Source: an uncultured delta proteobacterium (GTDB taxonomy: Bacteria > Myxococcota_A > Polyangia > Fen-1088). From it: DNA of 64,000 nt. The stretch spans positions 160,001 to 224,000 of the forward strand of contig CAVTRY010000023.1 of assembly GCA_963737265.1 (NCBI GenBank), read 5' to 3'. Shown here piece by piece: positions 1 through 64,000 of the stretch (positions are counted from its first letter, which is position 1; each line of letters opens with the position of its first letter). The position numbers and the translations under genes were made by a program. The notes beneath the pieces were generated by a model. The model searched no databases. It worked only from the letters and a program-made list of their open reading frames with translations, and was not told the origin of the DNA.

Positions 1-135
1 GGCCGGATGGATCCACAGGCCGATGTCCCTTTGGAAAAGCACCCGGCCGGCAAAGAGTGGCAGGTACACGGCGCCGACGAGAACGGCGAGGATCGGAAAG
101 GGCGCGAGTCGTCTTGCCCACGAAGTCGTGACCAT
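1..135 (-). CDS. N-terminus of a membrane protein, possibly YfhO-like (runs off window)
   Basis: Manual translation from ATG at 135: MVTTSWARRLAPFPILAVLVGAVYLPLFAGRVLFQRDIGLWIHPA; hydrophobic segment followed by a GxxLFxRD motif; starts 6 bp after the kinase stop. Confidence 0.5.
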   Translation of the reverse strand, partial: MVTTSWARRLAPFPILAVLVGAVYLPLFAGRVLFQRDIGLWIHPA

Positions 136-141
136 GCGGGA

Positions 142-2448
142 TTACTTGCGCAGGGCTTCGCGGATCTTGCCTAGAAGATCTTCGGTGGCGTACGGCTTTT
201 GCACGAAGCCGGCCAGCCCCCTGCCGGCGAATCGATCGACGACGTCTTGTTCGTTGTAGCCCGAGCAGAGGATGACCTTGACGCCGGGTTTAAGCTGCCG
301 CAGCTCGCGGAAGCAAGCCTCGCCATCGAGGTGGGGCATGGTCAGGTCGAGAATGACGAGGTCGATGGTGTCCATTTCCTGTGCGAATTTCTCGACGGCC
401 TCGCGACCATCGGCCGCGACCAGGACCTCGAACCCGGCCCGTTGCAACATGCGACGGCCCAAGTGGCGGATGGTTTCCTCATCGTCGGCGAGCAGGATCT
501 TGCCGTTGGCGTGGTAGCCGCCGACGACTTCGGTCCTGGACCTGAGTTTGCGGGGGGAATTGGCGCTGGCGGGAAAGAGCAACTTGAAGGTCGTCCCTCG
601 CCTGGGCTCGCTGTAGACCTTGATGGCGCCTTTGTGGCCTCGCACGATGCCGAGGACCGCGGCCAGCCCCAAGCCGCGGCCGGTGAACTTCGTCGAGAAA
701 AAGGGATCGAAAACGCGATCGATGGTGGCCTTGTCCATGCCGTGGCCGGTATCCGCCACTTCGAGATAGACGAAGTCGCCGGCCTCGACTCCATCGGCCA
801 CGAAACAGCCTTTGAGGTAGGCCTCGTCGCAGTGGGCGAGCCCGGTGGTGAGCGAAATCACTCCGCTGCGATCGCCAATCGCCTCCGAGGCATTGACGAT
901 GAGGTTCATGATGACCTGGCGAAACTGCGTTGCGTCCGCGTCGACCGCCGGTAGCCCAGGTGAGAACTGGTACTTGAGCACGGCCTTCTTGCTGATGCTG
1001 ACCGACAGCAGATGTCCCATTTCCTCGACAAGCTCTTGCAGATCGATGGGCTCGATGGTGAAGCGACCACGGCCGCTGTAGGCGAGAAGTTGCCGGCACA
1101 AATCGGCGGCGCGCCGGGCAGCGGTTTCGATGCCTTCCAGGCTGGCGCGCGACGGGGCGAGCGGGGACATTTCGGTCTTGGCCAGGTCGGCGTTGCCCAA
1201 GATTCCGGTAAGAAGATTGTTGAAGTCGTGGGCGATGCCACCGGCGAGCACGCCCAGGCTCTCCAGCTTCTGGCTGTGAAGCATCTGCTGTTCCAGGTTG
1301 CGCTGCTCGGTCACATCGCGGCCGACGGACAGAACCACGGTTTGACCGGCCAAATCCACGGTGCGCGAGGAAATCTGCATGATGCGAATCTGGCCATCGC
1401 GCCGGCGCATCCTGAATTCCATCGCGCTAATCGGGTCGCCCTGCCTCATCCGGTCGTACATGGCCGTGCGTCGGCCGGGATCGACCCAGATCGAAAAGGC
1501 TGACGTTTTTTCCCCGAGGAAGTCTTCGCGCTGATAACCGGCAGCCGAACAAAACGCATCGTTGCAGCCGATGATGGTACCGTCCAGCTCGGCCAAGGTC
1601 ACCGGGTCGGGAATGAGATCGAAGATACGGCGAAAGCGATCCTCGGAAGCCAGCAGCGCCTGCTCCTTGAGCATGCTGTCGGTCACGTCCTGGATCGTGC
1701 CCATCATGAAGATGGGTTTGCCGTCGCTGTCCTTCTCCAATTCGCCGAGCCCGTGCACCCAGCGGAGCGCGCCGTCGTTGGCCCGGATGATGCGATAGCG
1801 CCGGTCGAAGTTGCCGCCGGCCCCGATCACGTCCTTCATCAGATGGCGGTTCATGCCCTCGCGCTCATCGGGATGCACCAAGCCGAGCCAGCCCGCGATG
1901 TCACGCTTGAATTCGTCCCCGATCCCGAAGACTTCGCTGAGCGCCTCCGAGCTTGTCCAGGTGCCGGTCGCGACGCTGAAGCGGTAGGAGCCGATGTGGG
2001 CGACGCGTTGGGATTTTTGCAGGAACCACTCGCTGTCCCGCAGCGCCTTTTCGCTGCGTTTGCGTTCGGTGACGTCGAGGAGGATGGTGGCGAAGAGGCC
2101 AGCGCCAAAAGACGCCACGCTGACGTCGTAGTAGCGGTCGAAGGGCGCGAAATAGGTTTCGAAACGCAGCGCCTCGCCGCCGAGCGCGACTTTGGTAAAC
2201 TCATCCAGGTAGGGCGCGGTCGGCGTCCCGAATACCTCGGTCGCCAGCTTGCCCACGACATGGTCGCGGTCGACGCCGACGTAGCGATGAAATTGGGGAT
2301 TGACGTCCAGAATGCGATAGTTGGTGGGGTTGCCTGCGTCGTCGCAAATCAGCTCGTGTAGCGCGACCGCCTCGCCCATATGGAGGTAGAGCGAGCGAAA
2401 AAACTGTTGGCCGTCAAGGTTGCCGTTTCCATTGCTCGCGTCGACCAT
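142..2448 (-). CDS. PAS/PAC hybrid sensor histidine kinase with C-terminal receiver domain
   Basis: Three PAS-like segments, H-box LAGGIAHDFNNLL, N-box QVIMNLIVNASEA, G boxes DTGHGM/GRGLGL, receiver ILLADDE...LDLTMP...KPY; start could be 2448 or 2493. Confidence 0.93.
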   Translation of the reverse strand: MVDASNGNGNLDGQQFFRSLYLHMGEAVALHELICDDAGNPTNYRILDVNPQFHRYVGVDRDHVVGKLATEVFGTPTAPYLDEFTKVALGGEALRFETYFAPFDRYYDVSVASFGAGLFATILLDVTERKRSEKALRDSEWFLQKSQRVAHIGSYRFSVATGTWTSSEALSEVFGIGDEFKRDIAGWLGLVHPDEREGMNRHLMKDVIGAGGNFDRRYRIIRANDGALRWVHGLGELEKDSDGKPIFMMGTIQDVTDSMLKEQALLASEDRFRRIFDLIPDPVTLAELDGTIIGCNDAFCSAAGYQREDFLGEKTSAFSIWVDPGRRTAMYDRMRQGDPISAMEFRMRRRDGQIRIMQISSRTVDLAGQTVVLSVGRDVTEQRNLEQQMLHSQKLESLGVLAGGIAHDFNNLLTGILGNADLAKTEMSPLAPSRASLEGIETAARRAADLCRQLLAYSGRGRFTIEPIDLQELVEEMGHLLSVSISKKAVLKYQFSPGLPAVDADATQFRQVIMNLIVNASEAIGDRSGVISLTTGLAHCDEAYLKGCFVADGVEAGDFVYLEVADTGHGMDKATIDRVFDPFFSTKFTGRGLGLAAVLGIVRGHKGAIKVYSEPRRGTTFKLLFPASANSPRKLRSRTEVVGGYHANGKILLADDEETIRHLGRRMLQRAGFEVLVAADGREAVEKFAQEMDTIDLVILDLTMPHLDGEACFRELRQLKPGVKVILCSGYNEQDVVDRFAGRGLAGFVQKPYATEDLLGKIREALRK

Positions 2449-2588
2449 ACCTGCTCCCTCGGACCCGCCGTTCCCGCACGAGTGAAAAGCCATGGGCCCG
2501 ATGATCGATTGTATCAGGACTTTGGCACCCCTGTCGCGCCGATCGCAGTCCTCGGGTGCTTCCCTGAAATGGGGGCTGGGGCTTCACC

Positions 2589-4016
2589 CATAGGCATTAA
2601 CCCAAAAACTTGCGATTTCTCCAAGAACGCCCGCATATGCTCGGGATGGACAACATAGCGAAGGACAGCACCACGGGCGACTGGCCAATGATTGCGGCGC
2701 AGCTTCCATCCGGATGGGAGGATCTGGCGGTCGAGATGGGCGTGGTCTACACGAAGTTTCCGGCGCACATGGGCACGAAGGTGACCGAGGCGGCACATTT
2801 GCTGCAGCCGATTCTGTACCAGGTGGCGACGAACTCGTCGCTGGCCGTGACGGTGGCGATGGCGGCGGCGGCCGGGGTGATCAAGATGTCGGCAGTCGGG
2901 CTGCACAAGCGAATGAGAACCATTGGTCCCTACCTGGCGCGACTGGTGACGCTGATGACGGATGCCGAGGCTTCGTTCGCAGCGGAGCGATGGGCGGGCT
3001 ACGACGTGGTGATCGTGGACGGCTCTTCGGTGTCGCGGCCAGGAGCCGAGGGCACCACGGCTCGCGTTCACTATGCGCTGCGCTTGAGCACGTTGCGGCC
3101 TGTGCAAATCGAGGTCACGGATGACAAGGGCGGCGAGACGTTCAGAAACTTCGATGCCGAGGCGGGACAACTGTGGATGGGCGACCGCGGCTACTCGAAC
3201 CCGCCTGGCATAGCGGCGATCATGGCGGCGGATGCCGACGTACTGGTCCGATACAACCGTGGCTCGCTTCCTCTGTACGGCATGAACGGGCAGCTACTCG
3301 ACGTTCAGCGAATGCTGGCTCGCCTCAAGCATCCGGGGGTTGCACGCGAATGGTACGCAGAGGTCCATCCGCAGGGTGGCAAGGCGATCGCTGGCCGGCT
3401 GTGCGCGTTGCTCTTGCCGCCCGACAAAGCAGAGGAGGCTCGGCAGCGCGCGCGACGGGAACAAGGTCCGTCTGTGACTGAGGAAACCCTTGCGGCCGCG
3501 CAGTACGTGGTGGTGTTCACGACCGTACCGAGGTCGCGGCTGACCGCCGCCCTGGTCATGGAACTATACGGCCTCCGCTGGCAAATCGAGCTTCACATCA
3601 AGCGGGACAAATCCATCGCAGGGCTCGACCGACTGCCCAACTTTCGCAACGACACTGTCTATTCCTGGATTTGCGCCAAGATGCTGCTTACCCAGATCGC
3701 CCGCAAACTTGCTACACCCAACGTGGCTATTCCCCCCTGTGGAGAACTCGACTGGTTCGGCATCCGACGAGCCGCAGAAAGGCGTCAGGGCCGGACTCAG
3801 GCGATCAAAGCACCGGGTCGTAGCCGAGCCATGGCGTCTCATGACCGTCCTCTGGCAAACCGTATGCGCGGCGCTCACGCCGATCAGCGCCAGTCGGTTT
3901 CCCGATTTCTTGCAGGCATTCCTTGACCACCTTCAACTCCAAGTCCCGCGCAAGCGTCTACGCAGCGCCGTTAAGTTCCAGCAACATCTTGCGGAGGAAT
4001 TGGGTTAATGCCTATG
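2589..4016 (+). mobile_element. IS4-family insertion sequence, complete
   Basis: Perfect 17-bp terminal IRs CATAGGCATTAACCCAA (2589-2605 / 4000-4016); 11-bp direct target duplication GGGGCTTCACC at 2578-2588 and 4017-4027. Confidence 0.93.
2646..3926 (+). CDS. IS4-family DDE transposase
   Basis: VIVDGS, MGDRGY and the YGLRWQIELHIK (YREK) signature; the true C-terminus may continue in the +1 frame to 4008. Confidence 0.9.
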   Translation: MDNIAKDSTTGDWPMIAAQLPSGWEDLAVEMGVVYTKFPAHMGTKVTEAAHLLQPILYQVATNSSLAVTVAMAAAAGVIKMSAVGLHKRMRTIGPYLARLVTLMTDAEASFAAERWAGYDVVIVDGSSVSRPGAEGTTARVHYALRLSTLRPVQIEVTDDKGGETFRNFDAEAGQLWMGDRGYSNPPGIAAIMAADADVLVRYNRGSLPLYGMNGQLLDVQRMLARLKHPGVAREWYAEVHPQGGKAIAGRLCALLLPPDKAEEARQRARREQGPSVTEETLAAAQYVVVFTTVPRSRLTAALVMELYGLRWQIELHIKRDKSIAGLDRLPNFRNDTVYSWICAKMLLTQIARKLATPNVAIPPCGELDWFGIRRAAERRQGRTQAIKAPGRSRAMASHDRPLANRMRGAHADQRQSVSRFLAGIP

Positions 4017-4489
4017 GGGGCTTCACCTCGCCCCGCGCAGGTGGGATCGGAGGGAAAAACAGGGAGGAACGGAGGACCAGAGGGATCACGGGTTGGGTTG
4101 ACGAGGCGGCGGAGACCCTCGCGAAGTACGGGGACGTGGAAATTGACGAGCAGGCCCACCGGCAGTCGTAGGAGCTTGAGATAGGTAATGACCTGTGCCA
4201 AGTGGACAGGAAGCAACTGCTCCACCGCCTTGACTTCGACGACCAAACGGCCTTCCACCATGAGGTCGAGGCGATAGCCGCAGTCGAGGTCAATGCCTTT
4301 GTACTGCAGAGAAATCGCGACCTGACGTTGCGTGCGAAATCCACGCAGGCCTAGCTCGCGCGCCAGGCAGTGCTCGTAGGCCGACTCAAGCAGCCCGGGA
4401 CCGAGGTGACGGTGGACTTCGATGCAGGCGGCGATAATTTGCCCAGTAAAGTCATCCTGTCTCTGTTTCTCCGTTCCTCGCTGTTCCAT
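3971..4489 (-). CDS. GxxExxY protein (PD-(D/E)xK nuclease-like fold); 3' tail interrupted by IS4
   Basis: VHRHLGPGLLESAYE, YRLDLMVE, VVEVKAVE, QVITYLK, GLLVNF; the last ~15 codons read into the IS end. Confidence 0.92.
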   Translation of the reverse strand: MEQRGTEKQRQDDFTGQIIAACIEVHRHLGPGLLESAYEHCLARELGLRGFRTQRQVAISLQYKGIDLDCGYRLDLMVEGRLVVEVKAVEQLLPVHLAQVITYLKLLRLPVGLLVNFHVPVLREGLRRLVNPTRDPSGPPFLPVFPSDPTCAGRGEAPIGINPIPPQDVAGT

Positions 4490-4605
4490 ATCTGCGTTTT
4501 CGGCGGCACTCCGCCAGAAGTTGCTACCTCACCGAGCCCCCGGCTGGTGCCCCCGTTTCAGGGAAGCACCCGCAGCCCCCTAATTCCGCGACAGCCTCAA
4601 AGGTC

Positions 4606-4770
4606 GTGGCCGTAGACGTGGCCGTGGCCGTGGCCGTGGCCGTGGCGATCACCGTCGGCCCTCCCTCCGGGAGCTTCGGGACCTGCCCTCCCAACGCCAC
4701 CACCCGCTCGCTACGCTCGCGCCTTCGACGGTCACACGGCCACGACCAGGACCACGTCCACGACCACCAC
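4606..4770. repeat. Imperfect inverted low-complexity hexamer repeats, (GTGGCC)n ... (CACGAC/GGCCAC)n
   Basis: Arms at ~4606-4646 and ~4735-4770 are roughly complementary; lies just downstream of the hydA stop. Confidence 0.6.
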
Positions 4771-4843
4771 TCATCGCTCCCATTGGGTGTGTGGCTCAAT
4801 GGAATTCCGCGACGTTGGTGCGCTCGTCGCGGGATTACGGGGG

Positions 4844-6587
4844 CTAGAATCCGCGCAGTTGTCTGGCAGCGTAACGAGTGTGCAGGAGATGATGCGCCTT
4901 CTCGCCGCACGGCTCGCCCAGAAACTCGCTGTAGATGGTGCGCACGGCCGGGTTCTTGTGCGACTCGCGCAGCGGCATGCCGCGATCTTCGGCATAGATC
5001 GCTTCAATCCGACGCCGGCGCGTTTCTTCGTCGGTGGGAAAGGGCTGACCGCCGCCGCCGATGCAACCACCCGGGCAGGCCATGACTTCGAGGAAGTGAA
5101 CTTCCTCGCGGCCCGACTTGATTTCGTCGAGGATTTTGCGCGCGTTGGCCAGGCCGTGGACGGCGGCCAGGCGTATTTCGCGGTCGCCAATCAGCACCGA
5201 GCCGCGCTTAATGCCGCCGGTGCCGCGCAACACGGAGTATTCCATGCGGGCTTCGGTCTTGGGCTCGAGCACCTCGGCCACCGTGCGCAGCGCTGCCTCC
5301 ATCATGCCGCCGGTCACGCCGAACATCAGGCCGGCGCCGGTGGCATCGCCCAAGATCGGATCGAAAGACGAATCGGGCAGGCTGGCCATGTCGATATCGT
5401 GCATCTTCAAAAGGTCGCCAAACTCGCGCGTGGTCAGCACGGCGTCGACTTCGAAAATGCCGTCGTCCATGCGGTGTTCGGGACGCTGGCGTTCGAACTT
5501 CTTCGCCGAGCACGGCATGATGGACACGTTGAACAGCTTCTTCTTTTCGATGCCCTTGCGTTCGGCGAAGAAGGTCTTGGTCAGAGCGCCGACGATCTGC
5601 TGCGGCGACTTGGTCGACGACATGTTGGGAATGAACTCCGGGTAGAAGTGTTCCATGAACTTCACCCAGCCCGGCGAGCAGCTGGTAATCAGGGGGAACG
5701 GACCGCCCGACTTGAGCCGGCCAATCAGCTCGTAGCCTTCTTCCATCACCGCCATGTCGGCGCCGAGATCGGTGTCGAAGACATAGTCGAAGCCGATGCG
5801 ACGAAGCGCGGTGGGAAGCTTGCGCGTAAGCGAAACGCCCGGTGCCAGGCCGAAGACTTCGCCGATGGTCACGCGAATGGACGGTGCGATTTGCACCGTG
5901 ACGATGGTGTTGGGATCCTCCATCGCATCCGCGACGACCTTGATGTAGCTACGGTCGCGAATCGCGGCCACCGGACATTTGAGCAAGCATTGCCCGCACA
6001 GCACGCACACGGTGTCGACAAGATCGCGGTTGAAGGCCGGCAGTACCGTGGTCGAGAAACCGCGCTTGACGAAGTCGAGCGCGTAGACGCCTTGAACTTC
6101 GCGGCACACGCTTCACGCACTTGCCGCACAGAATGCAGTAGTCCGGGTGGCGCGTGATGGCCACCGACGAATCGTCGACATCGTGGTGACGCTTCTCGCC
6201 CTCGTAGCGGATCTCGCCGATGGAGTATTCGCGGCACAGCGATTGCAGTTCGCAGCGGCCGTTGCGAACGCAGGTTTGGCACTTGCGCGGGTGATTGGCG
6301 AGAATCATCTCGATGATGGTTCGGCGGGCGTCGCGCAGCTCGCGCGTGTTGGTTCGCACCGCCATGCCTTCCTGGGCCGGGTACGAGCACGCGGGCTCGA
6401 GGCGCGTCGAGCCGCCCGAACCGGCCACCTCGACCACGCAGATGCGACACGCACCCGCAGTGCTCAACTGCTTATCATAGCAAAGGGTTGGTATGCGTAC
6501 GCTGGCCGATTGGGCGGCCTGAAGCAGGGTCGATCCGCGCGGTACGCTGACCGGGAGACCGTTGATGGTTAGATTGACGTCGCTCAT
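4844..6587 (-). CDS. hydA: [FeFe]-hydrogenase catalytic subunit, NAD-linked/bifurcating type (one apparent frameshift at ~6110)
   Basis: H-cluster motifs TSCSPGW, MPCSAKKFE, EVMACPGGCIGGGGQP; N-terminal 2Fe-2S (IPTLC, GACRIC), His-ligated HPRKCQTC cluster and two CxxCxxC ferredoxin motifs; removing one base joins ORFs 5949-6587 and 4844-6109 as CILCGKCVKVCRE. Confidence 0.93.
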
Positions 6588-6605
6588 GGGCTTTCTCGAT
6601 TCCTT

Positions 6606-9087
6606 TTAGGTGCGCGCGACCGCGCCGAACGGACACACACGGTTGCATTCGCCGCACTTGATGCAGCGGCTGTTGTCGATGACGTAGAGCTCACCTTTGC
6701 TGCCGCTGATACACGGCACCGGGCACTTGCGCTCGCACAAGCCGCAGCCGCGGCAATTGGCCAGAATGTGATAGGTCAAAAGCGACTTGCACACGCCAGC
6801 CATGCAGCGATTGTTCACGATGTGCGAGACGTACTCGTGCTCGAAGTAGCGCAGGGTCGACACCACCGGATTGGGCGCCGATTGTCCGAGGCCGCAGGCC
6901 GAGGTGCGCGAAATGATGGCGGCGAGGTGGCGCAGCTCGTTCATGTCCTCCGGCTTGCCCTTGCCGTCGGTGATGCGTTCGAGGATTTCCAGCATGCGCT
7001 TGGTGCCTTCGCGGCACGGGATGCACTTGCCGCAGGACTCATGCTGGGTGAAGCTGAGGAAGAACTTGGCAAAGTTCACCATGCACGTGCCCGAATCGGT
7101 GACCACGAGGCCGCCGGAGCCCATCATGCTGCCGAGCTTCTTCAAGTTTTCGTAGTCGACCGGAGTGGCCATCTGCTCGGCCGGGATGCAACCGCCCGAG
7201 GGTCCGCCCGACTGCGCTGCCTTGATGGCGGACCCGGCCGAGGCGCCGCCGCCGATGTCGTGGATGATTTCCTTGAGGCTGATGCCCATCGGCACTTCGA
7301 CGAGCCCGGTGTTTCTGACCTTGCCCGACAGCGAGAAGATCTTGGTGCCGCCGCTCTTCTCCGTGCCCACCTCGCGGAACCACGCCGCGCCCTTGCCGAT
7401 GATGAGCGGTACGTTGGCGAAGGTCTCGACGTTGTTCACGTTGGTCGGGTGTCCGGCAAAACCGGACGCCGCCGGGAAGGGCGGCTTGTTGCGCGCCATT
7501 CCGCGCTTGCCCTCGATGCTGGAGATCATGGCCGTCTCTTCGCCGCACACGAAGGCGCCGGCGCCCTGCACGATCTCGATGCGCAGGCTGTGGCCGGTGC
7601 CGAGGATGTTGGGGCCGACAAGGCCGTAGGTGCGCGCCTGGGCCATGGCGATCTGCAGGCGACGAATGGCCAGCGGATACTCGGCCCGGCAATAGATGAA
7701 GGCGTGAGCCGCGCCGATGGCGTAAGCGCCGATCAGCATGCCTTCGAGCACACGGTGGGGATCGCCTTCGAGCACGCTGCGATCCATGAAGGCGCCGGGA
7801 TCGCCCTCGTCGGCGTTGCACACGAGGTAGCGCTTGGGGTCGGGTTGCGCGCGGGTGATTTCCCATTTCTTGCCAGTGGGGAAACCGCCACCGCCGCGCC
7901 CGCGCAGATTGGCGGCGCTGATCTCGGCGATGACTTTTTCGGCCGTCATTTCCTTGAGCGCCTTGTAGAGCGCCATGTACCCGCCACGCGCGATGTATTC
8001 GTCGATGTTTTCGGGATCGATCTTGCCGGTGTTGGAAAGCACGCGGCGCACTTGCTTCTGGTAAAATGGAATCTGCGCTTCGGTGACCTGGCCCGGCGCA
8101 TAGAGCAGGCGCTCGACGATCTTGCCGCCCACGATGTGCTTGTCGATGATCTCGCCGACGTCCTCGGGCTTGACCCGGCAATAGAAGGCTTCAAGCGGGC
8201 CCATCTGCACGATGGGCCCCACTTCGCACAGACCCCTGGCAGCCGGTCTCGATGAACTCGACCTTGCCGGTAAGGCCGCGCTTGTCGAGCTCGGCCAAGA
8301 ACGTCTTGTAGATGGCGGGCTCGCTGCCGGCGTCGCAGGTCAGGCCCTTGCACAGGTAGGCCTGGGCGAGAACATCCGGTCGTTTGTGTTCGACAAGCTG
8401 ATGGAGCTCGTCGCGGAACTTAGCGCAGTCGGGATCGTCGTGGCAGGCGATGCCTTCGATGCGACAAAGTAAAAAATTCGGGCACGGCGTTCCGGGGCGC
8501 GTCTGGCACTTGTCGCAGCAGCGGTCGAGAAAGGTACGGCCGCGCAGCTTGGGCGCTTCAGGCGCGGGCGTGTGGATGGCGCGAATGCCGTGGCTGGGCG
8601 CTTGCAACAACTTGTGGGCCAGCTTGGCGACGCCCTTCTGGGTCATGCGACCGTGTACTTCACCGTCGACGACGATGGCGGGCGCCACGCCGCACGCGCC
8701 CACGCAGTTCACCTTTTCGAGCGTCACCTTACCGTCGGGCGTGGTGTCGCCGGCGTGAATGCCGAGCACGGCGACGAGCTCGCCCAGCAGGTCTTCGGAG
8801 CCCTTCACGTTGCAAGCCGTCCCGTTGCAGACTTGGATGACGTGCTCGCCCTGAGGCTTGAGGCGAAACTGCGAATAGAACGTGGCCACGCCGTAGACGC
8901 GTGCCTCGGAGATGCGCATGGCGTCGGCAACATAGTCGAGCGCGTCGGTGCGCAGATAGCCGTACATTTCCTGCGTCTTCTGCAGCACCGCGATGAGATT
9001 GCGCGGCTGCAAATCCGGCCACGCGGCGATGAGCTCGCGCAGCGGGGTCAGCTCGGCGGTGGTGGGGGCTAGTACGTCCTGGTTCAT
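6606..9087 (-). CDS. hydB: NuoE-like (HydC) plus NuoF-like (HydB) NADH-binding subunit, apparently one fused gene (frameshift at ~8234)
   Basis: VCNGTAC and CVGAC (NuoE 2Fe-2S), Cys-rich linker, thioredoxin-like 2Fe-2S, LRGRGGGGFPTG, CNADEGDPGAFMD, GAGAFVCGEET, ESCGKCIPCREG, C-terminal 2x[4Fe-4S]; removing one G restores ETGCQGLCEVGP. Confidence 0.88.
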
Positions 9088-9149
9088 GGGTTCCTTCTCG
9101 TCTGAAACCGGCGCACTTTCCGCCGGACAGGGATAGCGTAGCAGATAGG

Positions 9150-9167
9150 TTGTGAAAAAAATAACGA
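9150..9167. promoter_or_regulatory. Rex-like operator upstream of the hydrogenase genes
   Basis: TTGTGAAAAAAATAACGA versus consensus TTGTGAANNNNTTCACAA; one half perfect; AT-rich patch ~60 bp upstream of the start at 9087. Confidence 0.55.
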
Positions 9168-9299
9168 CGCCGCGACTTTTCTTGAAAAATCGCGCTGCGC
9201 ACTTCGGCAAATAGGACTCTGAATGCGCCTATCCCTATCGTCATGGCGACGCGATGGCCTTAGCGGAAAGGCCAACCAGGCTCCACTGACCCGCATTTC

Positions 9300-9731
9300 G
9301 CCGGTCCGCCACCGCTCGCGCCGAGTGCCCGCTGCCGTAGCAGAGTGAGCTCGTACTTGGACAGGGTTCCCTTCAGCCCCAGCAGCAAGCGATCATTGCC
9401 GACGCGAGGATCGTAGGCCCCTTCGGGGTCGACGGTGACGGCCTCACCACCGCACACATGTCGAGCAGCGTGTGCCACTCACGACCGCTGCGCGCGAGCC
9501 GCGACGCCTCCAGGTAGAAGATGGCCCCACCTCGCGCGTGGTGAGGTCGGCGAATAGCCGCTCGAATCCTGGTCGCACGGTGTGGCCTGCACCGGATCGG
9601 CCGAGATCGTCGTCGATGATCTCGACAGAGGCAAAGCCCATCCCGCGCGCCATCTCGGCGAGCCCATACTGACGCCTCTGGCTTTCGAAGTTGTCCTGAA
9701 CCTGGTGTGGCGCGGATTGCCGAACATACAA
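9300..9731 (-). pseudogene. Large serine recombinase, degraded N-terminal fragment
   Basis: YVRQS...ESQRRQYGL...IDDDLGRSG...RPGFERL, EASRLARS...WHTLLDMC and YDPRVGNDRLLLGLKGTLSKYEL spread over three frames. Confidence 0.85.
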
Positions 9732-9734
9732 AAC

Positions 9735-10150
9735 GGAATCGCACCGGGCAGGCGCAGCTCTTCTTCCGACGTGAGCATGCGCCCGAGGCCACGTCGACCG
9801 GGTGGCCGGTGAAGTGGCAGGTCAGGGCGTTGAAGAAATTGGCCGCGCGCCCCTTGCCCAGCACCTTGCCGATGATGCTGTGGAGGGCCCTGGCCAGGGG
9901 CCCGTTCAGCTTCATGAAGAAGGCGCGCGCGCAGTTCTCGATGGGCGGCAGCGGAATGCCGCCGATGAGCACCGTGGGGCTGCCCATCAAGATCGCGCCG
10001 ATACACGGGGGCGTGCCCGGATCTTTTCCCATCAGGGCGGCGACGGCCATCTTGGCGGTATCGACGGCGGTCTGCGCCGCGGCCATGCCGGCGGCCAGGG
10101 GATTGGGTGCCGCGGCCGCTCCGACGAGACCCATGACGGCGCCAGTCCTT
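9735..10150 (-). pseudogene. PAAR/RHS toxin N-terminal fragment (DUF6531-like)
   Basis: GAILMGSPTVLIGGIPLP and HFTGHPVDVASG, then RMLTSEEELRLPGAIPF in another frame; truncated at the recombinase fragment. Confidence 0.7.
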
Positions 10151-10310
10151 TCGTTCTCGGGGCATGCCGGGGCAGCAGCGCTCAACGCCACGAGCAGCAG
10201 GATCGAGGTTGTCGCCACAGGCACGGCGAGATGCTAGTTCAGAACGCGGAGGTTGTCCGGGGTCAGGTCAGCGGGGGCAACTTTGTGCCTTCCCTTGCCG
10301 ATAGTCCGGT

Positions 10311-11234
10311 ATGCCGCGGCCACTCCGTTTCATCCCCGAGCGCTCCGTCGTCGAGATCACCACCCGCACGTTGCAGGGAAGGCTGCTACTCAAGCCCTCG
10401 CCCGAGCTTACCGACATCATCCTCGGCGTCATCGGCAAGGCCCAGTCTCTCTACGGCATGACCATCCATGCCTTCGTGTTTTTGAGCACCCACGCGCACT
10501 TTTTGCTTTCGCCCACCAGCGCCGGTCAACTCGCGCTTTTCATGCAGTTCGTGAATGCCAACGTGGCCAAGGAGGCGGGGCGGCTCTATCTGTGGCGCGA
10601 GCGCCTGTGGTCTCGCCGCTACCGTTCCATCGTCGTCGCCGACGAAAGGGCCGCGCACGCGAGACTGCGATACATCCTGGCCCATGGCGCGAAGGAGGGC
10701 CTGGTCGGGTCTCCTGGCGCGTGGCCGGGTCCCAATTGCGTCGCCGCCCTCACCACCGGCGAGATTCTGCGTGGCACCTGGTTCGACCGGAGCGCCGAGT
10801 TTCTTGCCCGCCAGCGCGGCGAGACCGTGTTCTCGTCGCAGTTCGCGACCGCCTTCGACGTCGAGCTCACTCCATTGCCGTGCCTGCAACACTTGACGGC
10901 TGACCAGCGCCAGGCCGAGTGCCGTCGCATGGTCGGCGAGATCCAGTCCAAGACCGAGGCCGAAAACAAGGAGAAGGGACGATCTCCCATGGGTGTCGCC
11001 GCCATCCTCGCCCAAGACCCGCATTCAAAGCCCGCTGCCACGGATCGAAGCCCGGCACCCTTCGTCCACGCAAGCGATGCTGCCACCGAAATGGAGTTCC
11101 GCGTTGGCTACCGTGCTTTCGTCGACGCTTTCCGCGCTGGAGCACTGCGCCTGCGCAACCGCGCCCACGAGATCAGGGAGATGTTTCCCCTCTGGGCCTT
11201 CCCGCCGGCCTTGCCGTTCAACGCACCAGCTTAA
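10311..11234 (+). CDS. REP-associated tyrosine transposase (RAYT/Y1 HUH family)
   Basis: MPRPLR N-terminus, ITTRT, HAFVFLSTHAHFLL (HUH motif), LWSRRYRS, LRYILAHGAKEGLV. Confidence 0.85.
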   Translation: MPRPLRFIPERSVVEITTRTLQGRLLLKPSPELTDIILGVIGKAQSLYGMTIHAFVFLSTHAHFLLSPTSAGQLALFMQFVNANVAKEAGRLYLWRERLWSRRYRSIVVADERAAHARLRYILAHGAKEGLVGSPGAWPGPNCVAALTTGEILRGTWFDRSAEFLARQRGETVFSSQFATAFDVELTPLPCLQHLTADQRQAECRRMVGEIQSKTEAENKEKGRSPMGVAAILAQDPHSKPAATDRSPAPFVHASDAATEMEFRVGYRAFVDAFRAGALRLRNRAHEIREMFPLWAFPPALPFNAPA

Positions 11235-11460
11235 CGCGGCTGGTCTCAACCGCGGTGACTGGATCGCTGGTCGAGTCCGCACGTGGGACTGGTCCGCCCG
11301 CCGCGTGCCAACGCCTGGAGACTCGCTGTTCCGCCGTCTCGCTCGCGGCCCTGGACAGCTCGAAACCGCCAGGTTTCACGAGAAAACGGCCGTCCTGCCC
11401 CTCACCTTTGTCTGCGATCCGCTCGATTGCAGGGGTTCTCGGACGCCGTTTATCCAGCTT

Positions 11461-12205
11461 TCGGAAAGACCCCTTTCGGAAAGACCCTGGCACCACCCAA
11501 GCTCGGAAAGACCCTGGCACCACCCAAGCGCTCGGAAAGACCCTGGCACCACCCAAGCGCTCGGAAAGACCCTGGCACCACCCAAGCGCTCGGAAAGACC
11601 CTGGCACCACCCAAGCGCTCGGAAAGACGCTCGGAAAGACCCTGGCACCACCCAAGCGCTCGGAAAGACGCTCGGAAAGACCCTGGCACCACCCAAGCGC
11701 TCGGAAAGACCCTGGCACCACCCAAGCGGAAAGACCCTGGCACCACCCAAGCCCAAGCCGCGGAAAGACCCTGGCACCACCCAAGCGCACCACCCAAGCA
11801 AGCGCCGCGCGGAAAGACCCTGGCACCACCCAAGCAAGCGCGGAAAGACCCTGGCACCACCCAAGCAAGCCAAGCGGAAAGACCCTGGCACCACCCAAGC
11901 GGAAAGACCCTGGCACCACCCAAGCGCACCGCACCACCCAAGCGCTCGGAAAGACCCTGGCACCACCCAAGCGGCACGACCCAAGCGGCACCACCCAAGC
12001 GGAAAGACCCTGGCACCACCCAAGCGGAAAGACCCTGGCACCACCCAAGCGCACCACCCAAGCGCGGAAAGACCCTGGCACCACCCAAGCGCACCACCCA
12101 AGCGGCGGTTGCACCACCCAAGCGCGGAAAGACCCTGGCACCACCCAAGCGGAAAGACCCTGGCACCACCCAAGCGGGCACCACCCAAGCGGCACCACCC
12201 AAGCG
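11461..12205. repeat. Scrambled tandem array of a ~29-bp unit TCGGAAAGACCCTGGCACCACCCAAGCGC
   Basis: About 20 copies of the core GGAAAGACCCTGGCACCACCCAAGC plus partial copies; no unique spacers. Confidence 0.9.
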
Positions 12206-12226
12206 CCAGTGTGGTAAAGTTATCTC

Positions 12227-12475
12227 ATGGTTGGGCGCTTGAACATTCCTGACGAGACCCTGGTGGCGCTGAAGCTGAGCGCTGATGCCGCCGAGCGTGA
12301 AGTCGTCCTCGTCGCCGCGATCAAGCTGTTCGAGGTGGGGCGGCTGTCCGCTGGTGCAGCAGCGCAGCTTGCGGGGTTGCCCAAGCCCGTCTTCATGACC
12401 AAGTTGGCGGACTACGGCGTGCCGGTGTTCCGGCTGACCGAAGCCGAGATTGCCCGAGACGCCCAGAATGCCTGA
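12227..12475 (+). CDS. UPF0175-family antitoxin-like protein
   Basis: AAIKLFEVGRLSAGAAAQLAGL...FMTKLADYGVPVF; overlaps the downstream PIN gene. Confidence 0.88.
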   Translation: MVGRLNIPDETLVALKLSADAAEREVVLVAAIKLFEVGRLSAGAAAQLAGLPKPVFMTKLADYGVPVFRLTEAEIARDAQNA

Positions 12476-12965
12476 CCCGCGCCGCGTGGCAGTGGCTAAC
12501 ACGTCGCCGCTTCAGTACTTGCACCAGTGCGGCCTGATTGACCTTCTGCCGAAGTTGTACGCGCAGGTTCTGGTGCCTCCCGCTGTCGTCCAAGAACTCG
12601 CCAATGGCCGCTCCCTCGGCTTCGATCTGCCCGACCCGACGACCTACCCGTGGATCCGCGTTGTTCGGCCTGCCAGCATCGCCATCCTGCCCGCGGTGAG
12701 TGACCTCGGCGCGGGTGAGCGGGAAGCCCTTGCCCTGGCTGCCGAGACGCCGGAAACGGTTCTCATCATCGACGACGGTCTGGCTCGTCGCCACGCCGAG
12801 ATCCTGCGTGTGCGGTTCACCGGCACGGCGGGGTTGCTGGTGAAGGCCAAAGGGGAGGGGCTGATCCCGGCGGTTGCGCCTGTCCTGGACCGGTTGGCCG
12901 CGCTCCGCTTCAGGCTCACGCCGGAGACTCGCGCGGCGATATTGCGGCTGGTTGGCGAGGAATAG
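12468..12965 (+). CDS. DUF3368-containing PIN-domain toxin
   Basis: VANTSPL, VPPAVVQEL, LGAGEREALALA, LIIDDGLARR, GTAGLLVKAK. Confidence 0.9.
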   Translation: MPDPRRVAVANTSPLQYLHQCGLIDLLPKLYAQVLVPPAVVQELANGRSLGFDLPDPTTYPWIRVVRPASIAILPAVSDLGAGEREALALAAETPETVLIIDDGLARRHAEILRVRFTGTAGLLVKAKGEGLIPAVAPVLDRLAALRFRLTPETRAAILRLVGEE

Positions 12966-12978
12966 GGGACACGCCGAG

Positions 12979-13339
12979 ATGTCCTCGCTCATCTTCTACA
13001 CAGATCCCGATCAGGCGCTCGTCGTCACTGACACACTGGCTGTCAACACGGATGGATCACCGCTTCACTTCACCAGCAAGGCGCACTACCTTCCGCACCT
13101 CAGGACGATTGTTGCGGACACTGGATTGGATGGCTTCTCCGTCGACTGGGCTATGTCAGTGAACAACCGAATGGCCGTCAGTGGCGTCGAAAATCTAAAC
13201 TACCACGCCCCGCGAGGACTGCGAGACCTGTGGGCCAGGTACAACAGGGACCTACGCCTCCCGGATGACGTGACGACCACGGTCTACCACTTCGGGATTT
13301 CTGAGGGTGGCGGGGGCGTCGTTGCATTGTGTCCTTCCG
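12979..13339 (+). pseudogene. Hypothetical protein truncated by IS66 insertion
   Basis: ORF MSSLIFYTDPDQALVVTDTLAV... runs directly into the GTAAGCG IS66 left end at 13340. Confidence 0.55.
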
Positions 13340-13386
13340 GTAAGCGTGTATGACTCGATGGTGGGAGGCCGGGTACCGTGGGCGGC

Positions 13387-13893
13387 ATGGACACGGAGCG
13401 GATTGAGAAAGGCGAAACACCTCAGACGGCGGCCTCGGAGGCGAAGCGGATCGAGGAGCTACGACGGCGGGTCGAGGAGTGGCGACGGACGCGGGTGCGG
13501 CGGACGCGGGTGCCTGCGGAATTATGGGTGGATGCGATTTGGCTGGCGAAGCGGCTCGGGGCGTATCGGACGGCACGCGCAGTTGGGTTGCCGTACGAGT
13601 CGCTGAAGGGCCAAGTCCGTGCTGCAGGGGCTGCGCACGTGACTTCCAAGGCAGATTTAGGCGGGGGGACGACGGCGGCGGCGGGTGCGGCTGGCAAGCG
13701 CGCCAATGCCCGCAGCGACGAGCGTGTGGGCTTCGTCGAGATTGGACAAATTCGAGTGGCGGGGCACCCGCCAGATGTCTGCGGCACGGTTATCGAGATA
13801 GCAGACGGTGAGGGTCGGCGACTGACATTGCGGCTTGGAGCTGGGATGGCTGTCGACGTGGCGGGAATCTTGGCGGCGTTCGGCCGAGGCTAG
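13387..13893 (+). CDS. IS66 accessory protein TnpA-like
   Basis: WRRTR...RVPAELWVDA HTH, GFVEI, VIEIADGEGRRLTL; directly upstream of tnpB. Confidence 0.8.
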   Translation: MDTERIEKGETPQTAASEAKRIEELRRRVEEWRRTRVRRTRVPAELWVDAIWLAKRLGAYRTARAVGLPYESLKGQVRAAGAAHVTSKADLGGGTTAAAGAAGKRANARSDERVGFVEIGQIRVAGHPPDVCGTVIEIADGEGRRLTLRLGAGMAVDVAGILAAFGRG

Positions 13894-13895
13894 GA

Positions 13896-14258
13896 ATGAT
13901 CCAGATAACGCCACAGATGCGCGTGTTGGTCGCGGTGGAGCCCGTCGATTTTCGCCGCGGCATGGATGGGCTCGCACAGGTCTGCCGCGAGCGCCTGGCC
14001 GCGGATCCGCTGGGGGGCACGGTCTTTGTTTTCCGCAGCCGTCGGCGAAAGTCCGTGAAGCTGCTGGTCTACGATGGGCAGGGATTCTGGCTGTGTCAGA
14101 AGCGACTGACCCAGGGGCAATTCCGCTGGTGGCCCTCGGCCGAGGGCGCGGTCGCGACGACGCTGCAAGCGCATGAGCTGCAGGTCTTGCTGTTTGGCGG
14201 CGATCCGTCGGCGACGCAGGCAGCGCCGGTGTGGCGGCAGGTCGGGCCGGCAAGATAG
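13896..14258 (+). CDS. tnpB: IS66 accessory protein TnpB
   Basis: VDFRRGMDGL, VFVFRSRRR, KLLVYDGQGFWLCQKRL. Confidence 0.93.
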   Translation: MIQITPQMRVLVAVEPVDFRRGMDGLAQVCRERLAADPLGGTVFVFRSRRRKSVKLLVYDGQGFWLCQKRLTQGQFRWWPSAEGAVATTLQAHELQVLLFGGDPSATQAAPVWRQVGPAR

Positions 14259-14322
14259 TCGGCGAGAAAAGAGCTTGCGTTCCAGGGTCCGCTCTGGTAC
14301 GTAGGTCCGCATCGAAACCCTG

Positions 14323-14528
14323 TTGACCCACCGAGGACGCGCGGTGACCGCGGCGGATGTTGAGTTCATTCGCAGCCTCATCGCGGAGCATGCGGAGGCG
14401 AGCCGCCGCCGGCTGTCGGAGAAGCTGTGCGCGGCGTGGGGCTGGACCCAGGCGAACGGTCGGCCTCGGGACATGGTGTGCCGGGGCCTGATGCTGGCAC
14501 TACATCGCGCCGGGCATATTGAGCTACC
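14323..14528 (+). pseudogene. DUF4338 (DruA-like) gene, N-terminal fragment
   Basis: RGRAVTAADVEFIRSLI...SRRRLSEKLCAAWGWTQANG...CRGLMLALHRAGHIELP. Confidence 0.75.
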
Positions 14529-14529
14529 T

Positions 14530-14822
14530 GTATGGAACCACCACCCACGGCATGATCAGAAAACGACTATTGTAGGCCACAAACCCAATGTTCTTTCGCC
14601 GCCACTCCGCCGACCACCCGATGTAGCGGTCGCGTGGGCCCAGGTGCCGCGGCGCCGAACTCCACGCGAAGGCCGCCACTGGCCGCTGCCCCGCCAACAC
14701 CAGATACTTGAGGTGCTCGCCCACCGGCTGCGTGTAGCCCAGGTAGTGGTGCGCCTCCATCAGTCCGTTGAACGTCGTTTCCTCGTGGCTGCGCCGCACT
14801 TGCCGAAACTCCAGCAGGCCTA
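14530..14822 (-). pseudogene. DUF4338 (DruA-like) gene, central fragment in inverted orientation
   Basis: LEFRQVRR...FNGLMEAHHYLGY...GEHLKYLV...RDRYIGWS...NSRFLIMPWV on the minus strand. Confidence 0.8.
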
Positions 14823-15890
14823 GCGAAAAGGATCAAGGTAGCGCACCCGTCGCTCAAGAAGGGCGATTCGTGCCCCGCGTGTTTCAAAGGCAAGGTCTAC
14901 ACGATGGCCGAACCAGCAGTGATCGTGCGCATTGTGGGCATGGCGCCATTGTCCGCCACCGTGCACGAGCTGGATCGTCTGCGCTGCAATCTCTGTGGCG
15001 AAGTCTTTACCGCCCCGGCGCCCGACGGCGTTGGCAGCGCGAAGTACGACGAGACGGCGGCTGCGATGGTCGGCACCGTCAAGTATGGGGCAGGCCTGCC
15101 GTTCAATCGCCTCGAACGGTTGCAGGCCAACATGGGCGTTCCGTTGCCTGCGGCCACGCAGTGGGAAATCGTCGAGCGTGCGGCCGAGCGGCTTGAGCCG
15201 GTCTACAGTGAACCCATTAACCAGGGCGCACAGGGCTCGGTCCTGCACAATGACGATACGCCGGCTAAGATCCTCGAGCTGATGGCCCAGGCCGAGGAGG
15301 ACAAGGAGAAGCCCGACGAGAACGCGACCCGGGTGGGGAAAAGAGCAGGCCTTGACGCCAGCCCGGAAAAACCGGACCGCACCGGCGTGTATACCTCGGG
15401 CATCGTATCCGTCGTCGATGACCATCGTGTCGCCCTGTTTTTCACCGGGCGCAAGCACGCTGGCGAGAACATCGCCGATGTCCTGGCCCGACGCTCGCAG
15501 GAATTGGGCCCCCCCATTCAGATGTGCGACGCCCTCGCCGCAAATACCTCACCAGCAATGCAAACCATCCTGGCTAATTGCCTCAGCCACGCACGTCGCC
15601 GCTATGTCGATGTCGTCGACGACTTTCCCGAGGAGTGTCGTTTCGTCCTAGAAACCCTGCGCGGGGTCTACCACAACGACCAGCTCGCTCGTCAGCGAGG
15701 CCTGTCCACCGAGGATCGACTGGCCTTTCACCAGGCCGAAAGCGCCCCGCACATGAAGTCGCTCGAGGATTGGATGAAGGCGCAGTTCGAAGAGCGCAAG
15801 ACCGAGCCCAATTCTGGCCTCGGCGAGGCCATCGAGTACATGCAGAAGCACTGGCTCAAGCTCACCCTCTTTCTGCGCGTGGCCGGCGCC
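14823..15890 (+). pseudogene. IS66 transposase TnpC, truncated at both ends
   Basis: CPACFKGKVY and LRCNLCG zinc finger, LHNDDT, QMCDAL, CLSHARRRY, LGEAIEYMQKHW; breaks at FLRVAGA before the expected DNN motif. Confidence 0.88.
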
Positions 15891-15951
15891 CGCCCCTGCC
15901 CCCCGCCAAGCAGGGGGCATTCCCGCCCCGCCCCTCTCCGCCGCAGTTAGT

Positions 15952-16848
15952 CCGAAAGCCAAGGGCGGAACTGTTTTCGACGTTGTCACCGACAAGATCA
16001 TCTCGCTACTTGAGCAGGGCACCGCGCCCTGGCGTGCCGACTGGGTCCGCGCCGCAAAGAGGCCCATCTCACTCGTAACCGGGAAGCCCTACAAAGGTAT
16101 CAACCACTTTCTTCTCGGCATGATCTCCCAAATGAGCGGCTATCCTTCGCCTTACTGGCTGACTTTTAAGCAGGTCGGCGAGCGTGGTGGAAAGGTTCGC
16201 AAGGGCCAGAAAGGCAGCCCGTGCTTCTTTTGGAAAGTCTACGACGCAGACGGCGGCGACAGCAACGAGGACACGACCACCGAGGGCAAGAAGCGTTTTG
16301 TCGCGCGTTACTACACCGTCTTCAACGTTGCCCAGTGCGATGGCCTGGAATTTCCTCAGCCAGTGCTGCCCGACCCAACCACTTCAGGCGCAAACCCGAT
16401 CGTTGAGGCGGAGAAGATCGTTGCGGGGTACCACGGCCCGAGCATCGGAACAAAAGGTCTTCGCCCGTGCTACCTCCCACTCACAGACACGGTCGAAATG
16501 CCGGAGCGAACCATGTTCTTCAGTCCGGAAGGCTACTACGCCACGTTGTTTCACGAACTTGTTCATTCAACAGGACACGCGAACCGCCTTGATCGTGATA
16601 TCGAGCAGCCGGCGCCATTCGGCTCGCCTGACTACTCCCGCGAGGAGCTCGTTGCAGAGCTGGGAGCCGCCTTTCTTTCTTCAGAGGCAGGCATCGCCCC
16701 GCCGGTAATCGAGAACCAAGCCGCCTACTTGGCCGGTTGGCTCAAAGTCCTAACGACCGATCGGCGAGCGATCATCACTGCTGCGGCCCAGGCTGAAAAG
16801 GCCGCAGATCTCATTCTCGGCCGCGTGCCGGCGGAGGGAATCAATTGA
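15952..16848 (+). CDS. ardC: ArdC antirestriction / ssDNA-binding protein (native start apparently lost at the IS66 junction)
   Basis: Frame open upstream of 16120: VTDKIISLLEQGTAPW...TGKPYKGIN; WLTFKQ, VRKGQKG, VFNVAQ, HELVHSTGH, YSREELVAELGA. Confidence 0.88.
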   Translation, partial: PKAKGGTVFDVVTDKIISLLEQGTAPWRADWVRAAKRPISLVTGKPYKGINHFLLGMISQMSGYPSPYWLTFKQVGERGGKVRKGQKGSPCFFWKVYDADGGDSNEDTTTEGKKRFVARYYTVFNVAQCDGLEFPQPVLPDPTTSGANPIVEAEKIVAGYHGPSIGTKGLRPCYLPLTDTVEMPERTMFFSPEGYYATLFHELVHSTGHANRLDRDIEQPAPFGSPDYSREELVAELGAAFLSSEAGIAPPVIENQAAYLAGWLKVLTTDRRAIITAAAQAEKAADLILGRVPAEGIN

Positions 16849-17108
16849 AGCTCAACAACGCAGAGGTGGCACTCATCAAGTGTGCTCTCGCTCAGTACCG
16901 AGCGGCGCAGGCAGATCGTGTAAACGCCGTTCGAGGGTCTTGGTGCGACCATTGCGAACGCTGGCGAAGGCAAAAGGATTGCCTCCACGGCTTGTGCTCT
17001 GACTGTTCCGCTCTCCTCGGTGAGATCATTGAGAAGCTGCAACGGTCTCGCTCTTCGAACGAAAAGCCAGAAGCGCCGCCACTCAGCCATCCTGCCATCG
17101 CCGGTTGA
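16845..17108 (+). CDS. Small Cys-rich hypothetical protein
   Basis: TTGA overlap with the ardC stop; CDHC and CSDC motifs. Confidence 0.4.
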   Translation: MKLNNAEVALIKCALAQYRAAQADRVNAVRGSWCDHCERWRRQKDCLHGLCSDCSALLGEIIEKLQRSRSSNEKPEAPPLSHPAIAG

Positions 17109-17526
17109 TACTTAAAGTCTCCACTTCGCCTCTCGAGGCGAGTGGAGACTCTCCATTTTCTAGCGAGGCGCCGGGCGCGGTCCCTGGTTGACCGCGCCAA
17201 GCTCCGGATCTCTACCCCCCTCTTTTCTTCCAAGTCCGACGGTCAATACGCGAATGACGACGACCGAGGGAGCGTCACCCGCACGCTCAGCCGGGGAACT
17301 CCCTGCGCCCCACGCGAACGCCAAGTGCTCATCCATCAGCAACCCTAACTCCGCCGTAGCCTTCCGCAGTACTTCGACATTGTCGCCTTTCAGCGCAACC
17401 TGCACGTTCGTGATCGCATCTGAGACGGTCTGCAAAACCAACCTCGCAAGCCGATACCGGTTTTCTCGAAGAATCCGCCTCGCCTGCGCAACCAGCCCAT
17501 CACCACGGCCGGCACGAGTCAGAACC

Positions 17527-17768
17527 CGCACCTGGTTTCCTACGGGGCCAGTAACATGTTGCTGACCTTCAAGTCCGGAACATCGTCGGCCGGGCAGATC
17601 TACGATGCCGGCACCGGAGCCACCGTGGGCTCGCAGTTCACCATCGCGGTGCCCGACCATCCTTGGCAGTCGTTCAAGCCGTTCCCGGACGGCAGCGTGG
17701 CCTGCGCGGCCGTGGGCTCGGCTTCGGCCACCATCCAGATCGCGCGGGTCATGCCCTGCGCGAACTAG
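17527..17768 (+). pseudogene. C-terminal fragment of a probable secreted protein
   Basis: HLVSYGASNMLLTFKSG...WQSFKPFPDGSVA...IARVMPCAN with host-like codon usage that begins abruptly. Confidence 0.4.
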
Positions 17769-17935
17769 CTGGGGGCTGTCCCGCCGCTTGGCGGCCTAGT
17801 CGGTACACCGCCCCTTTTGCATCACCAGCAGAAACGCCGATAACGCGTCCCAACCAACAGAGGTGCCGGCGCACAGTATCGCCCCGTTCGACCTGTGGTA
17901 CTGTAGCTGCGGCACATCCGCGCTCCTATTTCAGG

Positions 17936-19307
17936 CTACGGGAGAGTCTCCTTCTGGAACTGGGTCCAGGCCGTGTCGACGATCTTCGCCAACCCATAGC
18001 TGCCACAGTGACTGCTGCTTGGAGCAATGCAGAGAGACACCTCCGTATTGGCTGCGCAGGACATATACGTCTGACATATCGAGTTGATCGGATTCGTCAT
18101 CGGCGAACCGGTGCACATGTCGAAGTTCGCCCAGGTTGCGAAGTTCAACTGCGCGCTCGGGAAGACGAAGTCGGACCTGCAAGTGACTCCTGGCGGGCAG
18201 TCCGCATTCCTCACCACCGTCACCCCGCCGTTGTACGGGACGATGGAGTTATCCTGGCCCTCGTCGAAGGCGGTCACCGAGATCGGTCGCGGGAGCATGC
18301 ACGTGCAAGCCGTGTTATTGGTCGGCGTCAGCGCCGCACCGGCCGCCGCGGTGGCCGGATCTGTGCCGGTGACACATCGAAAGTCGACCGGCGCGACTGC
18401 AGCAATCATGTCGGCGGCCTTGCAGGCGAGCATGTAGGCCATGCCACCCCCGTTAGAACAACCGCTCGCGTAGACGCGCTTTGGATCGACGCAAGTGTTG
18501 GTTTCCAGGAACTTGAGCATGTCCCGCGTGAACTGGACGTCATCGAGTGGCTGTTGCTGGGCACCTTCGCAACAGTAACCGACATTCCATCCGTTGCCGC
18601 CATTCGGCCCCGAGTCGGGGAACACGGCGATGCAGCCCACGCTGTCACACTTCTTGTTCCAGCCCGACGAGCCCTCTTGTCCAGCTCCCGTGCCGCCGAG
18701 GGGGTGAAAATCGAAGATCACCGGTAGCGGGGACGATCCGTTGTAGTTCGTCGGCAGGTGGACGATGAACGTTCGTGACTTGCCACCAGAGGTGATGGTC
18801 TCGTTCGTGTCGCCAGCCTTGAGAGTGCCGGAGCAGGCACCTGTCGCTCCTCCGGTTCCAGTCGTTCCCGCGGTTCCGGTCGTACCGCCCCGCCCGGCGC
18901 TCCCCGTCGTACCCGCAGTCCCGGTCGCGCCGCCGCGCCCAGCGCCGCCAGTCACCCCCGAGGTGCCCGTCGTGCCCGCAGTTCCCGTCGTTCCGCCACG
19001 GCCACCTATCCCGGTAGTGCCAGCTGAGCCGGTCGTGCCTGCACTTCCAATGGTTCCAGCTGCTCCGGTGGTCATTGTTCCCGCGCCGCTCGTCCCGGCA
19101 GTACCAGTCGTCCCGCCTCTGCCGGTGGTCCCCGCGCCCGCGCCGGCGCCGCCCGCCCCGGTCCTCCCACCGGATTCCGGCTTCGGTCGAACCGGAGGAT
19201 GCGCAAGCCGAAAGCGAGCCGGCGGCAATCGCGACGGCAAGCAGGGAAAAGGGTCGAAAAGAGCTCGTCACGTTCCTTTGATGACCGCTACCCGACGTCG
19301 AGTTCAT
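17936..19307 (-). CDS. Secreted lipoprotein esterase, PHB-depolymerase/LpqC (CE1-like) family, with Gly/Thr linker (frameshift at ~19175)
   Basis: Lipobox LSAC in ORF 19307; GTTGTAG repeats; PLPVIFDFHPLG, WNVGYCC, DDVQF, RVYASGCSNGG nucleophile motif. Confidence 0.8.
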
Positions 19308-19591
19308 CGAACGCCTCCTTTGTGGATTGCGGCGTCCGTCCCGGCAAGCTACCGACTCGGGCGCTACCTGGACCGAAGGCTAGGCCGCATATCGTTGCTG
19401 TGTCAACCGGCTGTTGTATCCACTGTATCCACAAGACGGCTCGACGCGACCGATCCTATCGCGCAATCGATGCCGGCCACTCCGTCCACCTGCTTCTCAC
19501 CGTCCATTTCGGGTCTGGAAGGGGCCTTCCAGAGTACAATCGGCGCCCTGCACCCTTCGCCCCCCACCCCCGCCGCAACCCTGGAGTAGCG

Positions 19592-22500
19592 ATGCTCAAG
19601 ACCGTTCGTGACGCATGTGAACCCCACGCCGCAGCCCTCGACTTCAGCCCCGCCGAGCAAGTCGAGGATCTGGCACAGGTGATCGCCGAACAGGCCGACG
19701 GTCGCGCCTTCTACGCCAAGAACCACATCACGGCGGGCATGCGGCAGCTCTTCGAGCTGGGTCTCAAGCGGTTGGCGGGCAAGAACGATCAGGCCATCTT
19801 CGAGCTGACCCAGGCCATGGGCGGCGGCAAGACGCACACCATGGTGGCGTTCGGCCTGCTGGCCCGAAACGAGTCGCTCCGCGCCGAGGTCGTGCCGACC
19901 ATTGCAGCGGAGGCGCCGTTCGACCGCGCCAAGGTCGTGGCCTTCACCGGTCGCAACTACCCCGAGCGCTTCCTGTGGGGCGAGATCGCGCGCCAGCTCG
20001 GGCAGGACGACGCCTTCAAGCGGTACTGGCAGGACGGCCCCACGGCCCCCGACGAGAAGGCGTGGATCGGCCTGATCGGCGATGAGCCGACCCTGCTCCT
20101 GCTGGACGAGCTACCGCCCTACTTCGACAACGCCCTGACCATCCAGGTGGGCGCCGGCACCCTGGCGCAGGTGACGACCGCGGCGGTGTCCAACCTGTTC
20201 GCGGCCGCCCTGAAACTGCCACGCCTGTGCATCGTCGTATCGAACCTCAGCGGAAGCTACGAGGGCGCGTCGAAGGACTTGCGACGCGCCATCCGCAACG
20301 TCGAGCAGGAGGCACGCCGTCAGGCCAAGCCCATCACCCCGGTGGAGCTTGGCGGCGACGAGGTCTACCAGATCCTCAAGAAGCGCCTGTTCGCACGCCT
20401 CCCAGCCGAGAAGGACGTCGAGACGGTGGCACAGGAGTTCGCCAAGGCCATCAAGGAGGCCGAAAAATCCAAGACCATCGCCAAGAGCACGGAACAGATC
20501 GTCGAGGAGATCCGCGGCTCCTATCCCTTTCATCCAGGAATCAAGGACATCATCGCGCTCTTCCGCAAGAACGAGAGCTTCCGACAGACCCGCGGCCTAA
20601 TGCAGTTCGTTTCCCGGATGATTCGCTCGGTGTGGCGGCGCAAGGACAACGACGTACACCTCATCGGGCTGCAGCACCTCGACCTGAACGACAGCGAGGT
20701 TCGCGACGAGCTCCAGCGCATCAACGACCTGCGCGGCGCCATCGCCTGCGACGTGGCGGCCGGCGGGGCCGCGCACGCCGAAACCATCAACGTCGAGATG
20801 GACTGCGACGCGGGGTCACAGGTGGCGACGCTGTTGCTCGCCTCGTCGCTGTCCAGCGCGGTCGACGCCGTCAAGGGCATGACCCGCCAACGTCTGCTCG
20901 AGCACCTCATCGCGCCGCACCGGACGGGAGATGAGTTCGCCGATGCTTTCGGTCACCTCGTGCGGGAGGCATGGTACCTGCACCGCGACCAGAGTGACGC
21001 CTACTACTTCTCCAACACCGAGAACCTGACCAAGCGGCTGGCCACCGAGGCCGAGCGCGCGCCGCAGAACAAGGTCGACCAAGAGATGCGGCGCCGGATC
21101 GAGACCATCTTCGAGCCGAAACGCAAGCACGCCTACCAGGCGCTCAAAGCCCTGCCCGTCATCGCCGAGGTGGATCTCAAGGGCTCGCGGATGCTCCTGG
21201 TGCTGAGCCCGGACACCAAGAATCCCCCGGTGGAGGCCCAGCGCTTCTTCGACTCGGTGGTAGAGAAGAACAACCTCTGTGTGCTGACCGGCGATGGCTC
21301 GGACATCAGCAGCCTGGAGGACAAGACCCGCGCCCTCTACGCCATCGCGAAGCTGCGCGCCGAGATCCCGGAATCCGACCCCAAGCAGAAGGATCTCGAC
21401 GACAAGGAAGAAGGCGCCGAGCAGGACTTCAACTCGACCCTCACCGCGACCTTCAACCGCATCTGGTATCCGACCAAGGCCGGGCTCCAGCCGGCCAAGC
21501 TGGCCATGACCTTCAGCGGGAACCACTTCGACGGCGAGCAGCAGGTCGAAGACGCCTTGGCGTCCACGGGCGTCAGCAAGCTGGTGATCGACCTGGACAA
21601 GGAGGGGCTGGTCCAGATCAAGAAGGCCGAAGAGCTGCTCTGGCCGCAGGGCCAGAAAGCGGTGCCCTGGCGAGACCTCAAGGCGCGCGCCATCTCGAAT
21701 CCACGCTGGACCTGGCTGCCCCAAAACGGGCTCGACCAGCTCAAGAAGCTGGCCGAACAGCAGGGGCGGTGGCGCGATCGCGGCGATGGCTATGAAGAGC
21801 AAGGCCCCTTCGAGGCGCCCAAGACCTCGGTTCGGATCGAGCTCGTCTCTCACGATGGCGAGACCGGAGAGGCCGTTTTGGAGGTCACGCCGGTCGGCTG
21901 CGTGGCAGCCCAAGTTTTCTACGCAACAAAATCCGAGGTCACGCCGAAAAGTCTTCGTATGACCGAGACGAAGCTAAAAACCTCCGAGGTCAGGCTGTGG
22001 TTCCGCGCCTTCGACCCAACCAAGGAACGGGAGCCGGGTGAGCCGGTGCCCTGGAGCAATCAGCTAACCATCACCCACCAGGTCCATGGCCAGGGCAGCA
22101 AGCGCCGGGTCGAGCTGAAGGTGGTGCCCAAGGCCCTGCTCCGTTACACCCTTACCGGCGCGAACCCGGCCGAGGGCAAGACCTACACCACGCCCTTCGA
22201 CATCGATGGCAAGGAGCAGACGATCTATTGTCACGCCGACGCCGAGGGTGTTACCGCGACCCGCCAGTTCATCATTCCGCCCGCCGGGGAGAAAGAGATC
22301 CGCCTCGATCCGGACAAGGCGGCCGTGTTGCGCAGACGCATCGACACCGAGAGCACGCCGGAGGCGTTCCAGCTCTTCGAACAGTGCAAGAAGGACCGCG
22401 CCAAGCTCCGCGGAGTCAGCGTCGAGGTGGGCACGGGCGAGAAGACCGCTATCCTCCGCTTCGGCAACGATGCCGCCGTCACCCCCGAGGCCCTGGCCAC

Positions 22501-22651
22501 CCTGACCCAGGCCATGCGCGCGGCCATCGGTGACGAGATGTCGGAAGTGCAGGTGCTGGTCAGGGCAACCGAGTTCCCGAGCGGGCACGACTTGAGCGAG
22601 TTCGCCAGGGAGCGGTCGATCGCTCTCGAGCCCAATGAGGTTGAGCAGTGA
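19592..22651 (+). CDS. DUF499 AAA+ ATPase of a restriction-like anti-phage system
   Basis: Walker A QAMGGGKTH, Walker B LLLDE, SYPFHP, FRQTRG; GGAG RBS at 19583 supports the start MLKTVRDAC. Confidence 0.9.
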   Translation: MLKTVRDACEPHAAALDFSPAEQVEDLAQVIAEQADGRAFYAKNHITAGMRQLFELGLKRLAGKNDQAIFELTQAMGGGKTHTMVAFGLLARNESLRAEVVPTIAAEAPFDRAKVVAFTGRNYPERFLWGEIARQLGQDDAFKRYWQDGPTAPDEKAWIGLIGDEPTLLLLDELPPYFDNALTIQVGAGTLAQVTTAAVSNLFAAALKLPRLCIVVSNLSGSYEGASKDLRRAIRNVEQEARRQAKPITPVELGGDEVYQILKKRLFARLPAEKDVETVAQEFAKAIKEAEKSKTIAKSTEQIVEEIRGSYPFHPGIKDIIALFRKNESFRQTRGLMQFVSRMIRSVWRRKDNDVHLIGLQHLDLNDSEVRDELQRINDLRGAIACDVAAGGAAHAETINVEMDCDAGSQVATLLLASSLSSAVDAVKGMTRQRLLEHLIAPHRTGDEFADAFGHLVREAWYLHRDQSDAYYFSNTENLTKRLATEAERAPQNKVDQEMRRRIETIFEPKRKHAYQALKALPVIAEVDLKGSRMLLVLSPDTKNPPVEAQRFFDSVVEKNNLCVLTGDGSDISSLEDKTRALYAIAKLRAEIPESDPKQKDLDDKEEGAEQDFNSTLTATFNRIWYPTKAGLQPAKLAMTFSGNHFDGEQQVEDALASTGVSKLVIDLDKEGLVQIKKAEELLWPQGQKAVPWRDLKARAISNPRWTWLPQNGLDQLKKLAEQQGRWRDRGDGYEEQGPFEAPKTSVRIELVSHDGETGEAVLEVTPVGCVAAQVFYATKSEVTPKSLRMTETKLKTSEVRLWFRAFDPTKEREPGEPVPWSNQLTITHQVHGQGSKRRVELKVVPKALLRYTLTGANPAEGKTYTTPFDIDGKEQTIYCHADAEGVTATRQFIIPPAGEKEIRLDPDKAAVLRRRIDTESTPEAFQLFEQCKKDRAKLRGVSVEVGTGEKTAILRFGNDAAVTPEALATLTQAMRAAIGDEMSEVQVLVRATEFPSGHDLSEFARERSIALEPNEVEQ

Positions 22652-23256
22652 AGAAAGAGCCAAGGCCGACCGTGGGCTTCGGCGTCCCGGACGCGACCGA
22701 CCCACATCACATGGTCGTCACCATCCCACGCGGCCGCGACGAACCCGTGCTTGTCGCCGAGCACTTTGGCGTGCGTGCGAACGCCGAGGGCATGCCAGAC
22801 GTGGTCGAGCGGGTCGAGCTTGGCCGGAGCCGCTGGACCGCCATCGCCGATACCCTGCGCCGCGCCTTCAACGAGCGTCTGAAGGAGAAGGGCATTGCCC
22901 TCAGCAAGTGGAGCACGGGCGACAACAAGGTCGAGCGGCTGCTTGGCAAGGAGCTTTGTGTCCTGGCCTGGGCCATCGAGAAGGCGCCGGAGGACCTCGT
23001 CCCCGTGGCCATCACCAACTGGCTTGGTTTTCGCCCCGAGGAGCGCTGGTGGCTGTTCACCATGACCGCCGCCGCGACCGGCGGCATCGACGACGGCGAG
23101 ATCGGCTGGCGCAAGGCCCTGCGCTTCGCCCTGACCGAGAACCCCACCTCGGCCGAGGCCCACATGGTCGCGAAGAAACCCATTCGGCGCGCCCGGCGCG
23201 ACGATGGCTCGCTGTCGCTGTTCGAGCGGCTCGGCGACAAGCACGGGGGCGCCTAG
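22648..23256 (+). CDS. DUF3780 protein of the restriction-like system
   Basis: GFGVP, FNERLK, NKVERLLGKELCVLAWAIE, NWLGFRPEERWWLF, GWRKALRFAL; GTGA overlap. Confidence 0.9.
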   Translation: MKKEPRPTVGFGVPDATDPHHMVVTIPRGRDEPVLVAEHFGVRANAEGMPDVVERVELGRSRWTAIADTLRRAFNERLKEKGIALSKWSTGDNKVERLLGKELCVLAWAIEKAPEDLVPVAITNWLGFRPEERWWLFTMTAAATGGIDDGEIGWRKALRFALTENPTSAEAHMVAKKPIRRARRDDGSLSLFERLGDKHGGA

Positions 23257-23259
23257 GAG

Positions 23260-26202
23260 ATGCCCAAGCTCGTCCCGCTGGCCTGGAAGGACAGGCCGTC
23301 GCTGATCGAGGTGGCATTCCCGGCGCAGAAGATCTCCATCGAATCGCAGTGCGAGAGAAAGTCGAATGCCGGCCAGACCCTGACCGCGCTTGGCAGCTAC
23401 TGGAAAGGGCGGAAACCCCTGGTGCTGGTGCGAGCCTGCGTGCTCGGCGGGCTCTTGCCCGCGACCGACGATGCCGAGAAGGATTTCGAGATCTTCGAGC
23501 TGCTCATGGCCATCGACGATGCGGCCTTCGAGCGCAGGGCCAAGAAGCTGTCCAGCGAGGACATTGTCCGCTGGGGCGGGGGCTTGAAGGCGAGCTTGCT
23601 CGACGACCAGGGGCGCGTGAAGAAGCTGCCGGTCCAGGAACGGCAGCGACTGTTCGGCCAGGTGCTCGGGCGCATGCCCTACGGCGCGCGCTTGGATCGT
23701 CGCAGTCTGCGGCCCGAGGAGCTGCCGGACAGCGCGTACGAGGGGATCTGGGATCGGGTCAATGCCCACCTGGGCACCGATGCCCACAGCCACGCCGAGC
23801 TGGTCGAGCAGCTCGGCATCCTTCGCTTCGGGCACCGGCCGCGCTTGGCCGACACCTTCTGCGGGGGCGGCTCTATCCCCTTCGAGGCGGCCCGGCTCGG
23901 CTGCGACGTCTTCGCCAGCGATCTCAACCCCATCGCCTGCATGCTGACCTGGGGCGCCTTTCACATCATCGGCGCCGACGCCAAAACAAGGGCCGCGATC
24001 GCGAAGGCACAAGAGGAAGTCGCGGCTGCCGTGGACGCGGAGATCACCCGGCTTGGTATCGAGCACGACAGCGAAGGCAACCGCGCCAAGGCGTACCTGT
24101 ACTGTCTGGAGGCACGCTGCCCCGAGACCGGATGGATGGTGCCGCTCGCCCAATCGTGGCTCGTAAGCGAGACTCGTCGATGCGTAGCGATCCTGCGGAC
24201 CGATCCAGGACGCAGACGATTCGAAATCCACATCAAGGAGGGCGCAACTGACGATGAGATCGCGCAAGCCCGTCTCGGCACCGTCCGCGACGGCCGGATG
24301 CTCTACACTCTTGATGGTCAGGAGCACATGACGCCGATCCGAACCTTGCGCGGGGATAGATGCGCGGGTGATGGAACGACCAACGATCTCCGTCGCTGGG
24401 AGAAGTCGGACTTCAAGCCGCGGCCAGACGATGTCTTCCAGGAACGGCTGTACTGCGTGCAGTGGGCGCGCAAAGGGAATCCTCGCGACACGTTCTTCCG
24501 CGACGTAGGGCTTGACGATTTGGCCCGCGAGGCCAAGGTGGAGGCCATCGTCGCGAAGAACCTCGCCAGCTGGCAAGAGAGCGGCCTCGTGCCCGACATG
24601 CCGATTGAGCCGGGTGAGAAGACCGACGAACCGATCCGAACGCGAGGTTGGACCTACTGGCATCACTTGTTCACACCGCGGAATCTGCTCTACGACGCTC
24701 TCTACAAGGAAAGATGCTTCCATGTAGAAGAATCGACGGTACAGGGAACGTTGGCGTTCACCCTCAACAGTCTCGCAGATTGCTCTGCCAAGCTGTCACG
24801 TTGGGAGATCGGGGCCATCCGACAGAAGCCCGGCGGTGGTTCGCCCGGCGATGCTGTGAAACGCGTCTTCTACAACATGGCGCTAAACACGATGTACGTG
24901 TATGGCACACGTTCCTTCGGACACCTTAGCGAATCTCTCGCGTCCAACGAATACGCGGTGGCGTCTCTTCCACTTGGCACAGAACGTACAGTGTCGGCGG
25001 AGCCCGCCTCAGACTTCAACGGAAGCTGGGATGTTTTCGTGACAGATCCTCCCTATGCTGATGCGGTCCGGTACGAGGAGATTACGGAGTTCTTCATCGC
25101 CTGGCTGCGAAGAAACCCGCCTGCGCCGTTCCGTGATTGGATCTGGGACAGCCGCCGCGCGCTGGCCATCAAGGGTGGCGGCGAGGACTTCCGGCGCGAG
25201 ATGGTGAAGGCCTACTCGGCCATGACGGCCCACATGCCGGACAACGGGCTGCAGGTCGTCATGTTCACTCACCAAGACGCCGGTGTTTGGGCGGACATGG
25301 CCGGAATTCTCTGGGGCGCCGGCCTGCAGGTGAAAGCGGCCTGGTACATCGCCACCGAGACGACCTCCGAGCTCAAGAAGGGCGGCTATGTCCAGGGGAC
25401 CGTCCTGCTCATCCTGCGCAAGCGTCAGGGCAGCGAGAGCATCTACAAGGACGAGCTGGTGCTGGAGATCAAGAAAGAGGTCGCCCATCAGATCGAGACG
25501 ATGATTGGGCTCAACCAGCGTACCCGCGCCCACGGGCGCTCCGAGAACCTCTTCGAGGATGCCGACCTTCAGATGGCGGGCTATGCAGCTGCCCTGCGGG
25601 TTCTAACCGGCTACACGCAGATCGAGGGCATGGACATGACCCGCGAGGCCCTGCGCCCCCGCACCAAGGACGCGTCGCTGGTCGACGAGATGATCGATTT
25701 CGCCGTGCAGGTGGCGAACGAGCATCTGATCCCCGAGGGCTTGCCCCCCAAGGTGTGGGAGCGCCTGACCGGCAGCGAGCGCTTCTATTTGCGCATGCTG
25801 GACATCGAAGAAGACGGCGCGAAGAAGCTGGATAACTACCAGAACTTCGCCAAGGCCTTTCGCGTCGCCGCGTGGCAGCCGCTCATGGCCTCGATGAAGC
25901 CCAACGACGCTCGCCTGAAGTCGGCGGCTGACCTCAAGCGCGCGGAGTTCAGCGGCTCCGAGTTCGGCGGCTCGATGCTGCGGGCGATGCTGTATGCCCT
26001 GCACGAGCTGCAAGCCGAGGTCGAGCCCGACGAGGTGATGAGCCATCTGCGCGACAACGTGCCGGGCTACTACTCGCGGCGCGAGGAGCTGGTCGCCATC
26101 GCGCCCTACCTGGCCGCCAAGCTCGAACGGCGCCGGCCCGAAGAGGCCTCCGCCGCGCGGGTCCTGCACGGCCTGGTCCGCAACGAGAAGCTAGGGGCAT
26201 GA
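23260..26202 (+). CDS. DUF1156 amino (adenine-type) DNA methyltransferase
   Basis: GQTLTALGSYWKGRKPL, SAM motif DTFCGGGSIPFE, catalytic TDPPY. Confidence 0.92.
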   Translation: MPKLVPLAWKDRPSLIEVAFPAQKISIESQCERKSNAGQTLTALGSYWKGRKPLVLVRACVLGGLLPATDDAEKDFEIFELLMAIDDAAFERRAKKLSSEDIVRWGGGLKASLLDDQGRVKKLPVQERQRLFGQVLGRMPYGARLDRRSLRPEELPDSAYEGIWDRVNAHLGTDAHSHAELVEQLGILRFGHRPRLADTFCGGGSIPFEAARLGCDVFASDLNPIACMLTWGAFHIIGADAKTRAAIAKAQEEVAAAVDAEITRLGIEHDSEGNRAKAYLYCLEARCPETGWMVPLAQSWLVSETRRCVAILRTDPGRRRFEIHIKEGATDDEIAQARLGTVRDGRMLYTLDGQEHMTPIRTLRGDRCAGDGTTNDLRRWEKSDFKPRPDDVFQERLYCVQWARKGNPRDTFFRDVGLDDLAREAKVEAIVAKNLASWQESGLVPDMPIEPGEKTDEPIRTRGWTYWHHLFTPRNLLYDALYKERCFHVEESTVQGTLAFTLNSLADCSAKLSRWEIGAIRQKPGGGSPGDAVKRVFYNMALNTMYVYGTRSFGHLSESLASNEYAVASLPLGTERTVSAEPASDFNGSWDVFVTDPPYADAVRYEEITEFFIAWLRRNPPAPFRDWIWDSRRALAIKGGGEDFRREMVKAYSAMTAHMPDNGLQVVMFTHQDAGVWADMAGILWGAGLQVKAAWYIATETTSELKKGGYVQGTVLLILRKRQGSESIYKDELVLEIKKEVAHQIETMIGLNQRTRAHGRSENLFEDADLQMAGYAAALRVLTGYTQIEGMDMTREALRPRTKDASLVDEMIDFAVQVANEHLIPEGLPPKVWERLTGSERFYLRMLDIEEDGAKKLDNYQNFAKAFRVAAWQPLMASMKPNDARLKSAADLKRAEFSGSEFGGSMLRAMLYALHELQAEVEPDEVMSHLRDNVPGYYSRREELVAIAPYLAAKLERRRPEEASAARVLHGLVRNEKLGA

Positions 26203-28907
26203 TCAACCGGTTCTCATCCCGCGCCCGCCCGCTCAACCAGGCCTTCCTGCGCCAACGGTTGCGCGGGGCGCGGCGCTACCGCCGCATCGCCGGCTACTTC
26301 CGCAGCTCGCTGCTCGAGCTGGTTCACGAGGAGGTGGACAGCGTCGAGCACGTCGAGATCGTTTGCAACAGCGACCTAGATCCCCAGGATCTCCGCGTGG
26401 CCCAGCTTCGCGACCTTGCCCTGCGAGAGAAATGGAACGAGAGCCCGCCCGAGGCCGAGGCCATCTTCGGACGGGAGCGCTATCGCCGGCTCTACGAACT
26501 ATTGCGAAAAGGCAGCTTGGAAGTGCGGGTGGTCGGCCGAAACGCGCTCTTCTTGCACGGCAAAGCCGGCGTGATCGAAGCCGCGGACGGCGGCCGAATT
26601 GCCTTCATGGGCAGCGTGAACGAAACCCGCGAAGGCTGGTCCGAGCACTACGAGCTGCTGTGGGAGGACGACAGCCCCGAAGCGTCGGATTGGGTCGAGG
26701 GCGAGTTCCAGTATCTGTGGGATCAGGCCGTTCCCCTGCCCGAGGTTATCCTGGACGAGATCGAACGATCGTCGCGCCGGGTGGAATACCGTTCGATCGA
26801 CGAGGTGCCGCCGTCCGAGCTGCCCAAGGCTGCCATGGCCGAAGCGCCGATCTTCCGACGCGGCGAGGGCCTGATGCCATGGCAGCGCGCCTTCGTGTCC
26901 ATGTTCCTCGACCACCGGGAAACCTACGGGTCGACGCGACTGCTGCTGGCCGACGAGGTTGGGCTAGGCAAGACGCTCTCGCTCGCCACCAGCGCCGTCC
27001 TCGGCTGCCTCTTGCGCGACGGCCCGGTGCTCATTCTCTGCCCCGCCACCCTGACCCAGCAGTGGCAGACCGAGCTGTGGGACAAGCTGGGCGTTCCCTC
27101 TGCGGTGTGGACCAGCCAGAAGACTTGGCTCGACCACACCGGCCATCACATCAAGACGCGCGGGGGAAGCGACGTCGGGCTTTGCCCCTACCAGATCGGC
27201 ATCGTCTCGACCGGGCTCATCTTCCGCGGTCACTCGGTCGAGCGGGAGATCCTGCGCAAGCAGCCGTTCGGCACACTGGTTCTTGACGAAGCCCACCGGG
27301 CGCGGCGAGGTGCGGGCACTGGCCCGAGCGCAGACGACCCCAACAATCTGCTTTCGTTCATGTTGGAAGCGGCCAAGAACGCGCGCCACGTGATTCTAGG
27401 CACCGCCACCCCGATCCAGACCGAAGTCCGGGAGCTGTGGGATCTGCTCGAGATCCTGGGCAATGGCGCCGAGCATGTTCTCGGACGCGCTTATAGTCGG
27501 TGGCGCGCCCCGCCTGACGTCCTACCGCTGGTCACTGGCGAGAAGGGCATCCAGGATCCGGGCGAGGGCTGGGATCTCATCCGGAACCCTCTGCCACCCG
27601 CGCGCGAGGATTCGCTGTTCATGCAAGCCCGGCAGGACATCAATCTGCCAGAGCGGGAGTTCTTCACGGCCCATCCTCTGGTGGAGCTGCCCCGAGAGAC
27701 GCAGCAACTGGTCGAGGATCGCCTGCTCGTCCGCCGGGATGGTCTTCGCTTCTTCCAGCGTCAGAACCCGATGGTCCGGCACACGGTCTTGCGCAAGCGC
27801 GGCACGCTGGAGGAGCGTGGATTGCTGCCCAAGATTGGCGTGGATCTCCACCCATCCGACCAGGACAGTGGGGGCTCGCTCTTCGACGGCATCGCTCTGC
27901 ACACCAGCCCAGCCATCGATGGCGCTTACCAGGCCGCGCAGGCGTTCACAGACGAGCTCAAGAAGCGGATGCCGGCGGCGGGCTTTCTCAAGAGCCTTCT
28001 GCTGCAACGGATCTGTTCGAGCCTGGAAGCGGGCCGGACGACCGCCGAACGGCTCCTGGCGAAGAACGGGGCCGTGGAAGATGTCGATGTGGCGGGCGAT
28101 GACGACACTTCGGATGATGAGGAGGCTGGTCTCGAACCGCTGGTGTCCGAAGAGCGCACGGCCCTGCAAGAGGTCATCGCGCACCTGAAGAGCCGGCCCA
28201 GCGACCCCAAGCTCGATGCCGTCTGGCACTTCCTCACCGGCGCCAAGCCCGTGCCCTGGCTGGAGCTGGGCTGCATCATCTTCAGCCAGTACTACGACAC
28301 CGCCTACTGGGCGGCAGAATCCCTGGCCGCCAGGCTGCCCGCTGAGCGGATCGCGGTCTACGCCGGCGCCGACCGGAGTGGCATCTACCACGAAGGCCGG
28401 TGGACCAACATCGATCGCAACATCATCAAGAAGGCAGTCAAGGATCGCCAGATTCGCCTGGTCTTGGCCACCGACGCCGCTTGCGAGGGCCTGAACCTCC
28501 AGACCCTCGGCACGCTGATCAACATCGATCTACCTTGGAACCCCTCCCGCCTGGAGCAACGCCTGGGCCGCATCAAGCGCATCGGCCAGGTCCGCGACAG
28601 CGTGGACATGCTGAACCTCGTCTACCGCAGCACGCGCGACGAGGACATCTACAGCCGCCTATCCACCCGGATGAAGGACCGCTTCGACATCTTCGGCGCC
28701 CTGCCCGACGTCATCGAGGCCGAGTGGATCGACGACATCGAGCTGCTCGACGAGAAGATGAGCCAGTTCATCGACCGCAAGCGCCGCCAGAACGCCTTCG
28801 ACATCCGCTACGACAGCACCATCGACGCTGGCGGAGAACGCTGGGAACGCTGCGCGAATGTACTCTCGCGGCGCGACCTGGTCGAATGGCTCTCAAAGGG
28901 ATGGTAG
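26199..28907 (+). CDS. PLD-like nuclease fused to an SNF2-family helicase
   Basis: RIAGYFRSS, FLHGKAG...GSVNET (PLD-like), ADEVGLGKT, DEAH, EGLNLQ, QRLGRIKRIGQ; ATGA overlap. Confidence 0.92.
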   Translation: MINRFSSRARPLNQAFLRQRLRGARRYRRIAGYFRSSLLELVHEEVDSVEHVEIVCNSDLDPQDLRVAQLRDLALREKWNESPPEAEAIFGRERYRRLYELLRKGSLEVRVVGRNALFLHGKAGVIEAADGGRIAFMGSVNETREGWSEHYELLWEDDSPEASDWVEGEFQYLWDQAVPLPEVILDEIERSSRRVEYRSIDEVPPSELPKAAMAEAPIFRRGEGLMPWQRAFVSMFLDHRETYGSTRLLLADEVGLGKTLSLATSAVLGCLLRDGPVLILCPATLTQQWQTELWDKLGVPSAVWTSQKTWLDHTGHHIKTRGGSDVGLCPYQIGIVSTGLIFRGHSVEREILRKQPFGTLVLDEAHRARRGAGTGPSADDPNNLLSFMLEAAKNARHVILGTATPIQTEVRELWDLLEILGNGAEHVLGRAYSRWRAPPDVLPLVTGEKGIQDPGEGWDLIRNPLPPAREDSLFMQARQDINLPEREFFTAHPLVELPRETQQLVEDRLLVRRDGLRFFQRQNPMVRHTVLRKRGTLEERGLLPKIGVDLHPSDQDSGGSLFDGIALHTSPAIDGAYQAAQAFTDELKKRMPAAGFLKSLLLQRICSSLEAGRTTAERLLAKNGAVEDVDVAGDDDTSDDEEAGLEPLVSEERTALQEVIAHLKSRPSDPKLDAVWHFLTGAKPVPWLELGCIIFSQYYDTAYWAAESLAARLPAERIAVYAGADRSGIYHEGRWTNIDRNIIKKAVKDRQIRLVLATDAACEGLNLQTLGTLINIDLPWNPSRLEQRLGRIKRIGQVRDSVDMLNLVYRSTRDEDIYSRLSTRMKDRFDIFGALPDVIEAEWIDDIELLDEKMSQFIDRKRRQNAFDIRYDSTIDAGGERWERCANVLSRRDLVEWLSKGW

Positions 28908-28927
28908 ATAAGCCAGGTGACTAGGCC

Positions 28928-30010
28928 ATGTTGAACCAGATCGAAATCAAGGGGTTCAAGTCCATCAGGGAGGCGAAGTTCGACCTTCGCATGCTCAACC
29001 TGCTTATCGGAGCGAACGGCGCGGGCAAGAGCAACCTCGTGGCGGTGTTCGGCCTTCTCAACCAGATGGTCGAAGGCCGCCTCCAGCCCACCGTGACCAA
29101 GCTCGGCGGGGCTTCGACCTTGCTGCATGGTGGGCCAAAACATACCGAGAAAATCGGCCTAGGGCTGACCTTCGGCCACAACGGCTACCAGGCCACGCTC
29201 GAACATGCCCAGGACGATTCGCTCTTCTTCGCCGAGGAGTACGCCTCGTTTCGAGGTGATCGGTATCCGACGCCATACGTGGAGTCTCTTGGGGCTGGCC
29301 ACAAGGAGTCGAGACTTCTCGAATTGGCCGCCCAACGGCCGGTTGTCCGCCACGTTCTCGAGGCTCTTCGTTCCTGGCGGGTCTACCACTTCCACGACAC
29401 GAGCCCTGGCGCAGCGGTGAAGCGCAAAGGTGCCCTTGACGACAATGCGACCCTGCGCTCGGACGCCGCGAATCTTGCGGCCTTCCTCTACCGATTGGAA
29501 GAGAACGAGAACGATGCCTACCGGCGAATCGTCGCAGCGGTCCAACAGGTGACGCCGTTTTTCGCGGAGTTTCGTCTTGGTCCAGACCGTCTCCGCCCGG
29601 ATCAGATCCAACTCGAATGGACCGAGCGCGACTCCGATTCCTACTTCAACGCCCATGCGTTTTCGGACGGAACCCTGCGTTTCATCTGCTTGGCAACGCT
29701 TCTCCTGCAGCCAGTGCTGCCCTCGCTCATTCTGATCGACGAACCCGAGCTCGGTCTCCATCCCTACGCGATCGCCCAGCTCGCCGCTTTGTTCAAGAGC
29801 GCCTCGACGCGAACGCAGGTCCTGGTGGCCACGCAGTCGGTGACGTTGATGAACCAGTTCGAGCCAGCCGACGTGGTCGTCGTCGATCGCAAGGATGGTC
29901 AATCGACCTTCCGGCGCATCGACGAAAAGGAGATCGACGCTTGGAAGGATAGCTACGCTCTCGGCGAACTTTGGGAGAAGAACGTCCTCGGCGGGCGGCC
30001 CCAACGATGA
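28928..30010 (+). CDS. ABC-type (AAA_21-like) ATPase
   Basis: IKGFKSI, GANGAGKSN, signature FSDGT, ILIDEPELGLHP, ATQS. Confidence 0.92.
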   Translation: MLNQIEIKGFKSIREAKFDLRMLNLLIGANGAGKSNLVAVFGLLNQMVEGRLQPTVTKLGGASTLLHGGPKHTEKIGLGLTFGHNGYQATLEHAQDDSLFFAEEYASFRGDRYPTPYVESLGAGHKESRLLELAAQRPVVRHVLEALRSWRVYHFHDTSPGAAVKRKGALDDNATLRSDAANLAAFLYRLEENENDAYRRIVAAVQQVTPFFAEFRLGPDRLRPDQIQLEWTERDSDSYFNAHAFSDGTLRFICLATLLLQPVLPSLILIDEPELGLHPYAIAQLAALFKSASTRTQVLVATQSVTLMNQFEPADVVVVDRKDGQSTFRRIDEKEIDAWKDSYALGELWEKNVLGGRPQR

Positions 30011-30663
30011 AGAAGGTGCTGATCCTGGTCGAAGGCCAGACGGAGGAGACGGTCGTTCGCGACGTGCTGTCTCCCTATCTCAGCAGCCAAGACACTTATC
30101 TGGACCCCATCATTCTGAAGACCAAGCGGGAAAAGTGGGGGACTAGCTTCAAGGGCGGCGTCCGATCCTTCGACCAGGTTCGGCGGGACCTTCTGCCGCT
30201 CCTCGGCGACACCTCCGCGGCTGGGGTCACGACACTCATCGACTATTACGGTCTGCCGCAGGATTTTCCTGGAATGGATTCACGCCCTTTAGGCGACTTC
30301 CATGCCCGGGTCCAACACGTCGAGAGCGCATTTGCCAAGACCATCGACCATCCTCGCTTCATTCCCCACCTGACCCTGCACGAGTTGGAGGCGTGGGTGT
30401 TCGTTGCTCCGCAGAAATGCTCCTGGGTCTTCCCGCAAAAGGACATGCCTCGTAAGCTCGTGGAAATTCGTCAGGGTTCGGGTGGCGCCGAAAACATCAA
30501 CGAGAACCCGGAGACGGCGCCATCGAAACGCATTCTTCGGATTGCCGAGGACTACCAGAAGGCGTTGCATGGACCCATGGCAATCGGCGCGATAGGGATG
30601 GACGCAATTCGCAAGGCTTGTCCACACGCGGATGCCTGGCTAGGGCGCATCGAAGCCCTGTAG
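30007..30663 (+). CDS. DUF4276 family (TOPRIM-like) protein
   Basis: ILVEGQTEE, TTLIDYYGLP, HELEAW, ENIN...APSKR, YQK..HG, IRKACPH; ATGA overlap with the ATPase. Confidence 0.88.
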   Translation: MKKVLILVEGQTEETVVRDVLSPYLSSQDTYLDPIILKTKREKWGTSFKGGVRSFDQVRRDLLPLLGDTSAAGVTTLIDYYGLPQDFPGMDSRPLGDFHARVQHVESAFAKTIDHPRFIPHLTLHELEAWVFVAPQKCSWVFPQKDMPRKLVEIRQGSGGAENINENPETAPSKRILRIAEDYQKALHGPMAIGAIGMDAIRKACPHADAWLGRIEAL

Positions 30664-30699
30664 TCGAGTAGAGGAACTCGGTCATGGGGATGAATTCGT

Positions 30700-31130
30700 C
30701 GCCCAGCTTGGCATCACTGCTGTCCTGCACACCTGGACGAGAGAGATGCTCCTTCATCCTCGTGTCCACTGTATCGTCACCGGCGGCGGTCTTGCGCGCG
30801 ACCCGAGCCAGTGGGTACCGGCGCCGCACGACTTTCTATTTCCCGTCCATGTAGTGCGCGCTCTCTTTCGTGGCAAGTTCATGGCCGGCTTGCAAGAGCT
30901 GCTCAACAAAGGCGAGTTGCACGACGATGTACCGGACCGCGCTGCCCGTCGCCGCCGGCAGCGCCTGTACAAGACAAGCTGGGTCGTCTATGCCAAGCGG
31001 CCCTTCGGCGGCCCCGAGCAAGTGTTTCGCTATCTCGGCCGATACACCCATCGCGTGGCCATCAGCGACGCTCGCCTCGTGAGCGTGGACGACCAGACGG
31101 TCGTTTTCCGTACCCACGCGCCAACTCGCG
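30700..31130 (+). pseudogene. IS91-family (Y2) transposase fragment
   Basis: HTWTR..LLHPRVHCIVTGGG (degenerate HUH), WVVYAKRPFGGPEQV, YLGRYTHRVAIS (YxxxY). Confidence 0.88.
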
Positions 31131-31483
31131 CCCCGCCATGGAACGCTGGTACCGTATGACCGCCGGGACTAGTACGACCCCTCTCCGGTTTTCGTGATGT
31201 CGTGGCCACCCGTCTGTCCGCAGTCAACGCCCCGATCATCAACCCCCAGGCGCCGTGTGGGGTTTCTACACAACGAAGGGCACCGTGAAGTGCCTCCCTA
31301 AACTCAGCAATGGCCGGGCTTCCGCCTTTTCTGGCCACTCGGATCGGTCCAGGAACCTTCCTTCGCAATCCCGCAAAGTTGCCCCTTCACGTTGTTCATG
31401 TCTGCATGCAGCCGGCCTGTCCCGAGCCGAGACCCGCGACATCACCGCCCCGACGCGCTAGTGTTCGCGTCGGTGATTCCGCC

Positions 31484-33094
31484 ATGCCTTCCGGGCCCAA
31501 TCTCCACACTCCCATTGTTCCCACCGACCCGAGCCTTGCCGGCCACATCGTCGGCGGCTGCCGCCTGGTGGAGTTGCTCGGCGTGGGCGGCATGGGCGCG
31601 GTGTGGAGAGCGCAGCACCTGGCGCTGGACGTCCCGGTGGCCATCAAGCTCATGCTGCCGATCCAAGAAGTGGACCCGAATGCCGGCGAACGGCTGCTGC
31701 GCGAGGCGCGCGCGGCAGCGCGCTTGCGCCATCCCAATATCGTCGGCGTCCTCAACGTCGGCGAAGATGCCGGTCTGCCGTTCCTGGTCATGGAGCTGGT
31801 CGAGGGTCAGAGCTTGCAGATGCTGATCGACCACAGCGGCGCCCTGCCAGTCGGCGAGGCAGTTGGCTTCGCGCTGCAGATCCTGGGCGCTCTCGAGCTT
31901 ACCTTCGAGCACGGAATCGTCCACCGCGACGTCAAGCCGGACAACATCCTGATCGACAAGCGCGGCGTCGCCAAGCTGGCGGATTTGGGCCTGGCCAAAC
32001 AGGCAGGCACTGAAATGAGCCTGACCCGGACCGGCGCGGTCATGGGCAGCCCCTATTACATCGCGCCCGAGCAGGCCGCCAACTCGAAAGCGGCCGATCC
32101 GCGCGCCGACATCTACTCGCTTGGATGCGTTCTGTTTCACATGCTGGCGGGTACGCCGCCCTTCACCGGCGCCACTCATATCGAAGTGATTCTCAAGCAC
32201 ATTGGCGAGCCAATTCCGGATCTGTCGCTGGTCGACCGCGGTATCCCGAAAGGATTGGGCGCGGTCGTCGCCAGGATGATGGCCAAGTCACCCACGGATC
32301 GCTACGCGACCCCGACCGAGGCGCGCAGGGCGCTCGATGCGTTCGCGGCACAGGCACTGCCCGCCGCCATTTCGCCGAACGCCATTCGAGGCAAGACCCG
32401 CGCGCGGCGAGTCTTGTGGGCGCTGGGCGCGGCTTTGCTGTTGCTCGCTGCCACGCTCGCCGTTGTCGTTGCTCGCGGACCGAACGCGCCGAAGGTTTCC
32501 GCATCGCAGACGAATCAGCCAGATCGCGTGTCCGCGGTGTCTGCTTCGCATGAGCCGAGCGCGCCCGACGGAACAGCCCACGCGCAAAGCGTGGCCGCTG
32601 GCGGCACCGCCCGAGAGCCGAGCGCGCCCGCTCGACGGCGAAACCCGGCATCTCGCCGACCCAGCTACCCAGCGGCGGCGACGAATCCTGCGGGGTATGC
32701 GCCGCAAGAGTTGCCGTCGGCTTCCGGCGCCGGCACTCTCAGCGATGCGCTCGCGTCCCACGACACGAACCGACTGCGCCAATTGCTCGACCGCGGAACG
32801 CCGCCCAACGTAGGCGACGGCGCGACCTCTCCTTTGCATCAGGCGGTTCACATGGGGCAGCCGCACTACGTGCGGATGTTGCTCGAAAAGGGCGCCAACC
32901 CCAACACCCGCGACCAGTTCGGCGAAATGCCGCTGCACTATGCCCTTCGCCGCGGCGACCGCGCGACCGTCGGGATGTTGCTCGACTTCGGGGCCAACCC
33001 GAATGCCCGCGATCGCACCGGCCGCTCGCCGCTCGAAATCGCCGACGGGGATGACTATCTCGTCGCAAGACTTCGGGAAAAGGGCGCCAACTGA
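31484..33094 (+). CDS. Membrane Ser/Thr protein kinase with C-terminal ankyrin repeats
   Basis: GVGGMG, VAIK, HRDVKPDN, DLG, APE; TM helix; SPLHQAV...GANPNTRD...PLHYAL ankyrin repeats. Confidence 0.92.
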   Translation: MPSGPNLHTPIVPTDPSLAGHIVGGCRLVELLGVGGMGAVWRAQHLALDVPVAIKLMLPIQEVDPNAGERLLREARAAARLRHPNIVGVLNVGEDAGLPFLVMELVEGQSLQMLIDHSGALPVGEAVGFALQILGALELTFEHGIVHRDVKPDNILIDKRGVAKLADLGLAKQAGTEMSLTRTGAVMGSPYYIAPEQAANSKAADPRADIYSLGCVLFHMLAGTPPFTGATHIEVILKHIGEPIPDLSLVDRGIPKGLGAVVARMMAKSPTDRYATPTEARRALDAFAAQALPAAISPNAIRGKTRARRVLWALGAALLLLAATLAVVVARGPNAPKVSASQTNQPDRVSAVSASHEPSAPDGTAHAQSVAAGGTAREPSAPARRRNPASRRPSYPAAATNPAGYAPQELPSASGAGTLSDALASHDTNRLRQLLDRGTPPNVGDGATSPLHQAVHMGQPHYVRMLLEKGANPNTRDQFGEMPLHYALRRGDRATVGMLLDFGANPNARDRTGRSPLEIADGDDYLVARLREKGAN

Positions 33095-35481
33095 ACGGCA
33101 CGCACGCAAAGGCGACGCTTCCGCACTCGGCTCGGCCCCGCGGGTCGTTCGTTTGCGCGTTCGCCCTGATCGCGACAGCCAGCGCTTCCGCCCGCGCGGC
33201 GAGTCCCACGAGCGCGCTCGAAGGCATCGACCGCCTCGTCGCCGACGCCCTCGCACAAGGAAGGCTTCCCGGCTGCGTCGTCGTCATCGGGCGAAAGAGC
33301 GGCGTCGTGTACCAAAAGGCGTTCGGCTCGCGCGCGCTTTCGCCCGAAAACGAGCCGATGACCGAGGATACCCTCTTCGATCTGGCCTCGCTCACCAAGC
33401 CGGTCGCCACCGCCACATCGCTGATGGTGCTGGTCGACCAGGGCAAGGTCGATCTGGACGATCGGGCCGCGCACTACGTACCCGAGCTCGGAGCGCGTGG
33501 CAAAGAGGCCATCACCCTGCGCCAGCTTCTCACTCACGTGTCCGGGCTGCCGGCGGAAACCGCCGTGGACGACTACCAACATGGCCGCGCCGAGGCGGTC
33601 CGCCGCATCGCCGCGCTCCGACTCAAGGCACCGCCAGGCGCGAAGTTTATCTACTCCGACGTCGGCTTCCTCGTGCTCGAAGAAGTCATCCGCCGAGTTG
33701 CCCGCACCGATCTCGCCTCGTTCGCAGCCGACGCCATTTTCAAGCCGCTCGGTATGAGCGAGACCGGCTTCCTGCCGGCGGCGAAAGACCGGGCTCGCAT
33801 CGCGCCAACCGAACAACGAGGCGATCGATGGATGCGCGGTGAGGTGCACGACCCGCGAGCCTTTCGCCTGGGTGGCGTGGCCGGTCACGCGGGACTTTTC
33901 TCCTCGGCCAAGGATCTAGCAAGGTACGCCCGCATGGTGCTCGGTGCGGGGGCGCTCAACGGCGTTCGCGTGCTTTCGGCCGGGGCGACCGCAAGGATGC
34001 TGGCCCCGCACGACGTGCCGGGCGGCATTCGCGCCTTGGGCTGGGACATGCAAACCACCTACTCGGCGAACCGCGGGACTGCGCAGTCGCGGCGAGCGGT
34101 CGGACACGGCGGCTACACCGGCACGTCCTTGTGGATCGATCCGGAACAAGACCTGTTCGTGATCTTTCTCAGCAATCGCGTTCACCCGAACGGCAAGGGA
34201 TCGATCAACGGGCTCGCCGGCTCTATCGCGTCTCTCGCCGGTTCGGCGCTGGGGAAATTCTCACCCGCCGCAACCGATCCGGCTCTCGCCACCGGTCCGT
34301 TGGCGGTCGGGATCGATGCGCTCGTCGCTGAAGACTTCGCTCGCCTGCGGGGCGCGCGCGTGGCCCTGCTCACCAACGACAGTGCTCGGACCCGCGCCGG
34401 GGTTCGCACCACCGATGTGCTTGCCGCTCGCGGCGGTCTCGCGCTGGTAGCGCTGCTCAGCCCCGAGCACGGATTGCCGGCGAATCGCGACGAATTGATC
34501 GGCGATGGCATCGATGCCAAAACGCGACTGCCAGTCTTCAGCTTGTATGGCGGTTCGTCCCAAAGATGCTCGAACGAAAAACGCTCGAACGCGCCGGCGG
34601 CACCGCGCTCGGTAATGCTACCGCCCGATATCGACACCATCCTGGTCGATCTTCCCGACGTGGGGACGCGTTTCTTCACCTATGCCGGAACCCTGCACGC
34701 GACGATGAAAGCGGCCGCCTTACGCGGGCTTCGGGTCGTCGTCCTCGATCGGCCGAACCCCATCAACGGCGTCGACGTCGCAGGCCCCATGCTGAAACCA
34801 AGCGAGCAGTCCGCCGTGAACCACTTTCCCTTGCCGGTTCGCCACGGCATGACCATGGGCGAGCTCGCCGAGATGATGAACGCCGACGAACATCTCGGCC
34901 TGCACCTCGAAATCGTGCGCATGCCCCACTACGATCGAACCCTCTACTTCGATCAGACCGGACTGACCTGGTGGCCGCCCTCGCCCAACCTGCGCACCGT
35001 CGAGGAGGCGGTCCTCTATCCCGGCGTCGCACTACTGGAGGGAACCAATGTCTCGGTCGGCCGCGGCACCGAGACGCCCTTCGAAGTCGTGGGCGCACCC
35101 TGGATCGACGGCCGCCGTCTCGCCGATGAGCTTGCGGCCGCCGGCCTCGCCGGTGTCTCGTTTGAAGCCACTCGCTTCACGCCCAGCCCGACGCCCAAGG
35201 TGAACCGATTCGCGGGAATTCTTTGCCACGGAATTCGCCTGCGCGTGAGCGACCGTGCCGCCTTCGAACCGGTGCGATCCGGCATGGCGATCGCGATCGC
35301 CCTACGCCGGCTGTTTGGCGCCAATTGGGACGGCCAGCGCCTGCACAGGATGGTCGGCGACCCCGCGGTCGCCGCTGCGATCCTCAAGACCCGCCGCCTG
35401 TCCGAAATCGAGGCAACCTTCAAAGACGACCTCGCCGCCTTCCGCGCCAGGCGGATGAAATACCTCCTCTATCCGCCCTAG
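33091..35481 (+). CDS. namZ: Serine hydrolase (beta-lactamase family) fused to NamZ/DUF1343 exo-beta-N-acetylmuramidase
   Basis: FDLASLTK, LLTHVSGL, YSD, GHGGYTG; SPEHG, DVGTRFFTY, VLDRPNP, RHGMTMGE, PPSPN, SVGRGT; frame open upstream of 33307 with a signal-like segment, start uncertain. Confidence 0.88.
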   Translation: MNGTHAKATLPHSARPRGSFVCAFALIATASASARAASPTSALEGIDRLVADALAQGRLPGCVVVIGRKSGVVYQKAFGSRALSPENEPMTEDTLFDLASLTKPVATATSLMVLVDQGKVDLDDRAAHYVPELGARGKEAITLRQLLTHVSGLPAETAVDDYQHGRAEAVRRIAALRLKAPPGAKFIYSDVGFLVLEEVIRRVARTDLASFAADAIFKPLGMSETGFLPAAKDRARIAPTEQRGDRWMRGEVHDPRAFRLGGVAGHAGLFSSAKDLARYARMVLGAGALNGVRVLSAGATARMLAPHDVPGGIRALGWDMQTTYSANRGTAQSRRAVGHGGYTGTSLWIDPEQDLFVIFLSNRVHPNGKGSINGLAGSIASLAGSALGKFSPAATDPALATGPLAVGIDALVAEDFARLRGARVALLTNDSARTRAGVRTTDVLAARGGLALVALLSPEHGLPANRDELIGDGIDAKTRLPVFSLYGGSSQRCSNEKRSNAPAAPRSVMLPPDIDTILVDLPDVGTRFFTYAGTLHATMKAAALRGLRVVVLDRPNPINGVDVAGPMLKPSEQSAVNHFPLPVRHGMTMGELAEMMNADEHLGLHLEIVRMPHYDRTLYFDQTGLTWWPPSPNLRTVEEAVLYPGVALLEGTNVSVGRGTETPFEVVGAPWIDGRRLADELAAAGLAGVSFEATRFTPSPTPKVNRFAGILCHGIRLRVSDRAAFEPVRSGMAIAIALRRLFGANWDGQRLHRMVGDPAVAAAILKTRRLSEIEATFKDDLAAFRARRMKYLLYPP

Positions 35482-35589
35482 CGATTTCGGCGCACGGCCC
35501 TTGCGCGCCACCCGCGCCGCCCGAACTTCCGCAACTGCCTAAGCGCCGCCTTCTGATAGTATTCCCCGACTAGGACGGTTCCAAATAAC

Positions 35590-37104
35590 GTGATAGGGCA
35601 TAAAGTCAACAACTACGAGCTTCAGCGACTTCTGGGCGAGGGCGGCATGGGGGCGGTGTATCTGGCCGAGCATCCCCTGCTCGGCCGCAAGGCCGCGGTC
35701 AAGATTCTCAAGCGCGAGTTCGTGGCCAACCAGGATCTCGTTCAGCGCTTTCTCAACGAGGCGCGGGCGGCGAACGCGATTCACCACCCGAACATCATCG
35801 ACATCATCGACGTCGGCCTGCTGCCCGAGGGCGTTCCCTACATGATGATGGAATTTCTCGAAGGCGAAAGCCTCGCCTCGCGTCTGCAACGGGTGCGGCG
35901 CCTGCCGCTTGGCGAAGCCGTGAAGCATGCGCGCCAGACGGCTTCGGCCCTGGCTGCGGCGCATGCGCTCGGCATCGTTCATCGCGACCTCAAGCCGGAC
36001 AACCTTTTCGTCATTCCCGATGCGCAGAACCCGGGTCAAGAGCGCATCAAGGTCCTCGACTTCGGCATTGCGAAGCTGCGCCCCGAATTCGCACCGGGGA
36101 CGCCCAAGACGAGCGTGGGCTCGCTGATGGGGACGCCGGCCTATATGTCGCCCGAACAGTGCATGGGCAAGACGAGCGAGATCGATCACCGCTCGGACAT
36201 CTATGCGCTCGGAATCATCTTCTACGAAATGCTGTGCGGACAGCCGCCGTTTGCCGGACAGAACTTCGGCGAGCTGTTCCTCCAGCACGTCAACGGCGTG
36301 CCCCGACCGCCGCGATCGCTCGTGGCCGAGATTCCGGTCCATCTCGAAGCCGTGATTCTGAAGGCCCTGGAGAAGCAGCCGGGCGATCGCATTCAGACCA
36401 TGGACGACTTCATCGCCCTGCTCGCCGAGGGAGGTGGGGCACGCACCCTGCTCGCCGCCCCGCCGGTCGGGCGGACCGCGATTCTCGACGACGGTGCATT
36501 TCCGCCACGAGCCCATGCGGCGGTCAGGTCACCCCGCCGGCCGGCCACCCCGATCCCGACGCTGACAACGCTGTCGTCCGCGATTGGGCAAACGGAAGAG
36601 AGTGGCGATGCGCTGTCGACGGTGCGTCGCGGACGTCGCATTGCTGCCTTGGCAATCGGAGGCATCGCCATCTGTGCTTTGGGCGTGGGTGTGGGGCTGA
36701 AGTATTGGCAGCACCCTGCCGGGGAGGGCCTGCAATCCCCGGAGCGTCCAGGCGAAACTTCACAGCCAACCGCCGCGCCGGCCGAGCCGCTGCCGGCCTT
36801 CGTGCCGCCGCCTACCGAGCTGGCAGCTCCCAAAGCGCCGGAGATACCGTCGGCGGAGATCGCGCGAAAACACGAAGGGATCGGCGCCGCAGAGGACATC
36901 CCACCTGCGGACAAGAATCCCGTTGCCGGCGAACGGGCAAAGAGGCATGCGGGCGGGCGACCTCGAGGCCACGCGCAGCGAGAGGAAACGCACGAAACGT
37001 CGCCCAAACCCTCGCCGCCCATCGAGGCGCCTTTGCCCAGTGCCCCAACCCAGCCCACAAGTCCCGCCGCGGCACCTCGCATCATCAAGCGCGACAAGTT
37101 CTGA
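35590..37104 (+). CDS. Membrane Ser/Thr protein kinase
   Basis: GEGGMG, AAVK, HRDLKPDN, DFG, GTPAYMSPE; TM helix and Pro-rich tail. Confidence 0.93.
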   Translation: MIGHKVNNYELQRLLGEGGMGAVYLAEHPLLGRKAAVKILKREFVANQDLVQRFLNEARAANAIHHPNIIDIIDVGLLPEGVPYMMMEFLEGESLASRLQRVRRLPLGEAVKHARQTASALAAAHALGIVHRDLKPDNLFVIPDAQNPGQERIKVLDFGIAKLRPEFAPGTPKTSVGSLMGTPAYMSPEQCMGKTSEIDHRSDIYALGIIFYEMLCGQPPFAGQNFGELFLQHVNGVPRPPRSLVAEIPVHLEAVILKALEKQPGDRIQTMDDFIALLAEGGGARTLLAAPPVGRTAILDDGAFPPRAHAAVRSPRRPATPIPTLTTLSSAIGQTEESGDALSTVRRGRRIAALAIGGIAICALGVGVGLKYWQHPAGEGLQSPERPGETSQPTAAPAEPLPAFVPPPTELAAPKAPEIPSAEIARKHEGIGAAEDIPPADKNPVAGERAKRHAGGRPRGHAQREETHETSPKPSPPIEAPLPSAPTQPTSPAAAPRIIKRDKF

Positions 37105-37144
37105 TAGTGCCGTGAGAAAAGTAGCCTTGTTCCCGCGAGCGGAC

Positions 37145-37302
37145 TCAAGACGTGTCCATAAATGGACCCGTCTTGAAGATTTTTGAAGGGAGGGCCGCTG
37201 CCCTCCCCTCGTCCGCGAAGTAAATTCGCGGACTTCACCCCACCTGCAGCCGAGCCCTTGGCTCGGCTGCAGAAGAACTGTCCAATTTTTGGACAGTTCT
37301 TC
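37145..37302. repeat. Cluster of five adjacent inverted repeats (structured intergenic element)
   Basis: Hairpins at ~37145-37176, 37188-37207, 37211-37233, 37244-37272 (13-bp stem) and 37272-37302 (14-bp stem); TATAAT at 37311. Confidence 0.7.
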
Positions 37303-37366
37303 AGCTTGGATATAATCAGGTATTCAGCGGCTCGAACGATATCTTCTTAACTTTCGCAGCAGGCCA

Positions 37367-38365
37367 ATGGCTAGACAGCGTTCCAAGGTGCTCGTCGTGA
37401 ACGGGGACAGCGAGATTGCCCTCGCCCTTCACCGTGCCCTCTATCTCGGAAACGATCGCTTCGACGTGCTCGTCGCGGGCAGCGCCGAAGTAGCCCGCGA
37501 GATCGTTCGCGACGTGGGCATCGAGGTGCTGGTCACCGATTCCGACCTACCCGGTATGAGCGGCGTGGATCTCGTGTGCTGGGCCGCCATCGAATTCCCG
37601 GAGAGTTTTTTCGTCGTGATCACGGACGACGATGTCCCCGACCTACAAGACAAGATGCAAGGGCTTGGCTGTCTGCGCCTGGTGCGTAAACCCTGTCAGC
37701 CACAAGCCGTCCTCAAGATCGTCCGCGAAGCGCTCGATTGTCGTCATCGGCTCTCGGGATGCTTCTCGGCCCTGTCTGCCGCCGATCTGATTCAAATGCT
37801 TTGTTTGGCCCAACGAACCTCGTCGCTCCACATCAGCGCCCATGGGGTGCAAGGGACGGTCATGGTCAAGGAGGGAAAGCTGCTCCATGTAACGTGGGGC
37901 ACGTTGGTCGGGCAACGCGCCCTGCGCGAAATCATCGCGGCGGAAGACGGCGTGTTCCGCACGGCCCCCCTGCCGCCCGAGATCGAGCCAACCATCACCG
38001 GCGACTGGCAGCACGCCCTGATGGAGGCCGTGCGCGCGCTCGACGAACGCGCGCATGGATCGCTGCGCCAGTCGGGATCGTTTCCGGCTATCCGCGTGGA
38101 CGACTCGCTTTTCGACAACATGCTAAGCAGCACGCCCGCGCAGGAGGCGAAACACGTGCGCGCCCCGAACAGCCACGGCGACGGGCGCGCCATGCCCCGC
38201 TCGCCGGGCGCGGCATCGTCGCTCGTGGACAAGGGATTCGCGGCGTTGCGGGCGGGAAATATCGACGACGCACGCCAGTGCTGGCTCGCCGCCAAGCACC
38301 TCGATCCGGAAAACCGTTCGCTCGATTTGAACTTGAAAAAACTGGAAGGCAAGACTTCCCGCTAG
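37367..38365 (+). CDS. Receiver domain + DUF4388 (PATAN-like) protein with TPR-like tail
   Basis: VLVTDSDLPGMSG...VRKP receiver; LSGCFSALSAADLIQML...G.V....GKLLHV...G..AL..I....DGVF DUF4388 pattern. Confidence 0.85.
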   Translation: MARQRSKVLVVNGDSEIALALHRALYLGNDRFDVLVAGSAEVAREIVRDVGIEVLVTDSDLPGMSGVDLVCWAAIEFPESFFVVITDDDVPDLQDKMQGLGCLRLVRKPCQPQAVLKIVREALDCRHRLSGCFSALSAADLIQMLCLAQRTSSLHISAHGVQGTVMVKEGKLLHVTWGTLVGQRALREIIAAEDGVFRTAPLPPEIEPTITGDWQHALMEAVRALDERAHGSLRQSGSFPAIRVDDSLFDNMLSSTPAQEAKHVRAPNSHGDGRAMPRSPGAASSLVDKGFAALRAGNIDDARQCWLAAKHLDPENRSLDLNLKKLEGKTSR

Positions 38366-38418
38366 ACGCGGCAGCGATTGGTGGAAGTCGAGAGCGTAAA
38401 TCGCAATCGGAGGTCCGT

Positions 38419-38905
38419 ATGGGTCCTGGTGAAACAAGAGACGAATTGCAGGGTCTGCTGGTAGTCATGGCGTCGCTGTCGCACGGGCTGGAACAGATGC
38501 TGGGCCGTGGCGCGGATACCGTGACCTTTCGCGCGGGCAGGACGGTAGGGCTCAAGAGCTCGGTCAGCCGCCGGGAGGCGGACATCCTTCCCGCGTTGGC
38601 GATCGTCGGCGAAGAGCTCAAGGCCAAGGGCATCGTCTGGCCCTTCGAAGCCTGGAAGCCTGCCGCGGCGCCGAGCTTCGTCTACGAGAAAGGCGGCAAG
38701 CAGGCGGTCAAGTTGGTGTTCCGCAATTGCATGGTTCGCTGTTCGCTTTTCCGCTACGGCCACGAACAGAAACAGTCGCTGTGCATGATGAACCACGGAC
38801 TGTTCTGCGGGTACGTGCAAAAAATCACCGGCAAGCGCGCCGAGCTCGAACATCCTGCACGCAGGCGAAAACGCCTGCCTCAAAGAGCTCGTGTTGCAGG
38901 GCTAG
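38419..38905 (+). CDS. V4R-like domain protein (frameshift at ~38851)
   Basis: GGAGG RBS; LGRGA....FRAGR.VG, FRNCMVR, LCMMNHGLFCGY; removing one base gives ELEILHAGENACLKEL. Confidence 0.7.
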
Positions 38906-38914
38906 GAGAACACC

Positions 38915-39850
38915 ATGGCCAACAAGGTAACGGTTTCATTCGAATGGTTGTCCGGCTGCTCGGGCTGCGAGCTCAGCATCGTGGATCTGCACGAGCGCCT
39001 GCTCAAGGTGCTTGAGGAAATCGACATCGTCCGCCTGCCCATCTTGATGGACGTGAAGGGCTACCCGAAGGCAGCGCTGGGAATCGTCACGGGCGCGCTG
39101 CGCACCCACCACGACATCGAATGCGCGAAGAAGATGCGCGAAAGCTGTAACGCCATCCTGGCGTTCGGCACGTGCGGCGTGTACGGCGGTCCACAGGGAT
39201 CGGGCTACGCCCACACCCAGGCCGAGCTGGCCGAGACCGCATTCGTCAAGAACCCGACGACCAGCACCCACTTCGTGCCCGACAAAGACGTTCCGAAATT
39301 GCTGGAAGAAGGCGTCCTGCCCCTCGATGCGGCCATCCCGGTGGATTTGTACTTGCCCGGTTGCCCACCGCACGCGTTCTACGTCTTCGAGGCGCTGTCG
39401 GCGATTCTGCACCAGAGCCAACCCGACTTCGGCCGCCACAACGTGTGCTTCCACTGCGACCGCAAGATGAAACACACCGACGTGACGACACTGCGCCGGG
39501 TGCACGAAGGGAGCTACGAAAAGGACACCTGCTTCCTTTCGCAGGGAATCCTGTGCATGGGCAGTGCGACCCTGGATCGCTGCCGCGGCGCCTGCCCGAC
39601 GCGCGGCATGCCCTGCTCCGGCTGCACCGGGCCGTCCGAATCCATCGTCCTCGAACCCAACCGGGATATCCGCACCGAGATCGCCACGCGCATGTCCATG
39701 ATGACCAAGATTTCCAAGGCCGCTATCACCACCGAGATCGAAGCGCGTGCCAAGACCTACTACGCCTACGCCATGGCGTCGCCGGTCTTCCGGCAAAAAC
39801 CAACCTTCCTCCTCAGACGCTGGATCTCCCAGCAAGGAGCCGCCCGATGA
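38915..39850 (+). CDS. mvhG: [NiFe]-hydrogenase small subunit, MvhG-like (group 3), cytoplasmic
   Basis: WLSGCSGCE, AFGTC..YGG, YLPGCPP, VCFHC, CFLSQGILCMG.AT..RC...CP.RGMPCSGC; no Tat signal. Confidence 0.88.
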   Translation: MANKVTVSFEWLSGCSGCELSIVDLHERLLKVLEEIDIVRLPILMDVKGYPKAALGIVTGALRTHHDIECAKKMRESCNAILAFGTCGVYGGPQGSGYAHTQAELAETAFVKNPTTSTHFVPDKDVPKLLEEGVLPLDAAIPVDLYLPGCPPHAFYVFEALSAILHQSQPDFGRHNVCFHCDRKMKHTDVTTLRRVHEGSYEKDTCFLSQGILCMGSATLDRCRGACPTRGMPCSGCTGPSESIVLEPNRDIRTEIATRMSMMTKISKAAITTEIEARAKTYYAYAMASPVFRQKPTFLLRRWISQQGAAR

Positions 39851-41252
39851 GCCGCACCCTTTCCATCGATCCCGTCACCCGCATCGAAGGTCACGCCAAG
39901 GTCCACATCGAAATAGGCGACGACGGCAAGGTGGGCGCCGCCACCATGCACGTGCTGGAATTTCGCGGCTTCGAGCGCTTCGTGCAGGGCATGCAAGCCG
40001 AGCTCATGCCCACCATCACCACGCGCATCTGCGGCACCTGCCCCCACGCCCATCACCTGGTCGCCGCCAAATGCCTGGACAAAATGTTTTCGGCGCCGCC
40101 GCCCAAGACCGCCTTGCTTTTGCGCCAGCTGCTCAATTGCGGCAGCATGATCCACTCGCACGCCATTCACTTCTTCGCCTTGGCTGGCCCGGATCTCTTC
40201 CTCGGCCCGTCGAGCCCGGTGGCCAAGCGCAATCTGGTCGGCTTGCTTGAAGTCGCGCCCGATTTGGCCAAGAAAGCGCTGCGTCTGCGCAGCATCGGAC
40301 AAAAAATCGTCGAGGCCGTGGGCGGGCGAGGCACCCACCCCGTCACCGCCGTGGCCGGCGGCATGTCGTGCAGCCTTGGCAAGGACAACCTTGAAACGCT
40401 GAAGGCCTTGACGAGCGAAGGCCTGGAACTCGCCAAGCTGGTGCTCGATGCCGGCAAGAAGGCGCTGCTCAAGGATGCCAGCCTGATGGCCCGACTGCCG
40501 CTGGCGGTTCACGATATGGGAACCCTGCAGGGCAACAAGCTCGATCTCTACGACGGAACCCTGCGCGTGCGGCGACCCGACGGAAGCGTTGCCCTGGATT
40601 TTCCGGCGCAAGACTACGCCAAGTACATGCGCGAGGAGGCCCTGCCGTACAGCTATGGCAAGCAGGTCTTGTTGCAAGACAAGGGTGGCGCTTCCCAGGT
40701 ATACCGCGTGGGACCGCTCGCCCGGCTCAATTGCGCCGAGGCCACCGGAACGCCGCTCGCCGATGCCGCCCTCGGCGACTTTAAAAAAATCTGCGGTGAT
40801 CCCACCAACAAAACCGTGGCAGGTCACTGGGCGCGTCTCGTAGAACTGCTCCACTGCGCCGAAAAGGCCGCGGCCATCCTGTGCGACGAGGCCATTCTGT
40901 CCGACGATGTACGCGCCAAGACGGGCGCGCTTAACCGGCACGCCGTCGCGCACGTCGAAGCTCCGCGTGGCGTGCTCATCCACGACTATCAAGTGGACGA
41001 GAACGCCATCATTCAGTCCGCCAATTTCGTGGTGGCGACCCAACACAACATCGCCAGCATCAACACCAGCATCAAGGATGCCGCCACCAGCCTGCTCGGC
41101 AAGAGCGACCAGGAACTGCTCGAACGGCGTCGAATTCGCGATCCGCTGTTACGACCCATGCCTGTCGTGCTCGAACCCATCGCGTGGGTCAGATGCCCAT
41201 GGAAATCAGCATTCATCGCAAGGGCGACTGCGTGCGCAACATTAGGCGTTAG
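39847..41252 (+). CDS. mvhA: [NiFe]-hydrogenase large subunit, MvhA-like (two apparent frameshifts at ~41122 and ~41174)
   Basis: IDPVTRIEGH, L1 RICGTCPHAH, YRVGPLARLN, VEAPRG; corrected C-terminus IRCYDPCLSCSTH followed by a cleavable tail RVGQMPMEI... Confidence 0.88.
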
Positions 41253-41265
41253 CGAGGAGATAGCC

Positions 41266-41985
41266 ATGCCCCATGTCCAAATCGAAGAGCCTGGCTGCCG
41301 CGACTGCGGCCTGTGCGTGGACATCTGTCCCACCGACGTGTTCGCGCGCGAGGAAGCCAAGAACATCGCCAAGGTCGCGCGCGAGGACGATTGCATCGGC
41401 TGCACATCGTGCGTGTACATCTGCCCCTCTCGTTGTCTCACCGTCACCGACGCCGTCGCGCAGCGTCCGTTCCATCGCATCGAGAAGAACGAGGCCTTGA
41501 TTTCGCACTTCCTGCAACAAACGCCGGCGACCGCGCAGCTTTCGCAGGCCGATTACGACGAGGCCTTGAAAGACACGCACGTGCGCTTGCGCGCCCTGGC
41601 CGACGCCTTGAAGGAAGTCATGGGACGCGGCCAAAAGGCAGTGGGCCGATCCGCGGGAACCCTGGCCGCCACGCACATGCCCGAGATGTACGAGACCAGC
41701 AACATCAACGACCTGCTCGCTGCCCTGCGCCGCCGCTTCGCCCATGCCTTCGAATTCGAAGCCAAGGTAGAGGGCGATGGCGACACCGTGACCCTGACCT
41801 TTCCCGGCTGCGCCCTTCGCAGCGTGGTGGCCGGGCAAGGCGAGGTGGTCGGCTCGGCCAACCTGTGCGACTTGTTCCACGAGTACTGGGCGGGCCTCAT
41901 GGGCGCCTTTGCCGGCCGCAACTACAGCGTGACCACGCTATCCACCGTCGGCCAGTGCTCGATGAAATTTCAGATTCGTGGTTAG
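41266..41985 (+). CDS. 2x[4Fe-4S] ferredoxin fused to a V4R-like domain
   Basis: Own RBS GAGGAG; CRDCGLCVDICP, CIGCTSCVYICP; C-terminal MGRG...GR.AG, FPGCALR, LCDLFHEYWAG, QCSM resembling the upstream V4R protein. Confidence 0.82.
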   Translation: MPHVQIEEPGCRDCGLCVDICPTDVFAREEAKNIAKVAREDDCIGCTSCVYICPSRCLTVTDAVAQRPFHRIEKNEALISHFLQQTPATAQLSQADYDEALKDTHVRLRALADALKEVMGRGQKAVGRSAGTLAATHMPEMYETSNINDLLAALRRRFAHAFEFEAKVEGDGDTVTLTFPGCALRSVVAGQGEVVGSANLCDLFHEYWAGLMGAFAGRNYSVTTLSTVGQCSMKFQIRG

Positions 41986-42019
41986 AACGACAACACCCAC
42001 TTACCAGGAGGATTGGATC

Positions 42020-42400
42020 ATGGCTTCGCGTACCGAAAAAATGCAGGACATCTTGCGCGGCCTTCGAGGGGCCTCGCCCGACATCATTGGCGCCGCCGTA
42101 GTCAGCATCGACGGCTTCATCGTCGCCTCCGTGCTGCCCGCGGAAGTCGACGAAGAATTGGTTTCGGGCATGGCGGCGGCCATGCTGGGCGTCGGCGAGC
42201 GCATCTCGTCCGAGCTCATGGCCTCGGTCATGGAACAAGTCTACGTCCGCAGCGAGAAGGGCTACGTCGTGCTTAACGCCGTCGGCGCCGACTCCGTGCT
42301 CGTCGTGCTGACCACCAAGGACGCCAAGCTCGGCCTCGTATTCATCGAGGTCAAGCGTCGCTGCGTCGAATTGGCCAAGGCGATTCAAGCGTCCGCGTAA
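42020..42400 (+). CDS. Roadblock/LC7 (MglB-like) protein
   Basis: IIGAAVVSIDGFIVAS, VSGMAAAML, QVYVRSEKGYV, AKLGLVF. Confidence 0.92.
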   Translation: MASRTEKMQDILRGLRGASPDIIGAAVVSIDGFIVASVLPAEVDEELVSGMAAAMLGVGERISSELMASVMEQVYVRSEKGYVVLNAVGADSVLVVLTTKDAKLGLVFIEVKRRCVELAKAIQASA

Positions 42401-43044
42401 TGACCTCCACGGGCGCACCCGTGGCAGGCACGATCGCAGCCGGTCGCCTGCCAGGGGCAAACCCCTCGCGCTTCTCGCCCGCCCAATCTGGCCTCATCGT
42501 TCTATTGCTTCTCGTTGGGGTCGCCGATCTGGCAGTGCTGGACGCGATGGTGTTGCCCCGCTACCTCGCCCTCAAGGCGAGTGCTGGTGTCGTCGTGCCC
42601 GCGCGAAACGAAACTGCGCCCGCGCCGATTCCACTCCCGACCGGCTTTCCCGCGCCGCCCGCGCCCCAGGTGGCGGAGATCCCCGCGCCGGCGATCCCGA
42701 CGGCCGAGACTCCCGAGGCTCTTCGGCCGCTGCTGTTCTGGCGAAACGCCTCGCTTCTCACGGAAGACGCCCAAAGCACACTCTCGCGCTTGCGTGACAT
42801 CATGGCCGCGCGGCCCGCATTACTAGTCCGTTTGAGCGGACACACCGACGATCTCGGGCCTGTCCCCGTCAATCGTGTGCTCTCCTGGCGACGGGCGCGC
42901 GCCGCCCAGGCATGGCTGGTCGAGCGCGGCATCGATAAAATGCGTATCGAGGTTCAGGGCTTGGGCGCCACCATGCCCGTGGATGGCGTCGTCGTTCCGT
43001 CGGCTCGTGCGAAAAATCGCCGGGTCGAGATCGAGTTTCGCTAG
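42400..43044 (+). CDS. Membrane-anchored OmpA-family peptidoglycan-binding protein
   Basis: TM helix, Pro-rich linker, SGHTDDLG...NRVLSWRRA...GLGA..P...NRRVEI; TAATG overlap. Confidence 0.88.
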   Translation: MTSTGAPVAGTIAAGRLPGANPSRFSPAQSGLIVLLLLVGVADLAVLDAMVLPRYLALKASAGVVVPARNETAPAPIPLPTGFPAPPAPQVAEIPAPAIPTAETPEALRPLLFWRNASLLTEDAQSTLSRLRDIMAARPALLVRLSGHTDDLGPVPVNRVLSWRRARAAQAWLVERGIDKMRIEVQGLGATMPVDGVVVPSARAKNRRVEIEFR

Positions 43045-43055
43045 AGGACCTATTC

Positions 43056-44910
43056 ATGTCGCTCCTTCACTTACTGATTCTCCTTAGCGCCGCTGGCGCG
43101 CTGGTGTTTTTTTTCACCGGGTGGCTGGCGCGCGGTGGGCGACGAACCGGTGCGGCCGAGGTCGCGCGCCAGGACCCTGAAACCCAAGCCGCGCGCGAGA
43201 CCGCGCAGGCCGTGGAGAGCGAGCGCAAGCGAGCGCACGAGCAACTGGAAGAGTTGCAGACGACCTTGAAGGAGACCGCGGCTCGTCTGCTTGCCGAACA
43301 ACAGCGATGCGCGACGGCCAGCGAGGCAAAGACAGCGGCCGAGCGTGAACGCGACGACGCGCAAGCAGAGGCGCAGCGCTTGCTTCGCGAGACCAAGACC
43401 CTCGGCGAACGCCTGCGTGCCGCCGAGACCCACAATCGGCAGGCGTTCGAACAAGAGGAGAGCACTGCCGAGGCGTGGGAGCGCCAGTTACAGGAGCAGA
43501 GGGCGGAGCAACTGCGACGGAAGGATATCGTCGATACCGAGTTGAAGAGCGTGCGCCAGGCGCTCGAACGAAGAGAAGGCCGCAAGCGCCCTGCTGGCGC
43601 AACGTGAGCAGACCGTGCAAGGCAGCAAAACCGAGCTTGAGCGCGAGCTTGCGCAAGCCCGGTCGGAACGGCAGCGCCACGAAGGCGACCTCAGAGTCTT
43701 GGCCGAGTCGCTCGGCCGCGCCGAGGAAGACAAGCGGGCAGCGGTGGTCTTGCAAGCCCAAAGCGAAGCGAGTTGGCGGCAGAAGCTGGAAACCACGTTG
43801 GCCAAGAGCGCGATTCAGGTATCCGAGCTTTCCGCCTCGTGGGCAGCAAAGCAAGATGGTCTTCTTGGCGATCTCCAGCGTCTGTCGGAAGAGCTATCGC
43901 GATGCAAAGCAGATTGCGACGAGCTGGCTACGCAAAACCACGAGCTTTCCGCCCAGCATCGCGTGGTCAGCGAGGCGCTGTCGGCGGTGGGCTCCACCGC
44001 GGCCACGGCACAAAACGAGTGGCACGAAGCACAGACGCGCCTGGCGGAGCTGGAGAACTTGCGGCGGGAAAACGCGGCCCTTCGCGAAGAAAAGTCGCAC
44101 GCAGAAGACTCGGCGCGAGAGCTAGCGGTACGCGGAGACGATGCACGCGAGGTGCGCGTCCAGCTCGCGGCCGCGCAAGCCAAGCTGTTCGAGCTGGAGC
44201 GGATTCTGGAAGAGAACCGCAAGCTGCGCGACGAGGCGGCGGATCTTCGCCAGCACGGCGAGGCCGCGTCAGAGCTGGAAAAACTGACTACCGAGCACAA
44301 GCGCCTCCGCCTCGACGCCGAGCTGATGGCCCGCCGACTGCTCGATCTCCAGCAAGACCAGAGCGAATTGGCCGATCTGCGCGCGCGGGCGCAGGACATG
44401 GCGGCGCTGGGCGGGGAAGTGGAATACCTGCGCCGGCGAGAAAAAGACTTGGAAGCTCGGCTTTATGCCAGCGGGCGCCTGACGCGGGACGATCTTCCCG
44501 CCATGACCGGCGTGCAGGCCCTGCACACCGTCGGCACCGACATGGAGGCGAGCTTGCACGCTCTGGTCCGCCCCGACGGCGCGCGGACCGCCGTGCTGGC
44601 CGACGTCCAGGGCTTCCTTATCGCCAGCGCGGGCGAAACCCATCCGCAGGAAGGACTGGCCGCCTTCGCCGCCATCGCCAGCGACATGGTCGCCCGCACG
44701 CGCATGCTGTTGCCGCTGGCCGATGTGTCCTCGGTGCGCATCAGCGATACCAATCAAATCGTTCTGTCATGCCGGCTCTTCGCCACCGGCGGTCAGGGTC
44801 TCGGGGTCGCCACCTTGGGTCCCGGCGAGCCAAGTCGCGAGGATGCGGATCGGGTGGTGAGCGAGCTGACGACGGCGGTCGTAGGCAAGACAGAGCCCAC
44901 CGACGAGTGA
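43056..44910 (+). CDS. Membrane-anchored long coiled-coil protein with C-terminal roadblock-like domain (frameshift at ~43568)
   Basis: N-terminal TM helix, ~430 aa rich in E/R/A/L heptads, C-terminal ARTAVLADVQGFLIAS...LAAFAA; one-base removal joins ORFs 43056-43607 and 43615-44910. Confidence 0.75.
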
Positions 44911-44927
44911 AGCCATCCCGCTTTCGC

Positions 44928-45485
44928 TCACGAATGACCGGGATCGGACTTGCCCAGCAGGATGTCCTCGATGGCCGGATCCACGTACCCTCGGCTGGCC
45001 TCGCGCCCCTGCGCAAGCTGCTCCTGGCTCGCGCCGATGGCTCGCAGCACATGGGCCACCGCTTCGGGAATAGCTTGGCGAACCTCGGCGGTCAGATCGC
45101 GGCCATAGCGATCGAAGCACTGCCCCTCGATACCGACGAAGACGATGGACGGTCGACGTCCGCCGGGGGCCATGCGCTCGGCGACGTCGATGAGCTCCGC
45201 GATGCCCACGGTGTGCGAAATCGCGGCGCCGGCGGCGTAACGGGCGATGGCCGCGCCTTCCATCGCGACGCACGTCCCGGCCGGACGCCCCGTGCTCATG
45301 GCATCGACCAGAATAATTCGTTCCGCCCCTTGCACGACCTCCAGCAGATCGAAACCGAGTTGAGGTGTTAGCTCGACGTGCACGCCCGGCGGCAACGACA
45401 ACGACGCCAGAATTCGTCCCACCCGAATCGCAACGCCGTCGTCGCAAACCAGTTCGTTGCCCAAACAGAAAATTCGCGTGTTCAT
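44928..45485 (-). CDS. Hydrogenase maturation endopeptidase (HycI/HybD family)
   Basis: LGNELVCDDGVA, IILVDAM, SHTVGI, FVGIEG, LTAEV. Confidence 0.9.
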   Translation of the reverse strand: MNTRIFCLGNELVCDDGVAIRVGRILASLSLPPGVHVELTPQLGFDLLEVVQGAERIILVDAMSTGRPAGTCVAMEGAAIARYAAGAAISHTVGIAELIDVAERMAPGGRRPSIVFVGIEGQCFDRYGRDLTAEVRQAIPEAVAHVLRAIGASQEQLAQGREASRGYVDPAIEDILLGKSDPGHS

Positions 45486-45554
45486 GACGTGCCGACGGGG
45501 ACTTGTCCCGTTGCAAATCCTACCACCGGTCGAGCAAAGTCATCGCTATTCTCC

Positions 45555-47030
45555 CTAGTACCAAGCCAACGCGCGGGGTGGCAGCTTATGCGATGGATCG
45601 GCGTTGGTCGTCGTTGTGGCCGAAAGGGTGCCGGCGACAAGATCGAACGCGCGAACGAAGGCCGCGCTGGTTGTCGTTCCGTCCGCGACCACGATGCGCC
45701 CCCTGTCCACATCGGCCAGCACCGCACCCAGGGAAAATCCCTCGGCCGAATCGAACACCTTTACGGGCTGGCCGCCCGTCATCGACAACGACCACAATCG
45801 ATCGGGCGGAGAATTCGACAGATCCCCAAGCGTCACCGCGGCGACGTTGTTTTCGCCGAGCGCCGCCAGCGACGAATTGGAAAAGGGCAAGCTGCCCACT
45901 GTCGCGGCACCAACCAGCGAGACAACCACGGGTGGGGCGACGCTCAAGTCGATAGCCGCGATGGCCGAAGTGGCCGCCTGCTGCGGTCCGTAGGCGCCAT
46001 CGCAAGCAACCAGGAGCTTGCGCTCGGCCGCAAGGTAGCTAAGCGCGCCGCAGTCTTTCGCCCCCGCAATGTCGATAGTCCCCACGACTTGGTCGAGATT
46101 CGGATCCACAACCACAACCCGCCCCACGCCGTAACTACCATAGTCAGCGGCAATTCCGTTGAGCGACACGAAGACCTTGCCCTCGGCCAAAAGCGCACGA
46201 TCGGCACGGGGCAAGATATTGGCACCAGCGGGCGCGTAGGGTTTCAAATCGATCCGCCCCAGAATCTTGAGCTGGCTTGGATCGACGATGAGGAGATCGT
46301 CGCCTTCGTCGAAATCGCCGGGTGCTGGCGTGGGCTTCGCGTTCTCTTCGAAGCGCGAAACGTATGCCTTGCTTGCCGACAGCGTCACCACGTCGTGGGG
46401 ATTCGAGGCGAAGCCGGTTCCGACGGCAAGCTGGCGGAGAGGCGCGCACGTCGCCGGGTCGAGCCAGGTCAACGCGGCGTTCTGCCGATCGATAATCACG
46501 ACCTCGCCACCAATTGTCGGCTGTGAAGGCAGCACCACGTCGCCTGTCAGGGTCATGGTGAACCCCTGCGGCCCGGAACCCGAATTGAAGCAACCGTCTT
46601 TGAGCAGGTTGCCGTCGCGATCGAGAAAGGAGATGGACGAGGATTGATAGTCGCTGTTCACGACCACGATTCCGTTCGGCGCGGTAATCGGGTTTGCCCC
46701 TGCCTCGGCCGGCGAGGCATCGACAGCGGCTGTGCTTGGCCCTGCCTCGGCCGGCGAGGCATCGACGGCACTGCTTGGCTGTGCTTCGGCCGCCGCGGCA
46801 TCGACAGCGGCAGTGCTTGGCCCTGCTTCGGCCGCCGTGGCATCGACGGCGGCAGTGCTTGGCCCTGCTTCGGCCGCCGTGGCGTCGACAGCGGCACCGC
46901 CGTCGATATTAGCGCCAGCGTTGGCGTCGACTGGAGGAGGACTGCCGGTGTTGCTGCCACACGCGCCAAAGGTGGATGCAACTACCAACGCCAAGAAGAA
47001 ACGACCCACAATTTCGAAACGACGATTCAT
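45555..47030 (-). CDS. Beta-propeller lipoprotein, BtuG/YncE-like putative cobalamin-binding partner
   Basis: Lipobox FGAC; NSDYQSSSIS, NPHDV, KAYVSRF, GDDLLIVD; directly downstream of the TonB-dependent receptor. Confidence 0.65.
   Translation of the reverse strand: MNRRFEIVGRFFLALVVASTFGACGSNTGSPPPVDANAGANIDGGAAVDATAAEAGPSTAAVDATAAEAGPSTAAVDAAAAEAQPSSAVDASPAEAGPSTAAVDASPAEAGANPITAPNGIVVVNSDYQSSSISFLDRDGNLLKDGCFNSGSGPQGFTMTLTGDVVLPSQPTIGGEVVIIDRQNAALTWLDPATCAPLRQLAVGTGFASNPHDVVTLSASKAYVSRFEENAKPTPAPGDFDEGDDLLIVDPSQLKILGRIDLKPYAPAGANILPRADRALLAEGKVFVSLNGIAADYGSYGVGRVVVVDPNLDQVVGTIDIAGAKDCGALSYLAAERKLLVACDGAYGPQQAATSAIAAIDLSVAPPVVVSLVGAATVGSLPFSNSSLAALGENNVAAVTLGDLSNSPPDRLWSLSMTGGQPVKVFDSAEGFSLGAVLADVDRGRIVVADGTTTSAAFVRAFDLVAGTLSATTTTNADPSHKLPPRALAWY
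46695..46895 (-). repeat. Intragenic ~42-bp tandem repeat encoding AAVDA(T/S)(A/P)AEAGPST
   Basis: About five copies forming a linker after the lipobox. Confidence 0.85.
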
Positions 47031-47032
47031 GT

Positions 47033-49120
47033 CTACTGTTCCTTTGTCTTGTTGTTTGCGGATGACCACGCAAGGGTCAGGTAAAACTCACGCCCGGGGA
47101 GCGGGTAATTGGCCAAATCGTAAACTGGAGAATTGGCGAGGTTTTGTGCACTGAACCGCATGGAGAGATTGGCGGGCAGGCCGGCGTAGACGCCGGCGCC
47201 AAAGAGCAGGCGCGGCGCGACTCGGTTCAGGTTGGTCGGATCGGTATAGTTGCCGCCGGTTGCATCCATGTCCACATACAGCCCGACTTGCGTGCGTGAT
47301 CTGAATTGGATTGCGCGCCATTCTGGCCGCGCGTAGAGACGGTACCGGGGACGCAACGGCAACTGGCGGCCGTTGGCCGCGACGACCGAGGACGTATCGC
47401 GGGCATCGGTATAGGTGCCAGCCGCGGCAATTCGCGCGTGGCTGCCGAATTCAAGCGACGCATTGCTCTCGACCCCGAGAATACGCGCGCTTCCGACGTT
47501 GTAGGCCCTGGCGCGCCCAACGCCGACCTTGTACTGAATCAGCTGGTTGGCCAGGCTAGCGAACAGAGCGGTAGACCAGGAAACGGCGATTGGTCCGCGC
47601 TTCCAGCACACAACCGGTCCGACGTCACCATTGAGCCCCGATTCCGGCACCAGTCCCGGGTTGCCCTGCAAGTAGCCAGTGTTGCCATAGAGCTCAATGG
47701 TGGACGGCAAACGCGCATAACGCCCTCCGTTCGCGCGCACAGCAATCCAGGATCCCATGTCCTTGACCAGCGACAAACGCGGGATGGGCAGAACGTGCGT
47801 GACCTCGCCCGAGGTAGGCTGGAATTGGCCAAGCAAGGAACGGCCCGAGGTGTCTTCGCGCGCGGCCTCGATGCGAAAGGAGGCGATGACGTCCAAGGTG
47901 ATGGGCTGGAGCCAGAAGTCGCTTTCAATTCCGGAGGCGCCAAAGACCCGTGTGGCCGGCGCGCCGTCGAGGCCGGTACCGACAGAGTCCGAAGGACGAA
48001 AACGGTCGAGACGTGCATCGAATACGCCGGACAAGCTCAGCCAAGGTCGAGCAAGTCGCCGCCAAGCGAGAGTGGCGCCCGCCGCGCGTGTTCGGTCGTA
48101 GGCATTGGTGGGGCTGGCATTGATCTGGTGGGCAAGATCTTCAAAGTGCGAAAGATCGTAGTCGCCGTAGGCCGTCGCGCGCAGGCGTCCCAGCAAGCCA
48201 CTGTCCCGGTTCGATTCAAAGGCCAGGATTCCCGTTGCACGCAGGGTGCCGAGACGCGCCGTCGGGTCTGCGATGCTTCCGATGCCGGGTAGCCCTTGGT
48301 CGCGGTCGAAAAAGATGAGCGAGGCCGTCAGGCGTCGGTCGCCCGGCAGATCCAACACAGCCTTCGCGGTGCCGTCAGCTTGATGAAGGTCATTGTTGCG
48401 TCGCTTGACCGTTCGGTCCTCGGTCACGTTCAGGGTCGTGCCCTGGGTATCGACGTAGGGAAAGTCGCCGTCGCTGGTGAGTAGATGGACGCCGCCGTAG
48501 ACGTGCCACCGTCCCGAATTCCACGAAGCGCGCCCGCCGCCGTAGTAGGTGCCAAACGAACCGCCGCCGGTCTCCAGCTCAACGCGGTTGTGCCTGGGCG
48601 CTGCCGTGGTGATGGAAACCACGCCGCCGATGGCCGAGGCGCCGAATCCGATGGGGCTCATACCACGGTAGATTTCGATGCGTTCCACGTCGCCGAGCGG
48701 AATGGCACCGAGATCCACGCCACCTCCCGTGGCCGTGTTGAAGGGAACGCCGTCCACGTAGACCAACACTTGATTGGCCGTCGAGCCGCGCAAAGACACG
48801 GTCGCGGTTGATCCCATGCCGCCCAAGCGGGTAACGGCCGTCCCCACTTGCTCCGACAAAAGCTGCGACACCGATTCCGCCGCACGCGGCGTGCGATCCT
48901 GCGTGATGACCGAGGCCGAGGCGGCGCGATCTTCGCGCGGCGCCTCGCCCGACGTGGGAGCCGCCACCACCACGGTCTCGTAAACCGATGGCTGGGCGAA
49001 CGCGGTTCGCGCATAGAACCCGGCCGCGCCGCAACCCTGCAGCGCAATCAGCGTCGTGAAATGATGGATGAACCGTCCACGGGCGTACCGCGCGCCCGTG
49101 CCAGGTCGATGGAACCGCAC
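47033..49120 (-). CDS. btuB: TonB-dependent receptor, probable cobalamin transporter
   Basis: TonB box ETVVV, plug VSLRGS...VLVYVDGVP...VERIEIYRG, ELYG...GNPGLVPE, YPLPGREFYL; riboswitch upstream; GTG start at 49120 inferred. Confidence 0.85.
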   Translation of the reverse strand: MRFHRPGTGARYARGRFIHHFTTLIALQGCGAAGFYARTAFAQPSVYETVVVAAPTSGEAPREDRAASASVITQDRTPRAAESVSQLLSEQVGTAVTRLGGMGSTATVSLRGSTANQVLVYVDGVPFNTATGGGVDLGAIPLGDVERIEIYRGMSPIGFGASAIGGVVSITTAAPRHNRVELETGGGSFGTYYGGGRASWNSGRWHVYGGVHLLTSDGDFPYVDTQGTTLNVTEDRTVKRRNNDLHQADGTAKAVLDLPGDRRLTASLIFFDRDQGLPGIGSIADPTARLGTLRATGILAFESNRDSGLLGRLRATAYGDYDLSHFEDLAHQINASPTNAYDRTRAAGATLAWRRLARPWLSLSGVFDARLDRFRPSDSVGTGLDGAPATRVFGASGIESDFWLQPITLDVIASFRIEAAREDTSGRSLLGQFQPTSGEVTHVLPIPRLSLVKDMGSWIAVRANGGRYARLPSTIELYGNTGYLQGNPGLVPESGLNGDVGPVVCWKRGPIAVSWSTALFASLANQLIQYKVGVGRARAYNVGSARILGVESNASLEFGSHARIAAAGTYTDARDTSSVVAANGRQLPLRPRYRLYARPEWRAIQFRSRTQVGLYVDMDATGGNYTDPTNLNRVAPRLLFGAGVYAGLPANLSMRFSAQNLANSPVYDLANYPLPGREFYLTLAWSSANNKTKEQ

Positions 49121-49204
49121 AAAAGACCCTTCTGCCCGCGCGGGAAGAAGGGTTCGGCTAACACCGGACGGCCTTCTCCGCGGAAGGACATTGGAAGTAC
49201 GTGG

Positions 49205-49390
49205 ATCGCGAGTGGATATCCTGGCTCGGAAGCAGCACGACAGGGTCGTGTGGCGTCGATTCTCGCCTTCCCAGGGCATGCACCCCAGTGGCGTCACGAG
49301 AATCTTCTTCTCCCTTACAGTGGCGGGACCGCGCCGGATTCGCACCGGCTTCCCCATTCAGAGGCGTGGCTACCTCTGACTCGCGATGGC
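49205..49390 (-). ncRNA. Cobalamin (AdoCbl) riboswitch
   Basis: Minus strand reads GGGAAgccGGTGcgAATCCggcgCGGTCCCGCCACTGTAA...GCCACTGGG...GGGAAGG...GAGCCAGGA. Confidence 0.93.
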
Positions 49391-49563
49391 TATTCAGTTT
49401 TCAGAACTGGGCGCACCCTAGTGATCCGGCGCGCGGCTGTCAAGCGCGTGTGCCTTTCTCGACGGAGGTGCGTCAGCCAAAGTTCTTCCCCTTGGGCTGA
49501 AACCTTTGCGGCATACCGGCAATCCAAGAGCAGCGCCGCTGTACTGCCGTGGCGTCTTCCAGC

Positions 49564-50223
49564 ATGAACACGACGATTCATTCCGATCGCCAGCGCTTAG
49601 AGACCATTCGGCGTTTGGGCTCGTCCACCTTCAATTACTGGTTCGGCTATGTCGCCAACCTCACCCTCGTCGCTTGGCTGGTCAGCCACGCCTGGCACGA
49701 TGGCGAGCTGAGCCTGGCTGGCGCGGAGTTTGGCGCGCTCGCCCTCGTCGGCCTCCTGTCGTGGACCTTGGCCGAGTATCTTCTGCACCGCTACGTCTAC
49801 CATGCGTGGTCGTCCTTCCTGAGTGTCGGCCACGCCTTGCACCATCGAAACCCGAACGACCTCATCGGTGTGCCTTGGTACCTGACCACGATCATCGTCG
49901 TTGCGGTTTTCGCGCTGCTGTCCATTCCATTTCGCGCGTCCATTGTTGGCGTGGTCATGGGCTTCAATTGGCTGGGATACATCTTCTATTGCATCTGTCA
50001 CCATGGCAGTCACCACTGGAACACCAAGCGTGGCTGGCTGAACAAAATGAAACGCCACCATTTGGCCCATCATGGACACCCGGAATACAATTGGGGGTTC
50101 ACGACACCCTGGTGGGATCTCGTCTTTCGCACGTATTACCGCCGCCGCAAGAACGCAGCGACCGAGCCCGGTGCGCTTCAGACCACCAGTCAGCCCGACC
50201 ATTTCCGAGACGCACGCGTATGA
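49564..50223 (+). CDS. Sterol desaturase / fatty-acid hydroxylase family protein
   Basis: EYLLHRYVYH, HALHH, CHHGSHH, HHLAHH, NWGFTTPWWD. Confidence 0.9.
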   Translation: MNTTIHSDRQRLETIRRLGSSTFNYWFGYVANLTLVAWLVSHAWHDGELSLAGAEFGALALVGLLSWTLAEYLLHRYVYHAWSSFLSVGHALHHRNPNDLIGVPWYLTTIIVVAVFALLSIPFRASIVGVVMGFNWLGYIFYCICHHGSHHWNTKRGWLNKMKRHHLAHHGHPEYNWGFTTPWWDLVFRTYYRRRKNAATEPGALQTTSQPDHFRDARV

Positions 50224-50693
50224 CGGCGCTGGCCAGGCGGAAATGCGGGGTGATCGTCAGATCGGGCGTTGGCCAGCGGGACCGGAAGACTAGGCGGCGA
50301 AGGTCTCGCCTTCCCCTGGTTCTTGAATGGGTTCGGCACCACGCGGGATCCATGGCGGCGACCGCGGTCGACTTCGTCATCATGATCGGATGCGTGGAGC
50401 TTTTCCATTTCAGTCCCGTCGAAGGCACGACAGTCGGCGCCCTGTGCGGCGGCTTCGCGAGCTTCTTGCTCGGACGCCACTGGGTCTTCCATCGCGCGGA
50501 TGAAGGAACGGCCGGGCAGCTCTTGCGCTACGCGATGGTCGCGGGCGCCAGTCTCGGCCTCAACGACCTGGGAGAATTCCTGCTGGTTCGCGCGGGCCTT
50601 GGCTACGTGGTGGCCCGTGTGATCGTCGCGGCGACGGTCAGCAATTTGTGGAACTATCCGCTGCACAAATTCTTCGTCTTCAGAGGCCGTTGA
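50220..50693 (+). CDS. GtrA-family membrane protein
   Basis: ATAVDF, RHWVF, QLLRY, WNYPLHKFFVF; ATGA overlap. Confidence 0.85.
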   Translation: MTALARRKCGVIVRSGVGQRDRKTRRRRSRLPLVLEWVRHHAGSMAATAVDFVIMIGCVELFHFSPVEGTTVGALCGGFASFLLGRHWVFHRADEGTAGQLLRYAMVAGASLGLNDLGEFLLVRAGLGYVVARVIVAATVSNLWNYPLHKFFVFRGR

Positions 50694-50696
50694 AGC

Positions 50697-50870
50697 CTTC
50701 GCATAGATCCAACAAAATCAAACGGGCTGCGTTCGGTCTCGCAGATAATGGTCGACAAGGTCACTGCCGTCCGGCGTGACAAGATCGGGAAGGCCGTCGG
50801 TCGTCTGGATGACGGAACCATGGTGCGAGTCAACCGGGCCATAGCTCTGTGGTTTGGCCTTGTAGCGTAG
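50697..50870 (+). pseudogene. PemK/MazF toxin C-terminal fragment (absent from the ORF track)
   Basis: Manual translation LRIDPTKSNGLRSVSQIMVDKVTAVRRDKIGKAVGRLDDGTMVRVNRAIALWFGLVA*. Confidence 0.75.
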
Positions 50871-50989
50871 TGCTAGATAGCCAATAGGCCATTGAGCTGG
50901 CCGCAGGAATAGCGGTACGCCCGGTTGCCGCTCTCGCTTGCGCGGGTTAGGAACACGCCGCATGCCTGTTCGCACCAAGCGCTGGAACG

Positions 50990-51205
50990 ATCCCGCGGAA
51001 GCAGACGACGGGCGAGCAGCACCACCAGCTCCGCGCCACTCGTCGCCCTGTGGATCTCTGTCGTCGGGCTGTACAGAATTTCGCTGAGCAAATCTAGGGT
51101 ATCCACATCGTCGTCGGCGATGACGATGCGCGCTGTCACCCATTCGCTCGGTTGCACTTGCCGTTGGGCCAGACGACCAAGCTCAGAAGCCGTTGACTGG
51201 TTCAT
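50990..51205 (-). pseudogene. Truncated response-regulator receiver
   Basis: RIVIADDDVDTLDLLSEIL...ATSGAELV, then similarity is lost before the phospho-Asp. Confidence 0.6.
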
Positions 51206-51262
51206 CAGAAACCTACCTTTCGATTCGCTGCAATCATCACGCTGCTCACGCTGCACAGCTCT

Positions 51263-51277
51263 GCATGGGGAATGCCA
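51263..51277 (-). promoter_or_regulatory. Possible sigma-54 promoter
   Basis: TGGCAT-TCCCC-ATGC with correct GG/GC spacing, ~60 bp upstream of 51205. Confidence 0.35.
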
Positions 51278-51651
51278 GAATAACGACGATGTCGCCCCGC
51301 CCGGCACAAGCAGATTTTTCGGCAATCCCGCTGGTCTGTTTCCGCCGGAATGTCGAGAGCGCATTGTCAATTCGCCCACGACATGCGGACCATGCCGGTC
51401 ATCTTTGCGAATAGCGCAGCCGATCTCTGGCGCGCACAGCGACTCCTTGTCGCGCGGCGCGGATTGGCTGCGACAAAACGACCCGGCAATAGCGTCGGTC
51501 CGTGCCCGCGAGAGGCGTGCCACAGGGCAGAATTCGACTCTGACGGACGTCACCGACCCGCGCGACACGACTTTCGGAGCAACATTTTGCTTCGCTTGCC
51601 GATAACCTTTCCATGGCTATTCATCGAGCAGCAATCAAGACGAGCTTTTCC

Positions 51652-51822
51652 ATGCACTCGGAGCCGGGTACGTGGTTTGGCAAATTCTTGACTCGGATCG
51701 GTTCAAGCGTCGTGAAAGACGTCCCGGCAAGCCTCGAAGCGTGCGAGTCATGCCGCGAAGAGACGTGCACGCAACAACGCTGGCTGAGCTGTGCCAAACG
51801 CCTCGCCGCCGAAGCGCAGTAA
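51652..51822 (+). CDS. Small Cys-rich hypothetical protein
   Basis: VVKDVPASLEACESCREETCTQQRWLSCAKRL; four spaced cysteines. Confidence 0.45.
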   Translation: MHSEPGTWFGKFLTRIGSSVVKDVPASLEACESCREETCTQQRWLSCAKRLAAEAQ

Positions 51823-51916
51823 GCAACGAGCCGATGTTGCCCGTCGACGCACTGGAGCGAACGAGAGCATCGCCATCACGCGCCGCCACTTCGACGCAGC
51901 CCTCGGGCTTACGGCC

Positions 51917-53325
51917 TGATCCCTAACCGAGGGTAGTTTTCCGCAGATCCCTCCTGATCCCCTAACCGAGGGTAGTTTTCCTTTCCAGATCCCCAACCGC
52001 GCAGATCGCTAACCGCCGCGCAGATCCCTAACCGAGGGTCGAGATCCTAACCGCAGGGTCGAGATCCTAACCGCGCCGAGATCCTAACCGAGGGTAGTTT
52101 TCTCCCCTTCCCTGATCCTAACCGAGGGTAGTTTTCCGCAGATCCCTAACGGTTCCGCAGCTCCCTAACCGCAAACCGAGGGTAGATCCCTAACCGCAGA
52201 TCCCTCCGCCTGATCCCTAACCGAGGGTAGTTTTCCGCAGATCCCTAACGGTTCCGCAGCTCCCTACAGATCCCTAACCGAGGGTAGTTTTCACCGAGGG
52301 TAGTTTTCGTCAGATCCCTAACCGCGCAGATCCCAGATCCCTAACCGTCAGATCCCTAACCGAGGGTAGTTTTCACCGAGGGTAGTTTTCGTCAGATCCC
52401 TAACCGCGCAGATCCCCAACCGAGGGCAGTTTCGCGTAACCGCGCAGATCCCTAACCGAGGGTAGTTTCGCGTCGTCGTCAGATCCTACCGTGATCCCTA
52501 ACCGAGGGTAGTTTTCCTTTCCAGATCCCCAACCGCGCAGATCGCTAACCGCCGCGCAGATCCCTAACCGCCTGATCCCTAACCGAGGGTAGTTTTCCGC
52601 AGATCCCTAACGGTTCCGCAGCTCCCTAACCGCAAACCGAGGGTAGATCCCTAACCCAGATCCCTCTCAGATCCCTAACCGAGGGTAGTTTTCACCGAGG
52701 GTAGTTTTCGTCAGATCCCTAACCGCGCAGATCCCTAACCGAGGGTAGTTTCGCGTCGTCGTCAGATCCTAACCGTCCCAGATCCCCAGATCCCCAGATC
52801 CCTAACCGAGGGTGGTTTCCAGATCCCCAACCGAGGGCAGTTTCGAGGACCCCGACGTCCGGAATCCGGACGTTTCTGCGGTTTCGAAGCACCTCATCGG
52901 TTCTCGCAAAGTACCCTCGGACCGGGTCCAGAAGTACCCTCGGACCGGGTCCAGGGGTCATCAAGCACCTCATCGGTTCTCGCAAAGTACCCTCGGACCG
53001 GGTCCACCAAAGTACCCTCGGACCGGGTCCAGGGTCCACGCGGACCGGGTCCACGGGACCGCCCCAGATCCCTAACCGAGGGTGGTTTCCAGAATCCTCA
53101 ACCGAGGGTAGTTTCGAGGACCCGACGTCCGGAATCCGGACGTTTCTGCGGTTCGAAGCACCTCATCGGTTCTCGCAAAGTACCCTCGGACCGGGTCCAG
53201 GGGTCATCAAGCACCTCATCGGTTCTCGCAAAGTACCCTCGGACCGGGTCCACCGGACCGGGTCCACCCACCGGGACCGGGTCCACCGGACCGGGTCCAC
53301 CGGGACCGGGTCCACCGGACCGCCG
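51917..53325. repeat. Scrambled repeat region built from the arms of a ~90-bp imperfect hairpin
   Basis: Many GATCCCTAACCGAGGGTAGTTTT copies on the left and GGACCGGGTCCAC copies on the right; hairpin unit at 52831-52920 and 53102-53189. Confidence 0.88.
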
Positions 53326-53485
53326 CGCGAAGCCTACGAGACGATGCGTCTGCTCTCCACCCGGAGTGCGAAAGATTTGCCAAGATTCCCCGTAACCGCC
53401 CCTGAGCGAGCTGCGTATGCAGGGGGAATCGCGGAATCCATCCAAAGGCTGGATGGACCCCGCAACCAGGAAAGGAACGTGACCC

Positions 53486-54547
53486 ATGAGAACTCATACG
53501 TTTAGTCGCACGTTGCAGTCGTGTGTTGCTGCCGTTGGTCTGCTCGCCGTTACCTCCAGCAGTCAAGCATCGACAGAAGACGGTAGTCAGCTATGTACGC
53601 TCGGCTCCTCGGGTGTGGGGCAGCCGGGCACTGTGATTTGCAAGAATGTTATGACCGGCGCGACCATACAGTCTGTCCCGGTCGGCACCACCATCGCTGG
53701 CCCTGGGGGCATCGCTGGCAACCTGACCCGCCACGGAAAGAGCGCGCTGGTGACGAACCAGTCGCAGGGCGCGGTGCTTTTCGAGGTGGTCGGGGGACAG
53801 TTGAAGTCGCCCGTCCTGCTTCAGACTGGCGGAGAGGGCTCGCTTTCCGGTGCCCTGAGCGACCGCGGCGCCTACGCGTTGACCGGCACGCGCCTGCTCT
53901 TCTTCCCCAACGGGGAGATGGCGGCCACGAGCAGCCGGGCGCTGCTTATGGCGGACGGATCGGCGGCGCAGGTCACGCTTGCGGGCGACCACGCCTACGT
54001 TTCGGAAAAGAGCGGCTCTCTCGAAGCCTTTTCCCTTGGCCACGACGGCAATATCGTAGGCGGCGCCACGCCGGTTGCCGGAGTTCCCGCCGGCGTGATT
54101 GTGGGCATCACCGGGGTCAGTGATCTGGTCGTGTCGCCCATCGCCCACTTGGCCAGCAATGCCAACCAGTCGACCATTCCAGTCGTCAGCGGGCTCAGCG
54201 TCGGCCAGATCGTCCCGACCAAAGAGGTCGCGGCTTGCTGGGCGGCCAATGACGGCGACGAAGCGTGTGTCACGAATCCGGGCAGCATGACGGTTTCGTG
54301 CGGGCACCTTGGATCGTCCGCCTTCACCAGCTACACCAGCGCCGCGGCTAGCCTCAGCGGAGACACGGTCTTCGACATCGGCATGATGGACATGTCGGTC
54401 GGTATTCTGGGCATGAGCAGCGGAGCACCAGTGCTTCTTACCTTCAGGCGCATGAAACAAGGTGGGGACTTTCTGAGCCCGATCGGGGAATTCCCACTTG
54501 GCATGTCCACTGCCACAGGCGCGATGCTCCTGCCCGCGATTCAGTAA
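53486..54547 (+). CDS. Secreted hypothetical protein, probably a beta-propeller
   Basis: AAGGA RBS, signal peptide, beta-strand-rich repeats, AACW...ACVTN motif. Confidence 0.65.
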   Translation: MRTHTFSRTLQSCVAAVGLLAVTSSSQASTEDGSQLCTLGSSGVGQPGTVICKNVMTGATIQSVPVGTTIAGPGGIAGNLTRHGKSALVTNQSQGAVLFEVVGGQLKSPVLLQTGGEGSLSGALSDRGAYALTGTRLLFFPNGEMAATSSRALLMADGSAAQVTLAGDHAYVSEKSGSLEAFSLGHDGNIVGGATPVAGVPAGVIVGITGVSDLVVSPIAHLASNANQSTIPVVSGLSVGQIVPTKEVAACWAANDGDEACVTNPGSMTVSCGHLGSSAFTSYTSAAASLSGDTVFDIGMMDMSVGILGMSSGAPVLLTFRRMKQGGDFLSPIGEFPLGMSTATGAMLLPAIQ

Positions 54548-54599
54548 GGTCGGAGGCCCCAAGGAGCTGGCTGATCGACGGCCCAAGCGGTGGCCGGCT

Positions 54600-54968
54600 C
54601 CTGTGCCCGGGCTGGAGAGCACGCCTTCAGGTGGCGTGTCGAGCGACCAGACGCCGGCCAAGCGCGGTCAGCTCGGCCAAGTCGAATGGCTTGTCCAGCA
54701 AGGCCACAGCGCCCGCTGGTGAAGGTCATGGCTGCCGAAAGCAGTGATGACGACAACCGGCGGCAGGAGCGGGCTTCGGCATAGATCCTCCAGCGCCAGA
54801 AGTCCGCTCCACCCAGGCATCCTGACGTCGGAGACCAACAAGTCGAATGGTTCGACGCCCGAGTTGTGCAGCATCGAGGTGAATGCGCGGGCGGCTTCGT
54901 ATGGTTACTTCTGCGTTGGCGTGAACCTGCCTGTCCGGTGACATATTCGAACCCACCTTCCCGCGCAT
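54600..54968 (-). pseudogene. Degraded response-regulator receiver
   Basis: FDLLVSDVRMPGWSGL...VVVITAFGS; continues out of frame as LLDKPFDL; N-terminus not intact. Confidence 0.7.
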
Positions 54969-55040
54969 GGCTAACTATCCTCCACCCTTGATACTGGCAT
55001 CGGTGGTGCCAGACACGGAATTGGGCGACTATGAGCTGAG

Positions 55041-55055
55041 GCAAGCGGCATGCCA
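55041..55055 (-). promoter_or_regulatory. Sigma-54 promoter motif
   Basis: TGGCAT-GCCGC-TTGC on the minus strand. Confidence 0.5.
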
Positions 55056-55312
55056 CGGAAGTTCCTAATGACTCATGCGATGATTGCATCGCTCGCAACC
55101 GAGGCCATCCGCCACGTGTGGCAGGTTGTCACGCCAAGGGCTGTAGAATTACGCCTCAGCGTCGAGTTGCCCGCGTGTGAGTCGTAGCAAGATGTCACGC
55201 GAGGCAGATTGCCACGCCATCGGGTTGCCGGGCTGTTCGGTTCCGTGGCTGTCCACTCCCCGAAAAACCTTGGATTTCCGCCCAAGGAGGCCAGGAATTG
55301 CGGCACGACTGA

Positions 55313-55328
55313 CGGCACGCGATTTGCT
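55313..55328 (+). promoter_or_regulatory. Sigma-54 promoter motif
   Basis: CGGCAC-GCGAT-TTGCT, ~60 bp upstream of the ATG at 55389. Confidence 0.55.
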
Positions 55329-55388
55329 GAATGCTGTGCCGAGGAGAAACGAGAGACTGCGTGAACCGCCAAATCCAAGGAGAAGACC

Positions 55389-55694
55389 ATGACCCGTGTT
55401 CCTAATGCATTCCTTTCTCTGATCCTCAGCGCGGGGTTGCTCGTCAGCACCGGGTGCGAGGACGAGGCAAACAAGACCGCACTCAACACCTGCCGTACCA
55501 GTCTCGAAAGCCTCCAGAAGACCTCGACTGCACAGGTTGCAAACGTGAACGAATTGAAACAAGAACTGGCCCAGTCTCAGGCCAAGGTCGAGGAGCTGAC
55601 CAAAGAGGTTGACCAGCTCAAGAGTCCCAAGTCGGGCAAGGCAGAGGTTACCGCGGCCAAGCCCGCCGCTCCGGCGAAGAAGAAAAGGAAGTAA
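55389..55694 (+). CDS. Small coiled-coil lipoprotein
   Basis: AAGGAG RBS, lipobox STGC, heptad pattern, basic tail. Confidence 0.75.
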   Translation: MTRVPNAFLSLILSAGLLVSTGCEDEANKTALNTCRTSLESLQKTSTAQVANVNELKQELAQSQAKVEELTKEVDQLKSPKSGKAEVTAAKPAAPAKKKRK

Positions 55695-55735
55695 AAGCTC
55701 GCGGCCCAACAACTTCACCTGAAAGGACTTTACGC

Positions 55736-56308
55736 ATGAGAAACCGGATTGCCGTCTTTATCATCCTTGCTTCAATCGGGCTCGCCTGCTCTCACCAGCA
55801 GCAGCAGAAGGCACCGACTGTCGCGCCACCGCAAGCGCCCGCCCCGAGGCGGACTGCCGAGAACACATCCCCGACTACCGAGCGCACTTGTTCGTCGGAC
55901 ATAGATTGTGGCGAACGGCAGCTTTGCATCCGTTTCAAATGCGTCGACATCACGCCCGGCCTCGCTGAGTGCAATACGGCGCGCATCCACTTTGATTTCA
56001 ACCAAGCTGACATCCACCCGGACGAAACAGCGAAACTTCAGCGTATGGGGCGTTGCTTGAAGGCCGATCATGCGCTTCACGTGACCATCGAAGGTAACGC
56101 CGACGAACGGGGAACCGAGGACTGGAACCTCGCGCTCGGCGACAAACGTGCCACGGCGGTCGAGAACTACCTGGAGCAACTGGGTGTTTCGAAGACTCAA
56201 CTCAAGACCGTTAGCTACGGAAAGGAGCGTCCCCTTTGTACCCAACACAACGAAGAGTGCTGGGCGAAGAATCGTCGGGCCGCTTTGAAGCCGAAGGAAG
56301 GGCGCTAG
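55736..56308 (+). CDS. pal: Peptidoglycan-associated lipoprotein (OmpA family) with Cys-rich insert
   Basis: Lipobox GLAC; IHFDFN, IEGNADERGTEDWNLALGDKRA, SYGKERP, WAKNRRA. Confidence 0.88.
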   Translation: MRNRIAVFIILASIGLACSHQQQQKAPTVAPPQAPAPRRTAENTSPTTERTCSSDIDCGERQLCIRFKCVDITPGLAECNTARIHFDFNQADIHPDETAKLQRMGRCLKADHALHVTIEGNADERGTEDWNLALGDKRATAVENYLEQLGVSKTQLKTVSYGKERPLCTQHNEECWAKNRRAALKPKEGR

Positions 56309-56309
56309 A

Positions 56310-57060
56310 CCTCGTCATTCAAAACCGCGTTCGCCCGCTTGGCCGTGGAAGTTTCCTCGGAGGTATTGCCGCGACGGTAGCCGTCCATCTTTGCCTTGCC
56401 GCGCTCGTCTTTTTCGCGCACGTCAAATCACCGCCACCCGTTGAGGTACCTCGTGATGTTTTGGTGACCAGGTTGGTTTCGCTCGGCAAACCACCCGACA
56501 AGCGCTGGCTCCCCCGCATCGTCCAGCCACAACCGAAAGCACCACCACGCCTGTTGAAGGTCACCGAAAATCCCAATGCGGCGCCAGCGCCCAAAGAGGC
56601 GCCGCGACCTGACGACGCCGAGCTGTCGAAGGAAGTGCAGCACGCTCTCAAGCGAGCTCAGCGTCTGGCGCAAGCCGAAGCTAGCCAGGAAGATCCCCTG
56701 GGAGCGCTGACCGGATCCACCCAAGGCACATCTACGCAAGGTGTGACCGGCGACGAATATGCGACGGCCATCTACACCGCAATCCGCAAGAATTGGAACA
56801 TCCCCACGGGCCTCATCACCGACACCGAGCTGGCTGGCCTCACCGCCGAGGTTCGGCTCTCGATTCTCGGCGACGGAACGCTGTCCCGCATCGAGATGCG
56901 GAAGCCCTCGGGCAACCAGTATTTCGACGACTCTTGCCTGCAGGCCGTAAAGACCACCCATCAAGTTCCGCCGCCACCGGCCAATCTGCGCGAGAGATTC
57001 GAGCGTGGCACACTGCTGGAATTTTCCGGCAAAGACATGGCCCACCAAGGAACAGCATGA
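56310..57060 (+). CDS. TolA/TonB C-terminal domain protein (start uncertain)
   Basis: TM with VAVH, Pro-rich linker, IRKNWNIP, SGNQYFDDSCLQAV, PPPP. Confidence 0.78.
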
Positions 57061-57188
57061 GTGGATTGGGGGATTCCGCTTGACCAATCCCCAGCATTGA
57101 TAGTTCGGCGGCAAACCCGTCGCGAATCCCAGATCTATGAAGGCGGCGCACAAAACCCGTCGTGGGGCCCCATGCCCGCCGAATCGCC

Positions 57189-58571
57189 CTAACCGTTGGG
57201 CAATCGAATGATGAAGGTCGAGCCAGCACCGACTTGGCTGTGCACCTCGACCTGTCCTCCGTGAGCTTCCACGATAGCCTTGACGAGGCTGAGCCCAAGC
57301 CCAAGTCCACGTTCGCTCCGACTTTGATCTGACCGATAGAGACGCTGCCAAATGCGCGGCTGATCCTCGGCGGAGATACCCACGCCGGTATCCTTCACCA
57401 CAAGAGATGCCCAGGGCTCCGCGCGCGTCGTGGTGAGCTCGACCTGTCCGCCGTTGGGCGTGTACTTGATCGCGTTGTCGAGGAGGTTTGCCACTGCTTG
57501 TCGCAGACGAATGGCATCGGCCTTGACGTTCACGCCGGTGGCCAGGTGGGTAAGGATGCGAATGCCCCTCTCCTCCCCGACGTCCTGATAGACGTCGAGG
57601 ACATTCCTTGCCAGCTCGCTCAGATCGACGTTGCTCCGGTCGAGCTTCATCACGCCGTTCTCGGCTTCCGAAATGTCCATCAGGGTCTTCAACATCGCCA
57701 ACACGTGATCGGACTCTTCCAACGTGTCGGCCAAGGCATCGCGCACCCGCTGTGGATCCGCCACGTCACGAAGTGCCACTTCCGCGCCGGTGCGCAGGCG
57801 AGTCAGTGGGGTACGCAAATCGTGGGCGACATTATCGAGCGCTTCGCGCATGCCACGCACGAGCGCCTCATTGCGCGAAAGCACGCCGTTGAAAAGGTGG
57901 GAAAGCTCATCGAGCTCGTCGCCGGTGCCCCGTTCAACGACCCGCAAGGCGAGATCGCCGGAGTCAATCACCTTGCGTGCCGTGGTGGCAAGGCGCTGCA
58001 CCGGACGCAACGCCCGACGGGTGAGAAAGAAGCCTCCGACGAGCCCAAGCGCCACCGCTCCGATCCATACCGCGACCAATCCTGTCCGCAGGTGTCCGAC
58101 GACCTCCTGCGTCTGTTCGTCGCTGATCGCAACTTGGAGCCAGCGCCCCTCGGAAAGCGGCGCAGCCGTCAAGTTCCACAGCGAACCGCTATTCAGATCC
58201 CGCACTGAACGCACCGTCTGGGACGATGGGTGCGCCGCCATCGCGTCCGCGGCGAAGGACAGCCCGGGATTTGATCTCTCGAAGATCGTGATATCGGTGT
58301 GGTCGACCACGCGAACGTACACCAGCCGCTGCCCATACTCGGGCGACTCGGCCATCTTCCTAAGACCTTCGATGCCTTGTGCCTCGAATGCCTGCTTGTG
58401 CCGATTCAAGCTGCTGGCAAGAGTCTCGACGATCCGCTCCTGGATTGACGAGCGAATGCGAAATTCCGCGGCGGCAGCCAGAAGAATCGTACTTGCGAGA
58501 AAGACCAGGAAATACCAGCCCGTCAGCCGGAACCCCAACGAGCGCAGTCGGCTACTCCTTGCGGAGGACAT
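57189..58571 (-). CDS. HAMP-domain sensor histidine kinase
   Basis: Two TMs, HAMP, NVAHDLRTPL, NLLDNAIKY, DTGVGI, GLGLGL. Confidence 0.93.
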   Translation of the reverse strand: MSSARSSRLRSLGFRLTGWYFLVFLASTILLAAAAEFRIRSSIQERIVETLASSLNRHKQAFEAQGIEGLRKMAESPEYGQRLVYVRVVDHTDITIFERSNPGLSFAADAMAAHPSSQTVRSVRDLNSGSLWNLTAAPLSEGRWLQVAISDEQTQEVVGHLRTGLVAVWIGAVALGLVGGFFLTRRALRPVQRLATTARKVIDSGDLALRVVERGTGDELDELSHLFNGVLSRNEALVRGMREALDNVAHDLRTPLTRLRTGAEVALRDVADPQRVRDALADTLEESDHVLAMLKTLMDISEAENGVMKLDRSNVDLSELARNVLDVYQDVGEERGIRILTHLATGVNVKADAIRLRQAVANLLDNAIKYTPNGGQVELTTTRAEPWASLVVKDTGVGISAEDQPRIWQRLYRSDQSRSERGLGLGLSLVKAIVEAHGGQVEVHSQVGAGSTFIIRLPNG

Positions 58572-59229
58572 ACCCGACCCCGCGCAAGGTTTGGACGAGC
58601 TTCACTGGAAAGTCGCGATCGATCTTTCGGCGCAAGCGGCTGACCAGCACGTCGACCACGTTCGTCTGCGGATCGAAGGAATAGTTCCAGATGTGCTCGA
58701 GGATCATCGTCTTGGACAGCACACGTCCGACATTGCGTAGCAGGTAGACGAGGAGCGCGAACTCACGCGCTTGCAGCTCTATCGATTGTCCGCCGCGCGT
58801 GACCCGGCGTGATTCCAGGTCGAGCGTCAGATCTTCAAACGCAAGCACGCGCGCCGCCTCGCTTGCGCCGCTCGACCGTCGCACCAGCGCGTGCAAGCGG
58901 GCGAGCAGCTCGGCGAACGAGAAGGGCTTGGTCAAGTAGTCGTCGGCGCCGGCCGAAAGTCCCTTCACCCGGTCCTCCACATCGCTCTTCGCGCTGAGAA
59001 TGATGATGGGCACCTTGTGCCTGCGTTCGCGCAGCTCTCGAATCAGGCCAAGCCCGTCGCGACCAGGCAGCATAAGATCGACTATCGTCGCGTCGAAGCG
59101 ATCGTCCAGGGCAAACCCGAATCCCTCCTCGCCATTACGACTCCATTCGACGACATGCCCTTCCTGCCGCAAGCCTTGGACGACAAAATTGCCGATCTTT
59201 TCGTCGTCTTCGATGAGAAGGAATCGCAT
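58552..59229 (-). CDS. OmpR-family response regulator (CusR-like)
   Basis: LLIEDD, VDLMLP, GADDYLTKPF, TNVVDV..SRLRRKID, TLRGVGY. Confidence 0.94.
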   Translation of the reverse strand: MRFLLIEDDEKIGNFVVQGLRQEGHVVEWSRNGEEGFGFALDDRFDATIVDLMLPGRDGLGLIRELRERRHKVPIIILSAKSDVEDRVKGLSAGADDYLTKPFSFAELLARLHALVRRSSGASEAARVLAFEDLTLDLESRRVTRGGQSIELQAREFALLVYLLRNVGRVLSKTMILEHIWNYSFDPQTNVVDVLVSRLRRKIDRDFPVKLVQTLRGVGYVLRKE

Positions 59230-59259
59230 GGTGTGGACGGCACAACCGCCGTGTCCCGG

Positions 59260-59343
59260 TCAAGATCGCCGCGGAGTTACGAATTGCACCGCCGCGAATT
59301 GTACCCAAACCCCGCGTCCCTGGCCATCGCGCACGCGCGGGAA
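59260..59343 (-). repeat. Diverged duplicate of the last 28 codons of batE (direct repeat of 60748-60831)
   Basis: 72/84 nt identical by manual alignment; FPRVRDGQGRGVWVQFAAVQFVTPRRS* versus FLRVRDGQGRRGWVQSAAVQLVVPRRS*. Confidence 0.9.
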
Positions 59344-59474
59344 GCATGCTCGCTGAAGCGGGTGCCAAATGGTCAGCGCACATGGACCATCCTTGCCATT
59401 GCGGTGCGGTTAGGCCAAGTTATGCGGCGCTCGTTGCCGCGTTCCGGCTGCGCGCCACCTTCATTCGACGGTCT

Positions 59475-60311
59475 ATGGAAGCGCTCGAATTCACCATCGC
59501 AGTCTTTGCAGGCTCGGTCACGGCCGGGCTGTTGGGCGCGCTCACCGGGCTCGGCGGCGGGGTGGTTCTCATCCCACTGCTCACGCTGCTGTTCAAGGTG
59601 GACATCCGCTACGCCATGGGGGCCTCCCTAGTCGCCGTGATTGCCACATCCTCCGGCTCTGCCGCGGCCTACATCAAGGAGGGGTTCTCGAACATCCGCA
59701 TCGGTATGTTCCTCGAGGTGGCCACCACGCTGGGTGCACTGGGTGGAGCGCTCTTGGCTACCCGTGTCCCGACCCAAGCCTTGGCCTCTATCCTGGGCGT
59801 AGTTCTGCTCGGTTCGGCCTACCTGTCGCGCAAGCCGCGCTCCCGCACGGAGCGCGAGGTGCCGCCCGATGCTCTCGCCACCCGTCTCGGCATGAACGGC
59901 ACCGTGCCCGAGCCGGAAGGGATGCGCGACTACAACGTCACCCACGTGCCCCTGGGATTCGCCCTCATGTTGGGAGCTGGCGCACTGTCGGGTTTACTCG
60001 GAATCGGCTCGGGAGCCATGAAGGTGCTGGCCATGGATCGCGCCATGAAGATCCCTTTCAAGGTATCGACCACCACCAGCAACTTCATGATCGGCGTCAC
60101 CGCCGCCTCCAGCGCTGGCGTCTTCCTTGAGCGAGGATACATCGAGCCTGGGTTGGCCATGCCCGTGGTGCTGGGCGTGCTAGCTGGCTCGGTCGTGGGC
60201 ACACGCATCCTCACCCGCGGTCAGACCAAGCGGCTGCGCCCGCTCTTTAGCGTAGTGATCGCCGCGCTCGGGGTCGAGATGATCCTCAAGGGCATGCACG
60301 GGACGCCATGA
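59475..60311 (+). CDS. TauE/SafE (TSUP) family permease
   Basis: GALTGLGGG, AMGASL, SGLLGIGSG, STTTSNFMIGVTA. Confidence 0.92.
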   Translation: MEALEFTIAVFAGSVTAGLLGALTGLGGGVVLIPLLTLLFKVDIRYAMGASLVAVIATSSGSAAAYIKEGFSNIRIGMFLEVATTLGALGGALLATRVPTQALASILGVVLLGSAYLSRKPRSRTEREVPPDALATRLGMNGTVPEPEGMRDYNVTHVPLGFALMLGAGALSGLLGIGSGAMKVLAMDRAMKIPFKVSTTTSNFMIGVTAASSAGVFLERGYIEPGLAMPVVLGVLAGSVVGTRILTRGQTKRLRPLFSVVIAALGVEMILKGMHGTP

Positions 60312-60312
60312 G

Positions 60313-60708
60313 ATGAACCCCTCGCCGCCGTCGCTCGACAAACGCGTGGAGAGCAAGATCGCCAACCTGCTCCGGTTCGGCGTCCTGCTATCCGCCGGAT
60401 TGATTGTGGTCGGGGCGGCCCTCTATCTGCGGCGGCACGAACAATCGGCCGCCGCCTATCGTGTGTTCCGTGACGATCTCCCCGAGCTACGCACGGTGGG
60501 AGGCATCTTCCGTTCTGCCTGCGCGCTCCGTGGACGCGGGGTCATTCAACTTGGCATCTTGGCCTTAATCGCCACGCCGGTGGCACGCGTCGTGTTGTCG
60601 ATCTGGGGATTCGCGGTCATGCGAGACAGGACCTACGTAGTCATCGCCAGCTTGGTACTTGCCACTTTGTGCTACAGCCTCTTCGGGACCTCGGCCCGGC
60701 TGGGCTAG
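60313..60708 (+). CDS. DUF1634 membrane protein
   Basis: LLRFGVLLS, IQLGILALIATPVARV, RDRTYV; usual partner of this TSUP subfamily. Confidence 0.88.
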   Translation: MNPSPPSLDKRVESKIANLLRFGVLLSAGLIVVGAALYLRRHEQSAAAYRVFRDDLPELRTVGGIFRSACALRGRGVIQLGILALIATPVARVVLSIWGFAVMRDRTYVVIASLVLATLCYSLFGTSARLG

Positions 60709-60747
60709 CGCCACGACTGCAAATCACCTTCGCCAATCGCGCCGCGA

Positions 60748-61527
60748 TCACGATCGCCGGGGAACGACCAATTGCACTGCCGCCGATTGTACCCAACCCC
60801 GGCGTCCCTGGCCATCGCGCACGCGCAGGAAGTCTCCGTGGTGGCCGATGATGGAGATCTCCTCGCCCTCGCTGAGCACGGCTTCGCTGGCCGCCGAATC
60901 GAACGGAGAGACTCGGACGGGCGCGGTCTTTCTCTCGACGACCACCGCATGATCCAGATCTCGATCCAGAACCACAGCCGCAGCAAGTGTCGACACGCCA
61001 ACCAGGGCGGCGAAGACCCCGGCATGGACAAGGCGACGCATCCGCCACTTTCGTCCCGCTAGAAACGCCACACACGCCAGCCAGAAACCGGAGAGCGCAA
61101 GCAGGGTCCAGGTGGTCAGAGAAAAGGTCCGTGCCAATCGCTGATACCAAGGTTGCATAGGAGCCGGCAGACCGGCCTTCGCCCGAACATAGGCCAGGTT
61201 GGCTGCGATGTCAGGATCGCGCGGCGCAAGCACCTGCGCGCGCTCGTAGTTCAATACCGCAAGGCCCACATTGCCCTCCTGGGCATAAGCGTTGGCGAGA
61301 TCGTAGAGGAGCGGTGCCGACCACCCGTGCGATCGCGCGAGAGTGTCGAAATCCGCCACTGCATCGGCGTAGTGTCCCCCGGAATAGGCGCGGTTGGCCT
61401 CGTCGAAGCTCGGGCCACCCGACTCGGCGCGTGCGGGGCTGGCAACGCTCAGCACTACAGCAGCCGCTAGTAGGAAGCTGCCGGGGTTCAGCCAACGCGA
61501 CAAGGTCGACGATGTCCCACAGGTCAT
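60748..61527 (-). CDS. batE: BatE-like TPR + SH3 protein
   Basis: FDEANRAY, YDLANAY...GLAVLNYERA..LAPRDPDIAANL, TM helices, C-terminal EG...GWV. Confidence 0.85.
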   Translation of the reverse strand: MTCGTSSTLSRWLNPGSFLLAAAVVLSVASPARAESGGPSFDEANRAYSGGHYADAVADFDTLARSHGWSAPLLYDLANAYAQEGNVGLAVLNYERAQVLAPRDPDIAANLAYVRAKAGLPAPMQPWYQRLARTFSLTTWTLLALSGFWLACVAFLAGRKWRMRRLVHAGVFAALVGVSTLAAAVVLDRDLDHAVVVERKTAPVRVSPFDSAASEAVLSEGEEISIIGHHGDFLRVRDGQGRRGWVQSAAVQLVVPRRS

Positions 61528-63392
61528 GTTCGGTTCTCCATCTGGTCGAGCCTACGCTCGATGGTTTCTTGAAGCGTGGCCAACGACGACGGATCCTCGG
61601 CCACGCCGCCGTAGCGAAGACGCTCTGCCGACCTCAGCGCAGCGACAATGGGCTCGTCGTCCTGGCCCAGCCTGGCCGCGGCCTCGGCAGAGGTAATCTC
61701 GTCGGGGGCGACCTTCCACATCTCGCCGAGGCGCTGGCGCAAGGCTGCCCCGGCTGCTTCATGGAAGCGGATCGTATCTCCGGCGGCAGCGGCGCTCTTC
61801 ATCGCCGCGCGATGCTGCGCAACGGTTTCGCGAAGAGCTCGTCGACGCGTGCGCTCGGAGATCCCCCGCGCACGCGGCCGAGCAAACACGATCCCCAGCC
61901 CAAGCCAAGGAACGGCCACGGTCGGCCAAAACCACGAACGCCGATACGGTGGCAACAGCGTTGCCACGAATCGCCCTTCGTCAACCTGGTTGGGCCGCAA
62001 CCCCACTGTTGGCTCTTCAGCAGTTGAGGGGGAAAGCTTTGGCAGATTCGCGGTGGGCGCAGGGGTTCCGGCCTGGATGATCGCGATGTCCGCCAAGATC
62101 GGCGTGGTCGACCGAGTCACGTACTGGTTTCGCTCGGGATCGAAGAAGCTGAACGACAGGGAGGGAAGCTCGATTCGGCCACTCGCCTGCGGCACCACCG
62201 CCTGTTCGAAGATCTTGGTACCCTCCGGCGTGAGCTTTGCGCTTGGTGGATAGGTCTTCCAATTCGCCGAAGAGGACAGACCTGGAATCGATACTCGGTC
62301 CAGGTTGCCCTGCCCCGTGACCTCGATCTTCAAGGTCATGGGCGCAAACATCGCACCTGAGCTCGGCGCAAGGCTTGCGCGCACGTCGAAACGCCCGACC
62401 GCGCCGTTGTAGTCGGCCGGCTGGCCCTTGCTGGGCGGGGCCAACACCTCGACCGCCTGCACCGGCGCGCGCAGGGTCATCTCGCGCTCCCGCACCTGGC
62501 CGAACACGTCGCCGAGACCGCCGCCGAAAACGGATTGCTTCATAAAGGAACGCATCATCGCCGAAGGCGAGGCCGAAAACGCGTCGTCATCGTCGAGCAT
62601 GCCGGCAAAGGGATCTGTGGCAGGCCGTTGCGAAGCCTCGCGATAGCGTGCCACGATGGGAAGCGATGCCTGGGTTGCGAAGTGCCCAGGCATGGCGGCC
62701 GAAGCTTGCCCCGTCCAGGTGGCGACGCGGTATGGGACGCCGCCGATCGATTCAACGCTCTGCCGGGGCTTGTCCTCCATATGGTTGATGGTGAAGGCAG
62801 CAATCCCCAAGCTCGGCACACCCGAGAGCGTGACCTCGGTGCCGGCGCGGAAATACGCCTTGAACGTCACGGGCACGGATTGCCCGATGAATAGCTTCTT
62901 GCTCGGCAGCACGACGCGAAGAAAGGCCAGTGAACTCTGCTCGGCTCCCTGGTGAGCTGAGCCACCGGGCGCCGAAGGCAGAGTCGCCGTGGGACCGAAG
63001 GTCGCAGGCCCGCTTCCACTGCCAGCGGGACCGACTTTGAGGGTGAGCGTGTGTCCTCCGACCGGGATGTTGTACGTACCCGGCCGATCCGCGACAACCT
63101 GATAGAGAAACCAGGTGTGCTGCGACATCACGCCATTGATGTCGGTCATCTCGGTGCTTTGGCCAGTGCGCTGAAAATGCAGACCTTCTACGTGCGGAAG
63201 TGCCGGTTGGCTGCCATCGGCCGCAGCCACGCGAAGCTCGGCGGCCTCGTCGAGCGCGATCTGCGACGGACTGATCTCCGCCGTCGCTTCGGCGCCCGCG
63301 GCGGCGGCGTTTCTTCCCAGTGCCAGGAGCGTACCCAGACCGATAGCGGCTAGTTTGAGGTGGGCATGCTTGTTCGATTGCATGGTCTTCAC
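61524..63392 (-). CDS. batD: BatD-family protein
   Basis: Signal peptide, INGV, FIGQSV, YNGAVGRF, VTGQGN, FSFFDP, C-terminal TM; start GTG 63392 or ATG 63383. Confidence 0.87.
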   Translation of the reverse strand: MKTMQSNKHAHLKLAAIGLGTLLALGRNAAAAGAEATAEISPSQIALDEAAELRVAAADGSQPALPHVEGLHFQRTGQSTEMTDINGVMSQHTWFLYQVVADRPGTYNIPVGGHTLTLKVGPAGSGSGPATFGPTATLPSAPGGSAHQGAEQSSLAFLRVVLPSKKLFIGQSVPVTFKAYFRAGTEVTLSGVPSLGIAAFTINHMEDKPRQSVESIGGVPYRVATWTGQASAAMPGHFATQASLPIVARYREASQRPATDPFAGMLDDDDAFSASPSAMMRSFMKQSVFGGGLGDVFGQVREREMTLRAPVQAVEVLAPPSKGQPADYNGAVGRFDVRASLAPSSGAMFAPMTLKIEVTGQGNLDRVSIPGLSSSANWKTYPPSAKLTPEGTKIFEQAVVPQASGRIELPSLSFSFFDPERNQYVTRSTTPILADIAIIQAGTPAPTANLPKLSPSTAEEPTVGLRPNQVDEGRFVATLLPPYRRSWFWPTVAVPWLGLGIVFARPRARGISERTRRRALRETVAQHRAAMKSAAAAGDTIRFHEAAGAALRQRLGEMWKVAPDEITSAEAAARLGQDDEPIVAALRSAERLRYGGVAEDPSSLATLQETIERRLDQMENRT

Positions 63393-64000
63393 CAATCCTT
63401 TCGGACCGTATCTTCAGCACTCGGGCGGTTCGGCCCCGTGGGCGCCATGGGCATCAGCTTCTCGTCTCCACGAACGGCATCGAGAAGTTGTTTGGCATCG
63501 TTCTTGGAGAGCTTTCCGGGAACCTCGGGCTCCTTTGGCTCCTTGCTTGCTTCATCGCCCGCGTTCGCCGTGCCGGCCGGAGGCTGTCCGGGCGAAGCCG
63601 CCGCCGGCTTCGGCTGGGCTATCCCCTGCTGCGGCTGTCCGGAGTTCTGCGCATTCTGCTGGTCCTGTGGACCCTTCTGGTTCTTCTTGATCCTGCTGGT
63701 CTTTCTGATTCTTCTGTTCCTCGCCCTGTTGGCCGTTCTGGGCCTGCTTGTCTTGCTTGTTCTGTCGGCCCTGCTGGTCCTGCTTGCCCTGTTGGCCAGA
63801 CTTGCCCGACTTGTCGTCCTTCTTCTTGTCGTTCTTCTTCTCGTCCTGCTGCTTCTTCTTTTCGTCTTGCTGTTTCTGCTGCTCTTCGAGCGCGGCCAGC
63901 CTTCGCTTGACTAGATCCCGGTTGAAAACAGCGTCTTGGTCCTTCGGATTCAGCTTCAAGGCCGATTCGTAGGATGCGATGGACTTCTTCCACTTCTCCG
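63389..64000 (-). CDS. BatB/BatC-like TPR protein, C-terminal part (partial; frameshift at ~63689)
   Basis: YESALKLNPKDQDAVFNRDLV, Q/K-rich linker, LSKNDAKQLLDAV...KDW* terminus. Confidence 0.8.

Follow-up and report, generated by a model that had tools for sequence, protein, structure and literature searches.

Nine genes occupy positions 37367..45485 of the window, the 64,000-nucleotide stretch of DNA from a soil myxobacterium that was analysed here; their identities, their order and the strand of each agree with the first-pass annotation. Eight lie on the forward strand, the tightest junction being a 4-base overlap and the widest gap 54 bases. The first (37367..38365, 332 aa) encodes a response-regulator receiver (REC) domain, a DUF4388 (PATAN) domain and a C-terminal tail with a single TPR; Pfam E-values are 3.6e-15 for DUF4388, 1.3e-08 for Response_reg and 0.0026, below the cut-off, for TPR_2. 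It is followed by a small Cys/His-rich V4R-like protein (38419..38905, 161 aa in intact relatives), an MvhG-like [NiFe]-hydrogenase small subunit (38915..39850, 311 aa, Oxidored_q6 3.1e-24), an MvhA-like large subunit (39847..41252, 466-468 aa in intact relatives), and a ferredoxin with two [4Fe-4S] motifs (Fer4 families, residues 4-59) fused to a V4R-like C-terminal domain (41266..41985, 239 aa). Next come a Roadblock/LC7 protein (42020..42400, 126 aa, with an alternative GTG start at 41978; Robl_LC7 1.7e-12) and a membrane-anchored OmpA-like, peptidoglycan-binding protein (42400..43044, 214 aa, OmpA 4.2e-16) with a hydrophobic stretch from about residue 24. The last of the eight (43056..44910, a single gene in relatives) combines a hydrophobic N-terminus as membrane anchor, a long coiled coil and a weak C-terminal Roadblock-like domain (Robl_LC7 E = 0.0029 in Pfam, below the cut-off, and 2.4e-6 with a custom Roadblock profile). 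A HycI-type hydrogenase maturation endopeptidase (44928..45485, HycI 3.4e-11) is encoded convergently on the reverse strand. No Hdr, diaphorase or cytochrome family was detected among the window proteins scanned (span 31310-49357) and the FlpD/MvhD matches of the genome are on another contig, bearing out the earlier statement that no mvhD, hdr, diaphorase or cytochrome gene is nearby. Our literature search returned no paper on this hydrogenase/V4R/Roadblock cassette.

All eight co-oriented genes are present and in order, but three are not open as deposited. They are broken by four one-base insertions, each within the word GCTCGAAC. In the small V4R-like gene the word at 38844..38851, with a presumed extra A, shifts frame 1 to 2, and the relative at locus L010 reads GAGCTCGACATCCTGCAC. 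In the large-subunit gene the words at 41118..41125 (frame 1 to 2) and 41169..41176 (frame 2 to 0) each carry an extra A where relatives read CTGCTCGACGG and TGCTCGACCCA, respectively; the deposited frame consequently reads through into the ferredoxin gene, giving an ORF of 937 aa, and intact homologues have ELLDGVEF and CSTH at the two broken places. The fourth extra A, at 43562..43569, shifts the coiled-coil gene from frame 0 to 1. Contigs of the public run X1 (depth 4.3-4.8, otherwise identical) omit bases 41123, 41174 and 43567; this comparison covers three of the four sites, that is, all but 38849. At the corresponding positions, relatives read GCTCGAC. Genome-wide, a +1 frame change was seen at 39 of 269 confidently phased GCTCGAAC sites vs 18 of 1347 GCTCGAC sites, an excess that fits a systematic assembly error. 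Four frame changes across three genes could signal a decaying operon with a pseudogene hydrogenase, but that is very improbable given that a single 8-base word holds all four breaks, that X1 and the relatives both speak for the intact reading, and that the same word is associated with frame changes throughout the genome; we therefore treat the breaks as assembly errors.

The hydrogenase is Mvh-like, in agreement with the first-pass annotation. The best solved relatives of the large and small subunits are MvhA (5odc_F, 4.7e-100) and MvhG (5odc_E, 1.9e-63) of the group 3c MvhAGD-HdrABC complex of methanogens (PDB 5ODC). The cysteines of the small subunit align with those of MvhG along the whole protein, and P0001, an intact homologue 88% identical to the large subunit, aligns end to end with MvhA and preserves RICGTC, DPCLSCSTH and the C-terminal extension on which HycI would act. 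Compared with the methanogen enzyme, the set of Ni-Fe ligand motifs, small subunit with three clusters and tail removed by the protease is complete. The large subunit scores 338.8 bits against MvhA, 292.1 against 7t2r_D and 284.5 against 5xf9_D; with NAD-linked and bifurcating enzymes no great distance behind, placement in group 3c is not settled. Structures of the group 1/2 type stay under 91 bits. With its Ni-Fe and Fe-S ligands intact and a dedicated protease encoded, the enzyme looks catalytically competent as judged from its sequence. Of 26 Polyangia loci long enough to show it, 21 have HycI. Across all 24 loci with a match, the gene is oriented convergently in 8 cases and co-directionally in the other 16.

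The two V4R-like proteins are assigned on less firm grounds. Neither has a Pfam V4R match at E<=0.01: the small protein reaches a sub-threshold 13.1 bits, and only 5 of 24 homologues matched (best E 0.072). By hhalign (88%, E 3.1e-6) the small protein and the C-terminal domain of the ferredoxin fusion are homologues, with conserved Cys/His positions in common; three Cys of the fused domain are invariant. The Atlas feature neighbours of the small protein are TRAPP (0.92) and V4R (0.90), and for the fused domain the Atlas model of the homologue P0132 matches 'V4R domain' clusters of archaea with a TM of 0.68-0.70 (by row). Among 30 relatives of the fused domain that were scanned, PF14196 was above the cut-off in 3 and V4R reached 20.1 bits in one. 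When profiles were compared against three true V4R domains from this genome, the probability was 1.5%. The two V4R calls of the first-pass annotation thus fall below the Pfam threshold and draw weaker support from hhalign, the Atlas neighbours and the model, and we regard the assignment of both proteins as weak. V4R and TRAPPC3 have a common fold and a Cys-based zinc site according to PMC10933270; the family, named for a vinyl reductase, has been described as ligand-binding or as an 'aliphatic reductase'.

We compared 37 Polyangia loci, with denominators that vary by gene. The core order small V4R-like protein, small subunit, large subunit, ferredoxin-V4R-like fusion and Roadblock recurs as a colinear block in 35 of 36 related loci, with the small V4R-like protein found in 35/35 and the ferredoxin fusion in 36/36. 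The Roadblock protein (35/36) is the most conserved of the set, with a median identity of 87% vs 64% for the large subunit. Its best solved relatives are the Roadblock proteins 7f8m_A (2.4e-24) and 7yh1_D, and it is far nearer to Asgard and conservon types than to MglB (0.006). The coiled-coil protein occurs in 26 of 30 loci. The OmpA linkage postulated earlier is present here but was found in only half of the Polyangia loci (17 of 34). At the upstream position, 30 ORFs divide into 14 with DUF4388, 14 with a Ser/Thr kinase (Pkinase) and 2 with no family; the DUF4388 linkage stands only within the window's own genus-level clade. The REC-DUF4388 proteins and the kinases of sister lineages have the tail motif ...LDPENR....NL... 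in common (28 of 34 upstream ORFs by pattern, two further by eye). Given kinases with the same TPR tail, the non-kinase output proposed by the first-pass annotation is not general. No MglA-like GTPase was found in any of the 37 loci, the single MglA-like gene of the genome being on another contig, so a role in polarity is one that we can only infer.

The cassette extends well beyond Polyangia. A search with the ferredoxin fusion found adjoining hydrogenase genes in 68 of 79 metagenome loci, with GC contents of 0.31-0.70. Counting only loci with at least 3 kb on each side of the cassette, 16 non-redundant groups remained; 15 of these contain Roadblock, 14 of them at a distance of no more than 1.5 kb, and 3 contain an MglA-like GTPase. 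The linkage of V4R-like and Roadblock proteins to the hydrogenase is therefore conserved far beyond chance, and the Polyangia gene set is one form of a widespread, undescribed cassette. Pfam was run on 18 of the metagenome loci. L049 has the order Robl, Arf-like GTPase, AAA, Robl, cassette; L085 encodes a PAS-SpoIIE protein and three Roadblock genes; DUF4388 lies near the cassette in L083 and L106; and in L072 a REC, DUF4388 and Robl fusion directly follows it, with DUF4388 at 23.2 bits, below the 25-bit cut-off. No signalling gene was found in the scanned flanks of L060, L068, L075, L077 and L082.

We consider the cassette to be a cytoplasmic hydrogen (or redox) sensor module, with a probability of roughly one half. 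H2 would be oxidised at MvhA and electrons would pass via the three MvhG clusters to the ferredoxin domain with its two [4Fe-4S] clusters. The redox state of this domain could act on the V4R-like pair, the small protein and the fused domain, by changing its conformation or its ligand state. This pair would rest on a Roadblock platform that combines the soluble Roadblock with the membrane-anchored coiled-coil Roadblock protein and that the OmpA-like protein would tether to the envelope. Through its TPR tail the REC-DUF4388 protein, or the Ser/Thr kinase of sister lineages, would dock onto the platform, and the signal could thereby feed into phosphorylation-based or GTPase-based regulation of some process at the pole or the envelope. 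The integrity of the Mvh-type enzyme, the conserved gene set, the repeated finding of Roadblock, DUF4388 and MglA-like proteins beside the cassette in other lineages, the exchange of REC-DUF4388 for a kinase with the same tail, the REC-DUF4388-Roadblock fusion and the absence of an MvhD/HdrA-like match from all 116 loci searched argue, as gene context, for a sensor, and metabolic H2 turnover could be covered by a separate Hox-type hydrogenase that adjoins hypFCD(E) elsewhere in the genome. Against it stand the weak V4R assignment, the five metagenome loci without a signalling neighbour, the lack of an MglA-like GTPase in the 37 Polyangia loci and the patchy occurrence of OmpA. Moreover, the signalling neighbours could place or regulate the enzyme instead of reading it.

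This last point is central to the principal alternative, a metabolic ferredoxin-linked soluble hydrogenase that exchanges electrons with the ferredoxin pool of the cell, the other proteins being structural, placing it or regulating it, with control running from the signalling proteins to the hydrogenase and not the reverse. We view this as possible, although clearly less probable than a sensor. A fully matured, protease-dependent enzyme with all its clusters looks equally like a metabolic hydrogenase, hyp genes flank the cassettes of L055 and L072, pyruvate:ferredoxin oxidoreductase genes lie near that of L082, and the loci without signalling neighbours fit as well. However, the genome already holds the Hox-type enzyme with its hyp genes, the most conserved protein is a Roadblock, for which we know of no role in redox enzymes, and the recurrent DUF4388, MglA-like, REC and kinase neighbours together with the L072 fusion are more than a scaffolding role would readily account for.

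A classical group 3c Mvh could instead dock in trans on MvhD/HdrA and take part in flavin-based electron bifurcation, which we judge unlikely. The genome has two FlpD/MvhD matches, one an HdrA-like fusion of 925 aa and the other a protein of 190 aa; both the HdrA-MvhD fusion and the MvhD, which adjoins MTHFR, are on contig C21. Across 61 genomes (this one and 60 relatives), FlpD/MvhD occurs somewhere in all 13 carriers of the cassette vs 11 of 48 genomes without it, which leaves room for a trans partner of the hydrogenase, although the 13 represent only about two lineages. Canonical mvhDGA genes are adjacent, whereas no MvhD/HdrA-like match was found in 116 cassette loci (1.32 Mb searched), consistent with the earlier claim that no such partner is encoded in cis. 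In a relative of the same genus the free-standing MvhD belongs to an operon of HdrA, MvhD, Fe-S and NAD-binding genes with its own electron-input module; the contig also carries the cassette, some 535 kb away. The positions next to the hydrogenase are taken by the 2x[4Fe-4S] ferredoxin-V4R-like fusion and the second V4R-like protein, and on the sensor reading the two putatively stand in place of the MvhD/Hdr partner.

Equally doubtful is an H2-driven small-molecule reductase in which the V4R-like domains are catalytic or substrate-binding and reduce a bound ligand, perhaps itself a signal. Every complete cassette has a V4R-like module on either side of the enzyme, one of them joined in a single protein to the ferredoxin domain that carries electrons, and both have the conserved Cys/His positions. 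No candidate substrate pathway lies near the cassette, and the conserved cysteines of solved V4R/TRAPPC3 proteins form a structural zinc site (PMC10933270).

A sensor of this kind would differ from known regulatory hydrogenases. These comprise [NiFe] group 2b (HoxBC/HupUV, with a histidine kinase), the putative group 2c and [FeFe] group C; those of group 2b lack the C-terminal tail. As in these systems, the hydrogenase is encoded with signal-transduction proteins and not with an energy-converting partner, but it belongs to another enzyme lineage, retains the tail and its protease, which counts against a sensor, and is accompanied by V4R-like, Roadblock, DUF4388 and Ser/Thr kinase proteins in place of a histidine kinase or diguanylate cyclase. 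The Roadblock and REC-DUF4388 proteins, and the MglA-like GTPase of sister cassettes, recall the MglA/MglB switch and PATAN proteins of myxobacteria, although in Polyangia the cassette has no GTPase in cis and its Roadblock protein is unlike MglB. PMC4316618 places PATAN genes near MglA/MglB genes and describes Group 1 Rup GTPase neighbourhoods in which a coiled-coil protein of the cytoplasm occurs with a membrane protein that ends in an OmpA domain (Wuichet and Sogaard-Andersen, 2014). A coiled-coil and an OmpA-domain membrane protein likewise accompany a putative signalling switch here, but Rup GTPase, diguanylate cyclase and histidine kinase are absent and OmpA is inconstant. The pairing of two V4R-like with two Roadblock-type proteins and the Atlas TRAPP cluster also resemble TRAPP/Ragulator-type platforms of eukaryotes and Asgard archaea (Bet3/TRAPPC3 has the V4R fold; longin or Roadblock subunits), except that this putative platform would have no GTPase in cis, is not known for exchange-factor activity and would build on a redox enzyme. 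An Mvh-like cluster near chemotaxis genes in Geobacter was put forward by the first-pass annotation; the term 'Mvh' does not occur in the accessible part of a comparative Geobacter paper. Since its neighbours are only of the sensor and switch-adaptor type and have been kept together in many distant microbes, this hydrogenase may serve to sense hydrogen and not to harvest it.

Eight co-oriented genes and one convergent gene occupy 37367-45485, in the set and order given by the first-pass annotation. The first gene (37367-38365, + strand) encodes a receiver (REC) domain, a DUF4388 domain and a TPR-like tail. Next on the same strand are the genes for a small V4R-like protein rich in Cys and His (38419-38905) and for the two hydrogenase subunits, the small one matching Oxidored_q6 (38915-39850) and the large one NiFeSe_Hases (39847-41252). 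The fifth gene (41266-41985) encodes a protein in which two [4Fe-4S] motifs are joined to a C-terminal domain of 150 residues, and the sixth (42020-42400) a Roadblock/LC7 protein (PF03259, 47.3 bits; cut-off 23). The last two co-oriented genes encode an OmpA-domain protein with a membrane anchor (42400-43044) and a protein that starts with a hydrophobic anchor, continues as a long coiled coil and ends in a weakly Roadblock-like domain (43056-44910). A gene for a HycI protease lies on the strand opposite to the other eight (44928-45485, − strand). Neighbouring co-oriented genes overlap by as much as 4 bases or are separated by at most 54 bases. The hydrophobic anchors of the OmpA and coiled-coil proteins were supported by a hydropathy scan, and the Roadblock-like C-terminal domain of the coiled-coil protein scored just 17.7 bits in Pfam (Robl_LC7 cut-off 23). 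The first protein is a PATAN-REC family member, with scores of 35.5 and 56.5 bits for the receiver and DUF4388/PATAN domains, both over the cut-off, in the order REC then PATAN; its translation contains the phospho-acceptor Asp and the Lys-Pro. A pattern scan for promoters and terminators of the operon yielded nothing usable.

Upstream of the first gene, at 37239-37299, are two perfect hairpin palindromes. The second, GAACTGTCCAATTTTTGGACAGTTC at 37275, is present 27 times in the genome, each copy with an A5 or T5 loop except one whose loop has four bases, and was absent among the relatives' loci searched. Its role as an operator of the operon was rejected given the 27 copies; it belongs to a small family of repeated extragenic palindromes. 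Further upstream, a gene for a Ser/Thr kinase with ankyrin repeats (31310-33094) precedes one for a beta-lactamase-family domain fused to NamZ exo-muramidase domains (33307-35481), and the stop-to-stop frames across 31310-35481 overlap.

Three genes of the operon, those for the small protein, the large subunit and the coiled-coil protein, are not open as deposited. The frame changes at 38844 in the small-protein gene, at 41118 and 41169 in the large-subunit gene, where the first frame continues into the ferredoxin gene as a 937-aa ORF, and at 43562 in the coiled-coil gene. All four breaks are +1 and lie inside the 8-base word GCTCGAAC; relatives' DNA reads GCTCGAC at the break sites, and intact homologues read ELLDGVEF and CSTH at the break positions. 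Contigs from a public sequencing run that may be the source sample (X1) omit one base at 41123, 41174 and 43567 and show no other mismatch over these pieces, at a depth of just 4.3-4.8 over the break sites, and the insertion at 38849 was judged from relatives alone. Two other runs (X2 and X3) contained only short, partly matching pieces from other organisms. Genome-wide, a +1 frame change was found at 39 of 269 confidently phased GCTCGAAC sites, on either strand, compared with 18 of 1347 for GCTCGAC and 0/43 to 13/281 for other control words; GCTCGAAG was likewise raised (13/281). Open-frame length after removal of one base per GCTCGAAC site was uninformative in this GC-rich window, except at 43562. 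Quadruplet or programmed +1 decoding was rejected because GCTCGAAC at 41169 is not in the codon phase that it has at 38844 and 41118; the frame changes seen genome-wide with the word on either strand also counter a translational cause. Given the homologues, the relatives' DNA, the X1 contigs and the genome-wide excess of frame changes at the word, we regard these genes as intact in the organism itself. The extra base is an artefact, a systematic one-base insertion error of this assembly, as a result of which many genes in it will look broken. Two long overlapping frames outside the operon (23257-26202 and 25932-28907) look like one gene of ~1880 aa, with a frame change close to another GCTCGAAC (26121) and a shift direction unlike that at the four studied sites. 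At 44205-44206, inside the coiled-coil gene, one X1 contig (depth 5.1) reads CT where the window reads TC. Split or shortened matches were also observed in hydrogenase or neighbouring genes of five Polyangia loci (L001, L022, L034, L036 and L037), and given these, frame errors extend beyond this one assembly.

The description of the hydrogenase as Mvh-like was borne out by both subunits. The best solved relative of the large subunit is MvhA of the Mvh-Hdr complex (5odc_F, 4.7e-100), and that of the small subunit is MvhG (5odc_E, 1.9e-63, residues 6-247), with the cysteines for three [4Fe-4S] clusters all aligned. For the large subunit, MvhA (338.8 bits) ranks ahead of 9sfi_g (310.8), 7t2r_D (292.1) and the HoxH-type 5xf9_D (284.5), with a bifurcating NiFe enzyme and an NAD-reducing enzyme scoring not far below MvhA. 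The motif RICGTC was read directly and DPCLSCSTH across the two artefactual frame changes; RxCGxC and DPCxxCxxH show little or no variation across 11 aligned sequences and align with MvhA. An intact homologue that is 88% identical (P0001) aligns with MvhA end to end with both Ni-Fe ligand motifs kept, and metagenome bins labelled Polyangia often contain homologues of 466-468 aa. The last histidine of the CSTH motif is followed by a 23-residue C-terminal tail, which fits the presence of the HycI gene. Regulatory [NiFe]-hydrogenases (group 2b) have a large subunit without a C-terminal extension, need no protease and are encoded alongside a histidine kinase. In contrast, the enzyme described here has the tail and a HycI gene, and a Pfam scan found no histidine kinase in the operon. 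The canonical mvhDGA genes are adjacent to one another, and the Mvh-type enzymes (group 3c) have MvhD and the Hdr partner encoded together, whereas FlpD/MvhD is absent from the window, as the first-pass annotation had noted.

The V4R assignment was less straightforward, both for the small protein and for the C-terminal part of the ferredoxin protein. The small protein matched no Pfam family at E<=0.01, and V4R was the sole family at E<=10 among its homologues (5/24, best E 0.072). In a genome-wide scan it scored 13.1 bits against V4R (PF02830, cut-off 31); the same scan found three true V4R domains elsewhere in the genome, and profile comparison of the small protein with these three gave 1.5% probability. 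When profiles of the small protein and of the ferredoxin fusion were run against solved chains, only noise or the ferredoxin domain came up. In favour of the assignment, PF14196 was above its cut-off in 3 of 30 scanned relatives of the fused domain. The small protein is homologous to the C-terminal domain of the ferredoxin fusion (hhalign 88%, E 3.1e-6), and an aligned Cys, Cys, His and Cys are common to both. Clusters of TRAPP (0.92) and V4R (0.90) are among the small protein's feature neighbours in the Atlas. The Atlas model of a full-length ferredoxin-fusion homologue (P0132, pLDDT 0.74) gave TM scores of 0.68-0.70 against archaeal 'V4R domain' clusters and 0.71 against a 163-aa Myxococcota cluster that equals the small protein's top feature neighbour in size and number of members. 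The original V4R calls were not confirmed by Pfam and found some support in the Atlas neighbours, the Atlas model, the mutual homology and the PF14196 matches. We label both domains V4R-like, a putative assignment with PF02830 matches below significance. PMC10933270 describes one common fold and a four-cysteine zinc site for V4R and TRAPPC3, and reports solved Asgard Roadblock structures.

A scan using one genome per species returned 37 Polyangia loci, all from Myxococcales/Polyangia-type bins except one labelled Actinomycetota and one Proteobacteria, with large subunits 55-89% identical to that of the window. Among loci whose DNA extends far enough on the side concerned, the small V4R-like protein was present in 35/35, the ferredoxin fusion in 36/36 and Roadblock in 35/36 (missing in L032), and the proposed V4R/Roadblock linkage held. 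The coiled-coil protein was present in 26/30 loci, HycI in 21/26, OmpA in 17/34 and REC-DUF4388 in 17/30. HycI was convergent in 8 and co-directional in 16 of all 24 loci with a match. Roadblock had the highest median identity of the set (87%), followed by the small V4R-like protein (75%), the small subunit (73%), the large subunit (64%) and the ferredoxin fusion (55%). In 34 loci the ORF just upstream of the small-protein gene was retrieved, and 30 of these ORFs were scanned after exclusion of four that were broken or spurious (L004, L020, L032 and L037). DUF4388 was found in 14 (12 with REC), a protein-kinase domain in another 14, and no family in two. A common tail (...LDPxNR....NL...) ends both architectures and was present in 28 of the 34 ORFs by pattern and in two more by eye. 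The linkage to DUF4388 and OmpA is accordingly partial, a kinase being as frequent as DUF4388 among the 30 scanned ORFs; given the Ser/Thr kinases in this position in relatives, a 'non-kinase output' does not apply generally. The MglA/MglB polarity module pairs an MglA-family GTPase with Roadblock; in contrast, no MglA-like GTPase was detected within any of the 37 loci, and the single MglA-like gene of the genome sits on another contig (C21). The Polyangia form of the cassette has no GTPase in cis, exchanges REC-DUF4388 and kinase on a common tail, and carries an OmpA and coiled-coil anchor. Whole-genome searches found the ferredoxin fusion in 11/12 other species of the genus, 0/24 genomes from other genera of the family, 1/24 from other families of the class and 1/400 other genomes sampled over the phylum.

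Outside Polyangia, a profile search found full-length relatives of the ferredoxin fusion in sequences labelled as Magnetococcales, Vulcanimicrobiota/Xenobiia, Candidatus Sabulitectum and Nitrospirae. Metagenomes were scanned with a narrower ferredoxin-V4R alignment (A6) because the broad one (A5) was too divergent for a contig scan. This yielded 79 loci; hydrogenase genes adjoin the match in 68, and the remaining 11 are contigs of 1.3-6.3 kb. One layout (35 loci, GC 0.39-0.70) has the small V4R-like protein, small subunit, large subunit and ferredoxin fusion; the other (32 loci, GC 0.31-0.48) has the ferredoxin fusion, small subunit and large subunit, with archaeal-type neighbours in the annotated loci. 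In this second layout (L087-L123) a single ferredoxin-V4R fusion stands ahead of the two subunits, the large subunit is directly followed by a protein of 410-470 aa that begins with a Roadblock domain, and the archaeal-type neighbours are RFC, PAC2 and archaeal prepilin peptidase. Grouping the 28 loci with at least 3 kb on both sides by 90% identity of the large subunit gave 16 groups. Of these, 15 contain a Roadblock gene, within 1.5 kb in 14, using a profile built partly from the counted loci whose members pass Pfam too; an MglA-like GTPase was found in three.

The neighbourhoods of 18 metagenome loci were scanned with Pfam. L049 has Roadblock, an Arf-like GTPase, AAA, Roadblock and the cassette in that order, and L051 has the same layout with a GTPase that lacks a Pfam match and is tied to that of L049 by phmmer. 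Roadblock and hyp genes flank the cassette in L055. L085 encodes kinase-ankyrin, REC-ankyrin and REC proteins, the cassette, three Roadblock genes and a PAS-SpoIIE protein; a kinase-ankyrin protein is near the cassette here as in the window. The order is cassette, Roadblock, Roadblock and PilB-type ATPase in L094, and ParA-like, DUF4388, Roadblock and cassette in L083; L106 has an Arf-like GTPase, Roadblock and DUF4388. In L072, one protein directly 3' of the cassette combines REC, DUF4388 (23.2 bits, under the cut-off) and Roadblock. No signalling neighbours were seen in five of the 18 loci (L060, L068, L075, L077 and L082). L075, L077 and L078 have only ~140 large-subunit-like residues before the ferredoxin fusion, with neither a small subunit nor a small V4R-like gene detected upstream, and may be a cut-down or degenerate form. 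The cassette is spread across bacteria and archaea with very different base composition.

From this gene linkage, we suggest that the cassette is a hydrogen or redox sensor, and we put the probability of this reading, with the mechanism that follows, at about one half. The active hydrogenase would pass electrons to the fused ferredoxin, whose redox state would be sensed by the V4R-like pair seated on a Roadblock platform tethered to the inner membrane and the wall, and a signalling protein docked via its TPR tail would relay the signal. A tentative proposal is a TRAPP/Ragulator-like platform, with a V4R (Bet3-fold) pair and a Roadblock pair on the active Mvh-type hydrogenase, in which ferredoxin redox might switch a small GTPase or a docked REC-PATAN protein or kinase; the GTPase target would be MglA-like, in cis in some phyla and in trans in Polyangia. 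PMC4316618 places PATAN genes near MglA/MglB genes and describes a coiled-coil protein and a TM-OmpA protein accompanying Rup group 1 GTPases; the word 'hydrogenase' does not occur in it, nor 'Mvh' in a Geobacter comparative paper. We found no paper describing a hydrogenase with V4R and Roadblock partners in a search of the literature that covered articles; supplementary tables (e.g. table S2 of PMC4316618, on MglA neighbourhoods) might include one.

Other readings were weighed. The cassette could, with rather low probability, be a metabolic ferredoxin-linked enzyme that is placed or regulated by the neighbouring proteins. It is improbable that the hydrogenase docks on MvhD/HdrA in trans. FlpD is present in 13/13 cassette-bearing genomes (about two lineages) vs 11/48 others among the 61 sampled (this genome and 60 relatives), which favours such docking and counts against the sensor reading. 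However, tblastn detected no MvhD/HdrA-like match across 116 cassette loci (1.32 Mb), a search that distant forms could escape. This genome has two FlpD/MvhD copies, both on contig C21: one is fused to an HdrA-like protein (925 aa) and adjoins pyridine-nucleotide-disulphide oxidoreductases, and the other adjoins MTHFR-like and glutamate-synthase-like genes. In one genome of the same genus, a free-standing MvhD belongs to an HdrA / MvhD / Fe-S / NAD-binding operon, and the cassette is ~535 kb away. An H2-driven V4R reductase is likewise improbable; a 2026 preprint calls V4R ligand-binding or enzymatic.

The stretch G000:C21:150001-182000 of this genome (L045 and L046) resembles a bifurcation-type cluster that lacks a hydrogenase. 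A second hydrogenase, of the Hox type, is encoded at G000:C11:104001-124000 (L047), with Nuo51/2Fe-2S and NuoG-like subunits and a large subunit, and is NAD-linked. It adjoins hypF, hypC, hypD and a likely hypE of the AIR-synthase type. Flagellar basal-body genes (FliF, FliE and rod proteins), unexpected for a myxobacterial lineage, lie ~6 kb from it.

Hydrogen is a central currency in anoxic soils and sediments. To our knowledge, the well-studied hydrogen sensors belong to one [NiFe] group only and have their output via a histidine kinase. Roadblock/V4R gene sets are otherwise viewed mainly as forerunners of eukaryotic GTPase regulators. Should the metabolic reading hold instead, the cassette would nevertheless be a set of partners not described before for a group 3 hydrogenase. 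The TRAPP/Ragulator-like platform, if true, would be the first sensor to have arisen from a [NiFe]-hydrogenase of group 3 and a prokaryotic case of V4R and Roadblock proteins cooperating in switch control. If the cassette is a sensor, it would be a second, unrelated design, with an Mvh-type enzyme at its base and V4R-like, Roadblock, PATAN, kinase or small-GTPase proteins as its read-out; it would open a new path from H2 or redox state to cell behaviour and assign a first concrete input to the Roadblock/V4R gene sets.
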